61,906 nt of DNA from a virus (lineage: Duplodnaviria; Caudoviricetes). The notes under the pieces were generated by a model that had not been told where the DNA came from, made no database searches, and saw nothing but the letters and a program-made list of their open reading frames with translations. The translations under genes were made by a program, and so were the position numbers. This document shows, piece by piece, positions 1-61,906 of this stretch (positions are counted from its first letter, which is position 1; every line of letters starts with the position of its first letter). The stretch covers positions 1 to 61,906 of IMG/VR virus record IMGVR_UViG_3300033994_001593; one strand, written 5' to 3'.

Positions 1-186
1 CAGGAGCGGGCCATATAGACATACGGGGGTCTGGTGGGGGGTGACGGGGTGTGTGTGTTGTCGTAACTCGTTTGCCCGTCTGGGTTTCCGTCGTGTCTGT
101 TGGAACCAACAGACCAACAAGCACGGCAATCGCTAGGGTATGGGGTGCCGACCGCCACGGCGACAAGCGCGGCCGCCACCTTCGAG

Positions 187-235
187 TCAACTAAGTTGAG
201 AGAGTCAACTAAGTGGATCGGCTCAACTTATTTGA
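187..235. repeat. Three imperfect 13-bp palindromes at 18-bp period
   Basis: TCAACTAAGTTGA (187), TCAACTAAGTGGA (205), TCAACTTATTTGA (223). Confidence 0.85.
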
Positions 236-251
236 TTGCCACGGCCAGCGC

Positions 252-290
252 AAAAAGAAAGCCGCGGCGCCGTTGCCAGCGCCGCGGCTT
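252..290 (-). terminator. Rho-independent terminator
   Basis: 12-bp stem AAGCCGCGGCGC/GCGCCGCGGCTT followed on - strand by a T-rich tract, just downstream of ORF 308..1177. Confidence 0.8.
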
Positions 291-307
291 GCGAGTGTCA
301 CCCGCGC

Positions 308-1177
308 CTAGTGTGCAGGGTAGACAACGTCGATATGAGCCAGGGCGCACGCCGTGCAGGAGCCACACTTCGCCCGCTGGCGCCACGCTTCAACGTCCGC
401 GGCCGACCGCCCCGCTTTCCCGGCTTTCGTGCGGGAGATGAAAGACACGCGAACCGCGGGGCATACGATCGTCTTTCGCCCGGTACGCTTCGCCCACGCG
501 GCCGCTGCCGCTGCCGCCGCTTCAAGAATGCGGCGGCGCTTGTGCGCCCCCTTCCCGACACGCTCGCCAGCGGTGAAAGAACACGCCCCCGCGGGGATAG
601 GATGCGCGGCGATGGTGTCGGGATTCATGTCGGGCGTCTGGATCGATTCGCGAACGACTACAAGCCCGTTCAACTGCTCACGATAGAAAGCCGCTTTCTC
701 TGCGCTCTCTACCGGAAGGTGGCAGGGAGTTCCGGCATTCTTCAAGAAAGAAAGCAGAGCGCGAACGCGCGGAATGAAAAGACGATCGGCCAGCGCGGCC
801 GCCGGTTTGGGCAGCGCGCCGTTGGTGGAGAATCGAAACCACGGGCGCGGCGGTCGGCCGTGCATTTTCTCGCGCTCTAGTTCGTGCAGCGCTTTCGCGA
901 CGATGGCAGAAGCGGGCGCGGCTTCGTGCCGATCTAGTTTGTCTTTCAACTGCACGCGATCATGTCGGTTTTCGACCACGATCGCATAGCAGATACCATC
1001 GCGATCGGCACCGGCCGGGAAGTGTGCAGGATGGTGTCGGCAGCCTAGGTCACAGTTCGCGCCGCCGCTGCGCCCCATGTTCAAGCTGGCGGCGCCGGGA
1101 ACTCCCTTGGAAAAACTCCCAAGTACTGGCGCCCCGAACTGCTCGAGCGGCTGGAATGTTTCGGTCTGCATTGTCAT
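308..1177 (-). CDS. Cys-rich metal/Fe-S-binding protein, gp88-like
   Basis: ATG 1177 with GGGAGAG immediately upstream; CxxxC...CYA near N-terminus, CPA...CGSCTAC near C-terminus; followed by terminator. Confidence 0.6.
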   Translation of the reverse strand: MTMQTETFQPLEQFGAPVLGSFSKGVPGAASLNMGRSGGANCDLGCRHHPAHFPAGADRDGICYAIVVENRHDRVQLKDKLDRHEAAPASAIVAKALHELEREKMHGRPPRPWFRFSTNGALPKPAAALADRLFIPRVRALLSFLKNAGTPCHLPVESAEKAAFYREQLNGLVVVRESIQTPDMNPDTIAAHPIPAGACSFTAGERVGKGAHKRRRILEAAAAAAAAWAKRTGRKTIVCPAVRVSFISRTKAGKAGRSAADVEAWRQRAKCGSCTACALAHIDVVYPAH

Positions 1178-1329
1178 CTCTCCCGATAGGTATGTCGGCC
1201 GGTCACAGTTGCCGATCGACAACAGAAGTATATTCGATATCGGCCAACGCAACAGCCGTACACAAGGGAAAACACACTCGCACCAGGCCACCGCCAGGGC
1301 GCCGTCTCGCGCACGACGAGCCGTCATGG

Positions 1330-1380
1330 TCGGAGTCGGGGTCGGGGTCGTGATGGAGTCGTGGTCGTGATGGAGTCGGG
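1330..1380. repeat. Short tandem repeats
   Basis: GGTCGTGATGGAGTCG at 1346-1361 and 1363-1378, preceded by GTCGGR hexamers; intergenic. Confidence 0.7.
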
Positions 1381-1391
1381 CCGCGACACAC

Positions 1392-1595
1392 TCACGCGCG
1401 CTGCACAACCTGGGCGGCGATGTCGCCGGCGGTGTTGGTGATCGTGTCGCCCGACATGAAGCGAGCGATGGCGATTGCCGCGGCAGCGCTGCTCGCCTGC
1501 TCCCCTTGCGCAACCGCAAGCGCAGCCGCCGGATACTCCCGCTCCAAGTACCAGCCAACGGCCTTGGTGAATTCAGCGTAGGTCTGCGGTTTCAC
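1392..1595 (-). CDS. Hypothetical protein
   Basis: GTG 1595 with GGAGAA RBS; 67 aa, Ala-rich. Confidence 0.55.
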   Translation of the reverse strand: MKPQTYAEFTKAVGWYLEREYPAAALAVAQGEQASSAAAAIAIARFMSGDTITNTAGDIAAQVVQRA

Positions 1596-1633
1596 GGGGG
1601 TTTCTCCGGTGTTTTGGAATAAGTGAACGGACG

Positions 1634-1662
1634 TTGATCGAATATTCGATAACGGGTATAAA
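1634..1662 (+). promoter_or_regulatory. sigma70-like early promoter with overlapping palindromic operator
   Basis: TTGATC-N17-TATAAA; perfect palindrome ATCGAATATTCGAT at 1637-1650; AT-rich divergent gap. Confidence 0.7.
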
Positions 1663-1704
1663 TGAGGGGGTTCCTTTGAGTCCATCCCAAACAGGAGACA
1701 TGAG

Positions 1705-2169
1705 ATGACGTTTGAAGAGTGGAAGAGCGGCCGGACGAGCGATGTGAATCACGACGCGATCTTTGAGATTGGCGAGGCGCACCTTTGCGGTGACTTCGCC
1801 GCCGCCGAAGCGGTCGAAGTGTTCATCTACGATGACGCTGCCGTGTTCAAGTTGAGGGACGGCACCTACTACAACACCGCGGACGATGGACTCTCTCTCA
1901 CGCTGGAGGCTGCGGAGTGCGCGGCGTTCGCGGGGCTGGAGCGCGAGCGGGCGCGGAGGAGTCAGCCCAAGGCAAAGACCACCGACGCCTACACGGTCGG
2001 CAAGTACACGACCGAAGGGGGCGGCGTGACCGTGACGCTGCGGTTCAACGGCCACGGGGGCGTGTTGCTTCGCCACTTCTCAGGCAACCAGGGCGCAACC
2101 AAGGCAGAAGCGTATGCCGCCACGCTCCAGAGGGTGGCCGATGTTCTGAACGGCGCCAGCGAAGAGTGA
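1705..2169 (+). CDS. Hypothetical early protein (paralogue of 3164..3643)
   Basis: AGGAG RBS; shares MTFEEW...LxDGTY...TLE with 3164..3643. Confidence 0.8.
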   Translation: MTFEEWKSGRTSDVNHDAIFEIGEAHLCGDFAAAEAVEVFIYDDAAVFKLRDGTYYNTADDGLSLTLEAAECAAFAGLERERARRSQPKAKTTDAYTVGKYTTEGGGVTVTLRFNGHGGVLLRHFSGNQGATKAEAYAATLQRVADVLNGASEE

Positions 2170-2240
2170 GATTGAGCGACCGCGGAATGGCCGCGGTCAG
2201 GATCGATACTACTAGACCTACCCAAAGGGAGAAGAAAGCA

Positions 2241-2885
2241 ATGACCACTGCAACGACAAGCGGCTGGAAGGTTCAAGAGGGATTCGGCCCGCTCACCGAT
2301 GACATCACGAAGTGCTGGGGGATGCGAAGCACAAAGCGCACGTTCACCTGCATGATCGAAGCCGAAGCGTACAGCGAGCAACTGTACGAGCGCCGCGTTC
2401 GACAGGTGATGAAGAGCGACCCCGACGATTGGCAATCCTACTGGACGCGCGTCATCCAGGTCGGGACGCCTACGCCCGAAGCGGTGATCTATTACGCGGT
2501 TTACGAGTCCGACAATGCGAAGGGATACGATGCGGATTACGAACCCTGCGAGTCGAAGGAGGAGGCCATTCGCGAGGCAACCGGCTACCTGAGTTTCGCG
2601 AGCGGCCGGAACGATGTCGTGTATGTGGTCGCCGTACCGGAGTCGATGTGCGTGACCGACAACGAGGAGTGGTCGCTCTGGGATTGCTTGGGTGAGATCG
2701 AAGCCGACCCCGCTTCGGAGTTCATCTACCTCCACCGCGGCCGCGAGCGACTGTCCGATATCCAAGACACCGACATCGTGGCCGACTTGCGGAGCCTGGC
2801 CGACGATGAAGATGACACGCTGGGGCTGCTGCTCAAGCGGGCGGCCGACGAGATTGAGCGGCTGCGTGGCACCACCAAGAAGTGA
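2241..2885 (+). CDS. Hypothetical acidic early protein
   Basis: ATG 2241 after AAAGGGAGA; ends ...AADEIERLR. Confidence 0.8.
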   Translation: MTTATTSGWKVQEGFGPLTDDITKCWGMRSTKRTFTCMIEAEAYSEQLYERRVRQVMKSDPDDWQSYWTRVIQVGTPTPEAVIYYAVYESDNAKGYDADYEPCESKEEAIREATGYLSFASGRNDVVYVVAVPESMCVTDNEEWSLWDCLGEIEADPASEFIYLHRGRERLSDIQDTDIVADLRSLADDEDDTLGLLLKRAADEIERLRGTTKK

Positions 2886-2904
2886 TGCTGGTGTGATCGA
2901 TAGA

Positions 2905-2926
2905 ACCAACCCGAAGGGAGACTGAC
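2905..2926 (+). repeat. 22-bp start-associated direct repeat, copy 1
   Basis: ACCAACCCGAAGGGAGACTGAC, identical to 3141-3162. Confidence 0.95.
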
Positions 2927-2927
2927 C

Positions 2928-3137
2928 GTGACTGAAAAGAAATTCCTGGTGCGCTGGGCCAATGGCGAGGCCACCACCCTAACCCTTACCCATATCCAAG
3001 AGCGATGGGATATGGACTACACCAACGACGAGGATGACGAATACGAAGAGACTCTGGGCGAGTGGCTCGACGCCGCCGATGTCGGTGACGAGTTCGTCCA
3101 CCAAGATGACCGTGAAGTTTTTATCCGAACTGAGTAG
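2928..3137 (+). CDS. Small very acidic protein
   Basis: GTG after GAAGGGAGA; D/E-rich 69 aa. Confidence 0.8.
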   Translation: MTEKKFLVRWANGEATTLTLTHIQERWDMDYTNDEDDEYEETLGEWLDAADVGDEFVHQDDREVFIRTE

Positions 3138-3140
3138 ACC

Positions 3141-3162
3141 ACCAACCCGAAGGGAGACTGAC
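3141..3162 (+). repeat. 22-bp start-associated direct repeat, copy 2
   Basis: Identical to 2905-2926. Confidence 0.95.
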
Positions 3163-3163
3163 G

Positions 3164-3643
3164 ATGACGTTTGAAGAATGGCAGAAGACGGCCCAGCGTA
3201 TTGTGAATGACTTTGATTTGAGCAATGCGTCTGAGGGTTTTGGATTGAGCAACGTGGTCGCCGTCGTGCGACACCAGCCCGGTGACATCGCGGAGCTGGC
3301 AGACGGCACCTACTTCACGGTGTTCGACCGCGACGAGGCGAGCGGCACCCTAGAGGAAGTGCAGCGCGCCCTATGGGCGGGGTGGGCTGAGTGGGAGACG
3401 CGAGTCCTGCTGGCGCCGCCGCCCATGCACGCGCGGGAGATGTATGCTCGCCTCGCGATGGCGCTGCAACGGATCGATGCCATCACCGATGGCAGCGAGT
3501 GGCTGGCACAGCGTCACATTCGCCGCGTGATGGATGCGATGGCCGACGAGTTCCTCGACCGGACGGGCGGCGACCTGGCGTTTCAGTCCAAGACCATCGA
3601 AATCCCTCGCGAGGTGTTCAACACGAAGGGGGAGGAGCGATGA
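3164..3643 (+). CDS. Hypothetical early protein (paralogue of 1705..2169)
   Basis: ATG after GAAGGGAGA; MTFEEW N-terminus. Confidence 0.8.
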   Translation: MTFEEWQKTAQRIVNDFDLSNASEGFGLSNVVAVVRHQPGDIAELADGTYFTVFDRDEASGTLEEVQRALWAGWAEWETRVLLAPPPMHAREMYARLAMALQRIDAITDGSEWLAQRHIRRVMDAMADEFLDRTGGDLAFQSKTIEIPREVFNTKGEER

Positions 3644-4008
3644 GGGCGACGATGGGCGTCAACATCAACGACGGCGAAGCCCCGTTCACCCAGATGATTC
3701 TGGACGGGGAGAAGACGGTGGAGACTCGCCGTTCGCGGTCGCTTGATAGCGTGGTCGGCAAGCGGGTGGGCCTGGTTCGCACGGGCTGCGGGCCGGCCAC
3801 GCTCGTCGGCTACGCCACGGTGGGCGAGCCGATCCGATACTCGAACACCGACGAGTTTCGCTCGGAGTACCACCGCCATCGTGTGCCGAAGGGCAGCAGC
3901 CACGACTGCGACGGCGCCGGGAAGTGGGGCTACCCGCTGCTCAACGTGGAGCGGGCCGAAGCGAGGGTCATTGAGAGTCGCGGCATCGTGCTGCGGCGGC
4001 TGCGGTAG
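3640..4008 (+). CDS. ASCH domain protein
   Basis: PF...ILDGEKTVETR matches the ASCH GxKxxExR motif; ATGA overlap with upstream gene. Confidence 0.85.
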   Translation: MRATMGVNINDGEAPFTQMILDGEKTVETRRSRSLDSVVGKRVGLVRTGCGPATLVGYATVGEPIRYSNTDEFRSEYHRHRVPKGSSHDCDGAGKWGYPLLNVERAEARVIESRGIVLRRLR

Positions 4009-4028
4009 TGTACGGTTGTTTGTGTGTC

Positions 4029-4037
4029 TGGTATACT
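4029..4037 (+). promoter_or_regulatory. Extended -10 promoter candidate
   Basis: TGgTATACT in intergenic gap, followed by TATCGATC. Confidence 0.5.
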
Positions 4038-4087
4038 CGTTATCGATCTAGCCAATCGGGCTGGGTCACAACCCCGAAGGGAGAAGG

Positions 4088-4411
4088 ATGATGAAGAAGA
4101 GGCTCGACAAGTTGACCGCGCAGCGGCAGAAGAGGCAGAAGGAAGTGTTGACGAAGGTGGGCCATCGCGTGGCTTGGCTGGCCGCCATGCGGCTGAAGGA
4201 GCGTGGGTGGGAGGATGATGAGATCGGTGACTTGCTGGCCGATGCCATCCATGCAGCAATGACGGCGATCGTGAAAGACCTTGGCACCAAAGGGGAGGTC
4301 GATCCGGCCACCGGCTGGTGGACTGAGGGCAGCGTTCGTCGGGCTGTCAATGTGCGCGAGTACGCCGGTCACTTGGCAGACGCCTACGACGGCGAGCGGC
4401 AGACGGCCTGA
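4088..4411 (+). CDS. Hypothetical protein
   Basis: ATG after GAAGGGAGA; GC-rich hairpin follows at ~4418-4442. Confidence 0.8.
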   Translation: MMKKRLDKLTAQRQKRQKEVLTKVGHRVAWLAAMRLKERGWEDDEIGDLLADAIHAAMTAIVKDLGTKGEVDPATGWWTEGSVRRAVNVREYAGHLADAYDGERQTA

Positions 4412-4492
4412 CGCGAACCCCCTGTCGCCCGCGGGCAGGGGGCTGCGACAGGCCGCCACGTTGGCGGCATTAACCACGAAGGGAGAAGGACG

Positions 4493-4768
4493 ATGACACC
4501 CGAAGACCTGTGCCAGCGATTCACTGGCGTTCATTACCGCGATTCAGCGTTTCGCCGCGCGGCCGACACGATGGATTGGAACAACCGCTGGCCGCTCATC
4601 GATCGCGATGGCTACCTGACAGGGGCCGTCACCGAGGGGGATGACTGCCTCAACGTCAACAACGAGGTGATGATCCTGCCGTGGGTGGCGAAGGCTGGAT
4701 GCTGGTCGATTGACTTTGAGGAAGGCACGGCCACCCCCACGCAGCCGGCAATTGCGGAGGGCGAGTGA
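4493..4768 (+). CDS. Hypothetical protein
   Basis: ATG after GAAGGGAGAAGG. Confidence 0.75.
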   Translation: MTPEDLCQRFTGVHYRDSAFRRAADTMDWNNRWPLIDRDGYLTGAVTEGDDCLNVNNEVMILPWVAKAGCWSIDFEEGTATPTQPAIAEGE

Positions 4769-4842
4769 TGACCGGACATGACTGGCTGATCGTGATGGTG
4801 ACGGGTTTGTTTTTCTTTTGGGCCGCAAGCCGCGGCGAGTGA
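4768..4842 (+). CDS. Putative 24-aa membrane peptide
   Basis: TGATG coupling, GGAGG upstream; MTGHDWLIVMVTGLFFFWAASRGE; fills the gap. Confidence 0.4.
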   Translation: MTGHDWLIVMVTGLFFFWAASRGE

Positions 4843-4866
4843 TCTTCAACACAGAAGGGATGCACG

Positions 4867-5121
4867 ATGAGAGCGAGTGACTCAATCAAGTTGGCGATGG
4901 TGAAGAAGGCGGCGAGCCGCCTGGTGGATGCGATCATGCAGGACGAGGGCGGCTTCAGCCTCGACACCCTGCACCGCATGACTGAGTTGGGCAAGGTCGC
5001 AAGCCTGCCCGATGACGAGTCGGTCGTGGCCGTGACCAAGTGGCACATGAAGTCCACGGGCGAGGAGCCGCGGTTCTGGGGCGGCGGCGTGGCTGAACAG
5101 ATCGGGATCAAGAGCGAGTGA
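4867..5121 (+). CDS. Hypothetical protein
   Basis: ATG after GAAGGGA. Confidence 0.75.
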   Translation: MRASDSIKLAMVKKAASRLVDAIMQDEGGFSLDTLHRMTELGKVASLPDDESVVAVTKWHMKSTGEEPRFWGGGVAEQIGIKSE

Positions 5122-5188
5122 TGCCAGGGTTCTCGCCCACCTGGGCGGGCTGGCAGGATCGATTGGTTTCTAGATGAAAGGGTTCGAC

Positions 5189-5440
5189 ATGAAGACGGTT
5201 GAGAAGACGGCGGCGAAGAAGCCGGAGCTGATTGAGACTGAGCGGAAGATGCTGGAGTTCATCGCCCAGACCATCGACCGCCACGGCTATCAACCCAGCA
5301 TGAGAGAGATCGCGAAGGAGTTGGGATACGCCAGCCCCGGCTACATCCCGAAGTTGGTCGAGTCGGTGGAGCGGAAGGGCTATGTGTCGGCACAGCGTGG
5401 CGCTCGAGCCATCGTCTTCAACTGGAGGGAGTTCGTATGA
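5189..5440 (+). CDS. LexA-like winged-HTH DNA-binding protein without peptidase domain
   Basis: E..MLEFI...HGYQPSMREIAKELG...ERKGY resembles LexA N-terminal domain; start could be 5174. Confidence 0.85.
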   Translation: MKTVEKTAAKKPELIETERKMLEFIAQTIDRHGYQPSMREIAKELGYASPGYIPKLVESVERKGYVSAQRGARAIVFNWREFV

Positions 5441-5856
5441 TCCACGTTGCAGCACACAAGGACGGAGACGTTGAGGCGATTGTGCATCGACTCCATTTCC
5501 CCGGAAAGAACACCGGCTGGCTGGGGGTTGGTGAACACGACAACGTCTGGCTGGTCATCCGCGGATGGGGGTACTGGATCACGCATCTGCCGCGGCTAGC
5601 CGACGATCTCACTGATGGGCAGCGAAGAGCATCGCTCATTCGTGAGGTGCAGCAGATTGCCGATGGTGTGATGGCTACCGAAGGCTCAATGGATGAAGCG
5701 TTTCGTCATGCAGCCGATGGGCTGCGCGATGGAAGGGCGGGGTACAAGATCTTTTACATCGGCGGCCAGCCTGCCGGCGTGGACTTGGACTTGGCTAGAG
5801 AGGCGGCGAAGAACTGCGTGAGGAGACACCTGAGAACGGAGGGAGAAGAGCGATGA
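5437..5856 (+). CDS. Hypothetical protein
   Basis: ATGA overlaps on both sides, GGAGG RBS. Confidence 0.75.
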   Translation: MIHVAAHKDGDVEAIVHRLHFPGKNTGWLGVGEHDNVWLVIRGWGYWITHLPRLADDLTDGQRRASLIREVQQIADGVMATEGSMDEAFRHAADGLRDGRAGYKIFYIGGQPAGVDLDLAREAAKNCVRRHLRTEGEER

Positions 5857-6626
5857 GCATCTGCTACGGATACGGCCGGCATTCCACGAAGAAGCAGAGC
5901 ATGACCCGTGAGGTGCAGGAGTCGAGGACTCACGACCACTGGCAGCGCGTGCTGCGGCCAGAGGGCGTGGCGTGGGGCGGGTTCATGTACGATCCCGCCA
6001 CCTCTGCGGGGAAGCCGTTCTCCGAGCGGGAGGCGGGCCGGCAGTTGTTCTTGATGGCACGGCCTGGTGATCACATCGTGGTGACCAAGTTGGATCGACT
6101 GTTCCGCAAGTTGCTCGACGGTGTCAGCACCATCGAACAACTGGAGAAGCGAGGCGTGAACGTCCACGCCCTCGACTATCCCATCGCAGCGAACGATGCT
6201 ATCGGCAGGCTGATCCGCAACCTGTTGATCAGCATGGCTGAACTGGAACGCGAGTTGGCGAAAGAGCGCACTGAAGCGGTGTACCAACACCGCTTGGAGC
6301 GTGGCCTGCCAGCGAGCAAGGGGTGTGCGGTCGGGTGGAAGGTGATGTCGCGGTCAGACGAGGGCGGCAAGGCTCATCGATACTACCGCGTGGACGAGGA
6401 CGAGAGAGCGATGGTCGAGAAGATGATTGAACTGCGGGATGCCGGTGAGTCCTACGATGACATCGCCCTCTGGACGATGCGTCAGCGTGGGGCGAAGCGG
6501 ACATTCCCGACAGGGATCATGGCGAAGTGGGCGATTGAGGCGGGCCTCGCCGGCTGGCCGAAGATCGGTGGGTATCGTTCGTTCTTTAGACTCCAGCAGA
6601 CCGGCGAGCTGCTGGCCTATTGCTAA
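5853..6626 (+). CDS. Serine recombinase (resolvase/invertase family)
   Basis: YGRHST catalytic motif, GDHIVVTKLDRLFR, AELERE...ER helix E. Confidence 0.92.
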   Translation: MSICYGYGRHSTKKQSMTREVQESRTHDHWQRVLRPEGVAWGGFMYDPATSAGKPFSEREAGRQLFLMARPGDHIVVTKLDRLFRKLLDGVSTIEQLEKRGVNVHALDYPIAANDAIGRLIRNLLISMAELERELAKERTEAVYQHRLERGLPASKGCAVGWKVMSRSDEGGKAHRYYRVDEDERAMVEKMIELRDAGESYDDIALWTMRQRGAKRTFPTGIMAKWAIEAGLAGWPKIGGYRSFFRLQQTGELLAYC

Positions 6627-6638
6627 GAAGGGGGATAA

Positions 6639-6980
6639 GTGATGGCACGAAGGAAGAAGTACAAGCTCGACACCTGGGCGCCAGCGTTCGGGTGCTGGAA
6701 CGAAACGGAGAGCGAGGCGCCGCCGGCGGCGTCCACGTTCCTCGCAATGTGGACTGACAAGGGCAAGTTCGGAACCCTTGGTGATTGCTGCTGCTACTAC
6801 TACGATGCCGATGGCAAGAAGGTGGATCCCGACGAGAAGCCCCACGCCACCATCCGCTACTGGCAGTTGCGTGGGGATAGGTTCGTGGAGGTGCCGACTC
6901 CCGACCTCTGGTGCGAGGCGCGGTTCGTCATCCCCATTGGCAAGGCATGGGCGAAAGCCCACGGCCTCGACCACGCCTAG
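6639..6980 (+). CDS. Hypothetical protein
   Basis: Start after GAAGGGGGA; last + strand early gene. Confidence 0.7.
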   Translation: MMARRKKYKLDTWAPAFGCWNETESEAPPAASTFLAMWTDKGKFGTLGDCCCYYYDADGKKVDPDEKPHATIRYWQLRGDRFVEVPTPDLWCEARFVIPIGKAWAKAHGLDHA

Positions 6981-7498
6981 GGTAGATCACTCTCTGCCTG
7001 CCGCAGGGCAGCGACGGCCCGACGCACCCGTTTACTGATGGTGCGTGGATCGCAACGCTGCTCGAGGGCGAGCTGCTCGAGCGTCACTTGCTCGACTAGC
7101 CGATCCTCGAGCAGCGTTCGATCGTTTATGGAGAGCATCCGCAGCGCCTTGAGCGCCCGCATCTCCTGCCTGGTGCGGTGCAGTGCGGGCTGCGGGTCGA
7201 GGATGTTGGCGGTCGGGACATAGCGGCCGTCGATCCGCTGCTGCTTCAGCACCTCACGGTAGAGGGCATGGCGGATGGCGCTGCCGAAGTAGGTGGTGGG
7301 CAGCGACTTCTCTTTCTTATAGGTCAGAGCCGCAACGCACACGGCCTGCAAGGCCACGCTCTCCAGATCAATCCTGCGGGCAGACACCCGTAGGTCTGGG
7401 TTGCGACGAATGAACACGGCAATGGACGGCTGAACAAACCTCATGGCCTGCTCTGCTATCCGCTGCTGCCGCGCGTTGAGTTGCCGCTGCTTCTTCAT
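6977..7498 (-). CDS. Phage sigma70-family (ECF-like) sigma factor
   Basis: Region 2-like DLESVA...TTYF..AIR and region 4 HTH (TLEQLA...TISKRVRRA). Confidence 0.8.
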   Translation of the reverse strand: MKKQRQLNARQQRIAEQAMRFVQPSIAVFIRRNPDLRVSARRIDLESVALQAVCVAALTYKKEKSLPTTYFGSAIRHALYREVLKQQRIDGRYVPTANILDPQPALHRTRQEMRALKALRMLSINDRTLLEDRLVEQVTLEQLALEQRCDPRTISKRVRRAVAALRQAESDLP

Positions 7499-7779
7499 CT
7501 GGGGGAGGATTTCTCGAGGCTAATCAGCTCATCGAGTTTCCTCCCCAGATTCTCAATGGACTCGGTGTGCTTCTCTTGCCCATCCACAATGGCATGGATG
7601 GCTTGGAAGTGAGCCGTCATCAGCGGCGCCACGATGTCAGTCCTCGCCCACCATAGGACTAATAGCAGGATCACCACCGGAAGACCGAAGCGTTCGGCTA
7701 CCCGGTAGAGGAACTCACTGGTGTGTGGCGTGTCGGCTACCTTGACGGTATCGACTGCGACTTCTGCGGCGGGGGGCAT
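7495..7779 (-). CDS. Single-pass membrane protein, holin-like candidate
   Basis: RFGLPVVILLLVLWW helix then coiled coil; start uncertain. Confidence 0.55.
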   Translation of the reverse strand: MPPAAEVAVDTVKVADTPHTSEFLYRVAERFGLPVVILLLVLWWARTDIVAPLMTAHFQAIHAIVDGQEKHTESIENLGRKLDELISLEKSSPR

Positions 7780-7964
7780 CGGCCTGTCTCGCAACTGGGG
7801 AGGTGTGGCTGCTGGCGAATGATTACCTGACGAGCGTCCGGTGGAGTGGGGGCCGGCGGTGCGACAGGGCGAGCTGCTGCGGGGCGCTGGGATGTTGCGA
7901 TCCCGCACTGCACCGCCAGTTCGATCTGCCACAACGCAACCGCCACCATCACCAGGCGTCTCAT
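7737..7964 (-). CDS. Small secreted Pro-rich protein
   Basis: Signal-peptide-like N-terminus, C-terminal CETGRCP; ATGA overlap. Confidence 0.55.
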   Translation of the reverse strand: MRRLVMVAVALWQIELAVQCGIATSQRPAAARPVAPPAPTPPDARQVIIRQQPHLPSCETGRCPPPQKSQSIPSR

Positions 7965-8953
7965 ATCACTCCTCCCAATCCCCAATCGGGCAGCTTGGCC
8001 GCGGGCCATCCCTTGGATGGGCCGAGCGCCACGCAGTACCGATCCTTCACATCGTCCCACCTCGCCCAGAAACTCCCGACCGGGATCTTGAAGCCCGTCC
8101 CTTGGATGATGTCAGGGCCGACCAAGTAGCTTCCCCAGGAATTCTGGGTCAGCACCAAGCCGCAGCCGTACCGCTGATGGATGTCGGGGCGATCGTCCGC
8201 TGCGATGAATGCCATCGCGTGCGCCCACCCCTCGGGCGTTCGCTTGCACACACCGAACGCATCGCGCTGGCGAGAGAACGATTCGCCGCCGCACGTTGAG
8301 AGTGCGAAGCCGTTGGCGAGCATGTCTCGAACTTGCTCCCACCCCTTGGCTACCGTGGCCGATCCGACGAGATGCTGCGCGCAGATCTTTCGCACATCCT
8401 CGGGCGGGACAGTAAGCCCCCACTTCCCCTCGGTTGCGGCAGAGTATTCGGTGAGGTCGAGGTTCACCTCGGGATACTTCTGCCGCAGCAGCAGGCCGCA
8501 TTCCTTGATTGCCACCTCGGCCGCAGCAGAACATGTCCACCCGTCCATCGCCCGACGACGATGCCAGTAGATCCCTTCAGTCGAGAAGACCCCGTTAGCC
8601 TGGGCGACGGGCGACACCAAGGGCGGCCGATACTTCTCGGAGTTCGGCCCGTACATCAGATAGGCACAGTAACTGACGAGAGCTGCGTTGCGTGTAGACC
8701 ATGCCACGCATGAGCCGCGGCCCTGCGCCCCACCGGGCAGGCAGTTCGGATAGAAGGTCATCGCCGCTATGAACGGCAGCGACAGCTTCCCCTTGCCCGT
8801 GTCTTGGAGCGAGTAGTCATCGATGGCATCGCCGGCGCTGGCGTATCCGCCATGCTCCTTGAGGTATACCTCGAGGTCGGCGTCGGCCTGGGGATCCGGA
8901 ACGAATCCCTTGAACCCGCTCTCATAGCTCTTGATGATCTCTTCTGTGTTCAT
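7961..8953 (-). CDS. Papain-like (C1 family) cysteine protease
   Basis: QGRGSCVAW (Gln/Cys), WAHAM (His), QNSWG (Asn) catalytic motifs. Confidence 0.88.
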   Translation of the reverse strand: MNTEEIIKSYESGFKGFVPDPQADADLEVYLKEHGGYASAGDAIDDYSLQDTGKGKLSLPFIAAMTFYPNCLPGGAQGRGSCVAWSTRNAALVSYCAYLMYGPNSEKYRPPLVSPVAQANGVFSTEGIYWHRRRAMDGWTCSAAAEVAIKECGLLLRQKYPEVNLDLTEYSAATEGKWGLTVPPEDVRKICAQHLVGSATVAKGWEQVRDMLANGFALSTCGGESFSRQRDAFGVCKRTPEGWAHAMAFIAADDRPDIHQRYGCGLVLTQNSWGSYLVGPDIIQGTGFKIPVGSFWARWDDVKDRYCVALGPSKGWPAAKLPDWGLGGVI

Positions 8954-9387
8954 CGCAGCGAGGCAGCTAGGTCAGCGAATGCCTGGGCCGTGTCGGCCTG
9001 AAGGGCGGGGTTGAGTGGCACATCTTCAGTGCCGATCCGGCTGGCGAGCGATTGCTCGAGCGCCTCCCGCAGCCCAGGCACATCACCGGCACGGTTGCCC
9101 AGGACGGCGGCCCAGACATAGAGGAGGGCGGCGCGGTGCGCCCGACGCACGGCGCCCGTGTCGGGGAACACTGGCTCGAGGGTCGGGTTGGCTGCGACCG
9201 ACCGGGAGAGGATGAGGTAGGCGTCAGCCAGGGCGGCGCGGTCGCTGGCCTGCATCTTGGCTGCGACGGCGGCCACCTCTGGGAACGTGGCGGTCGGGGC
9301 CGGGGTCGGGGATGGCAGGGCCAAGCCGCCCATGCGGAAGATCAGATAGGCGATACCGATCGCGGCGATGGCGAGGATGCGTTTCAT
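8950..9387 (-). CDS. Membrane-anchored/secreted protein
   Basis: N-terminal hydrophobic helix plus Pro/Thr linker; ATGA overlaps. Confidence 0.75.
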   Translation of the reverse strand: MKRILAIAAIGIAYLIFRMGGLALPSPTPAPTATFPEVAAVAAKMQASDRAALADAYLILSRSVAANPTLEPVFPDTGAVRRAHRAALLYVWAAVLGNRAGDVPGLREALEQSLASRIGTEDVPLNPALQADTAQAFADLAASLR

Positions 9388-9656
9388 TTCTTCCCCCCCT
9401 GGTCGCCGCCGAGGATCTCCCACATCAGCTCACGGCAGAGCGTGGCCCCCTGCTTCATGCCCCCCTTGTCGAGGTCGGCAAGCAGATCGATGAGGGTGTG
9501 CGTCCACCGCTGCTGCCACCGCTCCTTGGTCACCTCGGCCGGCGGCCGGGAGAACCAGGCCGACAGATTGCCAGCCACATGCAGGGTGGAAAGGATGGCT
9601 GGGTAGCAGATTGCTATCCCAATCGCACTAAGCACCAGGATATCGAGCTTGTTCAT
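9384..9656 (-). CDS. Small membrane protein
   Basis: N-terminal TM helix; GGAG RBS. Confidence 0.7.
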   Translation of the reverse strand: MNKLDILVLSAIGIAICYPAILSTLHVAGNLSAWFSRPPAEVTKERWQQRWTHTLIDLLADLDKGGMKQGATLCRELMWEILGGDQGGKK

Positions 9657-9924
9657 ACGCGATCACTCCGCTGATGAGGCCCGCGATGTAGTCTGCCAGT
9701 TCAGTACCGGGCTTCGTCAGCAGGATTTCCCGCACCATCCGCAGGATCTCGTCATCGATCTGGACATCGCTCTTCGATGCCAAGAACTCGAGCAGCCGCA
9801 CGATCTCAACAGCCCGAGCCTGGCCGGCTGGGGCAGATGCGATGGCTGGGAGAATGTGCAGGGCTGGCGCCCACTCGAGGAGCAGGCGAATCTGACTTGG
9901 GAGTGACAGTACTGGGCCTGGCAT
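9628..9924 (-). CDS. Hypothetical protein
   Basis: ATG 9924 with AGGAGAG RBS. Confidence 0.7.
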   Translation of the reverse strand: MPGPVLSLPSQIRLLLEWAPALHILPAIASAPAGQARAVEIVRLLEFLASKSDVQIDDEILRMVREILLTKPGTELADYIAGLISGVIAYEQARYPGA

Positions 9925-10279
9925 TTGCCGCTCTCCTGCCGAAGACATAGTGGTTCCGAGGCCGACGCCTCCTCCTGCTTATGGCTTCCTTGCTGTCCGG
10001 ATCGGCATACACCGCGATCCGCTTTCTGGCTGAGTCAGGGTCGAGGGAGACGGCCATGCAAGCCTCTGGGAAACTGATCACGCCCTGCTCGCCGGCCAGC
10101 CACTGCTTGGCTATGGCCTTGGCTTCGATCTCCTGACGCCGGGGCGGGGCCGGGGTGCTGGCGACCACGGCGGTGCGGCACAGCACCATCGCACAGATAG
10201 CCCGATACCCACCGGCCAACTCGCCGGGAGACAGAGCCTCAAGTTCGTCATCGACTATCCCGTCAAGTCCGCTTGCCAT
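9806..10279 (-). CDS. Hypothetical protein
   Basis: ATG 10279 with AAGGA RBS; SFPEAC motif. Confidence 0.7.
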   Translation of the reverse strand: MASGLDGIVDDELEALSPGELAGGYRAICAMVLCRTAVVASTPAPPRRQEIEAKAIAKQWLAGEQGVISFPEACMAVSLDPDSARKRIAVYADPDSKEAISRRRRRPRNHYVFGRRAANARPSTVTPKSDSPAPRVGASPAHSPSHRICPSRPGSGC

Positions 10280-10580
10280 TCGATTCCTTTCTGCGGGCGA
10301 TCTCACGGTCGATATACCAGCGAGCCTTCTCCAGATCCTCAATCGGCCGGCCCTTCAGTTCGCATCGTGCGATGTACTTGAGGGCGTTACCAAGGTGGAA
10401 GCCGAGGCCCCACGCTTCGATCACATCGATCGGCTCGACGGCCGTGGCGGTGTAGTGCGGAGGGTGGTTGATCGCGTCAGCCTTCTCAACCTTCATCGGC
10501 GGCAGATCCTTGATCGGTTCGTGCGGCGCCGTCACCAGATGCATTCTCAGCTTGTGCAACTTCTCCATCGACATTGACAT
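10263..10580 (-). CDS. DUF3310 family protein
   Basis: INHPPHY...IDVIE...GFHLGNALKYIAR...EDLEKARWYI. Confidence 0.9.
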   Translation of the reverse strand: MSMSMEKLHKLRMHLVTAPHEPIKDLPPMKVEKADAINHPPHYTATAVEPIDVIEAWGLGFHLGNALKYIARCELKGRPIEDLEKARWYIDREIARRKESNGKRT

Positions 10581-10815
10581 CTCCCTCTCCCTTCATGCTT
10601 GGGGCCGGCGGTATTGTGAACCACTGGTTGCCCGTTACTCCCATCGATACCTTGAGTCGTGACCGCAGCTCATTGATCTCCGCGGCCGCAGCCTGGGCAG
10701 ATGCGGCGTAGGATTGAATGATGATGTAGAGCCGCTCAATCTCGTCGGCACCACGCAGCAGCATCGCGCGGGTGGCCGCGGCGTGCGAGTCGGCCAGCAT
10801 CCGCATGTGTTCCAC
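10486..10815 (-). CDS. Hypothetical protein
   Basis: ADEIERL coiled coil; start uncertain. Confidence 0.5.
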   Translation of the reverse strand: MEHMRMLADSHAAATRAMLLRGADEIERLYIIIQSYAASAQAAAAEINELRSRLKVSMGVTGNQWFTIPPAPSMKGEGDVNVDGEVAQAENASGDGAARTDQGSAADEG

Positions 10816-10820
10816 TACCG

Positions 10821-11009
10821 CTAGTCGGCATGACCCTTTGGCGGGTGCTTCCTCTTGCGGGGCGGGGCGACCGGCTTCCTGCTGCATATCGCTTTCCATC
10901 TCCCGACCTCCCTGTCGAGTTCTTCTTTCGTGATTGGCTTGTAGGTTCCCATGCGGATGCATTCCTCCCGGTATCTCCGGTGAATGCGAGCCAGTGGATC
11001 CTCGGTCAT
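10821..11009 (-). CDS. Small basic hypothetical protein
   Basis: ATGA overlap with upstream ORF. Confidence 0.55.
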   Translation of the reverse strand: MTEDPLARIHRRYREECIRMGTYKPITKEELDREVGRWKAICSRKPVAPPRKRKHPPKGHAD

Positions 11010-11149
11010 TTGCTTGCCAAGCCCAGGCCCAGGTTGCCAATGCTGTATCCCACCCAAGCGATGCCCATGCCGACCTCACCCTTGCGGAACTGATCGATCG
11101 CCACGCACAGGTAGACCACGCCAACGCACCAGATCAGCGGTGTACTCAT
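11006..11149 (-). CDS. Small two-helix membrane protein
   Basis: MSTPLIWCVGVVYL...WVGYSIGNLGL. Confidence 0.65.
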   Translation of the reverse strand: MSTPLIWCVGVVYLCVAIDQFRKGEVGMGIAWVGYSIGNLGLGLASK

Positions 11150-11287
11150 TGATCGTATGGGTAACCATCCTCCGGATCCTCGGAGTACACACCCTCCGAC
11201 TCGTTGTCCCACCAGGCCGGCCCGACATCGGGCAGGCTTAGTCCTCCCACTCCACATCCCCGAAGAGGAAGTCGAACATGGAGTCCA

Positions 11288-11584
11288 TCACTCACCTCGC
11301 CAAGTGGTGGTGACTTCTCCAAGGATGGCCCAGAACAGAGCATCGTGATCTTCCTTCGCCGGCAGCGGGCAGTCGTGTCGCAGAACGTGGCAGTATTCCT
11401 CGAGCAGCGTGTCGAGCATCATGCTCTCACTCGCCGCTGTGATTCGGATTAACGCTCGGCCCTCACCGAGGATGCACAGGCCGTGAAGCCCCGGCTGTCG
11501 CTTGACAACCCTGACCACGATCGGCGTCCTGGCTGGGTAGTGGCGACGAAGCCACCTCAACATTTTGCGCAGACTCGAAGGCAT
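11288..11584 (-). CDS. Zincin-like protein with degenerate HExxH
   Basis: DTLLEEYCH...HDALF pattern. Confidence 0.5.
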   Translation of the reverse strand: MPSSLRKMLRWLRRHYPARTPIVVRVVKRQPGLHGLCILGEGRALIRITAASESMMLDTLLEEYCHVLRHDCPLPAKEDHDALFWAILGEVTTTWRGE

Positions 11585-11903
11585 GGCAGAGGAGGGGTAG
11601 GTCGGTGAGTCGGATCGTGATCAGCCACCCGTGTGGGCTGCGGCTGGTGCGATGCATCACGACCGGGGTCTTGCGCCCAGCCTGCTTCACTGCCAGCCCC
11701 ATTGCTCTTGGTAGGTTGAGCCGCTCGACCCACTTCACCTCCCAAAAAAGGCTAGGCGTCTGGTCTACAAGGATGTCCGGTGAGTCCGGATGCCAGCCTG
11801 AGAACTGCTGCGACCGCCGGCAGGCCCAGCCAAACAGATCTCGGAGAGTCTGGCAGGCGGCCAACTCTGCGCGCTTGCCTTTGGCTCGGCTATTCAGGGC
11901 CAC
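11463..11903 (-). CDS. Holliday junction resolvase (PD-(D/E)xK)
   Basis: NSRAKGKRAE...SPDI...EVK motifs. Confidence 0.82.
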   Translation of the reverse strand: MALNSRAKGKRAELAACQTLRDLFGWACRRSQQFSGWHPDSPDILVDQTPSLFWEVKWVERLNLPRAMGLAVKQAGRKTPVVMHRTSRSPHGWLITIRLTDLPLLCHAFESAQNVEVASSPLPSQDADRGQGCQATAGASRPVHPR

Positions 11904-12319
11904 GGGTCACCCCCTCTCCTGGTTCGATCCTCCAAGAATTTCTTGGGGATGGGTTCCTTTTCGTAGGGCAAAGCCTTTCGTCGCTTGAGGGCGGCGAGTT
12001 TCTCGACATCGACATATCCATCTTCTTCTTCCTTGGCCGCCAAGATTGAACCTTTCGGCAGCTCCCCGTACCCCGGCAACCTGTCATGCACCGCGTGGTG
12101 GCACCGGCAGCAGAGCGAGATCCACGACTCCCCGTTCGGAAGATCCTTCCGACCAGGGCCAGCAACGATGTGATGCAGCTCAAGCCATCGACCCTTTCGT
12201 TCAGCCGGCCAATGGCAGACGGCACAACGACCATGCATCATCATGTAGTCGTTGGCCGTCAGGCCCTTGTCCGCAGCTTCGCCTTTGAGTTTCTTCAAAA
12301 CGAGATGCTCGTCATTCAT
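11894..12319 (-). CDS. HNH endonuclease
   Basis: CAVC...LELHHI...LCCRCHHAVH. Confidence 0.85.
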   Translation of the reverse strand: MNDEHLVLKKLKGEAADKGLTANDYMMMHGRCAVCHWPAERKGRWLELHHIVAGPGRKDLPNGESWISLCCRCHHAVHDRLPGYGELPKGSILAAKEEEDGYVDVEKLAALKRRKALPYEKEPIPKKFLEDRTRRGGDPWP

Positions 12320-12330
12320 GGATGGAGTTC

Positions 12331-12352
12331 ATCGTAAGGGCGTGTCAAGCGC
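12331..12352 (-). promoter_or_regulatory. Conserved promoter motif, copy 1
   Basis: GCGCTTGACACGCCC-T-TACGAT; recurs at 56521 and 59977. Confidence 0.7.
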
Positions 12353-12355
12353 GAC

Positions 12356-12691
12356 CTAGATGAAGTCATCGGCGGCTTCCACCCGCTTGAACTTGACCCA
12401 GCCCGAACCGTCGAGCCAGTTGCCGTTCTTGTCCTTCCGCTTGGGGAACAGGGTGCCGTCGTTTTTCTTCTGGCCGAAGGCGAGGCAGGCGCCGCAGCTC
12501 TGGCACCGCATCTCGTAGAACGTGTTGCCTTGGTTCTCACGCACAACTGGTGCGGTGTTCTTCGAGCCGCAGGCTCCGCAGGTCGAGTGGCTGAAAACCT
12601 CGACGGCCCCGGCGAGCTGGCCGAACACATCCTTCACATCCTTGCCGTCCACCTCCACCTCAACCCGCTCATTCTTGAACCGTACCTTCAT
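12356..12691 (-). CDS. Zinc-ribbon protein in replication cluster
   Basis: CGAC and CQSC pairs; acidic C-terminal tip DDFI; AGGAG RBS. Confidence 0.8.
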   Translation of the reverse strand: MKVRFKNERVEVEVDGKDVKDVFGQLAGAVEVFSHSTCGACGSKNTAPVVRENQGNTFYEMRCQSCGACLAFGQKKNDGTLFPKRKDKNGNWLDGSGWVKFKRVEAADDFI

Positions 12692-13082
12692 CGCAGCATC
12701 TCCTAATTAAGGGAATCAACTCTGAAATCAACGTCTTCTGAATGTCTTGGGTAGTGTCTGCCTCTTTAGGAAACGGAGAGTGAGTGCGCAGGGAGAGCCG
12801 ACATGGGGGATACCCATGTGACCCTCGCCTCCGCGATCTCCGTCTGCCTCTTTGAGGTAACCGTGTCGCTTCGTGCGGCCCAGGTTCATGCGTGACCAGG
12901 GCTTGCAGCTTCTTTCGCGGACGCATCCGCTTCGGCTTGGGCTATCTGCTTTCGGGCTTGCCCTGCGTGTGTTTGCCGACCGCCACCATCCAGCTCGGCT
13001 TCGACCAGAGGGGGATTCCCTCGAGGCCGCCGATCAACTGGCTCCGCTAATGGAACACGCTCTGCCTCACGACCCATCAGTC

Positions 13083-14672
13083 CTATCGTGAGCGTTGTTT
13101 CTGCAAATCTCTCCTTGCTACCTCTCTCCGTATTGCCTCGACATGAATGCGGTTCTTGCAGTTGGATTCGTTGACCACCCACCGGAGATATCCGGTATCG
13201 ACGGTGCGAATCTTCTGCCCTTTGAACTTGCCGAACAGCATGTGATTTTCTATGTACCAAGTGCGGCGTGGGTTCTCGGGCCGCTCCGCTTCGGCAAAGA
13301 CATCCCTTTCGTATATCGCGAACCGCCCCTGCGCTGTCAGCCGTTTTCTCTGCTCGACCTCGAGGGCGTGACGGGCGGCCTCCTCGCGGGCGATCGCAGC
13401 CCGCTCGGCTTCGATGACGGGATCGAGGGCGACGGCCTCCTTGCGGCCCTCGGTGGCCTTCTTGACCCGCTTCAGCAGCTCGCCCTCCAGCTCGGGGGCT
13501 AGGACATCCACGGCCGAGCGGAGGTCGCAGTGCCTCGAGGTGTCGGTAAAATCGAACACCTCGGTGAACGGCTTGGCCGACGCGGCGATCGCAGCTCGAC
13601 GCTCCTCGGCGGTGTGCAGGCCGTCGATCACACCAGGCAGGGTGCGGGTGCCGCGGCCGAACATCTGGATGTAGAGCGCCTTGCTCTTCGTCGGGCGGGC
13701 GATGAACAGCTTTGCCAGTGGCGGGAAATCCCAGCCCGTGGTCAAGCAGCCGACGTTCAAGATCACGTTGTTGTCGCCCTGCTCAAAGTCCCGCAGATGC
13801 TGGCGGCGCTCGAGCGGATCCATCCTTGAGTGGACGATCGAGGCGAAGATGCCCCATCGGGCCAGCACCTCGCGAAGCATTTCCGCATGCTTGATGCTTT
13901 GGCAGAAGACCACGCTCGGCTTGCCGTCATGGTGCTGCACGATCAGAGAAGCCACGGCCTGGACGTTCGACTCCGACCGAAGCAGGGCATCTACCTTGTC
14001 CTGGTCGAAGTCACCGAATCGCCCCTTGAATGCCGAGAGGTCGAAGTCCTCGAGCAGAACCGTCCAGAGCTTGGTCGGGTTCAGATAGCCGTCGCTCACC
14101 GCGGCCTGGTACGGGTAGTCAAAGGCCACGGGGCCGTACCACTTCGTGAGAGGATCTCCCGTCCCACGCTGCGGGCTGGCCGTCATCCCCACGATCTTCG
14201 TGCCTGCCTCGCGGAAGTAGCCCAGCATCTTGAGAGCGGCGGGCGTGTAGTTGAGGTGCGACTCATCGATGACCAGCAGCTTGGTCTTGCCAAGGAACTG
14301 CTCATATCGCTTGCGAGAGAGGAGGCTGGCGTAGCAGGCAGATGTCACCCGCTCACCGCTCTTCAGCGCCCCCTGCTCAATACCGCACGGGATCCCTCTC
14401 GATCTGAATCGGGCGGCCGTCTGCCCGACCAGATCGATAAAGGGGCCGCAGATGATCGCACCATCATGCGCGTCCATCGCATCGATGAGAGCGATCGCCA
14501 CCTCGGTCTTACCCGTCCCAGTAGCCTGGGTGATCAGACATGAATCGTGCGAACGAAGCATGTCCACCACCGCATCGACGGCCTGCCGCTGGTACGGGCG
14601 AAGGTGAAAGCCAGCCGTCTTGGCCGGCTCACCCTCCAACCGAAATAGCATGTTGTCATCCATGACGATCAT
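13083..14672 (-). CDS. Superfamily 2 (DEAD/DEAH-like) helicase
   Basis: LRPYQ, ATGTGKT, DESH, TAS, TGWD, QMFGRGTR; C-terminal FGKFKG...YLRW module. Confidence 0.93.
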   Translation of the reverse strand: MIVMDDNMLFRLEGEPAKTAGFHLRPYQRQAVDAVVDMLRSHDSCLITQATGTGKTEVAIALIDAMDAHDGAIICGPFIDLVGQTAARFRSRGIPCGIEQGALKSGERVTSACYASLLSRKRYEQFLGKTKLLVIDESHLNYTPAALKMLGYFREAGTKIVGMTASPQRGTGDPLTKWYGPVAFDYPYQAAVSDGYLNPTKLWTVLLEDFDLSAFKGRFGDFDQDKVDALLRSESNVQAVASLIVQHHDGKPSVVFCQSIKHAEMLREVLARWGIFASIVHSRMDPLERRQHLRDFEQGDNNVILNVGCLTTGWDFPPLAKLFIARPTKSKALYIQMFGRGTRTLPGVIDGLHTAEERRAAIAASAKPFTEVFDFTDTSRHCDLRSAVDVLAPELEGELLKRVKKATEGRKEAVALDPVIEAERAAIAREEAARHALEVEQRKRLTAQGRFAIYERDVFAEAERPENPRRTWYIENHMLFGKFKGQKIRTVDTGYLRWVVNESNCKNRIHVEAIRREVARRDLQKQRSR

Positions 14673-14920
14673 CTCCAGTGGTCGGCCCTACTCCCTACCC
14701 ACCGGGACTTCTCCGTCTCCTCGCTCCAACTCGACCGCAGCCTCTGCGTTGCTGCTGCTATCTCGTCGGGGCTTGGATCGTCGAGTTCGTTTCCGAGCAG
14801 GCGATGCTCGAAGAACAGGCCCAGGAGCGTCTGGTGGCTCATCCCGTGGCGCTTCGCCACGATCCCCACCTTCGTCTCCCGGCACTCTTGGAACAGCCTC
14901 TGCACCTCCTGTGCTTCCAT
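14669..14920 (-). CDS. Hypothetical HTH-like protein
   Basis: GGAGGG RBS; DPSPDEI...WSEE motif. Confidence 0.65.
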   Translation of the reverse strand: MEAQEVQRLFQECRETKVGIVAKRHGMSHQTLLGLFFEHRLLGNELDDPSPDEIAAATQRLRSSWSEETEKSRWVGSRADHWR

Positions 14921-15161
14921 CTGCCAATCCCTCCATGAAGAAAGCGGACATCCTTTCCGCGAACATCCCACGCAGGATGTCGTGTTCTGCGAGCAACCGA
15001 CGAGCGTCTGCCTTGAGCGAAAGCAGGGCCGTCATCACCAGCTCGAACTGCTCTGGGTCATGCATCACGAACTGGTCGGCCGACGAGGCGATCTTGTAGG
15101 CCGCGTCACCAGCGATGAGCATCCTTTGCTTCAACGCCAAGAGTTCTTGTGGGGCGATCAA
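14688..15161 (-). CDS. Hypothetical protein
   Basis: TTG start overlapping ERF stop, GGAGG RBS; C-terminus overlaps next gene. Confidence 0.6.
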   Translation of the reverse strand: MIAPQELLALKQRMLIAGDAAYKIASSADQFVMHDPEQFELVMTALLSLKADARRLLAEHDILRGMFAERMSAFFMEGLADGSTGGAEAVPRVPGDEGGDRGEAPRDEPPDAPGPVLRASPARKRTRRSKPRRDSSSNAEAAVELERGDGEVPVGRE

Positions 15162-15850
15162 GCAGCACCTCCCGTCTTGGCGGGCTTCGCACCGGCCTTC
15201 TCCACCGCCGCCGTGATCTCTGCGATCCGCTTCTCTGCCAGCTCGACCAGCTCGGGAAGGTCGGCGGGGTTCAGCTCCCCGGCCTCCACCTTCTCACGAA
15301 CCTTCTCAAGCTTGGCCTCGACGGTCTTCACGTTGGCCGCCGCGGTGATGGCATCCTTCGCCATCCGCTTCATGTCGGCCCAGGCCACGGCCTTGGTGTT
15401 GTCCACCGCAGGCTCGGCCTCCATCGCCGGCCCATCGGTATCAGTCTCCGCGGCCAGCCCAAGCAGGGCTTCGATGGCGGCTCGACGCATCAGCGTCATC
15501 GCAGCCTTCCGCTTGTGGATGCTCTGGTACTGGGGGATCGGCAGCGTCGAGGTGACGAACTCCCCAGACCCATGCTCCAGCACCGCCACGGCGTAGACGC
15601 CCGTCTCGTCATAGCCGTAATCACAGTGCAGCCAGAGGCCGTTCTGCGACAGGGCCTCCTTGGTTGCCGTGTTGATTGCCGTGAGGCTGGCGTAGCGGTA
15701 CTTGCGGCCATCCTCATCGACGCCGGTGCTGTCCAGCTTTACCGTCTGGAACTCGGCCGTGGCTTTCGCCATAGCCTTCGTGATCTCGCCGGTTGTTGGA
15801 CTCTTCTCGCGATAGACGCACATATGCGTCGGCTTCTGGATTACTCCCAT
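15158..15850 (-). CDS. erf: ERF family ssDNA-annealing protein
   Basis: YRYASL...L..NGL...HGSGE...RR...LLGLA..DTDG; TAATG coupling to exonuclease. Confidence 0.85.
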   Translation of the reverse strand: MGVIQKPTHMCVYREKSPTTGEITKAMAKATAEFQTVKLDSTGVDEDGRKYRYASLTAINTATKEALSQNGLWLHCDYGYDETGVYAVAVLEHGSGEFVTSTLPIPQYQSIHKRKAAMTLMRRAAIEALLGLAAETDTDGPAMEAEPAVDNTKAVAWADMKRMAKDAITAAANVKTVEAKLEKVREKVEAGELNPADLPELVELAEKRIAEITAAVEKAGAKPAKTGGAA

Positions 15851-16797
15851 TACCAATCACTCCCTTCTTCGAGCATGTAACGCGGACAATACAGCTCATG
15901 GATTTGCCCGTAGTCCTCGGGCGTCCAACAGTCCCACTCCTTGCGGCGTTGGATTTCGTTAAGCAGGGCGAGGCAGCGGCGCCGGCCCCTGGCGACGATA
16001 ACGTCGGGCAGTCGTGCCACATGGCAGTGGTACGGCTCGACCGTCGAGCAGATGATGAACACCATCGAGTGCGGTTCCCACCCAGCGGCAACCGCAGCCT
16101 CGCCGTAGAACGCGGCCTGGATGTCATAGCGCCACTTGCGGACGCTTGAGTGAAACGTCCACCGCGGATCTACATCGGAGGTGGTCTTGAAGTCATAGAT
16201 GAACTTCTCGGTCGCACCGTCGCACCGAACGCGACAGTCGTGGCCGTGCCACTTCCACGCGATGTTGAACTCGCGATCAACCGTGTCATCAAGGATGCGA
16301 CGAGCGGCGCCGTTGTTCAGAATCTGCCGCGTCTGATTCCACAATTTGTTGTGGTCAGAAGGCGAGATAGCCATCACGCCTGGAGGCAGAGTCTTTATGT
16401 ACTCCTTCGCCTCTTTGCCAACCTGTCCGGTGACCGTCAGCTTCTCGACGGGGATCGGCTTGACGTTTTGCCAGAACAGGCCGTCGCCAAGTTCACCCCA
16501 TTGGTGGAGCAGCGTCCCGAATGAGAGGGCTTCGCTACTTTTGGGGGGGGCTATCCCCTTAACGTACCTGCGGTAGAATGCCGCTGGAGAGAGCGCAAGC
16601 TCTTTGAGTTGGGAGGACGAGATTCCTGGTCGAGCGTGGTATTCCTCGTTCGAGCAGTGATCGATGACGCAATCAGAGTATTCAATAGCAGCGGCCGGAC
16701 TTGAACCGGCGACACCCGGCTTATGAAGCCGGGTGTCGATCTCGACTGCTATCGCTTCCTCTGTTGCGTCAGGCTGGGAAGCCCTGACGCTAGGCAT
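15850..16797 (-). CDS. Exonuclease VIII-like PD-(D/E)xK nuclease (DUF3799-like)
   Basis: YHA..GISSSQLK, FGTLLH, RCD...DFKTT, YDIQAAFY; TAAGGAG RBS at ATG 16797. Confidence 0.9.
   Translation of the reverse strand: MPSVRASQPDATEEAIAVEIDTRLHKPGVAGSSPAAAIEYSDCVIDHCSNEEYHARPGISSSQLKELALSPAAFYRRYVKGIAPPKSSEALSFGTLLHQWGELGDGLFWQNVKPIPVEKLTVTGQVGKEAKEYIKTLPPGVMAISPSDHNKLWNQTRQILNNGAARRILDDTVDREFNIAWKWHGHDCRVRCDGATEKFIYDFKTTSDVDPRWTFHSSVRKWRYDIQAAFYGEAAVAAGWEPHSMVFIICSTVEPYHCHVARLPDVIVARGRRRCLALLNEIQRRKEWDCWTPEDYGQIHELYCPRYMLEEGSDW
16685..16752 (-). other. Truncated tRNA(CAT)-like element lacking a D-arm; candidate attP core
   Basis: Anticodon arm CCGGC-TTCATAA-GCCGG, T-arm GCCGG-TTCAAGT-CCGGC, acceptor-like ATAGCAG/CTGCTAT; ~200 bp from the integrase. 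Confidence 0.75.
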
Positions 16798-16945
16798 TAT
16801 CCGCTCCTTACTGGGGTGGTTCTACTAGTGAGGGGGCGAACCGCTCGCCGTTATCCCCTCAAGGTGCCGGTGCTTTCCTGTGTGACCGACAGGATTGTCA
16901 GCCACGCTACCTAGTTGCATGGACGCCCACGCGGGAGTCGAAGAA

Positions 16946-17821
16946 ATGATCGCAACCAGAACGGCACAATCTTTTACCAACGAGATGACCCTCCTTGATT
17001 TACTAGACCGCTATATGGCGGCCGTCGAAGTCAGTCCGCGGTATCGAGAATCCCTTCTCCGGACGGTTCGACGGGCCAAAAATAGCGGCCTCAAAGAAAC
17101 CTGTCAACTAACGACAGAAGAAGTGAACAAGTTTCTCGCGGGCCTGAGTGTCGGCCAGACAACAAGGCACAATATCCGCCGGGAACTACTGACACTTTGG
17201 CGGTTCGCCCACGACCGGGGGTTCGTTGAGGAGTACCCGACCCGCATCCGGAAGATACGGGCGACGTTCGCCACCCCGGTGACATGGGAGCTGACGCGGC
17301 TCTCCCAAATCATTGAGGCGGCAGAGGGCGACGAGACGCCCATCAGCTCAAGGATTCGCCTTGGGCGGTGCGATGTGATCCCAGCCTGGGCTGGCTTGGC
17401 CTATGACTCTGGGATGAGATTCAGCGACATTCACAACCTGACGAAACGCAGCTTCCGAAATGACTGCGTTGCTGTCACAGCATCGAAGACCGGCAAGCCG
17501 CTGGTGCGTGTGCTTTCGGAGCGGACGCAGCATGACGTTGCCAAGCTCTTCATGCATAGTCCTGACGGGACGCTCTTCAAGTGGCTGCTGCCCAGGCGGC
17601 GAGCCTTCCACATGTGGCGGGCGTTCTTGGACGAGCATGGGTTCGGTGGATCCACGAAGTGGTTCAGACGAGCTGCCGCCACCGCGATCGAGCAGCTCAA
17701 GCCTGGAGCCGCCACCGACTTCCTTCAGCACTCGCATCCATCGTTAGTGAGGCGCCATTACCTTGACGCCACCCAGGCTGCGATCCCGATGTCGCCGCCC
17801 CCGATCCGGAAGCCGAGGTGA
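16946..17821 (+). CDS. int: Tyrosine recombinase / integrase
   Basis: GMRFSDI (R), KTG (K), KWFRR (R), LQHS (H), RHY (Y); start uncertain (16946 or 16985). Confidence 0.88.
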   Translation: MIATRTAQSFTNEMTLLDLLDRYMAAVEVSPRYRESLLRTVRRAKNSGLKETCQLTTEEVNKFLAGLSVGQTTRHNIRRELLTLWRFAHDRGFVEEYPTRIRKIRATFATPVTWELTRLSQIIEAAEGDETPISSRIRLGRCDVIPAWAGLAYDSGMRFSDIHNLTKRSFRNDCVAVTASKTGKPLVRVLSERTQHDVAKLFMHSPDGTLFKWLLPRRRAFHMWRAFLDEHGFGGSTKWFRRAAATAIEQLKPGAATDFLQHSHPSLVRRHYLDATQAAIPMSPPPIRKPR

Positions 17822-18073
17822 CTACCGCTTGAGAACGGACTTCACCGGCTTGGGCGGGGCCGGCCGCGGCGGATGGGCCACTTGCCGTGGCTGGCCGGGG
17901 ATGATCGGGAAGTCAGCCTCGACAGGGCCAGCCGGCCTTTCGCGAGGGGCGAGCAGGCCGTCGAGCAGCTTCCGCGGAGGGAGCATCCCGTCGAGCCACT
18001 CAAGGTTCTCCATGTTCTGGTCGGTCGGCTCACGGCGAAGGCCGCTACGCATTGCTTCAATCGGGTCTTGCAT
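17822..18073 (-). CDS. Hypothetical Pro-rich protein
   Basis: Last ORF of the late operon. Confidence 0.6.
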   Translation of the reverse strand: MQDPIEAMRSGLRREPTDQNMENLEWLDGMLPPRKLLDGLLAPRERPAGPVEADFPIIPGQPRQVAHPPRPAPPKPVKSVLKR

Positions 18074-18076
18074 GGT

Positions 18077-18343
18077 TCACCACTTGCTGCGCTGGCCCCA
18101 GTAGCGGGCCGTAAAGAAATCGGGGTTCGGGTTCACGGCGTTGTTTCGAGCGTAGTACGCTTTGCGCCGCTTCTGATCTTTGGTCGATATGGGATTCGGC
18201 CCAGCTCCCTCCGCACCCTGCTCACCAAAGCGGATGATCTTCTCCTGCCCGTCCTTGCAGGCTTTGACCACATGCGAGTACCGCTTGTGGTCGGGCGTCT
18301 TCTTCGGCTGGTTGCACACCAGCTCGCGGATGATGTCGCTCAT
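18077..18343 (-). CDS. Small basic phage protein (DUF5754-like)
   Basis: IIRFG...RRKAYYARN...ARYW...KW; N-terminus MSDIIR. Confidence 0.7.
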   Translation of the reverse strand: MSDIIRELVCNQPKKTPDHKRYSHVVKACKDGQEKIIRFGEQGAEGAGPNPISTKDQKRRKAYYARNNAVNPNPDFFTARYWGQRSKW

Positions 18344-18546
18344 GGGAACCTCGGAGCGATGACCGATACCGTGACGCCAGCAGGGATATTGACGCTCGAG
18401 GTGGGAGAGACAGGGGAGGGGCGATACCCACCGACAGGAGCGAAGCTCTGCTCGCGAACCGCCCGCATCGTCCGGTTCATCTGACGCTGGACGGCGAACG
18501 ACTCACGCTCTGTGTCTCGCGAGAGTTTCCGGATGATGTCGCTCAT
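18340..18546 (-). CDS. Hypothetical protein
   Basis: ATGA overlaps; N-terminus MSDIIR. Confidence 0.7.
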   Translation of the reverse strand: MSDIIRKLSRDTERESFAVQRQMNRTMRAVREQSFAPVGGYRPSPVSPTSSVNIPAGVTVSVIAPRFP

Positions 18547-18935
18547 CGAATCACCTTGACCACTTGGCCGGCAGGGTCGCGGCCGATTGCAAATCCCTTG
18601 CCGGTTTCGTTGTCTTTCCCGCTGCTGACGGTGTTGATCCCCTTGTTCATGGCCTCGGTGACCGCGGGAACCGCTCGGGGTTCAATGAGGCCAGCGGTCA
18701 AAGCCATCTCCGTTGGGACATACGGGCCTGCCACTGAGCCGTCGCCACGCTGGGAGGCTCCGTTCAAGGCATCCGGCCCCTGCTCGAACATGGCTGCGAT
18801 TCGCTCGGGGGAGTAGACATCCTCGGGGCGGCCGCCACCGGCCACATACTCGGCCTTGATCTGGCCGGCCTCCTCGAGCATCTGGTCATAGGCTGGGCCG
18901 TAGGTGGCGCGGGCCTGGCGGATGATGTCGGTCAT
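18543..18935 (-). CDS. Hypothetical protein
   Basis: AGGAG RBS; N-terminus MTDIIR. Confidence 0.75.
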   Translation of the reverse strand: MTDIIRQARATYGPAYDQMLEEAGQIKAEYVAGGGRPEDVYSPERIAAMFEQGPDALNGASQRGDGSVAGPYVPTEMALTAGLIEPRAVPAVTEAMNKGINTVSSGKDNETGKGFAIGRDPAGQVVKVIR

Positions 18936-21900
18936 TGCTTCTCCTTCTCCTTGTTGAGCAGCTTCTGCCGGCGGGCCAGCTCCTGCTCAAGGGCGAATGC
19001 CTTCTTGATATGCTCCGGTACGTTCTCACGCTGATCCTTGGGGAGGAAGAAGAAGCTGCCCTTCTTCGCATACCCCTTCATCCGTTCGGCATTCTTGCGG
19101 CGGGCCTCTGCGATCCAGTAGTTCGGGTCAACGTCTTGCAGCTTGACGCCAAGGGTGGCGTTGATGGCTTGCTTCCTCCATCGCTGATCCCACGGGATGC
19201 GCTGATCGGACAAGCCGCCGGCCAATCCGATGATTCGCTGCGGGCCGGGGATGTTGTTGATGACGGCCTTGAGTGTCGGGTTCACGCCGGTCTGCGATCC
19301 GGACATTCTCATCCAGAGCCTGTCGATCGGGGCCACGGCCTCATCCAGCGGACGCTTGGAGAAGAGGTCTTGATTGGTCGCCAGCTCTGCGAACGTGCGG
19401 ATGGCCGGGTGCATCTGGTTGGCGACGTTGCCGATAGTCCCGCGGAGATCGCCTGGCGAGAGCAATGAGAGAACGTCGATGCCTGGGAGATCGATGTCCT
19501 TCAAGTAGGTGTCGGTCTGCGAGTCTTCTGGAATCGCCAAGATGCGACGAACAATATCCGATACCGGGTCGCCTTGGCCGATGCGAATGCCGAGCTGCTG
19601 ACGCAACGCTTCGGGAACGTAGTGCTTCTCGTCCGACCGCTGGAGCGTGTTCATGCCGCGGATGGTCTGCGCGTAGCGACCACCGGGATTGTTGTAGAGA
19701 CTCTGCACTGCGTACTTGCCAATGCGTGACGAGTATGACCACCAAATAAACACATTGCGGATCGTGTGCCTCTCCACGGGAGTGAGGCTCGAGTAGTCCA
19801 CCAACGCATCACGCATCCGGCGGGCTGCTTCGCTTGGCGAGACGCCCTGCCGCAGGAGAGCGAGGTAGCCGCCCAGGCGGCCCACGCTGTCGTTCCAATC
19901 TCCGTACCTCTGCGAGGCATTGAGCAGCGGGTTCAGCGTCTTGTACTTATCGGTGACGTTGCGGATCGTGGCGAAGTCCTTCGCCATCTGCAAAGGATTG
20001 CGGCTTCCATCCGGCATCAAGTCCTTCCAGAAGAAGTCACTTCGACGCATCGGCGTGGAGCCGGGAACGAGCTGGTCGAGGTCGCCGGCCCTCGTCGTGG
20101 TGAGAAGGTCAGAGGTGGAGAGAGTGGTCAGCACACCCTCGCCGCCAACGTCCCGCATGAAGGCTTGCCTCAAAGCATCGCGATTGGCGATTCCTTGGTA
20201 CTGCGGCAGCTTGGCAATCTCGCCAGCCACCTCATCGAAGCCGCCGGCCACGATCTTCTTGGCGAGCTGGATTCCAGCCAGCGTGTCGGGGGCGCTTCCC
20301 GTTTCCAAGAAAATCGAAAAGACGTTTGAGTAGGCGTCCCTCAAATGCCTACTCGGCCAAGCCAAAAGGAAGCCTTTCGTGATAGAGGTGAACCTATTCC
20401 AAAGGTTGCCGACCTCGTCTAGTGCGGCTGGCTGAGAGTAGAAGTCTTGGAGTTTGGTGAGCCGGTTGTGTACGGCCTCGGGGATGGCGATCTTCGACAG
20501 GTCAATCGAGTCGGGAGACACGCCACGCTTGGCTGCGATCCTCTCAATCACGTTCCGCTGCACAGAGCCGGCCGCCTCGCCCCCGCTGACACGCAGGCCG
20601 GTCTTGCCAGCGATGTCGTTCAGTGCCGTATTGAGCGGGCGGAACCGGCCGCCAGCCAGCGTGTTAGCCTCGGCGTCGATGGCGGCATCAGCGAGCGACT
20701 CATAGATGAACTTCGCATTCGACCGCGCCATCTCTTGGTTGACGATGTTGCGGGCCTGGGCGTTGAGCGGGTGCTGTGCGAAGGCCGGGATGTCGGCTGG
20801 CAAATCCTTGTTGAGACGCATCATCGTGCGGGCGATGGCCTCGCCCTGCTCGTTCGTGATGGCGTCATAGCCATGCTTCGTGTTGAGGAACTGAGCGATC
20901 TCTTCACCGAGCTGCTTATTGGCGAGCGGCGAATCGATGCCAGACTTGGCGTGAGTGCGGACGTTCGGCAGCATGGAGATCTCGCGGAGGTCGGCCGTGC
21001 CGCCAGGCGTGATCAGATGCAGGCGGCGGCTATAGCCCTCGGCACTCGAGGTCGAGAACAGCGACCGGCTGATGCCCTGCTGGAAGTCCTCAAAGTCGAA
21101 CTCGGTTCCAGACCTGGGCGAGTAGAGGACACCGAACCGATCGCCATAGGGATTGATCCGCATGCCCAGCTTGCGGGCCTCATCGACGTTGAATTTCCGG
21201 ATGTCATCCCACGACTGATATGCCCTGTCCACGCCGGGGAGGAGCGACTTGAGTTGGAGGTCTTGCTTGGTCGGGACGTTCTCAAAGATGCGTGTCAGGA
21301 AGTCGTTGCCCTGCGGAGAGAGCAGTGTGTCCGATCCAAGGATGGCGGCGGCCTGCGGAGTGACCTCAATGTCCTTCAAGGTCAGGGCGTGATCGACGGC
21401 CTTCTGCCTGCCGACACGCTCTGCGGATTTCCGCATCTCAAAGTTGCGCATAGCCGAGAGCTGGTCTGCCGCTCCGGTCTGGCCGGCCACCCGCTGATCC
21501 ACGAACGAGGCGGCATACCGCATTGGTGCCGACCACTTCGTTGCCTGCCCCACCGCATCCAAGGCGTCGAGCGCCTTCAAACTCCCTGGCGGGGTGAACG
21601 TGGCCCAAGGTGACATGAAGCCGAACCCAACCGCACCGCCCAGCTTCTCGTGCTTGATGTCATCGTAGTTGATGCCGTACTTATTCAAGTACTTCACAAC
21701 ATCGTCCATCGCCCGAATCGGATCCTTGGACGACTTGATTGTTTCCTCGAGAGTGGTGGTGGCCTGCGAGTACCGTGGGCCGACGAGCGGTCGCATCCGG
21801 TACATGTCATCCGACCGAGCGATGCCCTGCTTCTCAAGTGCGGTGAATGCATTGTCGGCCATGCTGCCGGCGAGAGTCTTGGTGACATCCTGCCCCATAC

Positions 21901-22348
21901 GCTTCTGTGCGGCGAGCGGAGCGGAGTCGAGGATCCCGGCGGCCTTCGCAGCCTTGCCTGCCTTCCCCAAGGCAGATGCACCAAACGTGAACCAAGCGCT
22001 CGGATCCAAAGCGACCTCGGCGGCGAACCCGGCCCCTGCCCTCGCGTATGGGTTGTCATCTTTGTTGAGGATGCCGTAAGACTCAAGCAGCTCCTCGCCA
22101 GAGACACGCCGATCCCAATCCCATGAGAAGCCCGATGCTGGGTCGCCGGCCAAGACGCCTCGAGCTATGGCACCGGGGTAGTCGAGGATGCGGCCAGCGA
22201 CATCGACGGCGCCCCACGCCGACTTCCCCAGCTCATCCAGCATGGAGTCGGCTTCTTCGGGCGGAAGGTATTCCTTCTGCTTGCGGCCAGATTTCTTGGT
22301 GGCCGATGGCTGCTCGTTCAGCAGTGGCGGCATGAAGAAGTCAGCCAC
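18932..22348 (-). CDS. Large internal virion / DNA ejection protein
   Basis: 1138 aa, Ala/Gly-rich N-terminus, helical; end of podovirus-like structural operon. Confidence 0.7.
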   Translation of the reverse strand: MADFFMPPLLNEQPSATKKSGRKQKEYLPPEEADSMLDELGKSAWGAVDVAGRILDYPGAIARGVLAGDPASGFSWDWDRRVSGEELLESYGILNKDDNPYARAGAGFAAEVALDPSAWFTFGASALGKAGKAAKAAGILDSAPLAAQKRMGQDVTKTLAGSMADNAFTALEKQGIARSDDMYRMRPLVGPRYSQATTTLEETIKSSKDPIRAMDDVVKYLNKYGINYDDIKHEKLGGAVGFGFMSPWATFTPPGSLKALDALDAVGQATKWSAPMRYAASFVDQRVAGQTGAADQLSAMRNFEMRKSAERVGRQKAVDHALTLKDIEVTPQAAAILGSDTLLSPQGNDFLTRIFENVPTKQDLQLKSLLPGVDRAYQSWDDIRKFNVDEARKLGMRINPYGDRFGVLYSPRSGTEFDFEDFQQGISRSLFSTSSAEGYSRRLHLITPGGTADLREISMLPNVRTHAKSGIDSPLANKQLGEEIAQFLNTKHGYDAITNEQGEAIARTMMRLNKDLPADIPAFAQHPLNAQARNIVNQEMARSNAKFIYESLADAAIDAEANTLAGGRFRPLNTALNDIAGKTGLRVSGGEAAGSVQRNVIERIAAKRGVSPDSIDLSKIAIPEAVHNRLTKLQDFYSQPAALDEVGNLWNRFTSITKGFLLAWPSRHLRDAYSNVFSIFLETGSAPDTLAGIQLAKKIVAGGFDEVAGEIAKLPQYQGIANRDALRQAFMRDVGGEGVLTTLSTSDLLTTTRAGDLDQLVPGSTPMRRSDFFWKDLMPDGSRNPLQMAKDFATIRNVTDKYKTLNPLLNASQRYGDWNDSVGRLGGYLALLRQGVSPSEAARRMRDALVDYSSLTPVERHTIRNVFIWWSYSSRIGKYAVQSLYNNPGGRYAQTIRGMNTLQRSDEKHYVPEALRQQLGIRIGQGDPVSDIVRRILAIPEDSQTDTYLKDIDLPGIDVLSLLSPGDLRGTIGNVANQMHPAIRTFAELATNQDLFSKRPLDEAVAPIDRLWMRMSGSQTGVNPTLKAVINNIPGPQRIIGLAGGLSDQRIPWDQRWRKQAINATLGVKLQDVDPNYWIAEARRKNAERMKGYAKKGSFFFLPKDQRENVPEHIKKAFALEQELARRQKLLNKEKEKQ

Positions 22349-22350
22349 GG

Positions 22351-23070
22351 CTACCTCCGAAGATAAGAGAACTGCGGGGCGGCGGCGGCTGGCGTGGTCA
22401 TACCCAAAGTGGAATAGCCTGGGCTGGCGTTATTGACCTTGGTCGAGGTATCGATGGGCTTCGACGGGTTAGCGTCTGGCGCGATGAACGTGGTTCTCGG
22501 GGGGAGCTGGCCGGTTCTGTTGGGCAGGAATGAGGCGGCCACGCCAGGAGAGTTGGGGAACGTATCACCGAGCGGCGTTGCCGTGGGCTGGGCGCCTTCG
22601 TCCTGAGACACGACAGACTGCGGCTCATCGATCTTGGTGCCTGCCACCGGCTGCGGCGGTGCCGGGGCCGCGGGCGTGTCGAGCAGCCCCTCCAGTGGCT
22701 TGATCGGCGTCGTGGGGTTGGAGGGCTGGGGGTTCTGATCTTGCAGCGTAGGACGCTCTTGGAGGCCCGCGGAAACCTGTTCGACCACGGGCTTGGCCTC
22801 GGGCTGCTGGGGCGTCTCGGGCTTCGCCTGGGCCTGTGCTTGGGCCGGGGCGGGAGCCTCTGCCTGCCCGCCCTCCTTGATGGTCATAGGCTGATCGGCT
22901 GGGCCTGGTGAGCTGGAGCCACCCACCGATCCACCAGGGGAGCCGCCGCCTCCACGCCTCGACATCAGACCGCCAAGCAGCGGGCGAGCCACCGCGCGAC
23001 GGGCTGCGGCGCCGGCCGCGGCACCGGCAGCCGCTCGCCCCATAAGACCACCGAGGAGAAGTCCGAACAC
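22351..23070 (-). CDS. Pro/Gln-rich putative pilot/ejection protein
   Basis: Hydrophobic Gly-rich N-terminus (LLGGLMG), disordered body; GAGGAG RBS. Confidence 0.65.
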   Translation of the reverse strand: MFGLLLGGLMGRAAAGAAAGAAARRAVARPLLGGLMSRRGGGGSPGGSVGGSSSPGPADQPMTIKEGGQAEAPAPAQAQAQAKPETPQQPEAKPVVEQVSAGLQERPTLQDQNPQPSNPTTPIKPLEGLLDTPAAPAPPQPVAGTKIDEPQSVVSQDEGAQPTATPLGDTFPNSPGVAASFLPNRTGQLPPRTTFIAPDANPSKPIDTSTKVNNASPGYSTLGMTTPAAAAPQFSYLRR

Positions 23071-23076
23071 TGGCTG

Positions 23077-23451
23077 CTACTCCTCTTCCTCGTCATAGAT
23101 ATCGTCTGGGATTTCCGGCTCTGGGTATTCCATCTCGCCGCCGAGTTGTCTGTAGATGCTGTTCCAAGACGCCTCGTCATCTCGCGAGTAAATCGCGCTT
23201 TCGTTGAACGGATTCTTGCCGCCGCCCACAAGGAATTGGCTGGCCTTCTTGTCGAGATCGGCTGCTGGGTCATACGGCTTTCGGCCGCCACCGCTGCGGC
23301 CGCTGCGGCCGCCGCCGCCGCGGCCATAGCCGCTGCGGCCACGACCACCACCGCCACCACCGCCGCCGCGCCGGCCGCCACCACCACCACCGCCACCACC
23401 GCCGCGGCCCGACATGAAGAGATTGATGAGTGCTGGGATCAGTGCTGACAT
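23077..23451 (-). CDS. Gly/Arg-rich putative virion protein
   Basis: TAATG coupling; poly-G/RGG tract, acidic tail. Confidence 0.65.
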   Translation of the reverse strand: MSALIPALINLFMSGRGGGGGGGGGGRRGGGGGGGGRGRSGYGRGGGGRSGRSGGGRKPYDPAADLDKKASQFLVGGGKNPFNESAIYSRDDEASWNSIYRQLGGEMEYPEPEIPDDIYDEEEE

Positions 23452-24926
23452 TATCCACCCCAAAGTGACGGCGAGTGTCCAAAGAAGCCGCCAGTGCCAC
23501 CAGCAGTTGGCCTCTGAGGTGCTGGCTGCGGCGGTGCCGGCGGCTGCTGCGGCGTAGGCTGCTCCATAGCCGGCGCCTCCTGCCCGAGGTTCGGGTCTTT
23601 TTCGTAGGCCAATTCGGAGTACAGAGCCTGCGAGTGAACCTGGGCATCGTTGCGCAATTGGCCTTCATCTCGCCGCTGATCTGGCGGCAGCGACTCGTTT
23701 CTCTCGACAAGCGCCTTGAGGTATGCGGGCTTGAAGTGCGACTCAATCTCCGCAGCAGCTTGGTCGATGCTCATCGATCCGTAGTAGTTTCGGGCAGCGC
23801 TCCACGCCGAGCTGGCGTTTTCTGCTCGGGATTCGTCCGTACCCCACGGGTAGCCGCTTTCTTCGCTGGCCGCAGCCAAGGCGGCCCCGTGTGCGATCTC
23901 GCCCGCGTGGGCAATGCGTCGGTAGTGGGCGTAGGCAGGCGAGGCTTCAATCTCCTCGGGTGTCATCTTGGGGTTTGCCAACCGAGCGAGGGCCGCGGCC
24001 CTGTCATCCGGTCGGATGCTCATGTTCGGCGTCGTGAGGAAGCGGTCGGCGTCCTCATACTGCGATTGGATCGACCCCTTGTTCATCGCCCGCTCTGCCA
24101 TCTGCTGGCGCGGGCCGAGGTTCTGGGCGAGAACGTGCGCCTTCACGGCACTGAAAGCCTCTCGATCCCAGTAGGCACCTTGGTTGCCGTAGAACACTTT
24201 CCATCGCAGATCCGGATTTGTGTCACGCAGCTTGTTAAATGAATCCGCCTTCGCCTTGGCGGCTTGCGCTGCCGCAAGCCAATCGACACTCCTTGGGTTC
24301 GCGGCTCCGCGGGAAAGTAAATCACCCCAAGCGTCAAAGTCGGAGGCGGGAGCTGCCTGTCCCGCAGGCAGGCCGGCCGCTTGCTGTTGCGGAGCCGCCT
24401 GCCCCATCGGCTGCGGTGAGCTGGGCATGGCTTGGGCCGGGACACCCGCGGAGCGGCTGACCTCTGGGCCTACACTGAGCAGCGTCTGCCCAGGCTCAAG
24501 AGTGATGCCGTATCGGGCAGCGTCCAAGCCCTGCGACGGCCCCACCCCGCACCCACCAGGCCCGCACTGGCTGCTGCTGACGGGATCGGGCCTCGCATTG
24601 CTGCCGGCCGCCGTCATAAACGGCCCGCGGCGTTCGGGCTGCGGGAGCTGGGCCTCGGGGGAGGCGACGGTCGAGGTGGCCGCCGGCTGCGGGAGCTGGG
24701 AGGTGACGAACGACTCGGCCATCGGCTCCGAGATCCGCGTCTCGAGCCTGGTGGAGGGCATGGCCGAGCTGATGTCCACGCCCTGCGCCCGGTCGGCCAT
24801 GTCCTGGGAGTCGAGCGGATTGATGATGTTTCGCATGCCTGGGGCTTCGCCGCCGCCCCAGCCGGAAAGCCGACGCTGCCGCCTCGAGCGCAGCCCCTGC
24901 AACATTTGGATAAGTGGCCCTGCCAT
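23451..24926 (-). CDS. Putative internal virion protein
   Basis: 491 aa, AGGAG RBS, low-complexity ends. Confidence 0.7.
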   Translation of the reverse strand: MAGPLIQMLQGLRSRRQRRLSGWGGGEAPGMRNIINPLDSQDMADRAQGVDISSAMPSTRLETRISEPMAESFVTSQLPQPAATSTVASPEAQLPQPERRGPFMTAAGSNARPDPVSSSQCGPGGCGVGPSQGLDAARYGITLEPGQTLLSVGPEVSRSAGVPAQAMPSSPQPMGQAAPQQQAAGLPAGQAAPASDFDAWGDLLSRGAANPRSVDWLAAAQAAKAKADSFNKLRDTNPDLRWKVFYGNQGAYWDREAFSAVKAHVLAQNLGPRQQMAERAMNKGSIQSQYEDADRFLTTPNMSIRPDDRAAALARLANPKMTPEEIEASPAYAHYRRIAHAGEIAHGAALAAASEESGYPWGTDESRAENASSAWSAARNYYGSMSIDQAAAEIESHFKPAYLKALVERNESLPPDQRRDEGQLRNDAQVHSQALYSELAYEKDPNLGQEAPAMEQPTPQQPPAPPQPAPQRPTAGGTGGFFGHSPSLWGG

Positions 24927-24974
24927 GTCTGTTCTCCTACCCCGATTTATGGTGCCTTTGCCCCCGGAAGCGGC

Positions 24975-25853
24975 CTAGCGGAAGACGGCAGCCTGCACGA
25001 TGCCGGAGTCATAGGTTGCGGAGCCGGGGCCATTTACTGCCAGAACGCGAAGCTGGCCGACTGCCCATGGCACGCACTCCAGGCGACCGCCAAAGGTGGT
25101 GCCAGCGATGCCGGAGCAACCGCCGACCCCGGCGAAATTCGTATCCGGCATTGCTGTCGAAAAGTTGATCATGTAGTCGCCTGTCGCCACGCGAGAGACA
25201 GAAGTGACGTTTCCGCTCGCGCGAATAGCAGGAGTCCCGGTTCCGTTGAAATTCACCCAAGCCCTGCACTGAAACTGCGGCAGGAGCGTCGAGCCGCCGG
25301 GGATCACCGACTGCGTTGCCCCGTCCGCACCAACCCGCCAACGCTCAACGCCGTTGGTCGCCACGCTCAAGGTGTTCGGGCTACTCGCCGCCTGCATGAT
25401 GCCGGTGTCAGTGTCGCCAGAGATCGCCACCCCCGGCGCACCGGCATTGCCTGCAAGTGCAACCAACTGCCCGGTCATCGTACCGCCCGCCCGCGCGAGG
25501 TAGTCGGTGGCAGTGGCCTGCGCCATCGTGCCAAGGCCCAGCGAGGTGCGCTGTGCTGCGGCATCCGCCCCCGTCATCAGCGCGCGCCCCGCACTGGTGG
25601 AGTCGCTGATCTCTGCCGATGGGTGGGCGTGGCTGGCCGGGGCCGCACCAATGTCCGCTGGCGCAAGCGCGACCTTCGATGCGGTCACGGCACCGCTGGC
25701 GATCTTGGAGGTCGTGACGCTTGAGTCCGCGAGGTCTGCCTCGACCACGGCACCGGGAGCGATCTTCGCCGTGGTGATAGACGAGTCAGCGATCTTCGGC
25801 GTCGTGACGCTGGAGTCGGCAAGCCCGTCAGTCGTGATGCGTGTGCGTGTCAT
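24975..25853 (-). CDS. Tail fibre protein
   Basis: ADSSVTTxK repeats, GGTMTG, GDTDTG, C-terminal RAWVNFNG domain. Confidence 0.8.
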   Translation of the reverse strand: MTRTRITTDGLADSSVTTPKIADSSITTAKIAPGAVVEADLADSSVTTSKIASGAVTASKVALAPADIGAAPASHAHPSAEISDSTSAGRALMTGADAAAQRTSLGLGTMAQATATDYLARAGGTMTGQLVALAGNAGAPGVAISGDTDTGIMQAASSPNTLSVATNGVERWRVGADGATQSVIPGGSTLLPQFQCRAWVNFNGTGTPAIRASGNVTSVSRVATGDYMINFSTAMPDTNFAGVGGCSGIAGTTFGGRLECVPWAVGQLRVLAVNGPGSATYDSGIVQAAVFR

Positions 25854-25866
25854 GTGTCTGTCGCTT

Positions 25867-26055
25867 TCATTCGGCGGGCGGCGTCAGCCCCAGCCGCTCG
25901 CATTCCGCCTGCCATTCCGCCTTGTTTATGGTCTGCAACAGGAGAGTCCACTGCGGCCCAGCCGAAGTCACCTCGTCGGGCATGGTCACGCCAGCGACCG
26001 GCTGACCGCCCGCCGTGATGATCCAATAGGTCGGCTTTGCCGGATACTCAATCAC
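25867..26055 (-). CDS. Small tail-associated protein
   Basis: GTGA overlap with the DUF285 gene. Confidence 0.6.
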   Translation of the reverse strand: MIEYPAKPTYWIITAGGQPVAGVTMPDEVTSAGPQWTLLLQTINKAEWQAECERLGLTPPAE

Positions 26056-27404
26056 GCTGGCCCCCCGTCCGTAATCACCCAGCCGTAGGTGTTGATGAGC
26101 GTGTCGCGGGCCGCAGCCGCTTCGGGCAAATATTTCACGCTCGCGCCGGGATCAAGAACGACGTTCCGGCTGCGTCGGTGCCGCATGGTTCCGGTGGCTT
26201 CGTTTGCCACAAACGGAACGGCGATGTCAAAGACGTTGGTGGCGGCAACAGCCAGCACGTTGTAATCGCCGTTGTAGTTTGTTGTGCCGTCGATACGCAC
26301 GCGCGAGCCGACTGCGAGTCCGTGCGCAGAAACGGTAACGCGAGTATTCGCCCCTTGCGCCGAGTAGGCCAAGATCGGCAGATTGCGCAGGTCTTCGTCG
26401 GGAAGCGCGGCCCACGCAATCAGTGCTGCACTGTAGTTCGCGTTGCCCCACTGCGACGTAAATGACGAGGAGAGTGTAATCACGCGGCGAATGTCCCAGT
26501 TGGAAACGTCTTGGTTGTAATTACTGTTGACGAACATCTGATCCATCGAAACGACGTTCGATAGGTTCCAGCCGTGAAGCGTCTGGCGGAATGATGTTGC
26601 GCCGGAAAACATGGTGCGCATATTGGTGGCGCTAGAAGTGTTCCAGCCGCCGATCTGCTGATTAAATGAAGTGGCGCTGACGAACACCCCGTTCAACAAT
26701 GCCACGCCTTTCGTGTCCCAGTTGCCGATAGGTTGATTAAAGGCGGTGCAGCCTTGGAATACGTTTTGCAAAGAGCCGACGCGGCTTATATTCCAGTTGC
26801 CGATTGGTTGATTGAACGCAGTGCAACCAAGGAAAATGCCGTTTATCGCGTTTAGGTTCGATGTGTCCCAAAGGCAAACATTTGGGTCGTTGAACGCGGC
26901 GCAGCCTCCAAACGCAAAGGCTAGAGAGGAAACACTGGGCGGGAGTGTGGGTGGGCATTCCACAAAATTCACGCAATTTCGGAAGGCATCCTGACAACTG
27001 ACTAAACCAATGACGCCAAACGACAGGCATCGCACCAACTTTGATCGGTTGTTGGTGGTGCTTGCGCTGTTGCCATAGTTCAGTGTTCCCATATTTCCGC
27101 TAATCTGCACCACATAGATGCCCGGCGCAGCGTAGGTGTGCGTCTTGAATCCAGTGGTGGTGTGAGCCTCGCTGGAACCGTCGCCCCAATCGATGACTAC
27201 GTTTGGCGAGGTGCCAGAGATTGGCACTGAAATCTGTAGGCTCGCCGGTTCAAGCGAAGTGTCATAGACCAGCGTGAGATTGCTGGGGTCGTAACTGAAC
27301 CGCTGCTTCTTCCCTCGCGGCGTCGTAACGGGCGCGGGCTTTCCCAGCAATCCTCGCGGCATTGCGGGCGGCGCGTATTGCGATGATTGAATGCCGTTGT
27401 TCAC
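26052..27404 (-). CDS. PKD-like plus BspA/DUF285 repeat protein, putative receptor-binding
   Basis: IDWGDG...HTY...G.Y.V.I.G; repeats FxxxxxFNQPIGNWD/N; GTGA coupling. Confidence 0.85.
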   Translation of the reverse strand: MNNGIQSSQYAPPAMPRGLLGKPAPVTTPRGKKQRFSYDPSNLTLVYDTSLEPASLQISVPISGTSPNVVIDWGDGSSEAHTTTGFKTHTYAAPGIYVVQISGNMGTLNYGNSASTTNNRSKLVRCLSFGVIGLVSCQDAFRNCVNFVECPPTLPPSVSSLAFAFGGCAAFNDPNVCLWDTSNLNAINGIFLGCTAFNQPIGNWNISRVGSLQNVFQGCTAFNQPIGNWDTKGVALLNGVFVSATSFNQQIGGWNTSSATNMRTMFSGATSFRQTLHGWNLSNVVSMDQMFVNSNYNQDVSNWDIRRVITLSSSFTSQWGNANYSAALIAWAALPDEDLRNLPILAYSAQGANTRVTVSAHGLAVGSRVRIDGTTNYNGDYNVLAVAATNVFDIAVPFVANEATGTMRHRRSRNVVLDPGASVKYLPEAAAARDTLINTYGWVITDGGPA

Positions 27405-27784
27405 AGGTCGGCGGCGAGTGCCGTTACATGCGTGGCCTGCGCGATGGATGTGGTCACGCGAACAGACCATGACGAGGATGGAAGGATCAGATTGTCATAG
27501 GTGCGGGTGACGCGAGTAGTCGCGACCGTATTTGACGAGGTGGCAGCGGAGATCGTCACCTCGTCAAACAGGAATGTGCTGGTGCCGTCATGCAGAAAGA
27601 CGCGCACGATTGCGGCAACAGAGGTGGCGGCGCACTTCACGACCAATTCCGCCACGCGAGTTCCGGCGGCAACTCCGGTGATGACGGTTCCGAAGTTGGT
27701 CGGGGCCGTGAGGCTTGTGTCCTGAGTGCTGATTGAAACGCTGCCGATACGCGGCGTGACTGCAAACGAAGGGGAGGTAGCCAT
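27401..27784 (-). CDS. Tail-associated beta-rich protein
   Basis: Ser/Thr-rich, TAATG coupling within the fibre cluster. Confidence 0.7.
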   Translation of the reverse strand: MATSPSFAVTPRIGSVSISTQDTSLTAPTNFGTVITGVAAGTRVAELVVKCAATSVAAIVRVFLHDGTSTFLFDEVTISAATSSNTVATTRVTRTYDNLILPSSSWSVRVTTSIAQATHVTALAADL

Positions 27785-29757
27785 TAGCGGAAGGTACTCC
27801 AGAGATAGAGGTTGACGGCGGCGCGTGCGTTGTCCGAAAGGCGCGAATCAGAGAGTGTGCCAGAGGTCAGATCGCTGGCGTTGGTGCTTCCGCTGGTGAC
27901 GGTTTTCCAAGTTTGATCGCCAGCGAGGAACGTGGTGGAGGTGGCCGAGCCGCTGCCGAGCCGGGCCGTGGCGATTACACCGCTCTGAATCGCACTTGCG
28001 TCATGCGTATGAGAGAGAGGCGTGCGAGCATCCGACAGGCGGGCATCATTGCCGATGCAGACGCTACTGGCATCGCTGCCAGTTGGAATTCGGGAAATGT
28101 CTAACTCCCCCGAAACAATGTCCATCGCGTTATGCGCATGTCCGGAGGCGGCTTTCTCTGACAGTTGCACCTCCAAGCCCGTCACTTCGCTGATCATGTG
28201 ACCGTGGACGGCGGCGGCGTATGAGCCGCTTGGCTGCTTGGAATTCAGCGCGGCCTGCAAGCCAGTGGTGTCGGCAATCACATGCTGATGCGAGGTCGCG
28301 GCCTTGGCATCGAGCAACGATTGCACCGCAGACACGGCGCGGGTGTTCGTGAAATAGAGATTGGTGCTGCCTTCGGCAATCGCGTCGGTCGAGCCGGGGG
28401 AGGCGACGATCTCGACATACTGCGTTCCTGCCCACCGATAAATCTTGCCGTTGTTGATCGTGAGGTACAGTTTCCCCTCTTCACCGCTTGTGGGCAGAAG
28501 GGATGCGTTGTCCACTTCGATCACATCATCAACGTAGGACGGCAGTTGCGTGGCTGGCACCTTGCCGCCGACGAGCGTGGCGTAATCACCAGCGGTCTGC
28601 TTGTTGTCGAGGGCCGCTTGCAAGCCAATGATCGCGGAGATGCCGTGATTGTGGACTGACTGTGCGTAGGAACCGGAGGGCTGCTTGGAATCTAAAGCCG
28701 CCTGCAACCCAGTGGTGTCGGCAATCACATGGGAATGGACGGTCGCAGCGTAGGAACCGGCGACTTGCTTCCCGTCCAACGCTGCCTGCAAGCCATCGAC
28801 GGCACTGATTATGTGGGTGTGTACCGCATTAGCGTATGAGCCAGTGGGCTGCTTGCCGTCGAGTGCGGTCTGTAGCCCGTTGACCGTCGAGATCGCTTGC
28901 TGCCCAGTGTGCGTTGCGCGATCCCGCAGTTGAGCGTCGGTCGCGTTGGCCGTCGCCCCGCTCGCGATGCCGTCGAGTTTCGTCTTGTCGGAAGACGCAC
29001 CCCACCATGCCTCGATTGCGGATCGCACCACCGCATAGGCCAGCCACCGCGAGGCGGTTGGATCGTAAGTGATCTGGATCGCGCTGTTGACCGGGATCAC
29101 AACATCGCCCCCGGTGGGCGAGATCACGCGATTGGGTGCCGCCGACAGGGTGGATTGGTGTGCGATGGTGATGGGGAACGAGCCGACGTTATGCAGCGTG
29201 ACCGACGAGCCTGCCGATGCGACGAAGCCGGTGATCGTGCGCGGCGCATCCGACGAGAGGCGGGCGTTGTTCGCGCCCACCGACAGAGCGTAGTTGTTCT
29301 GGTCGGAAGTGATCGTGGTCGGTGAGTGGAAGGCCGCAGCGGAACCCGCGAGGTACACACCGAAGAATGCGTCAGTCGCCGCCGGGGCCGCGGCAAACGT
29401 GATCTGCGAGCCACTCACCGTGTAGGCCACTTCCGGCTGTTGCGTCACGCCGTTGAGCATGACGAGCAGCGAGGCTGCGGTGGCGGGCGTGACCGAAGTT
29501 GTGCCGATGACGAGATCAAACGTCGTGGTCGAGCCATTGAACGTGAGCGAGTTGAGAGTTCGGTTGAGGGCCGACGCGCCGCCAGAGCCGCCCACGCCAC
29601 CCACGATGTACGGCAGCGAGTTGTATGCAGTGGTGCCGTCACCAACCTTCAACTTGTTCGTGTCCGTTTCAAATACGATCTGCCCCGCCAACGGGACTTC
29701 GTTGGCTGCGGTCAGGGCGGCAAGGGTGCCGCGTCGTTGTTGGACAATGGGGGGCAT
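27784..29757 (-). CDS. Long tail fibre protein
   Basis: Mtd/hyaluronidase-like N-terminus (RRGT...ETDT..LKVGDG); HxH...GLQxALDxKQ repeats; 23-bp DNA repeat at 28262 and 28709. Confidence 0.85.
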   Translation of the reverse strand: MPPIVQQRRGTLAALTAANEVPLAGQIVFETDTNKLKVGDGTTAYNSLPYIVGGVGGSGGASALNRTLNSLTFNGSTTTFDLVIGTTSVTPATAASLLVMLNGVTQQPEVAYTVSGSQITFAAAPAATDAFFGVYLAGSAAAFHSPTTITSDQNNYALSVGANNARLSSDAPRTITGFVASAGSSVTLHNVGSFPITIAHQSTLSAAPNRVISPTGGDVVIPVNSAIQITYDPTASRWLAYAVVRSAIEAWWGASSDKTKLDGIASGATANATDAQLRDRATHTGQQAISTVNGLQTALDGKQPTGSYANAVHTHIISAVDGLQAALDGKQVAGSYAATVHSHVIADTTGLQAALDSKQPSGSYAQSVHNHGISAIIGLQAALDNKQTAGDYATLVGGKVPATQLPSYVDDVIEVDNASLLPTSGEEGKLYLTINNGKIYRWAGTQYVEIVASPGSTDAIAEGSTNLYFTNTRAVSAVQSLLDAKAATSHQHVIADTTGLQAALNSKQPSGSYAAAVHGHMISEVTGLEVQLSEKAASGHAHNAMDIVSGELDISRIPTGSDASSVCIGNDARLSDARTPLSHTHDASAIQSGVIATARLGSGSATSTTFLAGDQTWKTVTSGSTNASDLTSGTLSDSRLSDNARAAVNLYLWSTFR

Positions 29758-30326
29758 TAGAGCGAGCCGCAGTCGATGACGATGTTGCTGTTGAGTTTCG
29801 CCGCCGTAACGCTGCCGTCAGTCGGGGTGCGTTGATCGGAGAGCCGCGTGTCCGATCCGATCACCACCTGTGTGCTTGTGGCATTGCCCACCGCAGGAAC
29901 GTCACGGGTGGCGGCGGTGCCAGCGTCGGTGATCGCTGAAACGGTGTGCTGGTGAACGAGAGCCGCCTTGCCGTCGAGGGCCGACTGCAATCCATCGACC
30001 GCGCTGATCGTGTGCTGATGGACGAGCGGGGCGTAAGCGGCAGCGAGGGTGCTGTTGAGATCAGTGATCGCGGCGACGGTGTGGGTGTGGACGAGTTGAG
30101 CGTATGACCCAGCCGACTGCTTCCCTGCGAGTGCTTCGGTCAAGCCCGCCACATCCGCGATGGCGATGTCGTTGTTGATGTACCCCAGTGAATTCCACGG
30201 GGTAATGCCGTCGCCAACCTTCAATCGGCTGGTGTCGGTTTCAAAGACAATCTGCCCAGCCGCTGGCGTCTCGTTCGCAGCGGCGAGGGCGGCGGCGGTG
30301 CCGCGGCGCTGCTTAAAGACGGCCAT
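29757..30326 (-). CDS. Short tail fibre protein (paralogue of 27784..29757)
   Basis: Same N-terminal module and HxH repeats. Confidence 0.8.
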   Translation of the reverse strand: MAVFKQRRGTAAALAAANETPAAGQIVFETDTSRLKVGDGITPWNSLGYINNDIAIADVAGLTEALAGKQSAGSYAQLVHTHTVAAITDLNSTLAAAYAPLVHQHTISAVDGLQSALDGKAALVHQHTVSAITDAGTAATRDVPAVGNATSTQVVIGSDTRLSDQRTPTDGSVTAAKLNSNIVIDCGSL

Positions 30327-30329
30327 TGG

Positions 30330-30677
30330 CTACTCCTCGATGGCGGCTTTCCGCACGGCGTATTCGGTCGAAAGGGCGGCTCGATGCGCACCGTATGCCA
30401 GCATCAACGCGGTCAGCTCCGCGAGCGTAAGCGTGTGAGGAACGCCGGCCGTGTCGATCACGGGCGGGAGCGGTAGGTCGGCGGCAGAGGCTTCCTTGGC
30501 GAGAACGAACTGCCCGGTGAGCAGCGTCACATCGCTCTCTGCGAGGCCCATCTTCCACCCGCTCGCTGTCGTGAAGCCCTTGGCGACTTCACTTCGGAAC
30601 CACGCATCCACGGCTGCAAGTGCCTTAACGCGGTCGATAGCGGCCTTCTTGGCGGGGTCAACGGTGACAAGTCCCAT
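30330..30677 (-). CDS. Tail fibre assembly-like protein (DUF4376-like)
   Basis: AGGAG RBS, TAATG coupling; H.LTLAEL..L pattern. Confidence 0.6.
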   Translation of the reverse strand: MGLVTVDPAKKAAIDRVKALAAVDAWFRSEVAKGFTTASGWKMGLAESDVTLLTGQFVLAKEASAADLPLPPVIDTAGVPHTLTLAELTALMLAYGAHRAALSTEYAVRKAAIEE

Positions 30678-30940
30678 TACTGATTCTCCTGTGCGGCGCG
30701 TTCTGCAAACCAAGCGTCCGGCCCGATTCCGTAGCCATCCGGCTCGGAGAAGTCAGCAACCCATGCGTCGATATAGGCACGGTCTGCGGGAAGGTCGGCG
30801 TTGTTCGCGATGATGTATGGCTTGCCAGCCGGAACGTCCTTGCGAGCAATCTCTTCGACGGGGATGCCGCAGTCGGCGGGAATGACCATCACCAAGCCGC
30901 CATTGTCGTTCGGGTAGAAGATCGTCTTGTCCACTGTCAC
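30677..30940 (-). CDS. Tail fibre-associated small protein
   Basis: IARKDVP.G.PY...LP.DR...AW motif. Confidence 0.7.
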   Translation of the reverse strand: MTVDKTIFYPNDNGGLVMVIPADCGIPVEEIARKDVPAGKPYIIANNADLPADRAYIDAWVADFSEPDGYGIGPDAWFAERAAQENQ

Positions 30941-30941
30941 C

Positions 30942-31889
30942 TCACATGAAGACTGCGGCAGTCCATCGGTAAGCGTCTAGGAAATCGCCGCCAGCGAGGA
31001 AATTTCCGCCAGCATTGAACGAGTAGGTGGTGCATTGCACCCAGTTGGCATCTAGGCTGCCGAATCGGAAAATAAGGTCTGCCTGACTGTTAGTGCTTCC
31101 CACTACAGAGTAGGCAGTGGTAGGGGAGCCGCCTCGCTGCATCGGAACGATAAAGTTCATTAAATAAACGCCAGCGGACTGCCGTGTAATTGACGTTACG
31201 TTGGCAGACGCATGCATGAAGTTGGACTCGGCCTGCACCCACGCCCTGCACATGAAGGCAGGCAGCAATCCAGAGTTCGCGTAACTCGACGCGATGACGG
31301 CAGTGGTCTGAGGCTGCGACCCTATGTGACCATCCGCGAGAACGCGAAGCCGCTCCGTTCCGTTGGTCACCAGCGACAGTGTGTCGGCACCACCCAGCCT
31401 CGCGATGCCGGTGTTCGTGTCGCCGCTAAACGAATAAGAGGGCGCGGTCGCCGTGCCGTCGCCCGTCAGCACTTGACCGGCAGCGGTCACGGTGCCGGTG
31501 ACAACCACGTTGCCATTCGCCGTGACGGTGCCGGTGAACGTCGGCGTGTCGTTGATCAAGCCACGGGCAGCGTTGCCGTCAGCCGCCGCCAGAAGGCTGC
31601 GAGCAAACGAGGTGCAGGGGATTTCCTGCACCGTGCCGCTTGAGCCTGACGAGCGACCTAGCACCCGGTCGCCTGTGACGTTTTGGATTTTGGGATAGGT
31701 GACCGCACCGGACGCGATCTTCCCCTCGGTGACAGTCCCGTCGCCGGGAGGCCCGCCCCCAATCGCCGCGATCTGCGCGGCGGTGGCCTTGCTCGTCTGC
31801 GTCAGCGCCGCATCCACGATCGGGATGATGTCGTTCGGCTGGACGCTCGAGATCGCGGGCAGCTCGGAAATCTTGACGGGATCGGCCAT
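30942..31889 (-). CDS. Tail fibre protein
   Basis: VKISELP N-terminus, APSYSFSGDTNTG, C-terminal RAWV domain paralogous to 24975..25853. Confidence 0.8.
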   Translation of the reverse strand: MADPVKISELPAISSVQPNDIIPIVDAALTQTSKATAAQIAAIGGGPPGDGTVTEGKIASGAVTYPKIQNVTGDRVLGRSSGSSGTVQEIPCTSFARSLLAAADGNAARGLINDTPTFTGTVTANGNVVVTGTVTAAGQVLTGDGTATAPSYSFSGDTNTGIARLGGADTLSLVTNGTERLRVLADGHIGSQPQTTAVIASSYANSGLLPAFMCRAWVQAESNFMHASANVTSITRQSAGVYLMNFIVPMQRGGSPTTAYSVVGSTNSQADLIFRFGSLDANWVQCTTYSFNAGGNFLAGGDFLDAYRWTAAVFM

Positions 31890-31961
31890 CAGCTCACCTT
31901 GTGAAGGGACATTGTGTCGCCGGCACCCCTGCCTTCGTCAGCAGGATTTGGGGCGGTAGGG

Positions 31962-33290
31962 TTACGCCATTCTCCCGGCGAGCTGGCGGATGATGTCAGT
32001 CGTTTGACCAGGCTGCGCCTGCGGCTGGGGCTGCTGCATCGGGGGCTGGGCGGGGGGCATTGGGGCGGGCTGCTGCACCGGCGGCCGCTGCAACTCACGC
32101 AGCCTCTCGCGGGAGAGGATGTTGATCTGGACGGGCTGGCCGCCTTGGCCCTGCTGAGAAGGCTGGCTTGGTGCCGGCTGCTGCGGCTGGGCCTCACCAA
32201 AGGCGGCCCCATACAGATTAGATAGGCCCCGGTAGGCCATCGGAATGCCGTAGCGAGCCGTGAGGCCAGCAACCGGAAGGCCGACAACAGTAGCAGCCGT
32301 TGACACTCCTGGGTACTTCCGGAAGGCTCCCGCCACGGCAGAAGGCGCCGCTGCGACCGCCCTGACGATTGGATCTGTCTTGGACACAGAAGCCGCCCAG
32401 TTCTGGGCCTTCTGGTCTGCCGCGCCATCCACCTTTTGTGCGACCTCATCCTTAGTGGCTGGCTGAATGCCAGGGCTGGCTGGCTTCGCTGGCTCGGCCG
32501 GCTGCGACTTAAAGACCGGCCCCCGCTCGCCTGTCATGTCTTCGGCGGTGAGTTTCGACCAATCGCCCTTGCTGGCGTCCTTGCCAACGATCATCGGATC
32601 GCGGTTCGCCCCATTCCACTCAATGCCCTCCAGGCTGCCGGTTTCCTTGACCTTCGCGACGTTGGCCTTGGACGCCTCCGAAGCTTTGAGGCGGGCGGCC
32701 TTCTCTGCGGAGATCTTCCTCTGTGAGGGCTGCGGCACGACCGGAGGCACCTCCCCAGGCGTGGCTCCCATCGGAGCGTCAGCCCTGGCGGTTTCTTCGC
32801 CTGGGACTCGAGACTCGACGGCATCGCTGGCATTGGGATCCTTGCCGCGGATTCGGCTCGGCCTGCTGGCGCCTTCCTTGATGCTCGAGTCAGTCTCTCG
32901 GAGCTGCTTGAGGCTCATCCCCAGCATCTGATCCGGCGTGTAGCCGTAGTTCGACGCGCCGATGGACTCCATCAGCTTCAGTTTTTCGTCATCGATGAAC
33001 TGCTTTGCGGTCGAGTGCGGGTCTTCGGCAAGAAAGATCGACTTGATCTGGCTGTTGGAGTAGCCGGCATCTTGGAGCTGCGGGATGTACTCTTCATCCA
33101 GTTGCCTTGCGGCAACGGAATCGACGCCGAGCTGGTTGCCACGCTCCACCCAATCGACCGCTTTGGCCTTGTCTGGAGCGCCACCACCGCCGACCGAACG
33201 AGCCTTTGGCGCGTCGGCCTTGGAGGCGGCCTTACCTGCGTTGGCTGCTGCCTTTTGCGCGTTCTTCGCTGCTGCACCGGGATTAGCCAC
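31962..33290 (-). CDS. Putative internal virion protein
   Basis: GAGG RBS; Ala/Lys-rich N-terminus, hydrophobic segment, Pro/Gln tail ending TDIIRQLAGRMA. Confidence 0.7.
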   Translation of the reverse strand: MANPGAAAKNAQKAAANAGKAASKADAPKARSVGGGGAPDKAKAVDWVERGNQLGVDSVAARQLDEEYIPQLQDAGYSNSQIKSIFLAEDPHSTAKQFIDDEKLKLMESIGASNYGYTPDQMLGMSLKQLRETDSSIKEGASRPSRIRGKDPNASDAVESRVPGEETARADAPMGATPGEVPPVVPQPSQRKISAEKAARLKASEASKANVAKVKETGSLEGIEWNGANRDPMIVGKDASKGDWSKLTAEDMTGERGPVFKSQPAEPAKPASPGIQPATKDEVAQKVDGAADQKAQNWAASVSKTDPIVRAVAAAPSAVAGAFRKYPGVSTAATVVGLPVAGLTARYGIPMAYRGLSNLYGAAFGEAQPQQPAPSQPSQQGQGGQPVQINILSRERLRELQRPPVQQPAPMPPAQPPMQQPQPQAQPGQTTDIIRQLAGRMA

Positions 33291-33300
33291 TGAATACCTC

Positions 33301-33894
33301 CTAGCCCATCAAGCCGCCGAGAAAACGCTGGCCGCTCTCCATGTTCATGGACTGCTGCGGCATGTTCCCTCCACCGAGGAGGGCCATCAGATCGACGTTT
33401 TGCTGCTGCCCCATCGGCATGTCCTGCTGCCGAGCCATGTAGGCCGGGATGCTGTCGGACTGCCCGTTGGGGAGCTGGCCGTCAGGAATCGCCTCGGGCA
33501 TTTCATTGGGCATTCCCTGCGACGGTGGTTCGTACCGCGAGCCGTCATCGGGCATCGGCTCGTCGCCCATGAGCATGGGGAGGCCGCCGGCCATCTGCAT
33601 GTACTCGTCGCGAGCCTCGGCCGGGAGCTGCGAGAGGGCGTCCATGAACGGCTGCGTCATGGTCGGGTCGGCACCAGGCTTGGTTGGATCGGCCTCGGAG
33701 TTGACCCTAGAGAGCAGTTCGGCAATCTGGGCCTTCTCCTCTGGAGAGGCAGACTGCATCCGCATGAGCAGCTCCTGTGTGATCTGCTCGACCTCCTTGG
33801 CATTGCGGGCCGGGATCATGTCTGCCGGCGGATCCTCGAGGAGCTGGCCCTCAAGGTCTTCGGTCGGCATGGCGGGCTTGCGGGGAGGAAGCAT
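33301..33894 (-). CDS. Met/Pro/Gln-rich putative virion protein
   Basis: ATG 33894 with GAGG; ends FLGGLMG. Confidence 0.65.
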   Translation of the reverse strand: MLPPRKPAMPTEDLEGQLLEDPPADMIPARNAKEVEQITQELLMRMQSASPEEKAQIAELLSRVNSEADPTKPGADPTMTQPFMDALSQLPAEARDEYMQMAGGLPMLMGDEPMPDDGSRYEPPSQGMPNEMPEAIPDGQLPNGQSDSIPAYMARQQDMPMGQQQNVDLMALLGGGNMPQQSMNMESGQRFLGGLMG

Positions 33895-33901
33895 TGGAAC
33901 C

Positions 33902-34234
33902 TCAAGAAGGGGTGTAGGGCTTACCGAGCTTGCCAGCCACCTTCTTGGCGGCGGGCTTCTTTGGCGGGGCAAGCTTGTCGCCGGCCTCCTCCGAAACGTC
34001 TTCGTTGGTCATGGGGATGTCGGCCGGCTTGCCATTCTCCTCGGCCAGCTCAACGAGTTTCTGGTTCTCGTCATCGGCATCCTCGGTCGCCTCGTCCTCG
34101 GCTTCCACCTCGAGTTGCTTCTTGCCACGCCGGTGCATCGGCAGCGACCGCTCATGCTCGGTGGTGATGGCATCGCGGAGCATCCGCCGCACCGCCGACT
34201 CCTTGAGATCCGAAAGGTCAATCTTCCATTCCAT
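33902..34234 (-). CDS. Acidic hypothetical protein
   Basis: AGGAG RBS before ATG 34234. Confidence 0.7.
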   Translation of the reverse strand: MEWKIDLSDLKESAVRRMLRDAITTEHERSLPMHRRGKKQLEVEAEDEATEDADDENQKLVELAEENGKPADIPMTNEDVSEEAGDKLAPPKKPAAKKVAGKLGKPYTPS

Positions 34235-34244
34235 CGCAGTTCTC

Positions 34245-34757
34245 CTACATGAGGGCGCCGGCAATAGTCGCGGCATTTTCCCAGCTCTGCTGGGCATCGA
34301 GCATCGTCCGGTCATAACGCTGCATATCCACATCGGCCTTCCGCTTGTAGGCCGCCATCCGCTCGCGGTTGCGAACATCGTCGCGGTCGAGCAGGAGGTC
34401 GCGGAGCCAGCCCTGCTCGCCCGAGAGCCGTTCTTGGAACTCCAGCTCGGGAGCCTTCTGGCCGGCATACATATTGAGCATGTCTTGCTGGGCTTGGGCG
34501 TAGCCCTTCCCGGCTTCCGCATCTGCAAGCAGACCCGCGCGGAAGTCAGACATCTTGGAGCCAGCCTGGACTCCCTTGCCCATCTGGCCGCTGTACTGCC
34601 GCATATCGCCGCCGAATGCGGCCTTCGCCATCGACTCATTGCGAGCCGACCGTGCGTAGTCTTGATTAGGCTTGATCGGCCCAGAGAACGTAGTGGCGTA
34701 GTTCTGCTGCGTTTGGAACTTGGTCGGCAGAAACCCGGCACCTGACTGCGAGAACAT
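34245..34757 (-). CDS. Putative pilot/ejection protein
   Basis: Gln/Ala-rich helical; ends IAGALM. Confidence 0.65.
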   Translation of the reverse strand: MFSQSGAGFLPTKFQTQQNYATTFSGPIKPNQDYARSARNESMAKAAFGGDMRQYSGQMGKGVQAGSKMSDFRAGLLADAEAGKGYAQAQQDMLNMYAGQKAPELEFQERLSGEQGWLRDLLLDRDDVRNRERMAAYKRKADVDMQRYDRTMLDAQQSWENAATIAGALM

Positions 34758-34758
34758 A

Positions 34759-35289
34759 CTAGATCAAGCCTCCTAGCATGCGGAGCGCCGCGGCCGTGAT
34801 CTGGGCTTGGGCAGCAGACCTCGCTCGCTTGCCGCGGGCGTAGATGTCCTCGATGCCCTCCGAGAAACGGATGTTCGTGTCCGTATCGAAGGTGGCCTTG
34901 GAGGAGTCCATACGGAAACGATCCTGTGCGTTCTGCCGCTGCGACAGGATGTCCTGCGCGCGGGCCTGCTCGGCTTGGGAGCGGTACTTGGTGTTGAACT
35001 CGTCCGCAGACCGCAGCATCGCGTTGCGGCTGGTGTTGGCCGTGGCCTGTGCAAACGCAGTTCGCGACCTATCCCCCGATGAGCGAGACAGTGAGAGGTC
35101 TGATAGTCGTGGAGTCTTGACCGCGGCGATGGTGTTTCGGACTGACTGCCCCAGCGGCTCCTTGGTGTCGATGTGCGACCGGAAAAATCCGGTAGCCTCG
35201 GTTGGGCCTATGACCGGGAAACGCCCGCTGTCAAACCCAGGCTGCGGGGCGCGGCCGATCGGAGGTGGTCTTTTTGGTACTGGACGCAT
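34759..35289 (-). CDS. Putative pilot/ejection protein
   Basis: Helical; ends MLGGLI. Confidence 0.65.
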   Translation of the reverse strand: MRPVPKRPPPIGRAPQPGFDSGRFPVIGPTEATGFFRSHIDTKEPLGQSVRNTIAAVKTPRLSDLSLSRSSGDRSRTAFAQATANTSRNAMLRSADEFNTKYRSQAEQARAQDILSQRQNAQDRFRMDSSKATFDTDTNIRFSEGIEDIYARGKRARSAAQAQITAAALRMLGGLI

Positions 35290-35291
35290 GG

Positions 35292-35849
35292 CTACATCAA
35301 GCCGCGGAGGGCGTTGCTGATGGCACGGATCTTGATCACAGTCCTGCCGGCCTCTTCGACAACCTCGGCCTCTAACAATCCTTTTGGTTCAAACTCGACA
35401 GAAATCGGCACGGCCTCAATCGCCCCCGTGGCATGGTTGAGCCGCGCGTGCTGCCCTCCCATCTGCTTGACGTTGAGGGAAACCGTCGCCTGGGCCACCG
35501 CGTTCTCGGCTCCGGTGTCTACGGAAACGAACGATCCGGCCTTCACGCCGGGGGTATTGATCGTGGGATTGGCCGAGGCTGGCTGGCTGTTGTCATACGG
35601 ATGCCGACCGCCCTTGGGGGCAGGAACACCCAAGGGATCCTTCTTGGATGGGTAGTCCAGATTGGTCAGGACATATCGCCTGGTGTCGCCGTCGATCATC
35701 CGCATGGCCTTAGTCGGGGTGGCGTCCGCGAGCTGGCGTCCGATGTTCGTCCTGCCAGTGGCGACGTTGCCAATGGCGTTGCTGATCACCTTCGCTGCGG
35801 CGGGGGAGATTCCGCCCTCAACCAGACTCCCCTCTAGGTCACTCGGCAT
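35292..35849 (-). CDS. Hypothetical structural-operon protein
   Basis: Follows nozzle-like gene; ends ALRGLM. Confidence 0.7.
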   Translation of the reverse strand: MPSDLEGSLVEGGISPAAAKVISNAIGNVATGRTNIGRQLADATPTKAMRMIDGDTRRYVLTNLDYPSKKDPLGVPAPKGGRHPYDNSQPASANPTINTPGVKAGSFVSVDTGAENAVAQATVSLNVKQMGGQHARLNHATGAIEAVPISVEFEPKGLLEAEVVEEAGRTVIKIRAISNALRGLM

Positions 35850-38800
35850 TTTCTGCCACTCCGTTGACGGTCAGGCTATGCAGGACGAACGGCTGCTCGG
35901 TCTTGATGCCGGGATCCGGAACCCAAAAGTTTGACCGCTTCCACGGGCTGGACTGCTCAGGGCGGGCATACAGCTCCACTTGGAGGTGCTGGTCTTCCCC
36001 TGTCAGGTCGGTGTGGACGCGGCTGGCGAACTTGGCCTTGGCAACGCCCGTCGCGAAGCCGAGGGCCGACGCGAGCCGGTTGGTATTGAGGACGGTGCTG
36101 GCGCTGTCCTGGCGGTGGGAAAATCCCCCTGGCCCACCAACTGATCGGCGGGCCACGTTGGGCCGCATCTCGACGCGGCCATTGAACCGCTCGATCAGCT
36201 CGACATCCTTGTCGCCAGCGGTCGGGGTGTAGACCACCGTAACCGAGCGGTCGATGAGCATGTCGCCGCCCTTTACGTTCTCCTCGTTGGCGAGCTGCAT
36301 GTATCCCGTCGCCATCCGGAACGGGATGTGGATGCGGTAGGGCTTGCGGAACGTGACATCCATCACGGTGCCGCCCAGCTCAAGGTAGTTCGTGGACGTT
36401 CCAGGCTCGTTGGTACGGGCCGCGCCGAAGAGCATCGACACCGGGGTGCCATCGGGATGCTCGAGGTGGATGTCCTTGCCGTCGATGCGGGACACGAATG
36501 CGTTGAGCGGGATGAAGTCGCCAATGGCCTCCATGCCGATCTCGACCGGGGGCGGCTCGTTGGTGATCGGGCGAAGGCTCTGAGTAAACAGGGAACCGCC
36601 GGCCTCGGTCATCAGCGGGGAGTTGGCCTCTCGCTGGAGCTGTGCCGTGCGAGCCGGGTCGAGCCGCACAAACGATTCACCCTGCGATACGGTGCAACCG
36701 CGAACCACCCGCGGCGTCACCGAGAAGTTCGCGAAGGCCACCGCTTGAACGCCACCAGGCTCGGGCGGGCCGATGGTCAGCTTGATCGGGTAGTACTCGA
36801 CGCCGCCGAGAACACGGCCGTCGTGCGATGCGAGAAGCAGGCCGCTTTCCGTGGTCAGCTCCAGACCGCCCCTGGCCCGCCAGCCGGGGTTCTGGATTAC
36901 CACATCCACCAGCCGACCCTCGCTCACGACGCCCTGGACGGTGGCCCCCTCGCAATTTGGAACCGTGATGGTCGGAGCCTCGCGGTATCCCGACCCGCCT
37001 TCGGTCACAAAGCAATCGGTGATCGTGTCGTTCGCGTGGTCGCTGTCGCCCGAGATTTCGTAGAGGTTGCCGTCCACCGCCCCGAGCAGGATGGTGTTGA
37101 TCCGCGAGTCACCGGGGCGGCCCGTGCAGGCGGCCGCGAGGGAATTGGGGTAGCTCTCTGTCCACCATGTCTTCGCTTGGATGTCGAAGCACATGGCGAT
37201 CGAGGGCGTGTCGGTGGGGTTGGACTTCAAGCAGCAGAAGAACCGCAGGATGTGTGTCCGCGGATCAGACTGAAGGAAGAAGGTTTCCCGCTTTCCGAAG
37301 TCGATCAGCTCGCTCACGAAGAAATCGCGGATCGGGGTGCTGATGTCTGCGACCTCACCGTTGCGACTCATCGCATAGATGCCAGACTCGTCGGCTGCGT
37401 AGAGGACATTCTCATGGATGTCCCAGCACCTTTGATGCAGGCACCCGCGGTGCGACATCATCTGAATGGAGGCGTCGATGGCTGGGTCGGTGTTGTAGGC
37501 GACTGCATAGGTGTGCGTGTGTTGCATCGCCAGCAGCATTGAGCCGAACGGAACAAGCGAGGTGAGAACGTCGGTCGATTTTTGATTGTTCTGGATCGGC
37601 AGCTCGTTCACATCCGGCATCGACTCAAACTCATCGAACTCGGAGTAGTAGAGAGTGTTGGCTCCCTCGCCGCTGGTGGATACGCCCATCCACAAGCGAT
37701 CTTGGAACGCCACGGCTACCGACATATCACTCCGCGGCTTGCCGAACCGATAGGCATTGACGCTGCCGTTGGGCAGGACAATCGGCATCGCGGCGTAGTT
37801 AGCCCGCTCTGGATCAAACAGCGACTCATCTGTAAGCGTATCGGTGCCAACGATCTGCACTCCGTTGCTGGACGGCAGGCCATAGGCTTCGAGTCGATAA
37901 AAGATGAGCGACTGATCGGCGCTCGTCCTCCATAGCTCCACCATGTCTGCCCGAGCAGGGGGCGTTACGCCGGGGAGCGACCACTCCATCTTGGAGGAGT
38001 GTGAGCGGTCATCATTGGGGCCGGCATCCACATCGGTGATGGGCGAGAGATCGCTGTAGGAGATCGGCTTCGACATGTCCCGCACCAAGGCGGTCGTGGA
38101 CTGCCCCTGCGTGAGCGCCGTGATCTCCCGGTCGATCTCCACTTGAGTGTTCGCGATGCTCTTTACCCTTGAGCCGAAGGGAAGGGCTGACGAGTCCAGC
38201 ACCATCCCAGGCTCAATGCCCGAAACGTCGGAGAGCGTAAGCGTTGTGGCCGACTCTCCACGGGTTGCCGTGACCGTCTTGATCACAGTTTCCGAGCGAT
38301 CTACGAACCGATACGCGCACCGATACTTGCCCCGCATGGTCGGCCGCATGACGGGCGTGAGCTGGGCGGCGCGGGCCGGGGTGAACAGCTCGGGGGCCAC
38401 CGTGTAGCCCAGGCCGGGGTCGATGATACGCACCGACTCAATGCGGCCGTTCTCCACCCGCGGCTCGACCGACAGGCCGTACCCCTGCCCACCACCTCGC
38501 ACCTCAATGGTGGGCGGCGAGAAGTAGTTCCTGCCCTTGTTGCGGATGACCACCTGAGAGATGTGGCCCTGCGCGGTGGCCGAGAGCGTTTGAAGGGTGG
38601 TTGCCGTCCACGTTATCGTCTGGGCCGGCGTGGCCTGGGCGACCGTCTGGGTGAGTCCACGCCTATAGAGCGTGAGCGAACCCGTCTGTCCGTTGGAGTA
38701 CCCGTCGCCGGGGATGGTGACTTGAACGGGAGTGATCAGCGTGTTCGGCGGCCCATGCGGCGTCAGGTTGTCGGGCGTGTTCGCCGTGAGGCGATACTCA

Positions 38801-40866
38801 ATGAAGCGGCCATTGGGGTTGTACGGGCCATGCCCCACCCGCACCGTATCCCTGACGGTGGACGTGTTGTAGTCCACATGCTGGGCATACGGATTGGCTT
38901 GATAGATGCGGAACGCGAACAAGGCGCCGTTCTGCCACCCGCGGCCGGCGTCGGTGATCGTGATTGAGCTGGCGGTGGCCGCTGCCCCGTCTGGCGTGAT
39001 GCCAACGATCGGTCGGCTGGCTGGCGTTGCGGGCGACCACCACGACAGTCGATTGGTCTGGGCCTCCTTCACGCTTGTCGGACGGCATTGACCGTCGCTG
39101 ACCACCCACGACTCGGGGCATTCGGTGAGCGGGATCCTGACCTCGGGAGCCACGGCATCCGGAAACTCATCAAAGGCTTCGAGCCTGGTGGCGATGGCCG
39201 CACCGCCCAGGCTCTTGATCGACTTTGCTCGAGCAGAAGGCCGAAGGCGAAACCGCAGATACTTGGCAGTGACGCCGCCAATTGTTTCCTGCGTGACATC
39301 GACATCGGCCCGCGTCCACTGACTCAAGTTATTGGAGTAGACTCCGGTGCAGAACCAGACGCTTATCTTGCTGTAGTCGGGGAAGTACACATCAGCTCGC
39401 CGGCCGTTCACCGATCCGGAGAAGCCGCGGACGAACTGACTCCCGCTGGCCTGCAAGCCGCCGTATCGCGAGTTCTCGGCGCTATTGGCACGATCCTCCA
39501 AGGAACCTTCCCAGTACTCTCCATAGAGGTAGCGGGCAAACGTGTCTGTGACCGCGACCGATGAGGTGCTGGCGGTGCTGAGTCCGTACCCCAATGCCTG
39601 GGGCGAGAACTCGACCGTCGCGTGCGCACCCTCGCCCGTCGTGGAAGACGAGGTCAGCGGGATGGTGGCGTAGAACCGGCGGAGGTCGGCATCGTACTCG
39701 GCCTTCGCTTCACTGATCTGCGTCGGCCGCGAGAAGGATGCCTCATAGGCCGTACCAGCCACCGGCGCCCACGTTGAATTGGAAATCGTGACCGTCGAGT
39801 TAGCGGTGTTTATCGCCGTGACCGTCACCGTCGAGGAGTTAAACGGGGCCATCGCGGGGTACATTCGCACGATGTCACCGACCGCGATGCCAGCCACGCT
39901 GTTCAGCGTCAGCACCGCACCACTGTTCGCCCGCACTTTCTCGGTGGCAACCCGCGGCGCCGACAGGTAGAGAATGCTGTTGCCGTCTGTGCCGTTGGTT
40001 GATCCGTAGGTTTCGGTTGAGGTGGCAGCGGTGCCGGTGACCGTGCCAGCCGCCGTCTCGCTGAACCCAGCCATCACGCGAGCCGTGGTGGAGATTTCGC
40101 CGTAGGCCCGGAAGCCCGTTCCGATCTTGTCGATGGCCGCCTTCAGCTCGGGCTGGCCCTGGTAGTTGGCGCCGCCGTCGAGGATATCGACTCCCACCAC
40201 GTTGCCGTTCTGGACAACCGACTTCAGCTTGGCTGGCCGGTCGGGGGTGCCGCCGATGATGGTGATCTCTGGCGGATCGTAGTAGGCACCACCGCCCTCC
40301 TTCACATCGATGCTTTCGATGTAGTAGCCCGACCCCGATGCCGTGACCGAGGGAGCTGAGAGCGGTGCGTCCAGCCCCATGTCGAGGGCCACGTTCCCCA
40401 GGTCGAACGGCCGGTACATCTTGGGCCTGGCACCGTGGCCGTAGACGATGAACATCCTGCCGTGGCGGTCTTCTGCTACACAGAAGTTGGCGATATTCGT
40501 CAGGTTGTTGGGAGAGAGCGGCTGGGTATCGATGACGCGAGCCTGGTTGCCATCGACCCGGCGGATCATCCAGACATACTCAAACGGATCCTCCAGGGCG
40601 TTCATCTGGGAGATCGTGAGTGATCGACGCACCCGAACCTTCTGAAACCAGAGGAAGTCAGATGGGCTTCCGAGGATGGACGCACGGCGGTAGAGGCCGT
40701 AGATAGTCTCATCGTCATACTTGCCGTAGATCTTCCGCAGCCCCTTGCGAGCGATCAGCATCCCCGGCCGGCGCGACTGAAGGTTGTTGAGGACGCGCAG
40801 CTCCCCCGGCCGCAGCAGATACTGCGAGGCGTCCTCGTTGTACCCAAGCCACTGCCTTATCTTCAT
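35839..40866 (-). CDS. Large tail nozzle / stabilisation-like protein with inserted beta-repeats
   Basis: 1675 aa; beta-propeller-like segments (FQDRLW...LYYSE); repeated I...GxGY..xP motifs; follows adaptor-like gene. Confidence 0.65.
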   Translation of the reverse strand: MKIRQWLGYNEDASQYLLRPGELRVLNNLQSRRPGMLIARKGLRKIYGKYDDETIYGLYRRASILGSPSDFLWFQKVRVRRSLTISQMNALEDPFEYVWMIRRVDGNQARVIDTQPLSPNNLTNIANFCVAEDRHGRMFIVYGHGARPKMYRPFDLGNVALDMGLDAPLSAPSVTASGSGYYIESIDVKEGGGAYYDPPEITIIGGTPDRPAKLKSVVQNGNVVGVDILDGGANYQGQPELKAAIDKIGTGFRAYGEISTTARVMAGFSETAAGTVTGTAATSTETYGSTNGTDGNSILYLSAPRVATEKVRANSGAVLTLNSVAGIAVGDIVRMYPAMAPFNSSTVTVTAINTANSTVTISNSTWAPVAGTAYEASFSRPTQISEAKAEYDADLRRFYATIPLTSSSTTGEGAHATVEFSPQALGYGLSTASTSSVAVTDTFARYLYGEYWEGSLEDRANSAENSRYGGLQASGSQFVRGFSGSVNGRRADVYFPDYSKISVWFCTGVYSNNLSQWTRADVDVTQETIGGVTAKYLRFRLRPSARAKSIKSLGGAAIATRLEAFDEFPDAVAPEVRIPLTECPESWVVSDGQCRPTSVKEAQTNRLSWWSPATPASRPIVGITPDGAAATASSITITDAGRGWQNGALFAFRIYQANPYAQHVDYNTSTVRDTVRVGHGPYNPNGRFIEYRLTANTPDNLTPHGPPNTLITPVQVTIPGDGYSNGQTGSLTLYRRGLTQTVAQATPAQTITWTATTLQTLSATAQGHISQVVIRNKGRNYFSPPTIEVRGGGQGYGLSVEPRVENGRIESVRIIDPGLGYTVAPELFTPARAAQLTPVMRPTMRGKYRCAYRFVDRSETVIKTVTATRGESATTLTLSDVSGIEPGMVLDSSALPFGSRVKSIANTQVEIDREITALTQGQSTTALVRDMSKPISYSDLSPITDVDAGPNDDRSHSSKMEWSLPGVTPPARADMVELWRTSADQSLIFYRLEAYGLPSSNGVQIVGTDTLTDESLFDPERANYAAMPIVLPNGSVNAYRFGKPRSDMSVAVAFQDRLWMGVSTSGEGANTLYYSEFDEFESMPDVNELPIQNNQKSTDVLTSLVPFGSMLLAMQHTHTYAVAYNTDPAIDASIQMMSHRGCLHQRCWDIHENVLYAADESGIYAMSRNGEVADISTPIRDFFVSELIDFGKRETFFLQSDPRTHILRFFCCLKSNPTDTPSIAMCFDIQAKTWWTESYPNSLAAACTGRPGDSRINTILLGAVDGNLYEISGDSDHANDTITDCFVTEGGSGYREAPTITVPNCEGATVQGVVSEGRLVDVVIQNPGWRARGGLELTTESGLLLASHDGRVLGGVEYYPIKLTIGPPEPGGVQAVAFANFSVTPRVVRGCTVSQGESFVRLDPARTAQLQREANSPLMTEAGGSLFTQSLRPITNEPPPVEIGMEAIGDFIPLNAFVSRIDGKDIHLEHPDGTPVSMLFGAARTNEPGTSTNYLELGGTVMDVTFRKPYRIHIPFRMATGYMQLANEENVKGGDMLIDRSVTVVYTPTAGDKDVELIERFNGRVEMRPNVARRSVGGPGGFSHRQDSASTVLNTNRLASALGFATGVAKAKFASRVHTDLTGEDQHLQVELYARPEQSSPWKRSNFWVPDPGIKTEQPFVLHSLTVNGVAENAE

Positions 40867-42116
40867 GTCACATCCGGCTGGATGGATGAGTACCAGCCCG
40901 CCGATCGGGCCGTTGAGAACGTGTAGCCGCTGGGCCGACCAGAGAGCGGGGCCACGTTGTCGAACTCCATTGCGAGGCGAAGGTCGCGGGTGAACACCAC
41001 CATCGCCTCATTGAACGGCTTGCCGGCCATGCGGGCATACCACATCTCGCAGGCACTCAAGATCGCCGTGTACATCTGCGGGCTGGCATCAATCACATCA
41101 GTGATCGAATACTTCGTGTTGGCCGGCAGCGTCACCGCTTCGCTCGAGTACAGAATGCTGGGGGATGGGGTGGTGTTGCCGACCACGCCGCCGTCATACT
41201 CGTCGGGGTTCGGGATCCCATACGGGCCTGGGCGGTTGTAGACCGTCTCGCTGCTCACATAGAGGCTGGTTGCGGAGTTCCATTTCTCGATCCGCCGCTC
41301 CATCACGAACGGCATGGTGGAGCCAGATGGGTCTGCCTCCATGCCCGCGGAGCCGAAGCGGATGTATGCCCCCGCACAATCCTGCGGAAATGCCGTACCC
41401 ACCCCGGTGACGGTCGGGACATTGATGGAGTTCGGGAGCGTCAGGCTCACGGTTCCCTGCCGGCAGAGCCTCTCATAGCCCATGTATTTGATTGGCTTGG
41501 GGGCAGCTCGGTAGGTGTAATGCACCACCGTTCCGGCCGCCGGGACGCCAACAAACCGCACTTGGTAGCGATCTGGTTCACTATCTGACCGCATTACGGT
41601 GTAGTAGTAGGGTTCACCGGAGCCGCGGGTGTTGACCTCGAGCCGCTGCCACTCTTGGGGAGTCAGGTAGCAGTGCAGCGTCCCGACCGTATTGGTCACC
41701 AGGGAGTCGATGTCTTTGAGGTCGGGCGGCAAATCGTAGTAGGTCTGCGGGTTGACCGTGACGCCGCTGCCCGTCTTGCTGGCCGCCACATCCACCGTGA
41801 CGATGTTGCCGTTGACGCCTTGGATGCGGATGGGGGTCGGGAAGTACTCGGCACTGACTTCCACCATCCGGCCGGGGATGAATCCCTTGGGGTCGGCCAC
41901 CGTGATGGTCTTGCTGCCTTGAGTGATCACCGCGGTGGTGGTGATCTGCTCGGTCGTGAACGATCCCGTGCGGGTGTGCCAGAGCCAGTTGCGGCACTGC
42001 ATCACCTCTCGAACACCGTGCGTGACGGCCTGCCGGATGGTCGCATGCTCCCCGTCCTGGGCGCCGCCGCCAGCACTGGAGAGCAGGAAGTAGACGAGGT
42101 CTTGGGCGGTGTTCAT
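40863..42116 (-). CDS. Head-tail adaptor / tail tubular protein A-like
   Basis: W.W...YDLPPD...GEPYYY...V.Y.Y pattern; position after portal. Confidence 0.6.
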   Translation of the reverse strand: MNTAQDLVYFLLSSAGGGAQDGEHATIRQAVTHGVREVMQCRNWLWHTRTGSFTTEQITTTAVITQGSKTITVADPKGFIPGRMVEVSAEYFPTPIRIQGVNGNIVTVDVAASKTGSGVTVNPQTYYDLPPDLKDIDSLVTNTVGTLHCYLTPQEWQRLEVNTRGSGEPYYYTVMRSDSEPDRYQVRFVGVPAAGTVVHYTYRAAPKPIKYMGYERLCRQGTVSLTLPNSINVPTVTGVGTAFPQDCAGAYIRFGSAGMEADPSGSTMPFVMERRIEKWNSATSLYVSSETVYNRPGPYGIPNPDEYDGGVVGNTTPSPSILYSSEAVTLPANTKYSITDVIDASPQMYTAILSACEMWYARMAGKPFNEAMVVFTRDLRLAMEFDNVAPLSGRPSGYTFSTARSAGWYSSIQPDVT

Positions 42117-42649
42117 TCCTTAACCTTCCTGCCGTACTTCTCCACGACCATCGCCCGAAGATCGCTGGTCTTCATTGAGGGATGGTTCTGCCGCTCGTGC
42201 CGCATCATCTCCTTGGTGAGACGCTCGCTGAGAGGCTTCGACTTGGGGCGATCGACCGGAGTTCCCTTATGCTCAACGGAACCCGACACGGTCAGATTCC
42301 GCTCCATCGCCACGCGGCGGATGTCATCCACCGAGGACACCCATGCCTTGGGGTCGGCCACGCCACGACTGTCAGCCAGCCCGCCTGCGTAGTACTTGCC
42401 GCTGACGCTGATCCCCGCTCGCTTTGCCAGAGTCACGATGTTTCGGGCGTGATCCTCTGGCATCTGGTCGAGCTGCTGGTTGTTCATCCGGCCCTCCATG
42501 AAGGCGCGGTCGGTTCCCTTCACCCCCGGCGGCCTCTGAAGGGCGCACATCTCGGCCCACCTTTCGGTCGCCCCTTCGGATCGCAACCTCACGAAGAACT
42601 CCTCCACGCTGCGGCCGGCGGCTCGGACTTCCGGAGGAACGTCGATCAT
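42113..42649 (-). CDS. Hypothetical protein
   Basis: ATG 42649 after AAAAGG; ATGA overlap with adaptor. Confidence 0.7.
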   Translation of the reverse strand: MIDVPPEVRAAGRSVEEFFVRLRSEGATERWAEMCALQRPPGVKGTDRAFMEGRMNNQQLDQMPEDHARNIVTLAKRAGISVSGKYYAGGLADSRGVADPKAWVSSVDDIRRVAMERNLTVSGSVEHKGTPVDRPKSKPLSERLTKEMMRHERQNHPSMKTSDLRAMVVEKYGRKVKE

Positions 42650-42905
42650 GCCTTTTGAGGTAGGCGAGGGCTTTCCCAACTCCATCAGAATCGTCTCCCA
42701 AGAGGGCTATGGCAGAGTTGCAGGCTTTGCACAGCAGCCCGCGGATGACATTCGTTTCATGGCAGTGATCTACGCACAGCAACTTTGCCTGGTCGCAGAT
42801 TTCGCACCTCCCCTTGTTTCTGGCCTCGAGGCGGCTAAATGCTGCCAGGGTGATTCCGTACCTCACCCATAGATTGGATTGGCGCTTTCGCAGAGCCTTG
42901 TCCAT
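42372..42905 (-). CDS. Endonuclease VII-type HNH nuclease (probable homing endonuclease)
   Basis: YGIT...CEIC...VDHCH...RGLLC..CN...AYL. Confidence 0.9.
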   Translation of the reverse strand: MDKALRKRQSNLWVRYGITLAAFSRLEARNKGRCEICDQAKLLCVDHCHETNVIRGLLCKACNSAIALLGDDSDGVGKALAYLKRHDRRSSGSPSRRPQRGGVLREVAIRRGDRKVGRDVRPSEAAGGEGNRPRLHGGPDEQPAARPDARGSRPKHRDSGKASGDQRQRQVLRRRAG

Positions 42906-42913
42906 CAGCTCAC

Positions 42914-44941
42914 TTAGGGCTGGAGTTCCTGCGGAATCTGAGGAGGCTCCTCCGGTGCCGGGAGGCCAGGAGGAGGATCCCCTGCCGCCGCAGCTCGGCC
43001 GTCAGTGGGAGGGAGTGGCGGCGGCGCGGCGGCAGGGGGGGCGGGTTGCGGAACCAGATACGGAGATGGGTCGATGTCGAGACTGTCGGCCCAATCCTTG
43101 ATGAGTGCGTTGAACGGATCCACCACGCCAGCCCCCACCAGGCCAGAGAGGATCGGCCCGAGCGTCTGCACGGCGAGCTGCATCTGCTCGACGCGGGTGG
43201 CCTTGTTCGGCTTCCTCGCACTGCCGGCCTCGACGCGATAGAGGAAGTCGCGAGTCAGGGCGACGATGTCACGCTGCATGACATGCTGCCCCCACGCCGC
43301 GGCCCCAAGCGGGCCAAGCACCGGCACGACATCCTGCGGCTCAAGCAGCCAGCGGGCGGCAAGGGCTTCGCGGCGAGACAGGAGGGACATGGTGTCCTCG
43401 AGTTCGTTCGCCATGTTGTCGGGCCGAACCGAGATGTTTTCGTTTTTGATGTTCGCTTCCGCAGCCGACCGGAACTGGTTTCTGGTGTAACCGTAGGCCA
43501 GCTCGGTGAGGCCGGTGCGCTGTGCGAACAGATCCGAAACCGCGCTGATGATATCCCAGAGATCCTTGGTGACTTGCGGGAACTGGAACACCGACATCAC
43601 ATCCTCAATGCGTCGGCCCAGCAACTCCGACAGTTCCACAATCTTGAAGCCACCCTCTGATGGAGAAAGGATCTGATCCTTGAGATCCTGGTCGGCCGCC
43701 TTCTGGACGGCCACCATCGTTTCGCATGACGTTGCGATGCGGGTTGCGAGGAACGACATCGCCCAGTTGAGCAGCCGCAGCTCACCGATCGCCGGCCGGA
43801 TGTGGCTGATGGGCCAGGCGTAACCAGGCTTCCAGTGGAAGGCCAGCGGCGTGAAGGGCCAGCCGTTCGGATCTGCATAGAAGGGGATAGGCCAAGAGGT
43901 GCGGGCCACCAGGCTCTGCGGGATGCCGAGCTGCGGATCGACTTCCTCGTCCATGACAGACGGCGGGATGTTCAAGGGGTATTGCACACCCTCGCACACC
44001 ACCAGATAGACATACTTGCCCAGGCTGTCGAAGACGCCCTTGTTTTCCTTGGGGGCGTCCTTGAAGCGGTCGCCCATCCCGCACTTGCTCCAGATCTTGT
44101 AGAAGGTCACCAGCTCGTTGGTGTTCTCGACCTTCTTCCTGCCCCGCGGCTCCCGGCCCAGCTTGGCTTCGTCCTTCTCGAGGTGCTTCTTCAGATCCTC
44201 GACGGGGATGCCGTAGGTGGCTGCGACCTCGAGCATCGGCCTGACGCACTTCTTGGCACACCAGAGCATGTCATCGGAGTTGTCGAAGTCGGGGTCGATT
44301 AGGAGGTTGTCCACCGAATCGTAGAACGAACCGACCATCCTCATGGGCGGCCGGCTGGAGTCGCCGCTGGTGTCGATGATGGTCATCTCTGTCCAGAAGA
44401 CGCCCATCCCCTTGACCATCGCCTCGTTGACCACGCGGCGGGCCTGCTTCTTCAAGTCCAGCTCAACCGGCGACCAGTTCAAATACGCTTCGATGAGCTT
44501 CGACGCGATGTCCCGCCCCTTCCGCTCCTGCTGTTCATGCATCGCGACTTGCATGACCTGTTGCTGCTCGGGCGTCAGGCCCATCGGGCCGGCCGGGGCG
44601 CTCATGCCGAACGCTTCTGGCGTGAGCTGCGGATGCCCCATCACCGTCACCGTTCGCACGGGATTGCGGTGATAGATGACTGAGCAAAAAATCTCCACCA
44701 GCTCGAACACCCGATTGAGCTGCATGCGGAAACTGGGCGGGGCGATGGACGAGTTGTACCCCCGCTCGCCGCGGGCGTAGCTGTCCTTCCACATCCAGTT
44801 ATGCTCGCCGTCGAAGAAGTTAGACGCTTCTTTCGCGTCATCATCGAACGGCTTCTTGTAGTCCTTCGCCGCCTTGAGCTTCTTCGTCCAAGTGCTGACG
44901 ATCTGGCGAAGCGGACTACTTGTTGGCAGCTTCTCGGCCAC
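42914..44941 (-). CDS. Portal protein
   Basis: 675 aa after TerL; LLIDPD, SAAEA, VEAGS, Pro-rich C-terminus like podoviral portals. Confidence 0.8.
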   Translation of the reverse strand: MAEKLPTSSPLRQIVSTWTKKLKAAKDYKKPFDDDAKEASNFFDGEHNWMWKDSYARGERGYNSSIAPPSFRMQLNRVFELVEIFCSVIYHRNPVRTVTVMGHPQLTPEAFGMSAPAGPMGLTPEQQQVMQVAMHEQQERKGRDIASKLIEAYLNWSPVELDLKKQARRVVNEAMVKGMGVFWTEMTIIDTSGDSSRPPMRMVGSFYDSVDNLLIDPDFDNSDDMLWCAKKCVRPMLEVAATYGIPVEDLKKHLEKDEAKLGREPRGRKKVENTNELVTFYKIWSKCGMGDRFKDAPKENKGVFDSLGKYVYLVVCEGVQYPLNIPPSVMDEEVDPQLGIPQSLVARTSWPIPFYADPNGWPFTPLAFHWKPGYAWPISHIRPAIGELRLLNWAMSFLATRIATSCETMVAVQKAADQDLKDQILSPSEGGFKIVELSELLGRRIEDVMSVFQFPQVTKDLWDIISAVSDLFAQRTGLTELAYGYTRNQFRSAAEANIKNENISVRPDNMANELEDTMSLLSRREALAARWLLEPQDVVPVLGPLGAAAWGQHVMQRDIVALTRDFLYRVEAGSARKPNKATRVEQMQLAVQTLGPILSGLVGAGVVDPFNALIKDWADSLDIDPSPYLVPQPAPPAAAPPPLPPTDGRAAAAGDPPPGLPAPEEPPQIPQELQP

Positions 44942-45245
44942 GTTGCTTCTCGCTCTTTTCTGGTGGTGCCATCAGCTCGCGAATCGCCTTGGCGCTGGAA
45001 GTGAAGTCCCAGACACCCAAGTCCTGCCAGCCGTGGTCGCCGTGGAGCGCCGGATCGTCCTTGTGATGGACGCTATTCCGCACCACGACATAGCCGGTTG
45101 GCGTGAACGTCAGGATGCTTATGGTCGAGTCGCCCGGTTCTGAGGCGACGAATCCCACGGTCGGGTCAGAAAAGGTGCGGTAGTCAGTGCTGAACAGCAC
45201 AAGGTCACCGATGTTCGGGATCGGCATCTGCCATTGATCACTCAT
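44916..45245 (-). CDS. Hypothetical protein
   Basis: GGAGG RBS; between TerL and portal. Confidence 0.7.
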   Translation of the reverse strand: MSDQWQMPIPNIGDLVLFSTDYRTFSDPTVGFVASEPGDSTISILTFTPTGYVVVRNSVHHKDDPALHGDHGWQDLGVWDFTSSAKAIRELMAPPEKSEKQRGREAANK

Positions 45246-46959
45246 TTCGTCCTCCGGATTGAGGCCCCAAGTAGACATAGGAACCCTCTTCGCTTGTCAG
45301 CCGTTTTTTTCGCTGGGCCAGCCACCTCACCCACCACGGGTCTGGCTCGGTCGATCGCTGCGGGGGCCGGTGGTAATGGGGGCGGTATGCGCAGATGTAC
45401 TCCAAGCACTGACAAAGATGTACTTCACCCTTGGTGTTGGGCCTGTCGGTGACGATGGCCGCGCCGGCAACGTGATTGACCTGTTTCCGGTAACGCTTGA
45501 TCTCCCGCTCGAGGTCGGGAACGGCACCCTCCAAGACCCGCAGGATCGGGGTTCCGATCGGCCGGATGTGGAGTGAGTTTCGGGTGGACTCGCAGCGGGC
45601 AAGGATGTCATCGCAGCCGGCCAGGAACGACGCCCCGGTGATCTGGCTGCGGATGTTTCGTTTGACGAGCTGCTCGGTGTACTGCTCGACCGGGAGGCGG
45701 CCCGAGCCGATGTCGCGAAGCCGACCACCGTGGGCGTCGATGATGAAGGCGTGGAAATGCCACCCCCGCACCTTCTTCTCGAAGTTCTCCCCGAAGATCT
45801 GGGCGTTGCATTGCCGCATGTAGAGCTGGTCATAGACCAGCCAGAACTCCTCGGTGGGAGGCACTGCCACGAAGAGGCAGGCAGTCACGGCGTGGCCTGG
45901 GTCGATCACGGCATAGCGGCACCAATCGTAGGGGATCTGCCCATCCTTCAGCTCCTCCCGCTTCATCCCGTGGATCCGCATATCAAAATTGGGATAGACG
46001 AGAACGGAGTCGGTGATGAAGTCACCCTCGGCTCGCATTCGCAGCACATCCTCGCCGGCCGCAGCCCACCGCTCGATGCTCTTCTTTTTCTCCTCATCAT
46101 CGATATGGGGGTTGTCCAAAAACCGCAGCTTGAACTGCCGGATCGGAGACTCTTCGCCTAGAGCTTGCTCGCTGGCATCAGCTCGCTCCTTGAGATTCAA
46201 GAGAGCGTTATTCGTGGAGTGCGGCATGGCCGACCAGCAAAAGACACCCTTGCGATCCGCGAGTCGTGCCTGGGCCTCGGGGATGTGCCGCTCGTCGTTT
46301 AAGTCCTCGTCAACGTGTATGCGTGTGGCACTGTACCCTTGCGCAGGCTCGCCTTCACTACTGAAGAAGTGAATAACCCAGCCATTAGTAAGGGTGCATT
46401 GCTGCATGTAGTTCGCACTCTTCAGCACCCAACTCGAGGCTTTGATCATGCGAGGAGGGATTAGCGGCGGCGCCGGCCTCGCCTCGGCCTTGCGATGAGC
46501 ATCAGCGACGGGGTTGTATGCCCGCCACTCACCCGTCGCCTCGTCCTTGATGATCTTGAAAGCGCCTGGGCCGAAGAGGTACGGCACCACGACCAATCCG
46601 ATGTGTTTCCAATCGCGGCCGATGATGACGAGGATCCCGTCCTTCTTGGGATACTTGTTGTAGGGATCCTGCCCCGTCACAGCTCGAGCATCTTCCACGA
46701 ACGTGCAAAGCGACTTGCCAGAGCGATTGCCGCCGATGACGAGGACTTCACTCGCTCGGCACTTGTGGATCTCCTCCTGCTGCGGGTTCGCCTTGTAGAG
46801 GCGCAGGGCCTCTGTCCTCCGCTCTCGCAGCTCGCTTTGCAGCTCTTTGAGGCTTTCTCGCTGGTACTCCGAGATCGTCGGGATGCTCGGCACTTGGGGC
46901 GGATTCACCTTCGGGTGCTTCTTCCTCCGGTTCGGGGAGGGCTTCTGCGGGTCGGACAT
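45238..46959 (-). CDS. terL: Terminase large subunit
   Basis: Walker A GGNRSGKS, Walker B IHVDE, nuclease IDPG; AAGGGAGA RBS. Confidence 0.92.
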   Translation of the reverse strand: MSDPQKPSPNRRKKHPKVNPPQVPSIPTISEYQRESLKELQSELRERRTEALRLYKANPQQEEIHKCRASEVLVIGGNRSGKSLCTFVEDARAVTGQDPYNKYPKKDGILVIIGRDWKHIGLVVVPYLFGPGAFKIIKDEATGEWRAYNPVADAHRKAEARPAPPLIPPRMIKASSWVLKSANYMQQCTLTNGWVIHFFSSEGEPAQGYSATRIHVDEDLNDERHIPEAQARLADRKGVFCWSAMPHSTNNALLNLKERADASEQALGEESPIRQFKLRFLDNPHIDDEEKKKSIERWAAAGEDVLRMRAEGDFITDSVLVYPNFDMRIHGMKREELKDGQIPYDWCRYAVIDPGHAVTACLFVAVPPTEEFWLVYDQLYMRQCNAQIFGENFEKKVRGWHFHAFIIDAHGGRLRDIGSGRLPVEQYTEQLVKRNIRSQITGASFLAGCDDILARCESTRNSLHIRPIGTPILRVLEGAVPDLEREIKRYRKQVNHVAGAAIVTDRPNTKGEVHLCQCLEYICAYRPHYHRPPQRSTEPDPWWVRWLAQRKKRLTSEEGSYVYLGPQSGGRNE

Positions 46960-47464
46960 CGATGGTTCTCCCTTGGAAGGCAGACAGGGCCTGCTCAAAT
47001 CTCTTGTTCAGCTCTTCCTCCAGCTCCTCCTCTGTCCAGAGCGTGAGAGGCTTCTTGGCGCCGCCGGAATCGACGTTCTTTGTGACCATCCGGCAGATCG
47101 TCTCGAGCAGCCGGTTGCGGGCTGACGAGCCAGGAGCAGAGTCCCAGTACTGCTTGACCAGCACGGCCGCCATGCCGCCCGTGCCGCCGAAGTACTGGAA
47201 GATCCGCTCAATCACCTCGGCGGTGTGCGGGATGTTGGAGCCGCCCTTGGAGGCAGAGCGAAGGAACAGATCGACGCCCGCCTCTTCGATCGCCTTGAGC
47301 GTTTCCTCCCGCTTGAGGGCCGCCCGATCCTTGCTCTCCTTCCGCTGCCTCGCCCGACAGTGGAGGCACTCGGCCGTGAAGATCTCGAGATCCTTCCGCC
47401 AACGGAAGTGCTGCTTATCCAGCGGGAAGGTGTTGCCGCAGACGTTGCACGTTCGCTCTTCCAT
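46748..47464 (-). CDS. Putative terminase small subunit with N-terminal zinc finger
   Basis: CNVC...CLHC; directly upstream of TerL; ATG 6 nt after a -10 box. Confidence 0.6.
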   Translation of the reverse strand: MEERTCNVCGNTFPLDKQHFRWRKDLEIFTAECLHCRARQRKESKDRAALKREETLKAIEEAGVDLFLRSASKGGSNIPHTAEVIERIFQYFGGTGGMAAVLVKQYWDSAPGSSARNRLLETICRMVTKNVDSGGAKKPLTLWTEEELEEELNKRFEQALSAFQGRTIDVRPAEALPEPEEEAPEGESAPSAEHPDDLGVPARKPQRAAKRAARAEDRGPAPLQGEPAAGGDPQVPSE

Positions 47465-47470
47465 GACCGG

Positions 47471-47500
47471 ATGATAAGCGGGGCTTTGCACGGTATGTCA
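47471..47500 (-). promoter_or_regulatory. Putative late promoter
   Basis: TGACAT-N18-TATCAT; same architecture at 50421 and 56235. Confidence 0.65.
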
Positions 47501-47507
47501 TCAAACG

Positions 47508-47542
47508 AAGCCGGCCCGAAGGTTCACCCCTCGGGCCGGCTT
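47508..47542 (-). terminator. Terminator after capsid genes
   Basis: 12-bp stem AAGCCGGCCCGA/TCGGGCCGGCTT, then CGTTTG on - strand. Confidence 0.7.
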
Positions 47543-47567
47543 ACTGGTTCTTGATGACCTCCAGCGG

Positions 47568-48143
47568 TCAGATCTGGCTGCTGTGGAGGTTGACGCGGGT
47601 CAGGCCGACCGAGGCGGCACTGTTCGCACCAGCGATCTGCTGGCCGATGACCGTGCCGGTCGTGGCGGCGACCGCCGAGCCAGCCGTCGAAGAAGCCTGG
47701 ACGGCGGCACCGGCGTTGATCGCGGCGGCCGTCTGCTTCACCTGCGTCGGCCCCTTGACCACCAGCCAGACGATGTCGTTCTGCCGCAGTTCGCCGGTCA
47801 GGTACTCATCGAGGACGCCGACAGAAGCCCCGGCCGCATGGGTCGAGGTGGTCAGCTTGCTGGTGACCTCCGACAGGGGCTTGCCCGCGTCGAAGAGGTA
47901 CAGCTCGCCAGCCACCGTCGAACCGTCCGACACGCTGGCACCCTTGTAGCGGGCGGCCACGCAGTAGACGAGCCGGTTGCTGTACCGCTCACCCGTCGAG
48001 GGGTGAACGTCTTGAAAGACCTTGACCTGACCGACGATCTCGCCACCGGCCACCGGGAGGCCAGCCGGATCGGTTTCGATGGCCTCACCGCCCAGGAGCG
48101 TCGTGCCACGACGGAAACTCGGATCGCTGAAGATGCTCGACAT
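47568..48143 (-). CDS. Capsid decoration/cement-like protein
   Basis: Immediately after the MCP; Ala/Gly-rich; GGAG RBS. Confidence 0.65.
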   Translation of the reverse strand: MSSIFSDPSFRRGTTLLGGEAIETDPAGLPVAGGEIVGQVKVFQDVHPSTGERYSNRLVYCVAARYKGASVSDGSTVAGELYLFDAGKPLSEVTSKLTTSTHAAGASVGVLDEYLTGELRQNDIVWLVVKGPTQVKQTAAAINAGAAVQASSTAGSAVAATTGTVIGQQIAGANSAASVGLTRVNLHSSQI

Positions 48144-48167
48144 GACTTCGTTTTCTCCGGAGAGGGA

Positions 48168-49316
48168 TTAAGCAGCCGCCGTGACCGGGGCGAGGAGGAA
48201 GAAATTCCGCGGCGAACGGAAACGGAGGTTGCCGAGAGATGAACAGGCGTACCTATATGCCTGCGTCTCCTCGTCGAAGAAGGGGCCTTCAGCCACGAAG
48301 AGCTGATTCTCAAGGCACCGCAGCTCCATGTTGCCGATCGACAGACCGTAGCCGCGTCCTGCTGGACAAGCGTACTCCGAGCAGACCTCGACGCCGTCGA
48401 GCTGGGTGACATCGGTGAAGCCCATCGACTTCAGACCGTTCTCCTTGCTCACAGCGATCCGTTCCTTGTCAGCGAACGTGTTGAGAAACTGGATGTAGAG
48501 CTGACGGTCGAGAACGACCATGTCGATCTGCGACTCCTTCGTGTCGTTCCGCTTGCACTGGTGGATGCCCTCGCGGATCGCGAACACGCAGTTCGACCGC
48601 CAGTTGCGGTTGCCCTGCGGGTTGAACGAACTCGCGTTGTAGTTGATGACCACAGGCGCGTAGAAGTCGAGTTCGCTGTCAACCGGCACGTTCGGCCAGG
48701 TGCCGGTCGGAGCATTGATCCGACCACCACCGTAGAAGCCGAGACGAGTCGAAAGACCCGCATAATTGTCATCCGGATAGCCGTAGCGGTCGGCCGTGTT
48801 GCCGGTCGTGCGCTTCGTCGCGACACCCGACGCGCTCTCATCGATGGTGCCGTCGTAGTGAAGAAACGAGTCCATGCCGTGGAAGTCGTTCTCTGCGCCG
48901 GCCGCATTGCCGTCCTTGTACGGCTGATACGAAAGGTGCATCTCGAGCGACTCTTGCAGACGGCTCGCCATCTTGCCGGCGACATCGACCAGAGCCTGCT
49001 GGCCGCGGTTCTCGAGCAGCTCTCGGCGGTACACCGCGTCAGTACTCGTAAAGCCACGCCAGGGCAGCTCGGCGCGCTTCCACATGTTGACGCGCGAGAA
49101 CGTCCGCGGAGTGTCGCCCGTGTTCCCGGTGACCGGGGCGTTGCGAAAACGGATGTTCCAATCGAAACCTCGGCCCGATTGGTTCATCACGACGTTGCCC
49201 GACTGCTCGAGCATGGCGAAGATCTTGAACTTCCGGAACGTCGCCAGCTCTTCTTCCCGAAGGTGCTGTACAATTGTCGTTCCGATGACCCGCGCCCAAT
49301 CAGTGGGACTCGCCAT
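48168..49316 (-). CDS. Major capsid protein
   Basis: 382 aa between scaffold-like and decoration-like genes; strong codon bias. Confidence 0.8.
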   Translation of the reverse strand: MASPTDWARVIGTTIVQHLREEELATFRKFKIFAMLEQSGNVVMNQSGRGFDWNIRFRNAPVTGNTGDTPRTFSRVNMWKRAELPWRGFTSTDAVYRRELLENRGQQALVDVAGKMASRLQESLEMHLSYQPYKDGNAAGAENDFHGMDSFLHYDGTIDESASGVATKRTTGNTADRYGYPDDNYAGLSTRLGFYGGGRINAPTGTWPNVPVDSELDFYAPVVINYNASSFNPQGNRNWRSNCVFAIREGIHQCKRNDTKESQIDMVVLDRQLYIQFLNTFADKERIAVSKENGLKSMGFTDVTQLDGVEVCSEYACPAGRGYGLSIGNMELRCLENQLFVAEGPFFDEETQAYRYACSSLGNLRFRSPRNFFLLAPVTAAA

Positions 49317-49340
49317 GTCTCTGTTTCCTCGTTAGGAGTG

Positions 49341-50399
49341 TCAGGCCAGACCTTGCTCTTGCAGTTGTGCCGCAAGTTTTTCAGCAAAGGTCATCGGCTT
49401 GGATGGAACTCTCGCGTCGGTTGTTGCCGCAGTCCGCTGGCTCGCAGTTCGCATGGCCTGCTGTCGCAGGAATTCCATGTTCTTTTGAGCAGCGGCATTG
49501 GCAGGATTCACGGGCTGCTGCGGTGCAGGCCGGGGGGCCTGTGCCGCAAGCTGCTGAACCTGTTGCGATCTCTGCATGTTCGCGAGGAGTAAATCTCTCT
49601 CGACCATGCGAGTCGCATACTCCCAACGGGCTTTCGCCCCTTGGATGCCCAGCGACCGTGCGTCCTGTATGTATTTTTGGGCGAGCAGACCCTCCGCAGA
49701 TGCATTGCCATTTTGATCGTAGAGCCAATCTGCGTTCTGCTGCTCTAAAGAGGACACAAACTGCTCCTCTTGCATCCTCCCCAATCGCTCTTGGACGATG
49801 CTTTCTGCCCGCTCGACGGCGACTTTCTCGACCATCGGGCCGAGGGCAGCCTGCGGATCCTCGAGGAACCTCTGAGCGAAGTTGGCCTTGTAAGCCTGGT
49901 ACTCGGAGAGGGCGTGGCGGGCGTCGAGCGGGGCATCGGGCGAGATCATCTCGCGACCGTTCTCGTCGCGGGTGAGGTACTGCTTGTAGGCATCCCGCAC
50001 CTTGGGCGGATTCCACCAGGGGGATTCCTGCGGCTGCGGAGCCTGGGGCTGGGCCGCCGGCTGGGCCTGCTGCTGCCGCGACTGCATCCACTCCTGGAAC
50101 GGCTCCTTGTACTGGAGATATTCCGACGCGACCGGGATGATGCTCTGGTACTGCTGGAGGGCGTGGGTCGCGGACTGCTCACGCTGGAGGGCTTCGTATA
50201 GCCGGGAGGCTATGGCCCGATCGTCCGACCCCTGGAACTGCGGGAGCTGGCGGAATGCGCCCCAGACTTCTCCGGTTCCTGCGGAGGACGCCGATCCCTC
50301 TGACGGCGACGGCGACGAATCAACCTCTGGTGACGAGGTGGACTCGACTGCGGATTCTTCGGAGCCAATGTCGGAGATTTCTTCTTCGGCCATGTTCAT
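49341..50399 (-). CDS. Capsid scaffolding protein
   Basis: Acidic Ser-rich N-terminus, Gln-rich coiled coils, C-terminal MTFAEKL helix; directly upstream of MCP. Confidence 0.75.
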   Translation of the reverse strand: MNMAEEEISDIGSEESAVESTSSPEVDSSPSPSEGSASSAGTGEVWGAFRQLPQFQGSDDRAIASRLYEALQREQSATHALQQYQSIIPVASEYLQYKEPFQEWMQSRQQQAQPAAQPQAPQPQESPWWNPPKVRDAYKQYLTRDENGREMISPDAPLDARHALSEYQAYKANFAQRFLEDPQAALGPMVEKVAVERAESIVQERLGRMQEEQFVSSLEQQNADWLYDQNGNASAEGLLAQKYIQDARSLGIQGAKARWEYATRMVERDLLLANMQRSQQVQQLAAQAPRPAPQQPVNPANAAAQKNMEFLRQQAMRTASQRTAATTDARVPSKPMTFAEKLAAQLQEQGLA

Positions 50400-50420
50400 G
50401 CCCTCCTGGGGATGAGGCCG

Positions 50421-50450
50421 ATTCTGCGGGCAGTGGTGCGGGGTATGTCA
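50421..50450 (-). promoter_or_regulatory. Putative late promoter
   Basis: TGACAT-N18-CAGAAT upstream of the scaffold gene. Confidence 0.65.
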
Positions 50451-50457
50451 GCAGTTT

Positions 50458-53400
50458 TTATTGACCCTGAGACTTCCTCCAGCGACTGTACTCTCGCTCT
50501 TGGGGCGTCATGTTCCAATCCGTCATGCCGCTAAACCACTCATCCTGCCGCTGCTGCTCGGCCTCTTCACGCTTCTGGTCAAGGTTCGGATCGTCTGGCT
50601 GGACATCGCCCATGAAAGCGTTGTCTGCATACGGAGTGGTCATCGCTCGCCAGTAGTCCGACCCGAGGATGCCAGCAGTCACGCCTTGGTCTGTGACAAG
50701 GTCGGACGGGATGTCACCGAACTGAACCTTGGCGGCACTTGCCGCCCCCTTCCCCAGCCCCTTGCCTGCCTCCTTCAAGGCTCCGATCAGACTCTTGGAG
50801 GTGGCGGCGGCCCCCAGCCCTCGGGCGATGTTGGCCCCGGCGAACGGAACAGATGCGGCCACGGCGATGGGGCTATCGACCGACTTTCGCGGGAATTGGG
50901 CCAGCATCTCAAATGCCGGCGTTCCCCAAGTGCGAGGCGTCTTGTCGCCCGTCACCCGATCCCACGCCCCCTGGAACTGCGGATAGAACGAAGACTCATA
51001 GGACTCCCGCTTCTCGGCGTCGGCCCTGTTGAGGGCGATGTGCTGGCGAAACTCCTCGGGCGTCATCCCGTCCTTGATGACTTGCTGCGTCCGCTCGATG
51101 TGCTGGTCGCGATCTTGGGTCGTGTTCCACGGCTCCATCAAGGCTTGGTAGTGGGCCGACAGGCTCCACGGCTTTCCGCCCGTTGCCTTGGCCCATTCAC
51201 TGTCGCTGTCGAGCTGGCCGACCATGCCAATGGGATTGCGGTTCCATTCCGAAGCGAAGCGATACATCGGCATCGTCATCTGCCCCTGCCACGACGAGGT
51301 GTCGCCGCCGGCCTTCATCAGACCAGTGAGGGTGCGGGCGTCCCAATCGGAGTAGAGCGGTTTGCCGTCCGCGTCTCGGAACGCTGGTGGGCGGTCGGCT
51401 GGCTGGGAGGTAGCGGCCGACCAGAACTGATTCGCCCGCTTTGCTCGAGTGGAGATCGCATCACCACCAAGAAGCTCGTCGGCACCGGCTGCGCCTCCAC
51501 CCGAGAGGAAGTTTGTAGCCACTGACATGGAGTTGGCGTAGGACGGGGCGTGTTCACCGTCCTGCATCGTGCGGAGCAGCTCATAGCCCGCCTGGGCTTG
51601 GAAGTCTTCGGCGCTGCCTGGGGAGAGCATCCAATCGGCCTGGTCGCCGTACTGCTGCCGCCACTCCGCGAGCTGCTGCTCGCTGATCGGCTCGGCCTTG
51701 GCGTACTTGCCGCCGGGGGCGCTGGCCTTGAGCGATGCCATCATCCTGCCGATCGCCTGCTCGGCCACTTGGCTGACCTGTCCAGTGCTGCCCTCAAGCC
51801 GAGCCACGACCTCGCCCATCACCTTGGCTCTCCCTTCCTCTGGGAGCCGCGGGGCAAACACATCGAGGTACTCACCGACGAACTGTGCAGGCGTGATCCG
51901 AGCGTTTCCATCGCCATCTCCAGCAAAGAGTCCGCGCTGGCCGTCGCCAGCAAGCGAGCCGTCGTTCGCCGCGCCGACGCGGATGATCGGCTGGTTCATC
52001 ACATCGGCCACGTTCTGCCTGAACTGCTGGTGGTCGGGGGAAACATCGCCGGCCTGCTGCCGCTGCTGATGGGCCTCCCACTCTGCTGGACTGATTGCCA
52101 TTGAGAAGTCGAAGTCACCCAACACCGGCCTGACGAGATCCGCAGTGGTTCCGCCGCTGCCGGTGGGGAGCTGGCGGGATTCATTGACGCTCTGGGCCTG
52201 GCCCATGATCGGGGCCGCCATGAGGCCGGCGGGCATGTCGCGGAGGCTGGCCTGCATGTCGCGAACACCGTCCTCGGGGGATCGCGATCGAACCTTGGCG
52301 AGGTGGGCCTGACGCTGGTCGAAGGCGGCCTTGGCCTCTTGGATGAGGTCTGCGTCGGAAGCGTGGCTGGCCTTCTCTGTGTCTGGGCCGACACCACGCA
52401 GGGCAGCAGCAAGCTCGGCCTCCGTCTCGAAGTGTGGGCCGCCGGCAACATAGCTGCCGTAGATGTCTCGAATCTGCTCTTCGTAGTTCTTGGCGGCCCC
52501 CTCATAGTCGTTCGGTTCCATGTCATCATCAACGGAACCCTGCGGATCGTCATCCTCAAAATCCACGTTCCCGTCGCCATCGTCCATCTGCTCAAACTTG
52601 TTGTCCCAATCTTCAACGAGCTGCTCCCGCTGGGCGTCGAGCTTCTCGGCCGTCTTGAAATCGCCGCTTTCGTAGGCCGCGTCCACTTGCTTCGTGAGGC
52701 GGGCGATCTTCCGCTGCGTCTGCCACGGCATGGCAGCTCGGAGAACATCGTCGGACAGGGGGAGGCGCGGGGCGGCGTTTGCCTCCCTATTGCTCCCGGG
52801 AGCGATGCCGGTTGCGGTGCCGAGCGTGATCGCGGCCGGGATGCCCTTGGTGATGATGTTCTTTCGCATCTCGTCGGAGATGACGCCTCGCCAGCCGGAT
52901 GAAGTGGCTTCCTTTTGGGTCGCCGCGACCTTGTCTTGCAGGGCCTGCAACCGCTCCATCGACTGCCGCATCTGGCCGTATTGCTCAATATCTCCCATGA
53001 TCTGCGGAATCAACTGCCCCGCGCGTTCTCTGCCAATCAATGGCTCTAGACGGTCATACAGCTCTTTGCCGGATGCTCGCTCTGCAACAATGGAGCGGGG
53101 GGCGATTTCTTGCGGGTTCCTGAGCCTCGCCGCCGCGGTGTTTTGCAATGTATGGGCAATGCCCCAGAGTCTGTCCGAAACATCCTTTTGTCGCTGGCTG
53201 GCAGCGAGAGGGGCTTTGCTGTTGGGGGCCGTTGCCTCCCAGACCGTGCGATCAGTGCCGTCCACCTCCTTCATAATCCTGCGCTGGATGCTGTTCAGAA
53301 TTTCTTCTGAAGAGTCGTCTAAGTTCCGCAGGGCAACCTCTGCGCTACCCATCTCGCCGCGCATGTTCGGATCAAACCCTGCACCGCCTTCAAGTCCAAG

Positions 53401-54672
53401 TTGGCCGCGAAGCCTCCCCACCCTAGCCGCATCCAGCGGGCTAAACCCGTGCTGCTGCCGCCAGTTAGGGTCTTGCAGCGCCTCTCTGGCGGAATAGAAA
53501 TCCTCCGCGCCGGTGTTATCCCAGATTGTGCCACGATGTTCGGCATAGGCTAAGTATTGCCGAATCTCTTGCTTTGCTTCGACTGGAAGCGAAGAAGTAT
53601 CAAGGATACTTGGGTTGGCTTGGAGCATCTCCTCTGCAATATGAATGTCATCCGTGCCGGCGATGCCTAAAATCCGGTCTTCGAGCGCTGCGGCCTTTTC
53701 TTGGTTTTCTCTGGAATTCAAGCCAGAGTAGTCTGGTGTGCTTTGCTCTGGTGTGCTTTGCGCGAGTGCCTCATCGTAGATGGCATCGTTTCTCGGCCGG
53801 CTGGTAGATTCCCATCCGCCCAGCTTCTTGCCTTGCCGCTCCAGCAACTGCGGGATCATGTTGCCGTAGAATTTTTCTGATTTTTCTAACGGGAAGCCTA
53901 CGGCCCGAGAGATGTCCTCGGGGTATGCGACTTCTACTGCGCGGTAGCCACCGCGAGCCGCATCGAGCAACGCTGATTTCAGTTGCAGCTCTTGCCAGAA
54001 ATCGCGTGCTGCAAAAGGAATTGACGATGGGTCTGCCATGCGTTGCGATTGATTTTGAACATCTGATTGCAGCTCAACGATCCGCAAGGCATCGTCGTTG
54101 CGATCGGTTCGCAGATGGGCAACGACGTTCCCGCCGCGATTTCCCGTGAAGTGGTTGCGGAGTCTATCGTCCTGCCAATTCTTGTTGGATTCTGGAAACG
54201 GATCCAATGGCTGGGTGAGAAGTCGCTCGCGGTAGTCCGGCCCGCCAAGCCCATGCTGATCCCATTTTGGCTGGACGCTATAGCCGCTCTGGCCCTCGCC
54301 GCCTATTGCCACTGGCGATGGGGTGGCCCCACCTTCGCCCAAGATCACATTCTTGTGCGTGAACACTGGACTGTTCTCACGCACGGCGGCCAGCAGCTCG
54401 TCGCGAGTGACGGTCGTGCGTCCATCCACGACAGAGTCGAGATCCACGGCCTTCAGCTCCCAGCCGGGGATCCCGTCCTTGTACCGCTTGAGCAGGCCGG
54501 GGAGTTCCTGCACCCTGACGTTCTCGGGGAGTCCCTGCACGGCTCGCTCAAGGCGGGAGTAGATCCCAGGCCCAGGCTTGTACTCGAGGTAGCCGGCGAC
54601 GTTGTCGCCCTGCTTGAGGGTTCGGATGAGGTTTTCGCCAGCCTTGGCTGCGACCTTGGGATTCGGTGCCAT
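50458..54672 (-). CDS. Giant modular (polyvalent-type) virion/ejection protein
   Basis: 1404 aa from ATG 54672 (TAATG coupling); N-terminal domain with YRExLL, HF, AHLR, ELQSD motifs. Confidence 0.7.
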   Translation of the reverse strand: MAPNPKVAAKAGENLIRTLKQGDNVAGYLEYKPGPGIYSRLERAVQGLPENVRVQELPGLLKRYKDGIPGWELKAVDLDSVVDGRTTVTRDELLAAVRENSPVFTHKNVILGEGGATPSPVAIGGEGQSGYSVQPKWDQHGLGGPDYRERLLTQPLDPFPESNKNWQDDRLRNHFTGNRGGNVVAHLRTDRNDDALRIVELQSDVQNQSQRMADPSSIPFAARDFWQELQLKSALLDAARGGYRAVEVAYPEDISRAVGFPLEKSEKFYGNMIPQLLERQGKKLGGWESTSRPRNDAIYDEALAQSTPEQSTPDYSGLNSRENQEKAAALEDRILGIAGTDDIHIAEEMLQANPSILDTSSLPVEAKQEIRQYLAYAEHRGTIWDNTGAEDFYSAREALQDPNWRQQHGFSPLDAARVGRLRGQLGLEGGAGFDPNMRGEMGSAEVALRNLDDSSEEILNSIQRRIMKEVDGTDRTVWEATAPNSKAPLAASQRQKDVSDRLWGIAHTLQNTAAARLRNPQEIAPRSIVAERASGKELYDRLEPLIGRERAGQLIPQIMGDIEQYGQMRQSMERLQALQDKVAATQKEATSSGWRGVISDEMRKNIITKGIPAAITLGTATGIAPGSNREANAAPRLPLSDDVLRAAMPWQTQRKIARLTKQVDAAYESGDFKTAEKLDAQREQLVEDWDNKFEQMDDGDGNVDFEDDDPQGSVDDDMEPNDYEGAAKNYEEQIRDIYGSYVAGGPHFETEAELAAALRGVGPDTEKASHASDADLIQEAKAAFDQRQAHLAKVRSRSPEDGVRDMQASLRDMPAGLMAAPIMGQAQSVNESRQLPTGSGGTTADLVRPVLGDFDFSMAISPAEWEAHQQRQQAGDVSPDHQQFRQNVADVMNQPIIRVGAANDGSLAGDGQRGLFAGDGDGNARITPAQFVGEYLDVFAPRLPEEGRAKVMGEVVARLEGSTGQVSQVAEQAIGRMMASLKASAPGGKYAKAEPISEQQLAEWRQQYGDQADWMLSPGSAEDFQAQAGYELLRTMQDGEHAPSYANSMSVATNFLSGGGAAGADELLGGDAISTRAKRANQFWSAATSQPADRPPAFRDADGKPLYSDWDARTLTGLMKAGGDTSSWQGQMTMPMYRFASEWNRNPIGMVGQLDSDSEWAKATGGKPWSLSAHYQALMEPWNTTQDRDQHIERTQQVIKDGMTPEEFRQHIALNRADAEKRESYESSFYPQFQGAWDRVTGDKTPRTWGTPAFEMLAQFPRKSVDSPIAVAASVPFAGANIARGLGAAATSKSLIGALKEAGKGLGKGAASAAKVQFGDIPSDLVTDQGVTAGILGSDYWRAMTTPYADNAFMGDVQPDDPNLDQKREEAEQQRQDEWFSGMTDWNMTPQEREYSRWRKSQGQ

Positions 54673-55583
54673 TACTGCGTGAGTCCTTTGAGGATGTGGC
54701 TGACGGTTGGGACGCTCCACGAATTGCCGAGCGCCTTATATCGCTGGTAGTCGGACACGCCTTCGGTGTACCCCTGCGGGAAGCCGAACAGGCCCTCAAT
54801 CTCCTGCGGCGTCATCCTGCGGAATGAGCCGTCCTCCAGTTGCAGGGCGTTGTACGGGACTCCCTTGCGAATCACGCTCGGGATGGTGCGGGCCTTGGGG
54901 TCATTGATGTGGAAGCCGTGCTTCTCAAAGTGCGTTCGGCCGTCTGGCGCTTGTCGGTTGAGGTAGGCCACGCCCTTCGGGGAGATCTGGTACTTGTCGG
55001 GTACGGAGCTGAGCAGGGCATCGCGGAAAATCGCCTGCGACGGCGAGTACTCACCAACCGGGATGTTCGTCCAGAACGCCCGCGGCCTCGCCATCGCCCC
55101 GAAGTCCTTGGCGTCGAGAAACACCGGATCGACACCGAGAGCCTTGGAGATGACCTCAATGTTCTTGTCGCCCTTCGACCCTCGCGGCACCACGTTCTCA
55201 ACTAGGAAGTGCTTGGGCTGGAATTCGTCCAGCATCCGCGGCACCTCCCAGAACAGGCTCGACCGCTCACCATCCAGACCCTTGCCCGTGACGTTCGCCC
55301 TGGAGAGGTCTTGGCAGGGAAAGCCAGCACAGAGCAAATCTGCGGATCCATCCGCTCGAGACGCCGACCGCACGTCGCCCAGGTGCTGAATGTCGGGATA
55401 GTTCTTGGCTGCGATGGCGGCGGCCTTGGGGTCGTTTTCGTAGGCGATGTACGAACCAACCGGGATGCCAGCCCCATCCAAGGCGGCCCTGGCACCGGCA
55501 ATTCCATCAAACCCAGATACAACCTTGATCGGCCGCTGGGCGTTCTTGGCCGCCTTGGCAATGCTATTCGGATTCGGAGCCAT
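54672..55583 (-). CDS. DNA cytosine-5 methyltransferase
   Basis: FDGIAG, GFPCQD, ENV, RPR, ALGNS. Confidence 0.93.
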   Translation of the reverse strand: MAPNPNSIAKAAKNAQRPIKVVSGFDGIAGARAALDGAGIPVGSYIAYENDPKAAAIAAKNYPDIQHLGDVRSASRADGSADLLCAGFPCQDLSRANVTGKGLDGERSSLFWEVPRMLDEFQPKHFLVENVVPRGSKGDKNIEVISKALGVDPVFLDAKDFGAMARPRAFWTNIPVGEYSPSQAIFRDALLSSVPDKYQISPKGVAYLNRQAPDGRTHFEKHGFHINDPKARTIPSVIRKGVPYNALQLEDGSFRRMTPQEIEGLFGFPQGYTEGVSDYQRYKALGNSWSVPTVSHILKGLTQ

Positions 55584-55950
55584 TAACCCACTTCCTTCTC
55601 CACATGCGGATCCGCGCGCGGTGTTCCTTGCGGCGGCGCCACCACTTCAAAATCAAGTCCACGATGAGGGGCAGGAGGATCTGGAGGGCGACGATCCAGA
55701 TGGAGCCGAATTGCTTTTCGCCATAGACGAGGGCCATGTGCCGCCTGACGCTCTTGCTGAGATCGAGCATCGCGGCCATCTCGCCGTCGCTGCCGGCCGG
55801 CGAAGCGGAGAGCAACTCATCGGGCCACTCATGGACGGCGGCTGAGACGGCATCGAATACCGCCTCCTTGCCGGCCAAGTTCTTGCGAACTGGTAGCTCC
55901 GACCAGACCCATTCCTGCAATTGCCCGAGCGTCCTGGTTGGCGATGGCAT
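55564..55950 (-). CDS. Hypothetical protein with C-terminal membrane helix
   Basis: IWIVALQILLPLIV followed by a basic tail. Confidence 0.7.
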   Translation of the reverse strand: MPSPTRTLGQLQEWVWSELPVRKNLAGKEAVFDAVSAAVHEWPDELLSASPAGSDGEMAAMLDLSKSVRRHMALVYGEKQFGSIWIVALQILLPLIVDLILKWWRRRKEHRARIRMWRRKWVNGSESE

Positions 55951-55953
55951 TGG

Positions 55954-56085
55954 TCATCGCTCGCAGTTGCATCCGTTCTTGCAGGACTTGCCCGCCTTCT
56001 CTTTCATGCGGCCGAGCTGCATCTTTTCGTAGCCGGCGTTGAGCCTGTCCTTGATGCTCTTTGAGGGTGCCTTCTTCTTCGCCAT
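55954..56085 (-). CDS. Small basic protein
   Basis: GAAGGGAGG RBS; MAKKKAPSK...CKNGCNC. Confidence 0.55.
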   Translation of the reverse strand: MAKKKAPSKSIKDRLNAGYEKMQLGRMKEKAGKSCKNGCNCER

Positions 56086-56148
56086 AGATGTGATCACCTC
56101 CCTTCCATTGGTTAGGGGCCACCGAACGTCTGCTGTGTTTATGGACAC

Positions 56149-56229
56149 AAAAGAACGCGGCCCGACGCGAAGGGAGAGCGTCGGGCCGCGTGGAGGTCGC
56201 ACTAGCTAGGTGCAACCGGCAAGGAGAGG
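56149..56229 (-). ncRNA. Predicted ~80-nt small RNA or leader with anti-RBS loop
   Basis: Promoter upstream; hairpin 56195-56217; 14-bp terminator stem 56155-56191 with loop TCTCCCTTC and a T tract. Confidence 0.55.
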
Positions 56230-56234
56230 CGAAC

Positions 56235-56264
56235 AGTCTCGCGCGGCGAGACGCCTCAATGTCA
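56235..56264 (-). promoter_or_regulatory. Putative late promoter
   Basis: TGACAT-N18-GAGACT; shares AAAACTGCTGACAT with 50445-50458. Confidence 0.6.
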
Positions 56265-56513
56265 GCAGTTTTCTTTGAACATCCGCCTGGGCGGGAGAAG
56301 AGTCGGCGGCGTGTCTGGGTCGAGCATCGTCCCGGCGTAGTGCCAGAACTTCGCCACGCGATTCAGCTCGTCGCGGACGATGCAAAGCCGGTAGTAGTGG
56401 GCCTCGCCGTCACGGCCAATCGTGCCGAATGCCTGAGACGCAGAGAGTCCAGGGAAGAGCGGGTACTTCTCTCCGCAGAGTGGGCCGCCGATGCATTCGT
56501 AGCGTCTTCGCAT
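56262..56513 (-). CDS. Hypothetical protein
   Basis: GGPLCG motif; ATG 7 nt after TAAACT (likely leaderless). Confidence 0.7.
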   Translation of the reverse strand: MRRRYECIGGPLCGEKYPLFPGLSASQAFGTIGRDGEAHYYRLCIVRDELNRVAKFWHYAGTMLDPDTPPTLLPPRRMFKENC

Positions 56514-56520
56514 GACGCCC

Positions 56521-56542
56521 AGTTTATGGGCGCGTCAAGCGC
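56521..56542 (-). promoter_or_regulatory. Conserved promoter motif, copy 2
   Basis: GCGCTTGACGCGCCC-A-TAAACT. Confidence 0.7.
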
Positions 56543-56549
56543 AACAAGG

Positions 56550-56774
56550 CTACTTCCTGACCTTGGGCCTTCCGCAGCCGGGAGACTTCTCAAAAGCGAG
56601 GGCCGACCGCTTGTTGACCAAGTAGTTTCGGCCGAACTTGAAGCCCGCGATCCTGCCCTTGCGGACGAGTTGGCGAACGTATGGCTCTGCGAAGTCAAGC
56701 AGCTTGGCTGCTTCGGGGAGGGTGATCATCTCCTCCAAGTCGATCGGCATCATCTTTCGCTTCTTCTTTGCCAT
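56550..56774 (-). CDS. Excisionase-like HTH DNA-binding protein
   Basis: ITLPEAAKLL...VRQLVRKGRI.G.K.GR.YLV. Confidence 0.85.
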   Translation of the reverse strand: MAKKKRKMMPIDLEEMITLPEAAKLLDFAEPYVRQLVRKGRIAGFKFGRNYLVNKRSALAFEKSPGCGRPKVRK

Positions 56775-56794
56775 GCGGCAAGTATAGGGAACGG

Positions 56795-57295
56795 CTAAAA
56801 CTCGCTGTCAATGTCTGCTTCTTTCAGCGTAGAAATCGGCCGCAAGTCCGACTGCGGGATGTAGTAGGCAGGCCCACGGCCAGACATGTCCCGCCAGTAC
56901 TTCCGCTGCTTCCCCTCCCTGGCGTAGAGCCAGCCGCGGATCTTGCCCACTCCATTGTTCACGCACACCAAGATGTACTTCTTGCTGTCATCGTCGTTGT
57001 TGTTCAGCACCAAATGCCCAGAGTCGTGGGTGGTGGTGCGGACTTGGTAGTCATCGACATCGCCGCCGCGGAACAAGCCTGCCCCGGCCCAGAACTTGTT
57101 GAGGTACTTCGCGACCACGCACTCCCCGACCGAGCCGACTATGTCGAGCTTCTCCGCATCGGCAGACTGCGCCCCGTAGAAGTTCTGCCGCCCCTTCGCT
57201 CGAGCGCTGGCCCGCCTCAAGCTGCCGGCTATGAGGGCGTGGAGGTACTCGGAGTTGTCGAGGGTGACGGTAATGGTGGTGGATGCGGCTTCCAT
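56795..57295 (-). CDS. Hypothetical protein, possible PD-(D/E)xK-like nuclease
   Basis: G..GE..VAKYL...DV...QVRT pattern. Confidence 0.6.
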   Translation of the reverse strand: MEAASTTITVTLDNSEYLHALIAGSLRRASARAKGRQNFYGAQSADAEKLDIVGSVGECVVAKYLNKFWAGAGLFRGGDVDDYQVRTTTHDSGHLVLNNNDDDSKKYILVCVNNGVGKIRGWLYAREGKQRKYWRDMSGRGPAYYIPQSDLRPISTLKEADIDSEF

Positions 57296-57325
57296 GCTTC
57301 CCTGCATTCGCTCAGTAGTGCCGTC

Positions 57326-57455
57326 CTACGCAATTCACTACGCAGTTCAGGCGACCCTACGCAGTTCCGTCCCTCTCTGCGGCGTGTTGTGCAACTATCC
57401 GGAAATTCCTCTGAGTTGCCGTAGAGCGACTTTCGCGATTCGCGATTCGCGAATC
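57326..57455. repeat. Direct repeats CTACGCARTTC x3 and TTCGCGA x3
   Basis: 11-mers at 57326, 57338, 57357; tandem 7-mers at 57432-57452. Confidence 0.8.
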
Positions 57456-57559
57456 TCTCGCACCGTGCCGGATCGTATTGGCAATCCAACAAAAAGCGCG
57501 TTGTTCCCGATATGTCGCGGGGCGAAACATATCGGAATTGATATGTTTCCAGAACGATC

Positions 57560-57778
57560 TCATTGCAACAGGTTGATCAATTCGTAAGGAATAAGATTGC
57601 GAATTTCTTCAACAATCCTCTCTGTCTCGGGCGACGGTTCGCCGTGCTTCAAGATCGCGCGGCAGCGATTGCCGATTAGCTCTAGCGAGATCAGAGCCTC
57701 TTTGGCGGCGAGGGCATATCGATGCTCTCGCTCGTCATCCGGATCGGAGAGGTTGAATTTCAGTGTGGCGTAGGCCAT
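57560..57778 (-). CDS. Hypothetical protein
   Basis: ATLKFNL.DPDD...LKHGE pattern. Confidence 0.7.
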   Translation of the reverse strand: MAYATLKFNLSDPDDEREHRYALAAKEALISLELIGNRCRAILKHGEPSPETERIVEEIRNLIPYELINLLQ

Positions 57779-57789
57779 GTATAGCGAAG

Positions 57790-57972
57790 TTACTGCGGTT
57801 TATCGGAAATCGATAAACCTGAGATGTGGATGAGAAACAGGATCCCGGCCATGAGGGCGACGAGCAGGATCATGCCCGTCTGCACCTTGGCCGCCCGCTC
57901 GAGCATCTCCCGCATGGCGGCCCGACGCTCCTCAATGTCGGCCAGCATCCTTGCCAGCTCACTGCTGTCCAT
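57790..57972 (-). CDS. Small membrane protein
   Basis: AGGAG RBS; C-terminal TM helix. Confidence 0.6.
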   Translation of the reverse strand: MDSSELARMLADIEERRAAMREMLERAAKVQTGMILLVALMAGILFLIHISGLSISDKPQ

Positions 57973-58126
57973 GACTCAACGCTCCTGGTAGTACCGCCGC
58001 AGCCTATAGTCGAGTGGCGACCATGCCTTCTTGATTCGCCGGCAGGCGATTCTGATCTGCAACCCTGTCGGATCGGGGGCGCGAACAGACACGCCGCCAC
58101 GCTTGCCAAGGTTTTCTGCCAGCGAG

Positions 58127-58981
58127 CTAGTTCCCGCAGTAGCCTTCACACTCATCTTGAAATCCACGAAATAGCATTTGGCCGGTACGTTCATGCTCGG
58201 GCCGAAGATCCACTTGCTCGAGCGGGACACACTGACGGTGGAGGAAACGCTGGGCATCTAGGCCGGTGCCGGTGCGGCACACATGGTCGATCTCCACGGC
58301 CCTGGCCCAGCCCTTGGGGTCGTGGTCGCGGAGCAGCCGCCACTCCTCGTCCTTCTTGAATGGGCAGAAGACGCAGGCCGACCGCGGCACGGGGTGCGGC
58401 ACTCGCTCTTTGAGGTAGGCCATGCAGTCGCCGCGGGTCATCTGCATGTCCCAGAGCGGGAATTCGACCTTCCAGTTCTTGGGTTTTGCCAGGAACCGCT
58501 CCTTGACTCGGATCACCCGCTTCGGCTCGTCAAACGACAGGCCCATGTACTGGACGCACACATCGTCCTTGGGGATGCCCTTGCCGGGGGCCGCGCCGAA
58601 GACCATCTGCCGGATAGCCTGCTCAATAGGAACGACCTTGAAGTCCTTCGTGCATTGCCGCTGCACCGCCCCCATTCGACCGTCAGGGTGCTTGGTGAAC
58701 GCCGGGATGGAGATGTAGTGACCGCCGTCACGGCGGGAATTGCCGCTGGCGTCCGTTCCCTTGTCGAGGGCATCGCCCAGCCTGCCGGCCGTCACTCGCA
58801 GGATCGGCGGGCCACCCAGCGAGTCCAGCCAATCAAGGTGCTTGTAAACGTCATCCGGCTCCTCCTGCGTGTCCGCGAAGATAGCCACATCGAACTTGTG
58901 AACCTCACCCTCAAGGGCCATGAGGAACAGGGTGGTCGATTGGACGCCAGCCCCCAGGTTTAAAACGTGCTTTTCAGTCAT
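58127..58981 (-). CDS. PAPS-reductase-like (PP-loop, adenine nucleotide alpha-hydrolase) protein
   Basis: LGAGVQS, FADT, RQCT..FK, SACVFCPF, ECEGYCG. Confidence 0.8.
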   Translation of the reverse strand: MTEKHVLNLGAGVQSTTLFLMALEGEVHKFDVAIFADTQEEPDDVYKHLDWLDSLGGPPILRVTAGRLGDALDKGTDASGNSRRDGGHYISIPAFTKHPDGRMGAVQRQCTKDFKVVPIEQAIRQMVFGAAPGKGIPKDDVCVQYMGLSFDEPKRVIRVKERFLAKPKNWKVEFPLWDMQMTRGDCMAYLKERVPHPVPRSACVFCPFKKDEEWRLLRDHDPKGWARAVEIDHVCRTGTGLDAQRFLHRQCVPLEQVDLRPEHERTGQMLFRGFQDECEGYCGN

Positions 58982-59400
58982 TCCGGCACCCGCAGAGAAT
59001 TGAGCATCGTTCCCATCGGAGAGACAACCATGAACGAGTCTTGCCCCAGCTCGTCCCGCAAGACCATTCCCAAGTGGCGGCCTTGCTCCTCAAGCGACGG
59101 GCCTTCGCTCGGGTGCTTGGGGTAGTTCCGGAAGGTCACCACAAACCCGTCCTCGGCGCCGCCGCGGTAGATGTAGGCCGTGGGCGTCACCGTCACGCAG
59201 CACGGCTGCGAACTGCAATACCGGCGAATGACTTGCTTGGCGTGTTCGATGTCGCCGGCCATGTAGACCGACACCTCAAACGTGTCGCAAAACATCCGCT
59301 GGGTCTTCGCAACCTTGGTGGCCTCGCCATAGACGGCTGGGCCTTTGCCATCGGCCGGTGGCGACTTGCCAACAGTGATGATCCGAGGTTCGTCGTCCAT
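58978..59400 (-). CDS. Hypothetical phage protein
   Basis: CVTVTPT.YIY.GG.E.G...NYP motif; ATGA overlap. Confidence 0.75.
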   Translation of the reverse strand: MDDEPRIITVGKSPPADGKGPAVYGEATKVAKTQRMFCDTFEVSVYMAGDIEHAKQVIRRYCSSQPCCVTVTPTAYIYRGGAEDGFVVTFRNYPKHPSEGPSLEEQGRHLGMVLRDELGQDSFMVVSPMGTMLNSLRVPE

Positions 59401-59402
59401 GC

Positions 59403-59606
59403 TTACCTCTCGAAAGTCATGGTGATTTCTGCCCCCCGGTGCATGAGCCGATCGGCGTCGAGGGTGGCATTGCAGTTCCTCAACGCTCGGATCAGCTCAT
59501 GCTGGACGGCAATGATCCGCTGAAGCCGGGACACCTCGAGCTGGAGCGGGTGGGGCTTCTTGGGCTTGGCCTTCCGGCGGGCCGGCTTCTTGGGAGGCTT
59601 CTTCAT
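59403..59606 (-). CDS. Small basic protein
   Basis: ATGA overlap; Lys-rich N-terminus. Confidence 0.6.
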   Translation of the reverse strand: MKKPPKKPARRKAKPKKPHPLQLEVSRLQRIIAVQHELIRALRNCNATLDADRLMHRGAEITMTFER

Positions 59607-59926
59607 CGGTATCTGACATCCATCCAGAACGTCGGGGCCATGCACCTCTTGCCGCGGAGCTTCAGCCCATTCTTGCCGCTCTTGTAGGAGTCAATGCGGT
59701 GCCACCCGTCATCCTCCGCATCCTCGTCAGTTTTCTCCCTATACGGCGGGGTCACTTCTGAGTACTCGCACAGATGGACTGTGCCGTGCATCATGCGGTT
59801 GACCGGATCCCAGTGCTGCCACAAGCCCAGCACTGTCGTGTTCGTTTCCGGCTTGGTGATCGATGGAATCCACTTGCCATCAAAAATCGGAATTTCAAAA
59901 TCGACCGAAAACTCATAGTCCTCCAT
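59603..59926 (-). CDS. Hypothetical protein
   Basis: ATG after GAAGGGAGAAGGG. Confidence 0.7.
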   Translation of the reverse strand: MEDYEFSVDFEIPIFDGKWIPSITKPETNTTVLGLWQHWDPVNRMMHGTVHLCEYSEVTPPYREKTDEDAEDDGWHRIDSYKSGKNGLKLRGKRCMAPTFWMDVRYR

Positions 59927-59971
59927 ACCCTTCTCCCTTCTTGAGAATAAACCGATTCGATATCGGCTTTC

Positions 59972-61543
59972 CTACCGTTTTACGGGCGTGTCAAGCGCAG
60001 CCACCAGATTTATCCGTTCACCGATCCACCGCATGACAGGAACCGCCATTGAATTGCCCAGAGCCTTGTACCGCGGCCCGTCTGCGGCGGGCTTCTTCCG
60101 GTACTCCACCAGCGTGTAATCGTCGGGGAAGCCCTGGAGACGCTCGCACTCGCGGGGCGTGAGGCGGCGAACGGCCATTGAGGACTCTATTGCGTGAACG
60201 TCGTGGCCGTGCATGGAGTTCAGCGTGTATGACGGCCCGCCAGCCTGGGCAACGGAGTTGCTCTTGCTGCCCTGCATATTGACCATTGGCACCTCGGCGC
60301 CGCAGGCCACCACCGTTGTGGCCCGAGTGTCGCCAGAGTCGAAGCAGCTCATCGTCGGGCTGACCTCACCAGGCACCCATGTCTCGTCATCGGTGTTGCT
60401 CTGGGCGCGTTTGGACTTAGTGAATGCGACCGCCGGAGGGGAGGGAATCCCCAAGCCGCTGCCCACTCGCACCGTTGGCGATGTGCCGTCCTCGAAAACG
60501 TCACCCCCGTGAGAGCCGAGATTGGACTGAAAGGCCACGGCGTCCTGTGCTGGCTGGGCCACCACGTTCGACGGCCTGCTGGGCCTGTTCTCGCCCTCTG
60601 CCCGCAGCGTCCCGGCGATATCGTCTTTCATCCAGAAGCCTGGGCCGCTCTCTCGCATTGAGAGAACCTCTGGGGCCGGCTGGGCCACCACGTTCCTCAA
60701 CTGGAACACGCTGCCCTCGTTGGTGTATGTCCGCTGCTCGTTGTGGCAGATGGCGTGGGCCGGATCGTTGCTGAGAATCAGATGGCCCGCATCTAGATCT
60801 GCGTTGCTCGACCCGCCGTTCTGGCCGGCTCGAGCGACCACCGCCCCGACTACTTCGCCGTTTTGGCCGAGGGCGTTGAGCGGCTGTCCATCGCCGCCGA
60901 CGAAGGTGTATTGCTGCTCCTTCGCACTTGCCCCTCCAGTGCTTGCGCTAAGCGCTCGGGCAACTTGCGCCCCCGGCGTTCCGCGCGACGGAGGATCCCC
61001 GAACACGCTTTCGCGCTCAAAAAGTACCGCTGCTGCACGGCGCCAGTCTCCAAGGTGTGCGACAACGAACACACGACGGCGTCTTTGGGCGACTCCAAAC
61101 CATTGAGCGTCAAGCGTCCGGTAGGCCCACCCGTACCCGAGTTGCTCCAACGCCCCGAGGAAGGTGCCAAAATCCCGTCCTTTTCCACTACTAAGGACGC
61201 CCGGCACGTTTTCCCATACGATCCATTGGGGGCGCATGACTGAAGCAAGCTGAACGAATCGGAGGGCCAAGTTACCACGCGGGTCATCCAAGCCCCCTCG
61301 GAGTCCTGCGACTGAGAAGGATTGGCAGGGCGTTCCTCCGACCAGAAGTTCAACTGCTCCCCGGCCATTGAGCATTTCCTCCGTGATCTTGGTCATGTCG
61401 CCAAGGTTGGGATACCCAAAGTGGTGATCCACAACAGCGATCGGGAACGGCTCGACCTCACTCGTCCATGCACATTCCCAGCCCAGGGGCTTCCAAGCCA
61501 CATGGGCGGCACCGATTCCATCGCATACGCTGGCGTACCTCAC
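59972..61543 (-). CDS. DNA cytosine-5 methyltransferase, alpha polypeptide with long modular variable region
   Basis: CDGIG, GGTPCQ, WENV, QRRRR, RRLTP.ECERLQGF, ALGNS; GTG start 61543. Confidence 0.93.
   Translation of the reverse strand: MRYASVCDGIGAAHVAWKPLGWECAWTSEVEPFPIAVVDHHFGYPNLGDMTKITEEMLNGRGAVELLVGGTPCQSFSVAGLRGGLDDPRGNLALRFVQLASVMRPQWIVWENVPGVLSSGKGRDFGTFLGALEQLGYGWAYRTLDAQWFGVAQRRRRVFVVAHLGDWRRAAAVLFERESVFGDPPSRGTPGAQVARALSASTGGASAKEQQYTFVGGDGQPLNALGQNGEVVGAVVARAGQNGGSSNADLDAGHLILSNDPAHAICHNEQRTYTNEGSVFQLRNVVAQPAPEVLSMRESGPGFWMKDDIAGTLRAEGENRPSRPSNVVAQPAQDAVAFQSNLGSHGGDVFEDGTSPTVRVGSGLGIPSPPAVAFTKSKRAQSNTDDETWVPGEVSPTMSCFDSGDTRATTVVACGAEVPMVNMQGSKSNSVAQAGGPSYTLNSMHGHDVHAIESSMAVRRLTPRECERLQGFPDDYTLVEYRKKPAADGPRYKALGNSMAVPVMRWIGERINLVAALDTPVKR
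59977..59998 (-). promoter_or_regulatory. Conserved promoter motif, copy 3
   Basis: GCGCTTGACACGCCC-G-TAAAAC. Confidence 0.65.
60850..61368 (-). CDS. Nested alternative-frame MTase subunit (M.EcoHK31I beta-like)
   Basis: GGAGG RBS before ATG 61368; SLS..LE...RYFLS.KAC.GILRRA..RG..LP motif; wholly inside the MTase gene. Confidence 0.75.
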   Translation of the reverse strand: MAGEQLNFWSEERPANPSQSQDSEGAWMTRVVTWPSDSFSLLQSCAPNGSYGKTCRASLVVEKDGILAPSSGRWSNSGTGGPTGRLTLNGLESPKDAVVCSLSHTLETGAVQQRYFLSAKACSGILRRAERRGRKLPERLAQALEGQVRRSSNTPSSAAMDSRSTPSAKTAK

Positions 61544-61906
61544 GCCTGTCCAGTATCCGGCTCTGTCAAATGCAACAACGAAAAAACTGGGTGGGCCGGC
61601 CAAAGCCTCCCCGCAGCTCGAGACTGAAGGGGAGGGAACCCGCGGAGATGGCGAGCCGGTTTATCAGTCCGGTGCCGGCCACGGGTACGGTCGCAAGCAT
61701 CCGACCGCAGCTCGCACCGAGGTAGCGATCCCCGGTGTGCCTACACCTACCAGCGGGCCTTGCATTGCCCAGAGTGGGTCTGCCGCAGGGGGTGCCTGTT
61801 CAAGCGTATAGGCTCGCCTCTGACGGGTCAACCGCGGCGGGGGTGTCGAGATAGCCTCGGGGGCCGAACGGGCGGCAGAGGGCCAGCCAGGAGGCCCATT
61901 TGCAAA

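Follow-up and report, generated by a model that had tools for sequence, protein, structure and literature searches.

Absence of CCTC/GAGG from the left end of a lake-water phage genome coincides with a compositional island beside a probable cos site

Introduction

In some phages, first-injected DNA that lacks restriction targets decides sensitivity to a host enzyme. This applies to the first-step-transfer DNA of T5 with respect to EcoRI and to Murciavirus with respect to the type I enzyme Mme2I, and in both cases injection polarity, stepwise entry, the host enzyme and protective early functions were shown experimentally (PMC12455610; 10.1101/866236). The phage DNA analysed here, a stretch of 61,906 nucleotides (the window), resembles T5 and Murciavirus in that some 1.7 kb at one terminus lack a word that is abundant elsewhere (725 occurrences), and in that its ends are probably fixed. 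It differs from them in that the hole is known from sequence alone, the phage looks temperate, other short palindromes are overrepresented in the segment, and the hole is missing from relatives.

Temperate phages also carry morons and other mosaic modules, which are autonomous promoter-gene-terminator units of atypical composition and often lie near genome ends. The left end of the window is like such units: it forms a module that adjoins the genome end and deviates in composition, with a motif upstream of each gene, a terminator of its own and an orientation opposite to that of its neighbours. Unlike a typical moron, its gene P0002 is conserved across over 100 related sequences and occupies the same position in the relatives L097 and L098, so that it is not a recent one-off insert. 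With cos phages the window shares ends that abut a 13-nt piece carried by junction-spanning relatives, with the conserved flanks CCCnTTTGCAAA and CARGAGSGGGMCATATA; in contrast to them, the joined form is seen here too, in a contig of run X4, and the ends are known from contigs.

Results

A terminal hole in CCTC/GAGG

CCTC and GAGG had been noted as missing before position 1664. Both were indeed absent from 1-1663, as compared to 725 occurrences genome-wide: CCTC (362 occurrences) first appears at 2729 and GAGG (363 occurrences) at 1664. A similar absence of CTGA/TCAG up to about 1573 was borne out, with the earliest TCAG at 1573 and the earliest CTGA at 2146; the single occurrence in 1-1663 is the genome minimum for this pair (mean 10.2, sd 2.7). 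The G+C content of the segment (0.622) is close to that elsewhere (0.618).

Sliding-window counting, proposed together with the original prediction, gave a mean of 19.6 CCTC/GAGG sites per 1663-nt window (sd 6.1) versus 0 in 1-1663, and the next-lowest non-overlapping windows held 7 sites. The original estimate of about 20 expected sites is thus correct under a composition-only null. Of all words of 4-6 nt that occur 20 times or more, CCTC/GAGG had the most improbable gap (Poisson log P -12.9). Gaps of comparable order in the same genome were found for CCWGG (25079-32008), AGCT (25051-30415) and CCAA/TTGG (47399-49158); these other-word gaps of similar size sit away from the genome ends. At 300 random anchors, using 136 words, the largest expected count within a hole had a median of 6.3, a 99th percentile of 13.9 and a maximum of 16.2; the value for the CCTC/GAGG hole, 19.5, was matched at none of the 300.

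Because CCTC/GAGG sites at the right end of the window reach 61891, the hole begins at the first base of the record. On the other side it is terminated by a divergent control region (~1664), so that a probable physical end and a control region form its limits. From the first rightward gene (1705) onward the density of sites is normal, and genome-wide CCTC/GAGG stands at 1.11 of expectation, i.e. there is no overall avoidance. The 793 nt of the segment outside P0002 (non-coding DNA and P0003) are likewise devoid of the word. Within 1-1663, GAG occurs 18 times before A, C or T and CTC 22 times after A, G or T, both about normal, with GAGG and CCTC each at 0. Mis-assembly (a chimera) was ruled out: an independent contig of run X1 matches 228-2500 without a difference, and the order is identical in L097 and L098.

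Layout of the end module

The features of the segment and its borders are listed in Table 1. The junction-proximal element adjoins TCYGGAAAAAATC in L026, L091/L094/L132, L130, L133, L134 and L139. The repeats built on GAGTCAACTAAGT, which lie between the terminator and the end, may serve to bind proteins; in relatives, the equivalent position is occupied by tandem-repeat arrays. No tRNA or Rfam element was found within 1-1663, and a consensus scan of 1-2300 found no sigma-70-like promoter.

Table 1. Features of the left-end module and of the opposite end of the window
Feature	Position	Strand	Remarks
Junction-proximal conserved non-coding element (CAGGAGCGGGCCATATA ... TTGTCGTAACTCGTTTGC)	1..75		aligned to G005, 76% identity
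GAGTCAACTAAGT, two direct copies and one inverted (TCAACTAAGTTGAG / CTCAACTTATTTGA)	184..235		repeat search
Intrinsic terminator of the P0002 gene	259..290	-	14-bp stem with 11 G-C pairs, then TCTTTTT
P0002 gene, 289 aa	308..1177	-	0 CCTC/GAGG; conserved phage family
Shared upstream motif ATATTCGATAnCGG (14 nt), copy 1	1230..1243		~53 nt 5' of the P0002 start
Two tandem 17-nt units (GGGGTCGGGGTCGTGAT / GGAGTCGTGGTCGTGAT)	1338..1371		in the 214-nt P0002-P0003 spacer
P0003 gene, 67 aa from a GTG start	1392..1595	-	orphan; 0 CCTC/GAGG
Shared motif copy 2, in the perfect palindrome ATCGAATATTCGAT	1637..1655		~47 nt 5' of the P0003 start; in the control region that terminates the hole
P0001, first rightward gene, 154 aa	1705..2169	+	normal CCTC/GAGG density
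Conserved right-end CCCATTTGCAAA	61895..61906		other flank of the missing 13 nt

A compositional island at the left end

The significance of the hole depends on the null model. Codon-aware and local models lowered the expected number of CCTC/GAGG sites to about 6-11 (12.6 with the local dinucleotide model). With the local dinucleotide model the absence from 1-1663 had a P of 3e-6; with the local trinucleotide model 6.0 sites were expected and P was 0.0025 (0.0032 by simulation), which fails correction for 136 words. For P0002, genome codon usage predicted 7.26 sites; when its own synonymous codons were permuted, 2.89 were expected and P(0) was 0.019. The trinucleotide and permutation values are the residual CCTC/GAGG signal of this genome alone. 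The codon choice behind these numbers is peculiar: CTC encodes 1 of 19 leucines of P0002 as compared to 392 of 1040 in the genome, and GAA and GAG are used 7 times each for glutamate, as compared to 207 and 589 in the genome. All three glutamate codons that precede G are GAA. Codon usage, named beforehand as an explanation that would count against the original prediction, accounts for part of the hole.

Many unrelated words deviate in 1-1663, and the borders of this compositional island, at the record start and at ~1664, are sharp. In 4-mer usage, the chi-square distance of the segment from the genome was 459 (median 171, 95th percentile 302), second only to a region at about 26 kb, and was still 439 with CCTC/GAGG left out of the count. 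The segment is the richest of the genome in GCGC, CGCG and CTAG. GCGC, the most avoided word of the genome, occurs 31 times versus a mean of 6.3 (z 7.2), CGCG 28 times versus 10.7, and CTAG 5 times versus 1.1; GAAA/TTTC is also raised (22 versus 7.9), and GGAC/GTCC is lowered (2 versus 10.0). A "restriction-site-free end" in the general sense, as originally proposed, is therefore not supported, because the segment is rich in palindromes that are avoided elsewhere in the genome. Avoidance of Shine-Dalgarno-like words was considered as a cause and rejected: the words of both strands are absent, and leftward genes elsewhere are rich in sites.

The hole is not conserved in relatives

Relatives with the same junction hold 6-14 CCTC/GAGG sites in the corresponding DNA, never 0. 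In the 1663 nt after the junction we counted 12 in L097, 8 in L098, 6 in L094 and 13 in L134; L139 has 14 in 1512 nt. In L097 and L098, a P0002 homologue lies at the same place by the same junction, with 68-70% DNA identity to P0002 as compared to 77-87% for the shared right-end genes; in L098, the DNA that separates this homologue from the shared rightward genes is unalignable.

The P0002 homologues of 23 relatives contain 74 CCTC/GAGG sites; locus codon usage predicts 128.8, and their own codons predict 99.3. When 22 relatives were pooled, all GAG/CTC words of the family stood at 0.57-0.69 of expectation: GAGA/TCTC at 0.58, CGAG/CTCG at 0.63, CTCC/GGAG at 0.63, AGAG/CTCT at 0.59 and CCTC/GAGG at 0.59. 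The depletion in the P0002 family is therefore not specific to CCTC/GAGG. Among the 17 homologues with a G+C content of at least 0.58, none is without the word (1-10 occurrences, mean 5.4 per kb). In most relatives, GCGC is commoner in the P0002 homologue than in its flanks. Selection on this particular word would be recognised by a depletion that affects it alone, exceeds the effect of codon usage and recurs in homologous segments; this pattern is not seen. We also looked for a terminal hole of its own, in a different word, in each relative, and discarded the idea: the best expected counts were 5.2-7.6, about the random median of 6.3. L097 is the exception, with a terminal AGAT/ATCT hole (expected count 11.8).

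Genome ends

A conserved 13-nt piece (TCYGGAAAAAATC-like) sits exactly between the equivalents of 61906 and 1 in the contigs of six relatives. It is absent from the record, whose two ends flank its place. This gap matches the expected loss of a cohesive overhang, and the record ends are probably cohesive (cos) ends. The proposal that position 1 lies near a physical end thus gains indirect support from the 13 nt missing between the record ends; this evidence comes from assembled contigs, the form in which all 17 runs found are stored. No accumulation of molecule starts or ends was seen among them, nor could contigs reveal one. In the lake metagenomes, 7 runs contain a quarter or more of the sampled words of 1-3000. 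The contig of run X4 continues 1780 nt past position 1, showing that a joined form also exists. Many contigs of relatives break off 130-600 nt downstream from the P0002 homologue. This was considered as evidence for a physical end and dropped, because the breaks fall inside tandem-repeat arrays and are typical assembly breaks.

P0002, P0003 and other phage genes

We found 109 homologues of P0002, with invariant cysteines at positions 42, 46, 63, 239, 271, 274 and 277. The closest share 80-83% protein identity with it and lie on contigs of 60,052 and 11,130 nt. Its structure was confidently predicted as an alpha/beta-barrel (pLDDT 90.8). Among the wide matches of the model to known structures, radical SAM enzymes rank highest, with Z scores of at most 6.2, which lie within the common-fold range: QueE 6.2 (rmsd 5.0, 177 residues aligned), Cfr 5.4 and spore photoproduct lyase 5.4. 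A Foldseek search with the model gave no match at E up to 0.001. The partial alpha/beta barrel of the model and three invariant cysteines near the N-terminus recall radical SAM enzymes, but the cysteine spacing is Cx3Cx16C instead of CX3CX2C; P0002 has no Pfam match at E up to 1. Its neighbours by language model are GP88 / DUF7227, and 3 of 26 family members match DUF7227 weakly.

Neither P0002 nor P0003 matched any family in Pfam, PHROGs or NCBIfam, anti-restriction families included. The sole match of P0003 is its own cluster, present on 3 contigs. In the isolate-phage collection, the left end, P0002 and a 586-aa protein of the phage had no DNA or protein match. Searches of viral contigs gave no match with P0002 as the lone query and retrieved loci with the P0002 alignment (A3); the same alignment found no relative in the species-genome collection. 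With the capsid as query, this collection gave a single match, on a 58.3-kb contig of a MAG titled uncultured Rubrivivax sp. Capsid-related loci number at least 74.

The phage looks temperate from its gene content, which includes an integrase with a tRNA-Met beside it. It encodes two C5 methyltransferases (59972-61603 and 54672-55583), of which only the catalytic halves match solved structures. A family search (PHROGs, Pfam) did not find the terminase; the 586-aa protein and a 1420-aa protein had no match, a 675-aa protein had a weak portal match only (E 5e-5; PHROGs/Pfam), and PDB sequence searches were empty.

Discussion

The left 1.66 kb may be read as a self-contained module, transcribed leftward, beside the probable cos of a temperate lake-water phage. 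It consists of the enzyme-like, conserved P0002, the orphan P0003, the 14-nt motif upstream of both and a strong terminator. Its word and codon usage are its own, with GCG/CGC, GAAA and CTAG in excess and GAG, CTC and AGG scarce. The zero count of CCTC/GAGG would then be the extreme tail of the module's composition, brought about by mosaic evolution and by the codon choice of the family, and not a proven adaptation to a CCTC cutter. The island, the codon usage of P0002, its family-wide character, the non-conservation in relatives, the similar holes elsewhere in the genome and the lack of genome-wide avoidance all argue for composition, and we infer that composition plus chance would suffice. 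The hole nevertheless exceeds what composition alone predicts, since all 17 high-G+C homologues carry sites, the DNA outside P0002 is empty too, no random anchor is comparable, the GAG/CTC neighbours are about normal, GAA is used before G, and the hole is bounded by the end and the control region. On balance, we give a mosaic end module with its own composition about an even chance of being the explanation.

It is possible that the hole protects a first-injected end from restriction. By this account, position 1 is ejected first, the 1.66 kb is kept without the recognition site of a host type IIS enzyme (MnlI-like, CCTC), and some early function later protects the other 725 sites; taken jointly, these proposals are rather unlikely to hold. 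In favour of it, the hole is genuine and tied to the end, cos-like ends would fix the polarity of ejection, and the words of both strands are gone with their one-letter neighbours present and GAA used before G. The principle is documented for T5 and Murciavirus (PMC12455610; bioRxiv 10.1101/866236), and MnlI-type CCTC-specific systems exist (PMC3411764). Against it, relatives that share both the junction and the terminal gene lack the hole, 1-1663 is richest in GCGC, CGCG and CTAG, the family-wide depletion hits all GAG/CTC words, and P0002 and P0003 match no anti-restriction family. Both genes face the end and are preceded by a control motif of their own, as would befit a separately controlled unit more than an immediate-early operon; the two C5 methyltransferases could protect the whole DNA; and with many windows examined an occasional rare hole at an end is expected. 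A fuller version is quite unlikely: in a temperate cos phage of Burkholderiales-like hosts in lake water, the cos-adjacent 1.66 kb would be packaged last and ejected first. It would be kept clear of the type IIS CCTC target, with CTGA/TCAG and GGAC/GTCC almost absent as well, and the Cys-rich, radical-SAM-like P0002 would be made first and shield or modify the incoming DNA.

The sharp borders of the island, the orphan status of P0003, the unalignable DNA in L098 and the lower identity of P0002 to L097/L098 than that of the right-end genes could instead reflect recent import of all or part of the module, mainly P0003 and the control region, from a phage that avoids CCTC/GAGG genome-wide, with the donor signature not yet blended. 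We regard this as unlikely, because at least P0002 is resident, judging from its place by the same junction in L097 and L098, and the search turned up no donor-like sequence without the word, the high-G+C homologues all carrying sites. Pure chance acting on ordinary composition, with nothing peculiar locally, draws on the local trinucleotide P of about 0.003 for one word among 136 and on the many windows covered; it is disfavoured and very unlikely, given the many unrelated words that deviate, the random anchors and the local dinucleotide model. The phage's own enzymes might also be involved, if CCTC were the target of either C5 methyltransferase or of some other phage enzyme and the cos-adjacent DNA or control region had to stay unmodified. 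CCTC-specific C5 enzymes do exist (PMC3411764), but only the catalytic halves of the phage enzymes, from which no specificity could be read, match solved structures, and relatives are without the hole; we consider this highly improbable.

As matters stand, the case is a warning that a common 4-mer can be missing altogether over 1.7 kb of a mosaic module whose codon usage is its own. Three checks should precede a reading as restriction avoidance: local and codon-aware nulls, all words, and the homologous segments of relatives. If the leading-end reading with P0002 as a shield were true, avoidance would reach beyond T5/T7-like virulent phages into a new temperate lineage, and P0002 would be a new kind of protective enzyme. 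If the hole is adaptive, it would support the recent view that restriction mainly acts on first-injected DNA, and would point to the polarity of ejection and to a so far unrecognised gene with an early protective role, in a family of lake phages that is widespread but uncultured.

A CCTC/GAGG-free left end

CCTC, which MnlI cleaves as CCTC(N7/6), and GAGG occur 362 and 363 times in the genome. As predicted originally, neither is found in positions 1-1663 (the segment): GAGG is first encountered at 1664 and CCTC at 2729. The reported lack of CTGA/TCAG before about 1573 was also confirmed (TCAG first at 1573, CTGA at 2146). Counted in sliding intervals of 1663 nt, CCTC/GAGG sites averaged 19.6 (sd 6.1), with 0 at the left end and 7 in the next-lowest non-overlapping intervals; G+C was equal (0.622 in the segment vs 0.618 outside). 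The right end carries sites as far as 61891, and therefore the hole starts at the first base of the record.

Over all 4-6-mers, this hole was the least probable gap. Gaps of similar order were located away from the ends for three words: CCWGG (6929 nt), AGCT (5364 nt) and CCAA/TTGG (1759 nt). The last, in the capsid gene region (47399-49158; 15.5 expected), shows that large word holes arise away from genome ends too. In an anchor test, we took at each of 300 random points the largest expected count in a downstream hole over 136 words; these values had a median of 6.3 and did not exceed 16.2, compared to 19.5 at the left end. Clearly, the absence of the word is real and beyond ordinary noise. 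Two longer words also have left-end holes, which extend past the segment: CCGAG/CTCGG (207 sites genome-wide) does not occur in 1-3861, nor CTCGGC/GCCGAG (83 sites) in 1-8021.

Organization and composition of the segment

The segment is a single module transcribed leftward, with genes P0002 and P0003 (see table). ATATTCGATAnCGG is positioned about 50 nt upstream of both genes, its second copy within the perfect palindrome ATCGAATATTCGAT. The right limit of the hole is a divergent control region just ahead of the first rightward gene (1705). Antisense to P0003, the plus strand has an ORF (1420-1581) whose peptide carries a lipoprotein-like signal (MKRAMAIAAAALLAC); the source gene callers chose the minus-strand ORF, and the coding strand at this locus is ambiguous.

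Coordinates of features in the window and at the junction in two relatives
Feature	Position	Strand	Remark
Repeated GAGTCAACTAAGT units	184-235		
Strong terminator of P0002	290 to 259	minus	
P0002	308-1177	minus	289 aa
Two 17-nt tandem units	1338-1371		
P0003	1392-1595	minus	67 aa; orphan
tRNA-Met	16686-16759		directly beside tyrosine integrase
Tyrosine integrase	16895-17821		adjoins tRNA-Met
C5 cytosine methyltransferase	54672-55583	minus	
C5 cytosine methyltransferase	59972-61603	minus	
Junction flanks/13-nt piece	61895-61906 and 1-17		L097 2676-2691; L098 11141-11156

The 4-mer chi-square distance of the segment from the genome was 459 (439 without CCTC/GAGG), relative to a median of 171 and a 95th percentile of 302. 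The segment is thus a compositional island, second only to a region near 26 kb. GCGC (31 vs a mean of 6.3 elsewhere), CGCG (28 vs 10.7), CTAG (5 vs 1.1) and GAAA/TTTC (22 vs 7.9) were enriched, whereas CTGA/TCAG (1 vs 10.2) and GGAC/GTCC (2 vs 10.0) were at their genome minimum. GCGC and CTAG are the most avoided 4-mers of the genome (0.52 and 0.53 of expectation; CCTC/GAGG, 1.11), and the first 2 kb accounts for 35 of the 264 GCGC sites. With GCGC, CGCG and CTAG so abundant, the left end is not generally free of restriction-type words, contrary to the description of it as a restriction-site-free end.

The region near 26 kb belongs to 25051-32008, which has the most deviant 4-mer usage of the genome (peaking at a chi-square of 524 near 26.2 kb) and stretches of 5.4-6.9 kb without AGCT (16.5 expected) and CCWGG (17.1 expected). 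Because it contains tail-fibre genes, this region probably represents an exchanged host-range module.

Codon usage and the P0002 family

In P0002, CTC serves 1 of 19 Leu codons, and GAA is as frequent as GAG for Glu. When P0002 was recoded with genome codon usage, 7.26 sites were expected and none of 5000 recodings was site-free; permutation of its own synonymous codons lowered the expectation to 2.89. Codon usage, named beforehand as a possible refutation, therefore accounts for part of the depletion, but P(0) was still 0.019 and the 793 nt outside P0002 also lack the word. Homologous genes of 23 relatives held 74 sites; locus codon usage predicts 128.8, and their own codons predict 99.3. In 22 relatives pooled, every GAG/CTC-containing word was reduced alike, to 0.57-0.69 of expectation. 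In these sequences, poverty in such words is a trait of the P0002 family.

P0002 has 109 homologues, several from 50-76 kb contigs. Seven cysteines are invariant, with Cx3Cx16C near the N-terminus and CGxCxxC near the C-terminus. AlphaFold gave a confident, barrel-like model (pLDDT 90.8), for which Foldseek returned no match at E up to 0.001; a wide structural search returned radical SAM enzymes first, with weak scores (QueE, Z 6.2; Cfr, 5.4; spore photoproduct lyase, 5.4). Language-model neighbours were the phage families GP88 and DUF7227, neither with known function; 3 of 26 family members matched DUF7227. On these weak matches, P0002 would represent a family of phage enzymes that is widespread, uncharacterised and related to GP88/DUF7227. 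In the homologue, structural and language-model searches, no feature of P0002 pointed to an anti-restriction role. In many relatives (L101, L102, L103, L105, L110, L118 and L120), the contig stops just downstream of the P0002 homologue in an array of tandem repeats with units from about 8 to 70 nt; such arrays could represent iterons or binding arrays beside the genome junction.

The genome ends probably flank a cos site

In the close relatives L097 (capsid on its contig 90% identical to that of the window) and L098, the P0002 homologue is followed by sequence equivalent to window 307 to 1, a 13-nt piece, and sequence equivalent to window 61906 downward. In junction-spanning contigs of six distinct relatives, this piece (TCYGGAAAAAATC-like) is bordered by the conserved sequences CCCnTTTGCAAA and CARGAGSGGGMCATATA, and the window record lacks exactly these 13 nt. 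The ends of the window therefore probably flank a cohesive-end (cos) site whose overhang is missing from the assembly; if the assembly came from virions of a cos phage, removal of the overhang during library preparation would produce the 13-nt loss. The contig of another relative (G003) stops 47 nt before the right end of the window, and that of L132 stops 29 nt beyond the junction; other contig ends near P0002 homologues fall in tandem repeats and are assembly breaks. A contig from sequencing run X4 continues 1780 nt past position 1, so the joined form is present too, as expected of a temperate phage or replicating DNA. Fixed genome ends are likely in this phage, as far as contig comparison can tell. 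Family search found no terminase gene in the window.

The record is a whole IMG/VR virus of 61,906 nt and linear class (CheckV completeness 100%), present in freshwater and lake-water metagenomes. It matched no isolate phage; capsid search of viral contigs found 74 related loci, and the phage is a member of a large uncultured family. It also encodes a serine recombinase, an Erf/exonuclease pair, a helicase and two C5 methyltransferases; the structural genes are on the minus strand. The tRNA-Met and integrase (16686-17821) mark a candidate attachment site and offer a way to find the host. A capsid 79% identical to that of the window is encoded at L178, on a contig of 58,302 nt from a MAG whose title is uncultured Rubrivivax sp.; the contig is roughly phage-genome-sized and therefore probably represents a related phage that infects a Burkholderiales host or was binned with one.

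Competing explanations for the missing word

Given the island composition, the codon usage of P0002 and the family-wide GAG/CTC poverty, the most likely reading, at about even chances, is that the hole is the extreme tail of the end module's own codon and word usage. A local dinucleotide model expects 12.6 sites (P 3e-6) and a local trinucleotide model 6.0 (P 0.0025; 0.0032 by simulation), the latter failing correction for 136 words. Composition leaves a remainder: each of the 17 homologues whose G+C is 0.58 or higher has the word (counts 1-10), GAG followed by A/C/T (18) and CTC preceded by A/G/T (22) are near normal in the segment, and all 3 P0002 Glu codons before G are GAA.

The original prediction held that position 1 is near the end that enters first, that entry is stepwise and that genes in the segment may protect the remainder. 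In this model the segment would be kept CCTC/GAGG-free against a host MnlI-like enzyme, a mechanism of an already known kind. According to PMC12455610 and 10.1101/866236, absence of EcoRI targets from first-step-transfer DNA in T5, or of type I system targets from first-injected DNA in Murciavirus, can decide sensitivity; MnlI-type systems and a CCTC-specific C5 methyltransferase are described in PMC3411764. Of the defining features of this mechanism, the window shows only the distribution of sites; its ends are likely to be fixed. However, GCGC and CTAG are plentiful in the segment, and we consider such avoidance unlikely. In five junction-sharing relatives, the 1663 nt that follow the junction towards P0002 contain 12, 8, 6, 13 and 14 sites (the last in 1512 nt), and the largest terminal hole of each, whichever the word, is close to the random median, except for AGAT/ATCT in L097; by this comparison, the hole belongs to the window genome, not to the lineage. 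That it is the signature of imported donor DNA is quite unlikely.

The hole is real and lies within an end module of its own, next to what is probably a cos site. Of most use are this probable junction, the conserved family of the terminal gene and what the case teaches about null models.

Follow-up and report, generated by a model that had tools for sequence, protein, structure and literature searches.

A probable tRNA-derived attachment site inside the exonuclease reading frame of a putative temperate phage of Planctomycetota

Why should part of a tRNA gene be translated as the beginning of a phage nuclease? The question is raised by a virus record of 61,906 b (the window, that is, the whole stretch of DNA analyzed here), in which the reading frame of a predicted exonuclease runs through a partial tRNA(CAT) sequence. 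The record is rated 100% complete by CheckV, carries tail and methyltransferase genes, and contains the partial tRNA as a single copy. We read the window as the free genome of a complete temperate phage of freshwater Planctomycetota, with the partial tRNA as the core of the phage attachment site (attP), located in the exonuclease ORF, and with relatives in which the gene is split at this very place on integration. We put the probability of this reading at roughly 85%.

The gene in question (15850..16797, minus strand) is predicted to encode a phage exonuclease of 315 aa of the DUF3799 / PD-(D/E)XK type, with matches to Pfam PF12684 (E 2.6e-15, 57.3 bits against a cut-off of 26) and PF12705 (E 6.4e-07, 30 bits against 22). 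Residues E176, D193, D202 and K204, which we take to be the active site, were invariant in 9 aligned sequences. The ATG (16797-16795) stands 6 nt behind a Shine-Dalgarno sequence, TAAGGAG (16804..16810, minus strand), and both signals were read where a preliminary description of this DNA had put them, upstream of the tRNA-like element. The core itself is translated in frame as RLHKPGVAGSSPAAA at residues 23-37 (codons 23-37) of the exonuclease. Alignment placed the beginning of the folded domain at about residue 43, leaving residues 1-42 as a leader, and AlphaFold2 predicted residues 1-40 to be unstructured (pLDDT <50). Among 73 distant exonuclease homologues, the largest possible leader had a median length of 0 aa and reached at least 40 aa in only 3 of the 73; the leader is therefore specific to this clade.

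Phages that target tRNA genes ordinarily bear the 3' part of the tRNA from the anticodon stem on and restore the tRNA at integration; the symmetry of the anticodon stem provides the core binding sites, and the attP normally lies in non-coding DNA beside int. The core of the window (16686..16732, minus strand) is built in the same way, its 47 nt being positions 27-73 of the host tRNA(CAT), from the 5' strand of the anticodon stem to the discriminator A. It differs in lying in frame within an ORF, an arrangement conserved over a clade. The 46-nt stretch 16687-16732 was matched exactly at 55 genome loci, which is far above chance, and 53 of these 55 were labelled as Planctomycetota lineages. Beyond this stretch, the next base (A) agreed in 55/55, with identity up to 5 nt longer in some. 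At every one of the 55 loci, the identity began exactly at tRNA position 27 and ended at once on the 5' side. The match was the 3' part of a canonical tRNA(CAT) gene, with a canonical 5' half before it, at 52 of the 55 loci; the remaining three were two attR-type junctions and one locus cut by a contig end. The in-frame partial tRNA noticed earlier in the exonuclease ORF was thereby confirmed, and a matching 3' part of a host tRNA, which was looked for, was found.

The anticodon loop (TTCATAA, 16721..16727, minus strand) is the center of a perfect inverted repeat around CAT (16710..16738), whose arms (16710-16722 and 16726-16738) are 13 nt each and 100% complementary, just as the preliminary description had them. 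The outer 6 bp of the dyad on its 5' side (16733-16738) are phage-specific, and of the 11 stem pairs that lie outside the loop, two relatives (L072 and L076) preserve 9. The repeat holds candidate core-type integrase binding sites, and the loop is the presumed 7-bp overlap region, within which strands would be exchanged at cleavage positions that we infer.

Beside the core, and divergent from the exonuclease gene, lies a gene for a tyrosine integrase of 291 aa (16946..17821, plus strand), one of only two long plus-strand ORFs in this part of the genome. Its likely start, ATG 16946, is 214 bp from the core. Such an integrase had been reported at a distance of about 200 bp, and the assignment was borne out by a PF00589 match (E 2.6e-04) of 21.3 bits, under the cut-off of 27.1, and by residues R158, K181, R241, H262 and Y272, invariant in 8 homologues and presumably the catalytic residues of a tyrosine recombinase. 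In most of the eight integrase sequences, Lys takes the place of the usual first His in the HxxR motif. The neighbor of the core matched PF00589 in 8/8 loci scanned, with 3 of the 8, the window not among them, exceeding the curated cut-off. A PDB sequence search with the window integrase returned no match at E up to 1. The divergent intergenic region between the exonuclease and integrase genes (16798..16945), which stays with the integrase at attR, is presumed from its geometry only to hold promoters, since no sigma-70-type match was found there; the scan for sigma-70 promoters and intrinsic terminators covered 16400-17100 and found none.

A weak direct repeat was also observed around the core on the plus strand, with 14/17 matches between its copies at 16552..16568 and 16852..16868, the second being on the integrase side. 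Their conservation in relatives is not clear, and the two copies are kept as candidate arm-type sites only.

In twelve further viral contigs, whose exonucleases are 33-70% identical to that of the window, the tRNA-derived core is read in the same frame from an ATG upstream of it. The contigs with an exact core, ten in number and of six sequence types, translate it in the same frame in 10/10 cases, and their in-frame upstream ATG lies 35-140 nt before the core, with a purine-rich Shine-Dalgarno-like stretch ahead of it in most. All relatives have inherited int, attP and exo in this order as a unit. When loci were searched for by the exonuclease domain only (a 5-sequence alignment), and hence with no bias toward the leader, 3 of the 80 recovered had the half-tRNA. 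These 3 are the nearest relatives, and in two of them the core is a variant one. In the variant cores of L100 and L101, the acceptor strand reads CGCCGCT, as in the host tRNA of genome G362. Conservation of the arrangement throughout a diverged clade of uncultivated phages means that it is not a one-off, and the exact attP/attB match ties 13 viral contigs to Planctomycetota hosts.

A tRNA-like, D-arm-less fold of the exonuclease mRNA leader was considered as well and is not claimed. An acceptor-like closing helix occurs in several lineages, but the leaders of L071, L075 and L070 fold otherwise, and the GCAGC upstream in the fold is partly due to shared descent and to identity with tRNA positions 24-26.

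Related prophages split at this point were looked for and found, in the form of both junction types. At the attL-type junctions (L023, L079/L098 and L081), host genes are followed by a complete tRNA and then by the in-frame remainder of the exonuclease. The frame of this remainder opens no earlier than 17 nt ahead of the core, being closed in the integrated state by a TAG in the tRNA 5' half (tRNA positions 8-10). In L023, the one of the three attL genomes in which starts were checked, no start codon follows the junction until GTG 5047. The hybrid tRNA of L081 has a T-stem mismatch in the part that is predicted to be phage-derived. L023 has decayed to a remnant of 2.5-3 kb, and neither an integrase homologue nor a second core copy was found in its genome. 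The integrase query likewise found no match in G001 and G366, both of which are incomplete MAGs, so that absence is not implied. L015 had been a candidate for a fourth attL (tblastn 36% over 86 aa) and was set aside; the match probably comes from tRNA-encoded residues, and the flank belongs to a native-looking flank family.

The attR-type junctions were L008, L007 and contig C173 of genome G362. On C173, the integrase homologues (52% and 48%) are whole, and a partial tRNA beginning at position 27 lies about 200 nt from the nearer of them and is followed by host flank. L008 has the same layout, and its host flank was confirmed against uninterrupted loci. The attL-type contig of G362, C39, carries the exonuclease remainder, then ERF (33% identical) and the helicase (58%, in the same position). 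The attL and attR copies of G362 have only 20 nt in common, spanning the anticodon stem-loop, and such natural attL/attR pairs therefore place the crossover at the anticodon loop. G362 is a metagenome-assembled genome, however, and its two junctions, each on its own contig, could come from different strains.

No lysogen of exactly this phage was encountered, as 0 of the 55 genome loci ran more than 5 nt into the window flank. A metagenome scan for the exact core-exonuclease junction (16664-16699) gave 0 matches, and a looser scan (16631-16652) gave 2, both attP forms of L076 type, with no integrated form. Logan contigs from four lake runs had many alternative flanks on the core (summed depth of the core 278-657, against 2-13); these contigs break at the core and therefore cannot reveal attL or attR of the window phage.

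In the mechanism that we propose, the integrase would bind the inverted repeat of the anticodon stem, 13 nt in this phage, and strands would be exchanged in the anticodon loop. Integration, as seen in the relatives, would join the host 5' part to the phage 3' part, by which a working tRNA is restored, and would split the exonuclease gene at about codons 24-26. At attR, the promoter region, the Shine-Dalgarno sequence, the ATG and the first ~25 codons would remain beside the integrase. At attL, the remainder of exo, with ERF and helicase behind it, would come to lie directly downstream of the tRNA and of the host tRNA promoter. With no start codon and a TAG-closed frame at attL, only the excised or free genome could then give rise to full-length exonuclease.

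The preliminary description had gone further and proposed that integration silences the entire exo-ERF-helicase operon. This held in part. Silencing by integration is demonstrated at the level of sequence for the exonuclease only, whose frame is left without a start. The gene of the ERF-family single-strand annealing protein (15158..15856, minus strand; PF04404, E 3.8e-09) has a likely ATG at 15850 that overlaps the exonuclease stop (TAATG), with a GGGAG of its own. The next gene, a 157-aa ORF of unknown function that is conserved in relatives (14688..15161, minus strand), has a start that overlaps the ERF stop and also has its own Shine-Dalgarno sequence, and a superfamily-2 helicase (ResIII + Helicase_C; 13083..14672, minus strand) is the last gene of the block. 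Because of these Shine-Dalgarno sequences and of their position downstream of the host tRNA promoter, ERF and the next gene may still be expressed in the integrated state, and silencing of the operon as a whole, which had been inferred, is doubtful.

Whether the arrangement has been selected is a separate question. We would give slightly less than even odds to the view that it has, with the exonuclease made strictly dependent on excision and the first gene after a strong tRNA promoter left untranslated in the lysogen. A more specific suggestion, made tentatively and with the odds clearly against it, is that the exonuclease start was moved beyond attP on purpose, so that integration would act as a gate on translation of the nuclease and as an insulator against read-through from the tRNA promoter. 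The alternative that survives best, a serious one even if somewhat short of an even chance, accepts that the attP is real and in the ORF but considers the overlap neutral, a by-product of the compactness of the int-attP-exo module. The leader would simply tolerate the tRNA sequence, and the split would be of no regulatory value, lytic genes being repressed in lysogens anyway. The leader does look dispensable, with its predicted disorder and with a length and sequence that differ from one lineage to another; the inheritance of int-attP-exo as a unit means that conservation may reflect descent; and the genes downstream carry ribosome-binding sites of their own. A by-product of this kind fits less well with the typical exonuclease homologues, which start at the domain itself, or with the clade holding the upstream start in every sequence type, down to 33% identity, despite frame-preserving indels. 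None of the 13 phage contigs has a start just after attP, simple as that solution would have been.

That the exonuclease starts after the core at a non-canonical codon, so that integration leaves the gene intact, is very unlikely. Distant homologues do begin at the position of window residue ~43, and ATT and ATC codons are present at residues 38 and 45, but these have no Shine-Dalgarno sequence before them. An in-frame ATG, GTG or TTG does not occur after the core until about residue 142 (~100 codons), and the start therefore cannot be 3' of the core. The strong TAAGGAG-N6-ATG is found upstream, with a conserved counterpart in the relatives, and the attL frame is without a start too, as checked on L023. 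A start downstream of the element, which was looked for, was thus not found; the lack of a later start and the same-frame read-through in the exact-core relatives together indicate that the ORF truly spans the core.

It is hardly probable that a past integration or an imprecise excision left the tRNA fragment behind as an inactive scar that is no longer used, even if no lysogen of exactly this phage turned up among the genomes and metagenomes scanned. The core agrees with the host at 46/46 positions, whereas the coding DNA on its flanks has drifted apart between phages, to 33-70% protein identity, and the variant cores of L100 and L101 share their acceptor strand with the host tRNA of G362. 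In addition, an intact integrase adjoins the core in every relative tested, and attL and attR junction types are both present in genomes.

Least credible of all is a functional phage tRNA-Met/Ile2 gene overlapping the exonuclease gene, since, in spite of a 74-nt tRNA-Met(CAT) called by ARAGORN (16686..16759, minus strand) and a very stable local RNA fold (z = -7.0), the Rfam tRNA model RF00005 gave 27.5 bits, short of its gathering score of 29 and with deletions at the D-arm positions, the acceptor stem is mismatched and a canonical D-arm lacking, the 5' 27 nt are unlike the host tRNA and unlike between relatives, and ARAGORN called a tRNA in 0/10 related viral loci with an identical core. Rfam at the gathering threshold had no match in the whole window. 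The D-arm is thus absent, as was first described, and the full cloverleaf of ARAGORN depends on a chance pseudo-5' half (16733..16759, minus strand), a phage-specific sequence that codes leader residues 13-22 and is not tRNA.

The attP core in the exonuclease ORF can be set beside known cases of attachment sites within genes. In mycobacteriophage BPs and in Clusters G, I, N and P, attP is described as lying in the repressor gene, with integration-dependent immunity (PMC4557955). As in BPs, the attP of the window lies in a phage ORF adjoining the tyrosine integrase gene, and integration would alter the prophage protein repertoire (PMC4557955). In BPs, however, the gene concerned is a repressor, whereas here a lytic exonuclease would lose its promoter, ribosome-binding site, start and ~25 codons, so that no translatable gene remains, and the window core is tRNA-derived and itself translated. 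For the "suicidal" integrases of the SSV type in archaeal viruses and plasmids (SSV1, SSV2, pTN3 and pT26-2), the ORF that contains the site is that of the integrase itself; it is described as broken up by integration and made whole again by excision alone, and the same review places self-disrupting recombinases in archaea only (PMC8371274). The recombination site of the window likewise lies within an ORF, but the integrase is whole, the neighboring exonuclease is the gene that is split, and the phage is bacterial. The SSV1 site is tRNA-derived. In the myxophage Mx8, attP is reported to lie within int, and integration to make a new 3' end of int and hence a recombinant gene with changed specificity (PMC6070905). 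Mx8 resembles the window in being a bacterial phage with attP in coding sequence; there the 3' end of int is altered, whereas here the 5' end of another gene is removed. Among the intragenic attP sites of BPs, SSV1 and Mx8, an attP inside the ORF of a predicted lytic gene is new.

Two kinds of phage gene have so far been known to be reshaped when the phage integrates, the repressors of mycobacteriophages and the integrases of archaeal viruses and of Mx8; the gene of a lytic recombination nuclease, split at the 5' end, would be a third. The locus would also be a simple case of a tRNA sequence doubling as protein-coding sequence and of expression physically tied to excision. If integration does act as a gate and an insulator, the exonuclease of these phages would be a bacterial counterpart of the archaeal genes that are split on integration, acting on a lytic function.

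On the minus strand of the window, ARAGORN calls a tRNA-Met(CAT) at 16686..16759, whose anticodon arm, variable loop, T-arm and 3' acceptor strand have the canonical form, unlike the 27 nt ahead of them; the preliminary description had recognized the same tRNA(CAT)-like segment. Its claim that the D-arm is absent also holds, as the Rfam tRNA model, which gave no match at the gathering threshold, aligned in a local search (27.5 bits; gathering score 29) with the D-arm positions deleted. The perfect 13-bp dyad said to surround CAT was recovered by a repeat search (16710-16722 / 16726-16738, arms 100% complementary); its six bases past the 5-bp anticodon stem are phage-specific and complementary to the variable loop and first T-stem base. 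The window is an entire linear virus record (61,906 b), which CheckV rates as 100% complete; the element is present once, and nearly all long ORFs are on the minus strand. PHROGs matches include tail-fibre/minor-tail proteins (27784-29757) as well as a DNA methyltransferase (59972-61603). Since the record is complete and carries a single copy together with phage genes, the element is internal to a free phage genome rather than a prophage end.

Window positions 16687-16732 (46 nt) match exactly in 55 loci of a species-representative genome collection, 53 of them labelled Pirellulales, Planctomycetia, Planctomycetaceae, Planctomycetota, Planctomicrobium or 'Ca. Kuenenia', one 'bacterium' and one Chitinophagaceae. 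In 52 of the 55, what lies ahead of the match is the 5' half of an ordinary tRNA, with acceptor strand, D-arm and position 26; in L007 and L008 it is non-tRNA sequence, and in L038 a contig end. The host tRNA 3' part on which the earlier proposal depended therefore exists. Position 27 of the tRNA is exactly where phage/host identity begins; the identity takes in the discriminator A in 55/55 and extends 0-4 nt past it, giving a block of 47-51 bp. CCA is unencoded. About 10 of the matches lie <100 nt from a contig end (L007, L009, L026, L027, L034, L036, L037, L038, L049, L056), and assemblies seem to break at tRNA(CAT), as expected if the locus has several alternative insertions in the population. 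Several MAGs labelled 'Candidatus Kuenenia stuttgartiensis' and lake MAGs labelled Pirellulales or Planctomycetaceae have tRNA flanks that are almost the same (88-96% across hundreds of bases; L008, L022, L036, L048, L050, L051 and others), and the former species labels look unreliable. A host-side hairpin straight after the PNPOx-like gene of L023 (4653-4681), about 105-125 nt upstream of the tRNA, has 11-nt stem arms identical to those of the phage dyad and a different loop (TTTTGAA); with an imperfect copy at the syntenic site of L032, it may represent the scar of an old att, or a pseudo-site, or mere coincidence.

The element is translated within the exonuclease ORF (15850..16797, minus strand), whose residues 23-37 read RLHKPGVAGSSPAAA, and TAAGGAG stands 6 nt ahead of ATG 16797, in line with the in-frame arrangement first described. 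The protein has 315 aa, with a DUF3799/PDDEXK_1 domain (Pfam) from ~residue 60. From 16797 to ~residue 142 there is no further in-frame ATG, GTG or TTG, which argues against a true start downstream of the element. An IMG/VR protein search returned two contigs with 70% identical exonucleases, each with the exact core (the attP candidate, 16686-16732) in the same frame, and scanning for the exact core gave 10 viral contigs, which fall into six sequence types. In 10/10, the frame of an exonuclease homologue (33-75% identity, tblastn) runs through the core and an in-frame ATG lies 35-140 nt upstream, in most behind a purine-rich Shine-Dalgarno-like stretch. This set had been selected by the core; hence the search was repeated with an alignment of the exonuclease domain only. 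Among its 80 loci, a half-tRNA (anticodon arm and T-arm, CAT) stands directly upstream of the domain in three, L099 (71%), L100 (53%) and L101 (43%); the half-tRNA scan gave none in L102/L103 (36%) nor in 75 loci at <=31%, and 5 matches elsewhere in 908 kb as controls. L100 and L101 have variant cores: their acceptor strand is CGCCGCT, also found in the host tRNA of the prophage-bearing genome G362, and L101 has a TTCAAAT loop as well.

Against window residue 43, the largest possible N-terminal extension of distant homologues has a median of 0 aa and is at least 40 aa in 3/73, and an AlphaFold2 model from the exonuclease alignment (mean pLDDT 76, pTM 0.71) has pLDDT <50 for residues 1-40 and a fold from ~residue 43. 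The short N-termini and low leader pLDDT show the attP-bearing leader to be a clade-specific add-on, probably unstructured. We put the probability that attP lies within the exonuclease ORF at about 85%. The predicted fold of the mRNA leader (window 16680-16765, minus strand, and the same region of L072, L076 and L073) is a tRNA-like three-way junction that lacks a D-arm, with the 3' acceptor strand paired to an upstream GCAG(C); z-scores are -7.0, -2.4, -4.4 and -6.0, respectively, and covariation support is absent. Such a leader might serve tRNA-processing enzymes as substrate or decoy.

Comparison of the window ORFs with the 55 genome loci by tblastn led to L023 (genome G001), where host genes (LssY_C, PNPOx) and a complete tRNA are followed by an in-frame exonuclease homologue (43% across 300 aa), the alignment starting within the tRNA. 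A TAG at tRNA positions 8-10 closes the reading frame, and the first start thereafter is GTG 5047. The locus is a 2.5-3 kb remnant that gives way to a resolvase-like fragment and, beyond it, host flank. Neither an integrase homologue nor a second core was found in G001; judged from its sequence, the remnant is a case of decay by deletion, with the attR copy absent. In this remnant (L023 5598-6350, minus strand) the exonuclease remainder is open and motif-intact beside the resolvase-like fragment, beyond which lies sequence matching the host flank of other genomes. Of 401 genomes from the same order, 8 have an exonuclease match with E <= 1e-10. In G001, G362 and G366 the match begins at query residue 20, inside the tRNA-Met(CAT) gene; among the other six exonuclease loci, no tRNA was found in three scanned. 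Contig C39 of G362 runs from the tRNA through the exonuclease remainder (45%), ERF (33%) and helicase (58%) to its end. On contig C173 of G362 there are two integrase homologues in tandem (52% and 48%) and, ~200 nt off the nearer one, a partial tRNA from position 27, then flank found after intact tRNAs elsewhere. L008 has the same attR geometry, its distal sequence abutting uninterrupted tRNAs in L030, L032, L035, L045 and L047. In L008 and C173, a short exonuclease frame upstream of the core has a TTG or GTG start 9 codons before it, with GAGGAG 10-11 nt further upstream. Prophages split at the core, which the preliminary description had proposed to look for, are thus represented by the tRNA-exonuclease junctions of G001, G362 and G366 and by the attR geometry of C173 and L008.

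The attL and attR copies of G362 have 20 nt in common, namely CA, the anticodon stem-loop and one G. Past these, the variable loop, T-arm and acceptor strand are different in attL, the last still complementary to the host 5' strand, and attR has the usual host-type 3' part. If both contigs are ends of one prophage, the exchange would lie inside the 20 nt, as only these are shared. In the hybrid tRNA of L081, an attL-type locus, a T-stem mismatch falls in the predicted phage-supplied part, which fits such a crossover. Provided that the two contigs, separate and from one MAG, belong to one prophage, we infer from their sequences a crossover in the anticodon stem-loop; the overlap region would be the loop of 7 nt that the inverted stem arms enclose.

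Part of 16200-17300 occurs in twenty public runs, which with two exceptions bear the label of lake water or freshwater metagenomes, and at least half of its sampled words in 7/20. Logan contigs of four runs, placed along this region, are broken at the core, so the phage's own junctions are beyond their reach; summed depth is 278-657 in core bins against 2-13 in the flanks, and loose ends cluster at 16683-16697 and 16727-16737. This is as expected of sequence common to phage, host tRNA genes and other elements. One other mobile element at the same tRNA, in L016, encodes a 713-aa large serine recombinase (4775-6916, minus strand; PF07508 and PF00239) converging on the tRNA; this ORF also overlaps the attachment region, since its stop codon lies ~18 nt inside the tRNA 3' end. 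The L016 flank family recurs in L003, L007, L025, L026, L027, L031, L034 and L041, and the L016-type flank appears as a loose end at 16683 in 4/4 lake runs.

The divergent tyrosine integrase reported nearby is borne out by a Phage_integrase match (Pfam), its start most likely being ATG 16946. The exonuclease's divergent neighbour matches PF00589 in 8/8 loci tested (E 4.9e-07 to 5.4e-04), three exceeding the curated cut-off and the window integrase falling below it. R158, K181, R241/R242, H262 and Y272 are invariant among the eight integrases, in keeping with the tyrosine-recombinase catalytic set; most of the eight have Lys where the usual HxxR motif has its first His. The proteins have ~290 aa and lack an obvious separate arm-binding domain. 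At the attR end, prophages of relatives have a tandem pair of paralogous integrase genes (L008, 1600-2472 and 2746-3666; C173, also L096, 1178-2005 and 8-841), ~50% identical to the single window integrase. The integrase and a 203-aa ORF (17873-18484) without Pfam or PHROG match, a candidate excisionase or regulator, are the sole convincing plus-strand genes (16946-18484), the rest being transcribed leftwards. All relatives keep the order large 1138-aa gene, small gene, integrase (opposite strand), attP/exonuclease, ERF, unknown ORF and helicase; in the window the last three (ERF and ResIII/Helicase_C by Pfam) follow the exonuclease on the minus strand.

At the sequence level, integration in the relatives rebuilds the tRNA, leaves the integrase whole and deprives the exonuclease of its promoter region, Shine-Dalgarno sequence, ATG and ~25 codons. 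Excision would be a prerequisite for the full-length exonuclease, which we infer is made only after it. The silencing proposed in the preliminary description is supported, at the sequence level, for the exonuclease, cut from its promoter region and start; for the whole operon it is doubtful. Once integrated, the block follows the tRNA gene immediately, with no terminator predicted between them. ERF, with a TAATG overlap with the exonuclease, and the next ORF, with a TTGA overlap, each have a ribosome-binding site upstream (GGGAG and GGGAGG, respectively). An adaptive role, either an excision-gated exonuclease or insulation from tRNA read-through, has close to an even chance in our view. The arrangement may instead be neutral, a compact module with a tolerant leader, which we consider possible and somewhat below even. 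Leaders of relatives vary in sequence and in length (12-47 codons before the core) but keep the frame.

In BPs-type integration-dependent immunity, as PMC4557955 describes it, attP lies in the repressor ORF and integration removes its 3' end, whereas in the window phage it is the 5' end that would be lost, and from a gene for lytic recombination. SSV-type integrases, called exclusive to archaea in PMC8371274, hold the site within their own gene, and Mx8 has attP within int (PMC6070905); in the window phage it is the exonuclease gene that holds attP. Full-text literature searches, with subscription papers and supplements outside their scope, found nothing on attP in an exonuclease gene with tRNA integration, nor on attP, tRNA and Planctomycetes prophages together. 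As the known cases differ and the literature searched holds no match, the arrangement appears to be new among intragenic attP sites: the site derives from a tRNA, its use costs a lytic recombination gene the 5' end, and a clade of Planctomycetota phages has kept it.

Follow-up and report, generated by a model that had tools for sequence, protein, structure and literature searches.

A modular N-terminal peptide on a C5 methyltransferase and unrelated enzymes beside phage head genes, and its possible role as a head-loading signal

Why should a DNA methyltransferase encoded among the head genes of a phage begin with a peptide that recurs at the start of its neighbor? The question is raised by the window analyzed here, the whole 61,906-nucleotide stretch of IMG/VR record IMGVR_UViG_3300033994_001593, whose source is an uncultured temperate phage with an SU10-type adaptor. 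An integrase is encoded in the window, and isolates may therefore harbor related prophages. A preliminary description quoted three similar N-termini, those of a C5 cytosine methyltransferase (MTase), a 1404-aa protein encoded by the adjoining gene, and a 442-aa protein, and proposed that the shared leader loads the MTase into the head; the sequences and coordinates that it quoted are correct (Table 1). Only in very few model phages is the selection of head cargo understood in detail. In T4, the capsid targeting sequence (CTS) addresses proteins, heterologous cargo included, into the head (PMC9024508; PMC5512222). In P1, the N-terminal 30 residues of DarB suffice for capsid targeting (PMC9024508). 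For effectors joined to MuF or portal domains, packaging and injection have been predicted (PMC5512222).

Table 1. Features of the window discussed in the text
Feature	Position	Strand	Basis or remark
442-aa protein, Ala/Lys-rich N-terminus	31962..33290	-	weak candidate third leader-bearer
Major capsid protein candidate	48168..49316	-	phrog_9953 major head protein, E 1.4e-7
Scaffold-like protein, encoded immediately downstream of large gene; Gln-rich with acidic N-terminus	49341..50399	-	position, composition
1404-aa large protein: leader, conserved N-domain, hydrophobic Gly/Ala tail-like segment, clade-specific ~780-aa extension	50458..54672	-	
Large-protein internal segment, residues ~595-626	52795..52890	-	matches C-terminal tail of short-form relatives, ART, and other cargo
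Large-protein N-domain, residues ~37-297, GNAT-like fold	53782..54564	-	model pLDDT 67
Large-protein N-terminal leader, residues 1-19	54616..54672	-	
C5 cytosine DNA methyltransferase (MTase)	54672..55583	-	303 aa; leader and complete catalytic core
MTase N-terminal leader, residues 1-19, before motif I strand	55527..55583	-	
Upstream ORF, 128 aa, hydrophobic basic C-terminus	55564..55950	-	85-89% identical in 7 related loci
Second C5 MTase, leaderless, outside head module (contrast case)	59972..61603	-	PF00145, E 1.2e-52

The methyltransferase, the large protein, and the head genes

The MTase matched PF00145 above the curated profile cutoff (E = 1.1e-32; 114.2 bits against a cutoff of 22) and also matched TIGR00675 (107.6 bits, cutoff 100.65). 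C5 MTases carry the catalytic motifs FxGxG (I), PCQ (IV), ENV (VI), and GN-S/A (X). The translation contains FDGIAG, FPCQD, ENV, and GNSWS, all invariant in the homolog alignment. By family scan and model, the protein is one domain plus a tag. Its AlphaFold model (mean pLDDT of 86.7) has residues 1 to 15 below a pLDDT of 50, a helix at residues 5 to 16, and a first core strand from residue 19, which places the leader ahead of motif I as had been described. The stop codon of the gene overlaps the ATG of the large gene in TAATG, and its own ATG lies 20 nt within the upstream 128-aa ORF. The scaffold-like and capsid genes directly follow the large gene on the same strand, so the MTase gene does lie upstream of both, as the preliminary description held. 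In the second C5 MTase of the window, the N-terminus passes directly into motif I with no leader.

A single-protein scan for related viral contigs found nothing, and an alignment-based scan was required. In all 13 nonredundant related loci with a capsid gene, the scaffold-like gene lies upstream of it, and the capsid protein is 56 to 96% identical among relatives. No family in Pfam or PHROGs matched the scaffold-like protein, and tblastn of the capsid protein and the large-protein N-domain against 50,697 phage records returned no cultured close relative. A promoter and terminator scan of 47.5 to 58.5 kb was uninformative, with 1 promoter-like site (2.4 expected) and 7 terminator-like sites (8.9 expected); none fell between the MTase and capsid genes on the minus strand.

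Read from its in-frame ATG at 54672, the large ORF encodes 1404 aa, and its product has 12 homologs at 39 to 49% identity; the same leader type begins all 11 of those with an intact N-terminus. Scans of Pfam and PHROGs assigned it to no family, and it consists of one recognizable domain plus an extension without a family. In its model, residues 1 to 36 have a pLDDT below 50, and a helix at residues 5 to 21 is detached from the fold. The N-domain may be GNAT-like. Its best Foldseek matches in the PDB were all GNAT (E = 0.02 to 0.1; TM of 0.38 to 0.45 by target), and the top VIA rows were almost all acetyltransferases with a best Z of 7.3, a value within that tool's stated noise range. Family profile scans gave no sequence match for this domain. 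In BFVD, the N-domain matched phage proteins of 760 to 1400 aa (E = 1.6e-7 to 1e-4), including some annotated "Large polyvalent protein associated domain." A profile search returned 1001 matches at E ≤ 1e-3, including matches to internal domains of proteins of 1000 to 7100 aa; among the best 150 of these 1001, the domain was internal, with the leader excluded, in 41 of the 43 proteins of at least 1000 aa. The internal segment has invariant columns R595..G622, at which the short forms stop, and tail similarity between cargo families is 50 to 71% over 20 to 25 aa. The C-terminal ~780 aa had no match in the loci of short-form relatives, and the idea that separate downstream genes of the short-form phages correspond to this extension was therefore dropped. 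Gene position makes the 1404-aa and 442-aa proteins candidate virion proteins, and the large protein has in addition fold and profile links to polyvalent-type proteins.

Are the leaders within the window related? Pairwise BLASTP of the MTase against the large protein gave only an E of 0.011 at the N-termini. We built leader hidden Markov models (HMMs) separately, from MTase orthologs only and from large-protein orthologs only, and scored both on 2038 candidate starts in the window. The large protein's start ranked 2nd with the MTase model and the MTase start ranked 3rd with the large-protein model. These reciprocal ranks indicate that the two leaders are related beyond chance, a relation that emerges only with family context. 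The part of the earlier claim that concerned the 442-aa protein fared less well, and its link to the leader is weak: its start ranked 14 and 43 of 2038 with the two HMMs and 50 of 2038 against 148 MTase and ART leaders (ART, the ART-PolyVal ADP-ribosyltransferase family treated below). Its ORF starts at a GTG with AGGAGG 7 nt upstream, and its orthologs, found in three of the five related records that were searched, retain a start of the MA.. type that is rich in Ala and Lys. No family was found for it in Pfam or PHROGs, and Atlas gave low scores only, with a poor model (pTM of 0.25). When only the 107 ART leaders served as reference, the three starts in the window ranked 68, 256, and 31 of 2038; these comparisons mark the leader found in the window as a diverged variant that scores modestly. 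The MTase-leader HMM also put the ORF at 11463..11903 in 3rd place; this ORF encodes a RusA-like resolvase with an N-terminus that belongs to its family, and we therefore discarded it as a tag-bearer.

The leader across relatives and unrelated enzymes

Among the 120 best MTase homologs, motif I could be located in 108, and the N-terminal extension ahead of it was 10 to 45 aa long in 42, shorter than 10 aa in 62, and longer than 45 aa in 4. The extensions fall in the clade at ≥48% identity. The preliminary description had suggested checking whether the closest homologs lack the leader; the closest keep it and the distant ones begin at the motif I strand. Such an extension is also present in 107 of 118 homologs of the ART-PolyVal ADP-ribosyltransferase (ART). 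An ART leader was matched by 33 of the 42 MTase extensions above the maximum score of shuffled controls (37), with a median match of 50.5 versus 25, and 27 exact 7-mers are common to both sets.

The related loci show what can stand between the 128-aa ORF and the large gene. This slot holds a leader-bearing MTase in L002, L003, L004, L020, and L021. In L017 it is filled by an ART-PolyVal protein of 327 aa whose leader is nearly identical, and in L015 it is empty, with the 128-aa ORF abutting the large gene directly. The 3' end and ribosome-binding site of the 128-aa ORF stand before any gene that fills the slot. The L017 protein carries PF18760 in the database's precomputed annotation; the ART-PolyVal Pfam matches are subthreshold (23 to 30 bits, cutoff 31.2). 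Labels for other cargo are likewise subthreshold or motif only (ABC1, E = 0.019; a kinase in the PDB, E = 0.23; an HExxH motif). BLASTP revealed two further cargo families, one in L008 and L030 (E = 3e-25) and one in L014 and L035 (E = 3e-20), for which a PDB sequence search and NCBIfam returned nothing usable. Both resemble the ARTs only in the N-terminal 18 aa (72 to 83%) and in a C-terminal tail. With the ART in L017 and these two families, related genomes do have other leader-bearing cargo beside scaffold and capsid genes, which the preliminary description had suggested searching for. The leader heads the MTase, the ART-PolyVal protein, the two other families, and the large-protein N-domain; it thus withstood the test set by that description, under which a leader not conserved across unrelated cargo would have refuted the proposal.

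Some proteins combine these parts differently. P0347, which includes the PGPGIYSRLERA box, and P0295, which carries the first 74 aa of the large protein's N-terminus, are chimeras, and so is the 56-aa P0356, which consists of nothing but tag and tail. Leaders pair best within their own genome: for seven genomes, the true pairing alone reached its score (1 of 5040 permutations), and when permutations were restricted to clades, 1 of 144 reached the observed score. Leader flavors may nevertheless differ inside one genome, since L002 and L017 pair poorly and the cargo flavor in L014 is unlike that of its N-domain. In L035, an MTase with only a 6-residue N-terminus lies between the N-domain gene and the scaffold gene; the leader is therefore not obligatory at that locus.

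The comparisons thus show a tag that can be separated from the catalytic core, is common to unrelated enzymes, matches best within genomes, and lies in the head-gene cluster. Phages of a large uncultured lineage have the ~16- to 20-residue leader as a modular tag at protein N-termini. A phage with an SU10-type portal, L039, provides an independent second case with an N-terminus different from the window's tag: an MTase and a 466-aa protein flank the portal gene and have a common 70-aa N-terminus (38 of 70 identical, E = 3e-21). A loose scan of all loci at a score of ≥40 gave 179 matches among 10,578 starts. Because many of these were noise (score of 40 to 47) from Pro-rich queries, we used only matches at real gene starts with clear margins.

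Head loading weighed against other roles

On balance, we lean toward reading the tag as a head-loading address on swappable effector enzymes, comparable to the T4 CTS or the first 30 residues of P1 DarB. The occurrence of one tag on unrelated enzymes is the pattern that would be expected of a head-loading signal for injection. Our inference, which covers recognition of the tag by part of the head, packaging, ejection, and the MTase target, runs as follows. The first ~16 to 20 residues of the MTase would be a flexible, helix-prone modular peptide, which the lineage would place on a varying assortment of enzymes encoded next to scaffold and capsid (the C5 MTase, ART-PolyVal, two unnamed families, and the GNAT-like N-domain). 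A procapsid component, such as the scaffold, the inner face of the capsid, or the portal, would recognize the tag during head assembly, and the tagged enzymes would be enclosed and then exit with the DNA at infection. On entry, the MTase, using host S-adenosylmethionine, might methylate the incoming genome or host DNA ahead of phage gene expression. The tagged set could correspond to a polyvalent protein divided among separate genes, where other phages make a single giant polypeptide. A more elaborate version we offer tentatively, as possible though hardly assured. It describes a polymorphic cargo system common to the whole lineage, in which the tag, often together with the hydrophobic C-terminal tail, would mark interchangeable C5 MTase, ADP-ribosyltransferase, kinase-like, metallopeptidase-like, and acetyltransferase-like enzymes for capsid enclosure and injection, cassettes would be swapped by recombination at the tag-coding sequence, and the C5 MTase carried in the head would methylate the DNA on entry, ahead of any restriction.

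The tag might instead be a docking or oligomerization helix that links the separately encoded enzymes with one another or with the large N-domain protein, giving a noncovalent polyvalent complex, packaged or not, with no capsid address. We consider this rather unlikely, even though the large protein itself begins with the tag, the chimeras P0347 and P0295 bear a longer piece of that N-terminus, many cargo proteins have the C-terminal tail in common, and leaders match best within a genome. In both models, however, the helix is unpacked against the folded domain, and a large protein acting as receptor would need no tag itself. The lack of a tag on giant fused homologs fits a tag needed only by free-standing proteins, whether for docking or for head loading. 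It is quite improbable that the shared 5' sequence owes its presence chiefly to recombination, as a handle or scar between two leader-coding repeats at which cassettes are gained, lost, and swapped, with the peptide as a by-product. The alternation of MTase, ART, or nothing between the conserved upstream ORF with its ribosome-binding site and the large gene's leader would suit such a handle, as would the similarity of the L002 MTase and L017 ART genes over their first ~40 nt and their divergence thereafter. Yet MTases down to 48% identity and thousands of ART homologs preserve the peptide in frame, the 15 leader codons of L002 and L017 differ by 4 synonymous and 4 replacement changes (two of these conservative), and the tag heads genes at other positions behind other upstream genes. 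A role in recombination would, moreover, be compatible with a function of the peptide.

Slightly less probable still is a service to the producing cell, as a translation start context, a timing or degradation signal, or a means of membrane or pole targeting. The tight translational coupling in the operon and the hydrophobic character of the adjoining 128-aa ORF and the cargo tails are consistent with such a service, but conservation is at the peptide level while codons and upstream contexts vary, a DNA MTase has no obvious gain from membrane anchoring, and the other MTase of the window does without the tag. Chance resemblance of short, Ala-rich, low-complexity N-termini would account for the marginal pairwise BLASTP value, the weak 442-aa match, and the noise in the loose scan. 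It is contradicted for the MTase and the large protein by the reciprocal HMM ranks, the leaders scoring above all shuffled controls, the exact 7-mers, the permutation result for true pairing, and the independent 70-aa case in L039, and as a general explanation we regard it as very improbable; for the 442-aa protein alone it is possible.

If the more elaborate version is correct, this would be the first small single-domain C5 MTase so used, and the peptide would add to T4 and P1 another natural tag for head loading that is defined by sequence. The signal, if real, is common to five or more protein families and to thousands of proteins from metagenomes, covaries with the genome, and is readable from sequence, and the candidate is therefore directly testable. 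Injected effectors, including anti-restriction enzymes, would become predictable from sequence in uncultured phages, and a short natural tag would be available for loading proteins into phage heads. A literature search of incomplete coverage turned up no paper on such a shared tag for C5 MTases or free-standing ART-PolyVal proteins.

Relation to known cargo systems

The closest parallel is the T4 CTS of internal proteins IPI to IPIII and the Alt ADP-ribosyltransferase, likewise a short N-terminal peptide on unrelated proteins that include an ADP-ribosyltransferase; the T4 cargo is head enclosed and injected, whereas a head location is proposed here (PMC9024508; PMC5512222). The two peptides have no sequence similarity, and T4 is a myovirus with a scaffolding core while the phage studied here is temperate with an SU10-type adaptor. 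The T4 CTS is cut off by the prohead protease; here, no prohead protease family was recognized among 61 ORFs scanned with Pfam and/or PHROGs, and no conserved cleavage motif was seen at the leader ends of MTase and ART homologs; a divergent protease could have escaped such scans. P1 DarB, an antirestriction MTase-helicase, is likewise a DNA-modifying enzyme with an N-terminal address and is carried in the head, where packaging of the present MTase is proposed (PMC9024508). DarB is a 250-kDa multidomain protein, while the MTase is a single-domain C5 enzyme. For the P1 Dar proteins, the authors report no N-terminal consensus or shared signal, in contrast to the tag described here, which is recognizably common to several families (PMC9024508).

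The effectors fused to MuF or portal domains likewise combine a constant N-terminal module, theirs for head incorporation, with variable enzymatic cargo (PMC5512222). In those proteins the module is the MuF or portal domain, whereas here it is a peptide of 16 to 40 residues, and no MuF (Phage_Mu_F) Pfam domain was found in the MTase, the large protein, or the cargo proteins. Encapsulin cargo-loading peptides are likewise short terminal peptides on unrelated cargo encoded beside an HK97-fold shell. Cargo of eCIS, encoded beside a phage-tail-like particle, also bears N-terminal packaging signals. Both comparisons are analogies only; those particles are cellular nanocompartments or tail-like structures, and the particle considered here is a DNA-filled virion.

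Polyvalent proteins, as described by Iyer et al. in 2017 (PMC5512222), contain the same kinds of domains in a head-gene context, namely ART-PolyVal, MTase, peptidase-like, and acetyltransferase-like domains. They join two to 15 disparate domains per polypeptide, whereas the tagged proteins here are separate genes, each with its own tag (PMC5512222). The sole cultured phage that we found with an ART homolog in its head cluster is phiGT1, whose gp5 has a C-terminal tail and is encoded between portal and scaffold, and the main text of PMC10386132 makes no statement on detection of this protein in virions. In the cultured-environment phage LS06-2018-MD07, no tag-like sequence precedes the fused ART. 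It belongs to a protein of at least 3100 aa that combines a weak ART-PolyVal match with a class I MTase and DUF7178 and is encoded by a gene adjoining one annotated "internal virion protein."

The leader in the window and across the MTase family

The preliminary description held that the C5 cytosine DNA methyltransferase (MTase), the adjacent 1404-aa large protein and a 442-aa protein share an N-terminal leader. The three N-termini that it quoted agree with the window translations, and the leader is real for the MTase and the large protein but weak for the 442-aa protein. Compared pairwise and without family context, the MTase and the large protein match at an E value of 0.011; their leader kinship, judged from sequence, is clear once that context is added. 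A leader HMM built from MTase orthologues places the large-protein start 2nd of the 2038 candidate starts in the window, and an HMM built from large-protein orthologues places the MTase start 3rd. The same kind of leader heads 11 of 11 large-protein homologues with an intact N-terminus (12 homologues were found). The leader of the window has diverged: scored against leaders of ART-PolyVal ADP-ribosyltransferases (ARTs) alone, the window's three starts rank 68, 256 and 31 of 2038.

Among the 120 best MTase homologues, the position of motif I could be fixed for 108. An extension of 10 to 45 aa precedes the motif I strand in 42 of these 108, while 62 have fewer than 10 residues there and 4 have more than 45. 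Extension-bearing enzymes fall in the clade at 48% identity or above, and those at 47% or below mostly start directly at the core. The closest homologues, which the preliminary description had wanted checked for absence of the leader, keep it, and distant ones are without it. One exception, P0028 (the MTase of related locus L035), lies between the gene for the large protein's N-domain (residues ~37 to 297) and the scaffold gene; only 6 residues precede its core. In the predicted MTase structure (pLDDT 86.7), residues 1 to 15 fall below 50, a helix spans residues 5 to 16 and the first core strand begins at residue 19. The window's second C5 MTase is encoded outside the head module, and its N-terminus runs straight into motif I.

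Starting near residue ~969, the large protein also contains a segment that resembles one leader flavor (score 47 against an MTase leader); L015 and L016 have this segment too, and it may represent either noise or the remnant of a fused tagged module. In most loci encoding short forms of the large protein, a ~90-aa family starting MD-x-[DE]-GD-K-[IV]-R adjoins the N-domain gene (L006:11395-11670, L018:540-815, L033:3989-4264), and the weak likeness of its start to the leader core (scores 40 to 47) is at noise level.

Unrelated cargo families bearing the tag

The N-terminal tag is separable, helix-prone and common to at least five protein families; its genes lie in the head-gene cluster, cassettes vary at a fixed slot, and matching is best within genomes. 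The slot lies between the 128-aa ORF, which is 85 to 89% identical in sister genomes, and the large gene. It holds an MTase with the leader in L002, L003, L004, L020 and L021, and in L017 a 327-aa protein in which a near-identical leader precedes an ART-PolyVal core (Pfam E of 4.3e-6 at 28 bits, under the 31.2 cutoff; PF18760 in precomputed annotation). The slot is empty in L015, whose large gene directly adjoins the upstream ORF.

Within the length range searched, 3143 ART-PolyVal homologues reach E ≤ 1e-3. The HGS motif was present in 118 of the 120 listed, and 107 of those 118 carry a 10- to 45-aa extension. When MTase extensions were scored against ART leaders, 33 of 42 exceeded the shuffled-control maximum of 37 (median 50.5 versus 25); the two leader sets have 27 exact 7-mers in common, and the leaders of P0048 (an MTase) and P0143 (an ART) are nearly identical. 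When starts are compared within a locus, the one most like the N-domain protein's leader belongs to a neighboring gene in L005 (an ART, scoring 43 versus 24 for the next best), L008 (41 versus 28), L030 (40 versus 31) and L035 (42 versus 25). BLASTP groups these tagged neighbors into the ARTs and two further families, one in L008 and L030 (E of 3e-25 between members) whose kinase-like signals are weak (Pfam ABC1, E of 0.019; PDB kinase, E of 0.23), and another in L014 and L035 (E of 3e-20) with an HExxH motif. Across families, likeness is confined to the N-terminal 18 residues (72 to 83%) and a C-terminal hydrophobic Gly/Ala tail (50 to 71% over 20 to 25 aa). Representative proteins supplied chimeras as well: P0347 combines tag, PGPGIYSRLERA box and kinase-like core, P0295 joins the N-domain protein's first 74 aa to an HExxH protein and tail, and the 56-aa P0356 consists of tag, box and tail and nothing else. 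The leader is thus conserved across unrelated cargo, a recurrence on which the preliminary description had staked its proposal: ARTs, the two further families and the N-domain protein carry the same tag.

The C-terminal tail comprises a basic stretch, a hydrophobic Gly/Ala/Pro run and acidic residues in many cargo and short-form N-domain proteins (e.g., L005:7301-8143, L017:4916-5899, L008:2534-3241). It is internal in the window's large protein (residues ~595 to 626), and the window MTase is without it.

Proposed packaging and its alternatives

Comparative evidence lends strong support to the first proposal, that the leader would load the MTase into the head; packaging itself we infer. The tag would bind a procapsid component during assembly, tagged enzymes would be enclosed in the head and then ejected, and the MTase would methylate incoming or host DNA with host SAM. 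According to PMC9024508, T4 internal proteins and Alt have a common N-terminal CTS that is cleaved, the first 30 residues of P1 DarB suffice for capsid targeting, and the P1 authors find no consensus among Dar N-termini. The window lineage would use its tag much as the CTS or DarB-N30 is used, here on polyvalent-protein domains in free-standing form. Scans of 61 ORFs with Pfam and/or PHROGs gave no protease family, and leader ends show no conserved cleavage motif, which places the system outside the T4 CTS class. From architecture and context, Iyer et al. (PMC5512222) infer packaging and injection of polyvalent proteins as well as of effectors fused to MuF or portal; the MTase, having a single domain, is not a polyvalent protein. 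A fused counterpart occurs in phage LS06-2018-MD07, which encodes a protein of at least 3100 aa with ART-PolyVal (weak) and class I MTase domains and DUF7178, adjoining an "internal virion protein" gene, with no tag-like sequence before its ART domain. Between its portal and scaffold genes, the cultured podovirus phiGT1 encodes gp5, an ART homologue that has a C-terminal tail.

Pairing of cargo and N-domain leaders was compared across 7 genomes. The true pairing alone reaches the observed summed score (1 of 5040 permutations, or 1 of 144 when permuted only within two clades). Individual genomes do not all score highest with their own leader: a leader from elsewhere does better for L017 and L005, and for L002 own and foreign leaders score within one point of each other. 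The leaders of L014 cargo differ in flavor from the L014 N-domain leader. Such matching might also be expected if the tag were a helix for docking, joining proteins into a non-covalent polyvalent complex, which we consider an unlikely alternative to a head address. The design recurs independently, judged by sequence, in L039, a separate phage locus whose portal is of bona fide SU10 type (PF23899, E of 4e-170): an MTase (360 aa; L039:3227-4309) and a 466-aa protein (L039:6835-8235) flank the portal gene and have a common 70-residue N-terminus (38/70 identical, E of 3e-21) that differs from the window-lineage tag.

In nucleotide sequence, the 3' end and RBS of the upstream ORF pass to the gene in the slot; the MTase gene of L002 and the ART gene of L017 have their first ~40 nt in common and diverge completely thereafter. 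A recombination handle with an incidental peptide would fit this pattern, although we think it improbable; the two leaders differ by 4 synonymous and 4 replacement changes in 15 codons. Recombination and address roles are compatible, and the slot data suggest both. Slightly less probable still is some other cellular signal. Chance likeness, live only for the 442-aa protein, is very improbable. That protein's start ranks 14 and 43 of 2038 with the leader HMMs and 50 of 2038 against 148 leaders, and 3 of the 5 records searched hold an orthologue with a similar Ala/Lys-rich start; its case as a third leader-bearer is weak.

The large protein and the surrounding genome

The stretch up to residue ~620 of the large protein corresponds to short-form relatives (450 to 570 aa), in which the tail is terminal; the remaining ~780 aa have no homologue in short-form loci. 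In a model of residues 1 to 330 (pLDDT 67), residues 1 to 36 fall below 50 and a helix at residues 5 to 21 is detached from the fold. The modeled N-domain may adopt a GNAT-like fold: its Foldseek matches are GNAT acetyltransferases (E of 0.02 to 0.1), and the top VIA rows are almost all acetyltransferases, with Z up to 7.3, within VIA's stated noise range. Among predicted viral structures it matches phage proteins of 760 to 1400 aa (E of 1.6e-7 to 1e-4), some annotated "Large polyvalent protein associated domain" and one with a lytic transglycosylase domain. An N-domain profile search over 1.84 billion representatives gave 1001 matches at E ≤ 1e-3. The best 150 of these include 43 proteins of at least 1000 aa (up to 7103 aa), and in 41 of the 43 the N-domain is internal, matching from profile position 20 or later, so that the leader is excluded from the match.

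The window is a complete virus record of 61,906 bases, and the phage is temperate. The MTase gene begins within the 128-aa ORF, its ATG 20 nt inside, and the MTase stop overlaps the large gene's ATG (TAATG).

Features of the window, with structural genes in operon order
Feature	Position	Strand	Remarks
Helicase, Erf, exonuclease VIII, RusA module	11-17 kb		
Integrase	16895-17821	+	
Structural operon		-	Long; read downward from 55.9 kb
128-aa ORF	55564-55950	-	First in operon; C-terminus hydrophobic, basic
C5 MTase, 303 aa	54672-55583	-	PF00145, 114 bits; TIGR00675 above cutoff
Large protein, 1404 aa	50458-54672	-	Next after MTase
Internal tail	52795-52890		In large protein
Internal leader-like segment	51703-51768	-	In large protein
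Scaffold-like protein		-	Directly after large gene
Capsid protein		-	phrog_9953, E 1.4e-7
HNH-like gene		-	After capsid gene
586-aa ORF, putative terminase (our reading)		-	After HNH-like gene; no family match
Portal		-	phrog_156, weak match; after putative terminase
SU10-type adaptor		-	PF24175, 28.5 bits (cutoff 27); with endonuclease VII after portal
Endonuclease VII and second weak endonuclease VII/HNH-like ORF	42372-42905, 46748-47491	-	PF02945, E 7e-16 (endonuclease VII)
1675-aa protein and small ORFs		-	After adaptor
442-aa protein	31962-33290	-	Then tail fibers
Two tail-fiber proteins	27784-30326	-	Mtd_N domain, phage tail repeats
472-aa protein	26052-27470	-	Among tail-fiber genes; DUF285 repeat region (E 1e-54), weak PKD domain
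PAPS-reductase-like protein	58127-58981	-	phrog_424, E 1.2e-38; near second C5 MTase
Second C5 MTase, 543 aa	59972-61603	-	

The PAPS-reductase-like protein and second C5 MTase may constitute a separate DNA-modification module. The structural operon seems to have received homing-type insertions, namely the two endonuclease VII/HNH-type ORFs that lie among its terminase, portal and adaptor genes. Mtd_N is the N-terminal domain of the major tropism determinant; no reverse transcriptase was noticed in the window, and a diversity-generating system is therefore not indicated. At the C-terminus of the 128-aa ORF product, a hydrophobic helix precedes a tail rich in Arg, Lys and Trp; the product looks like a membrane protein.
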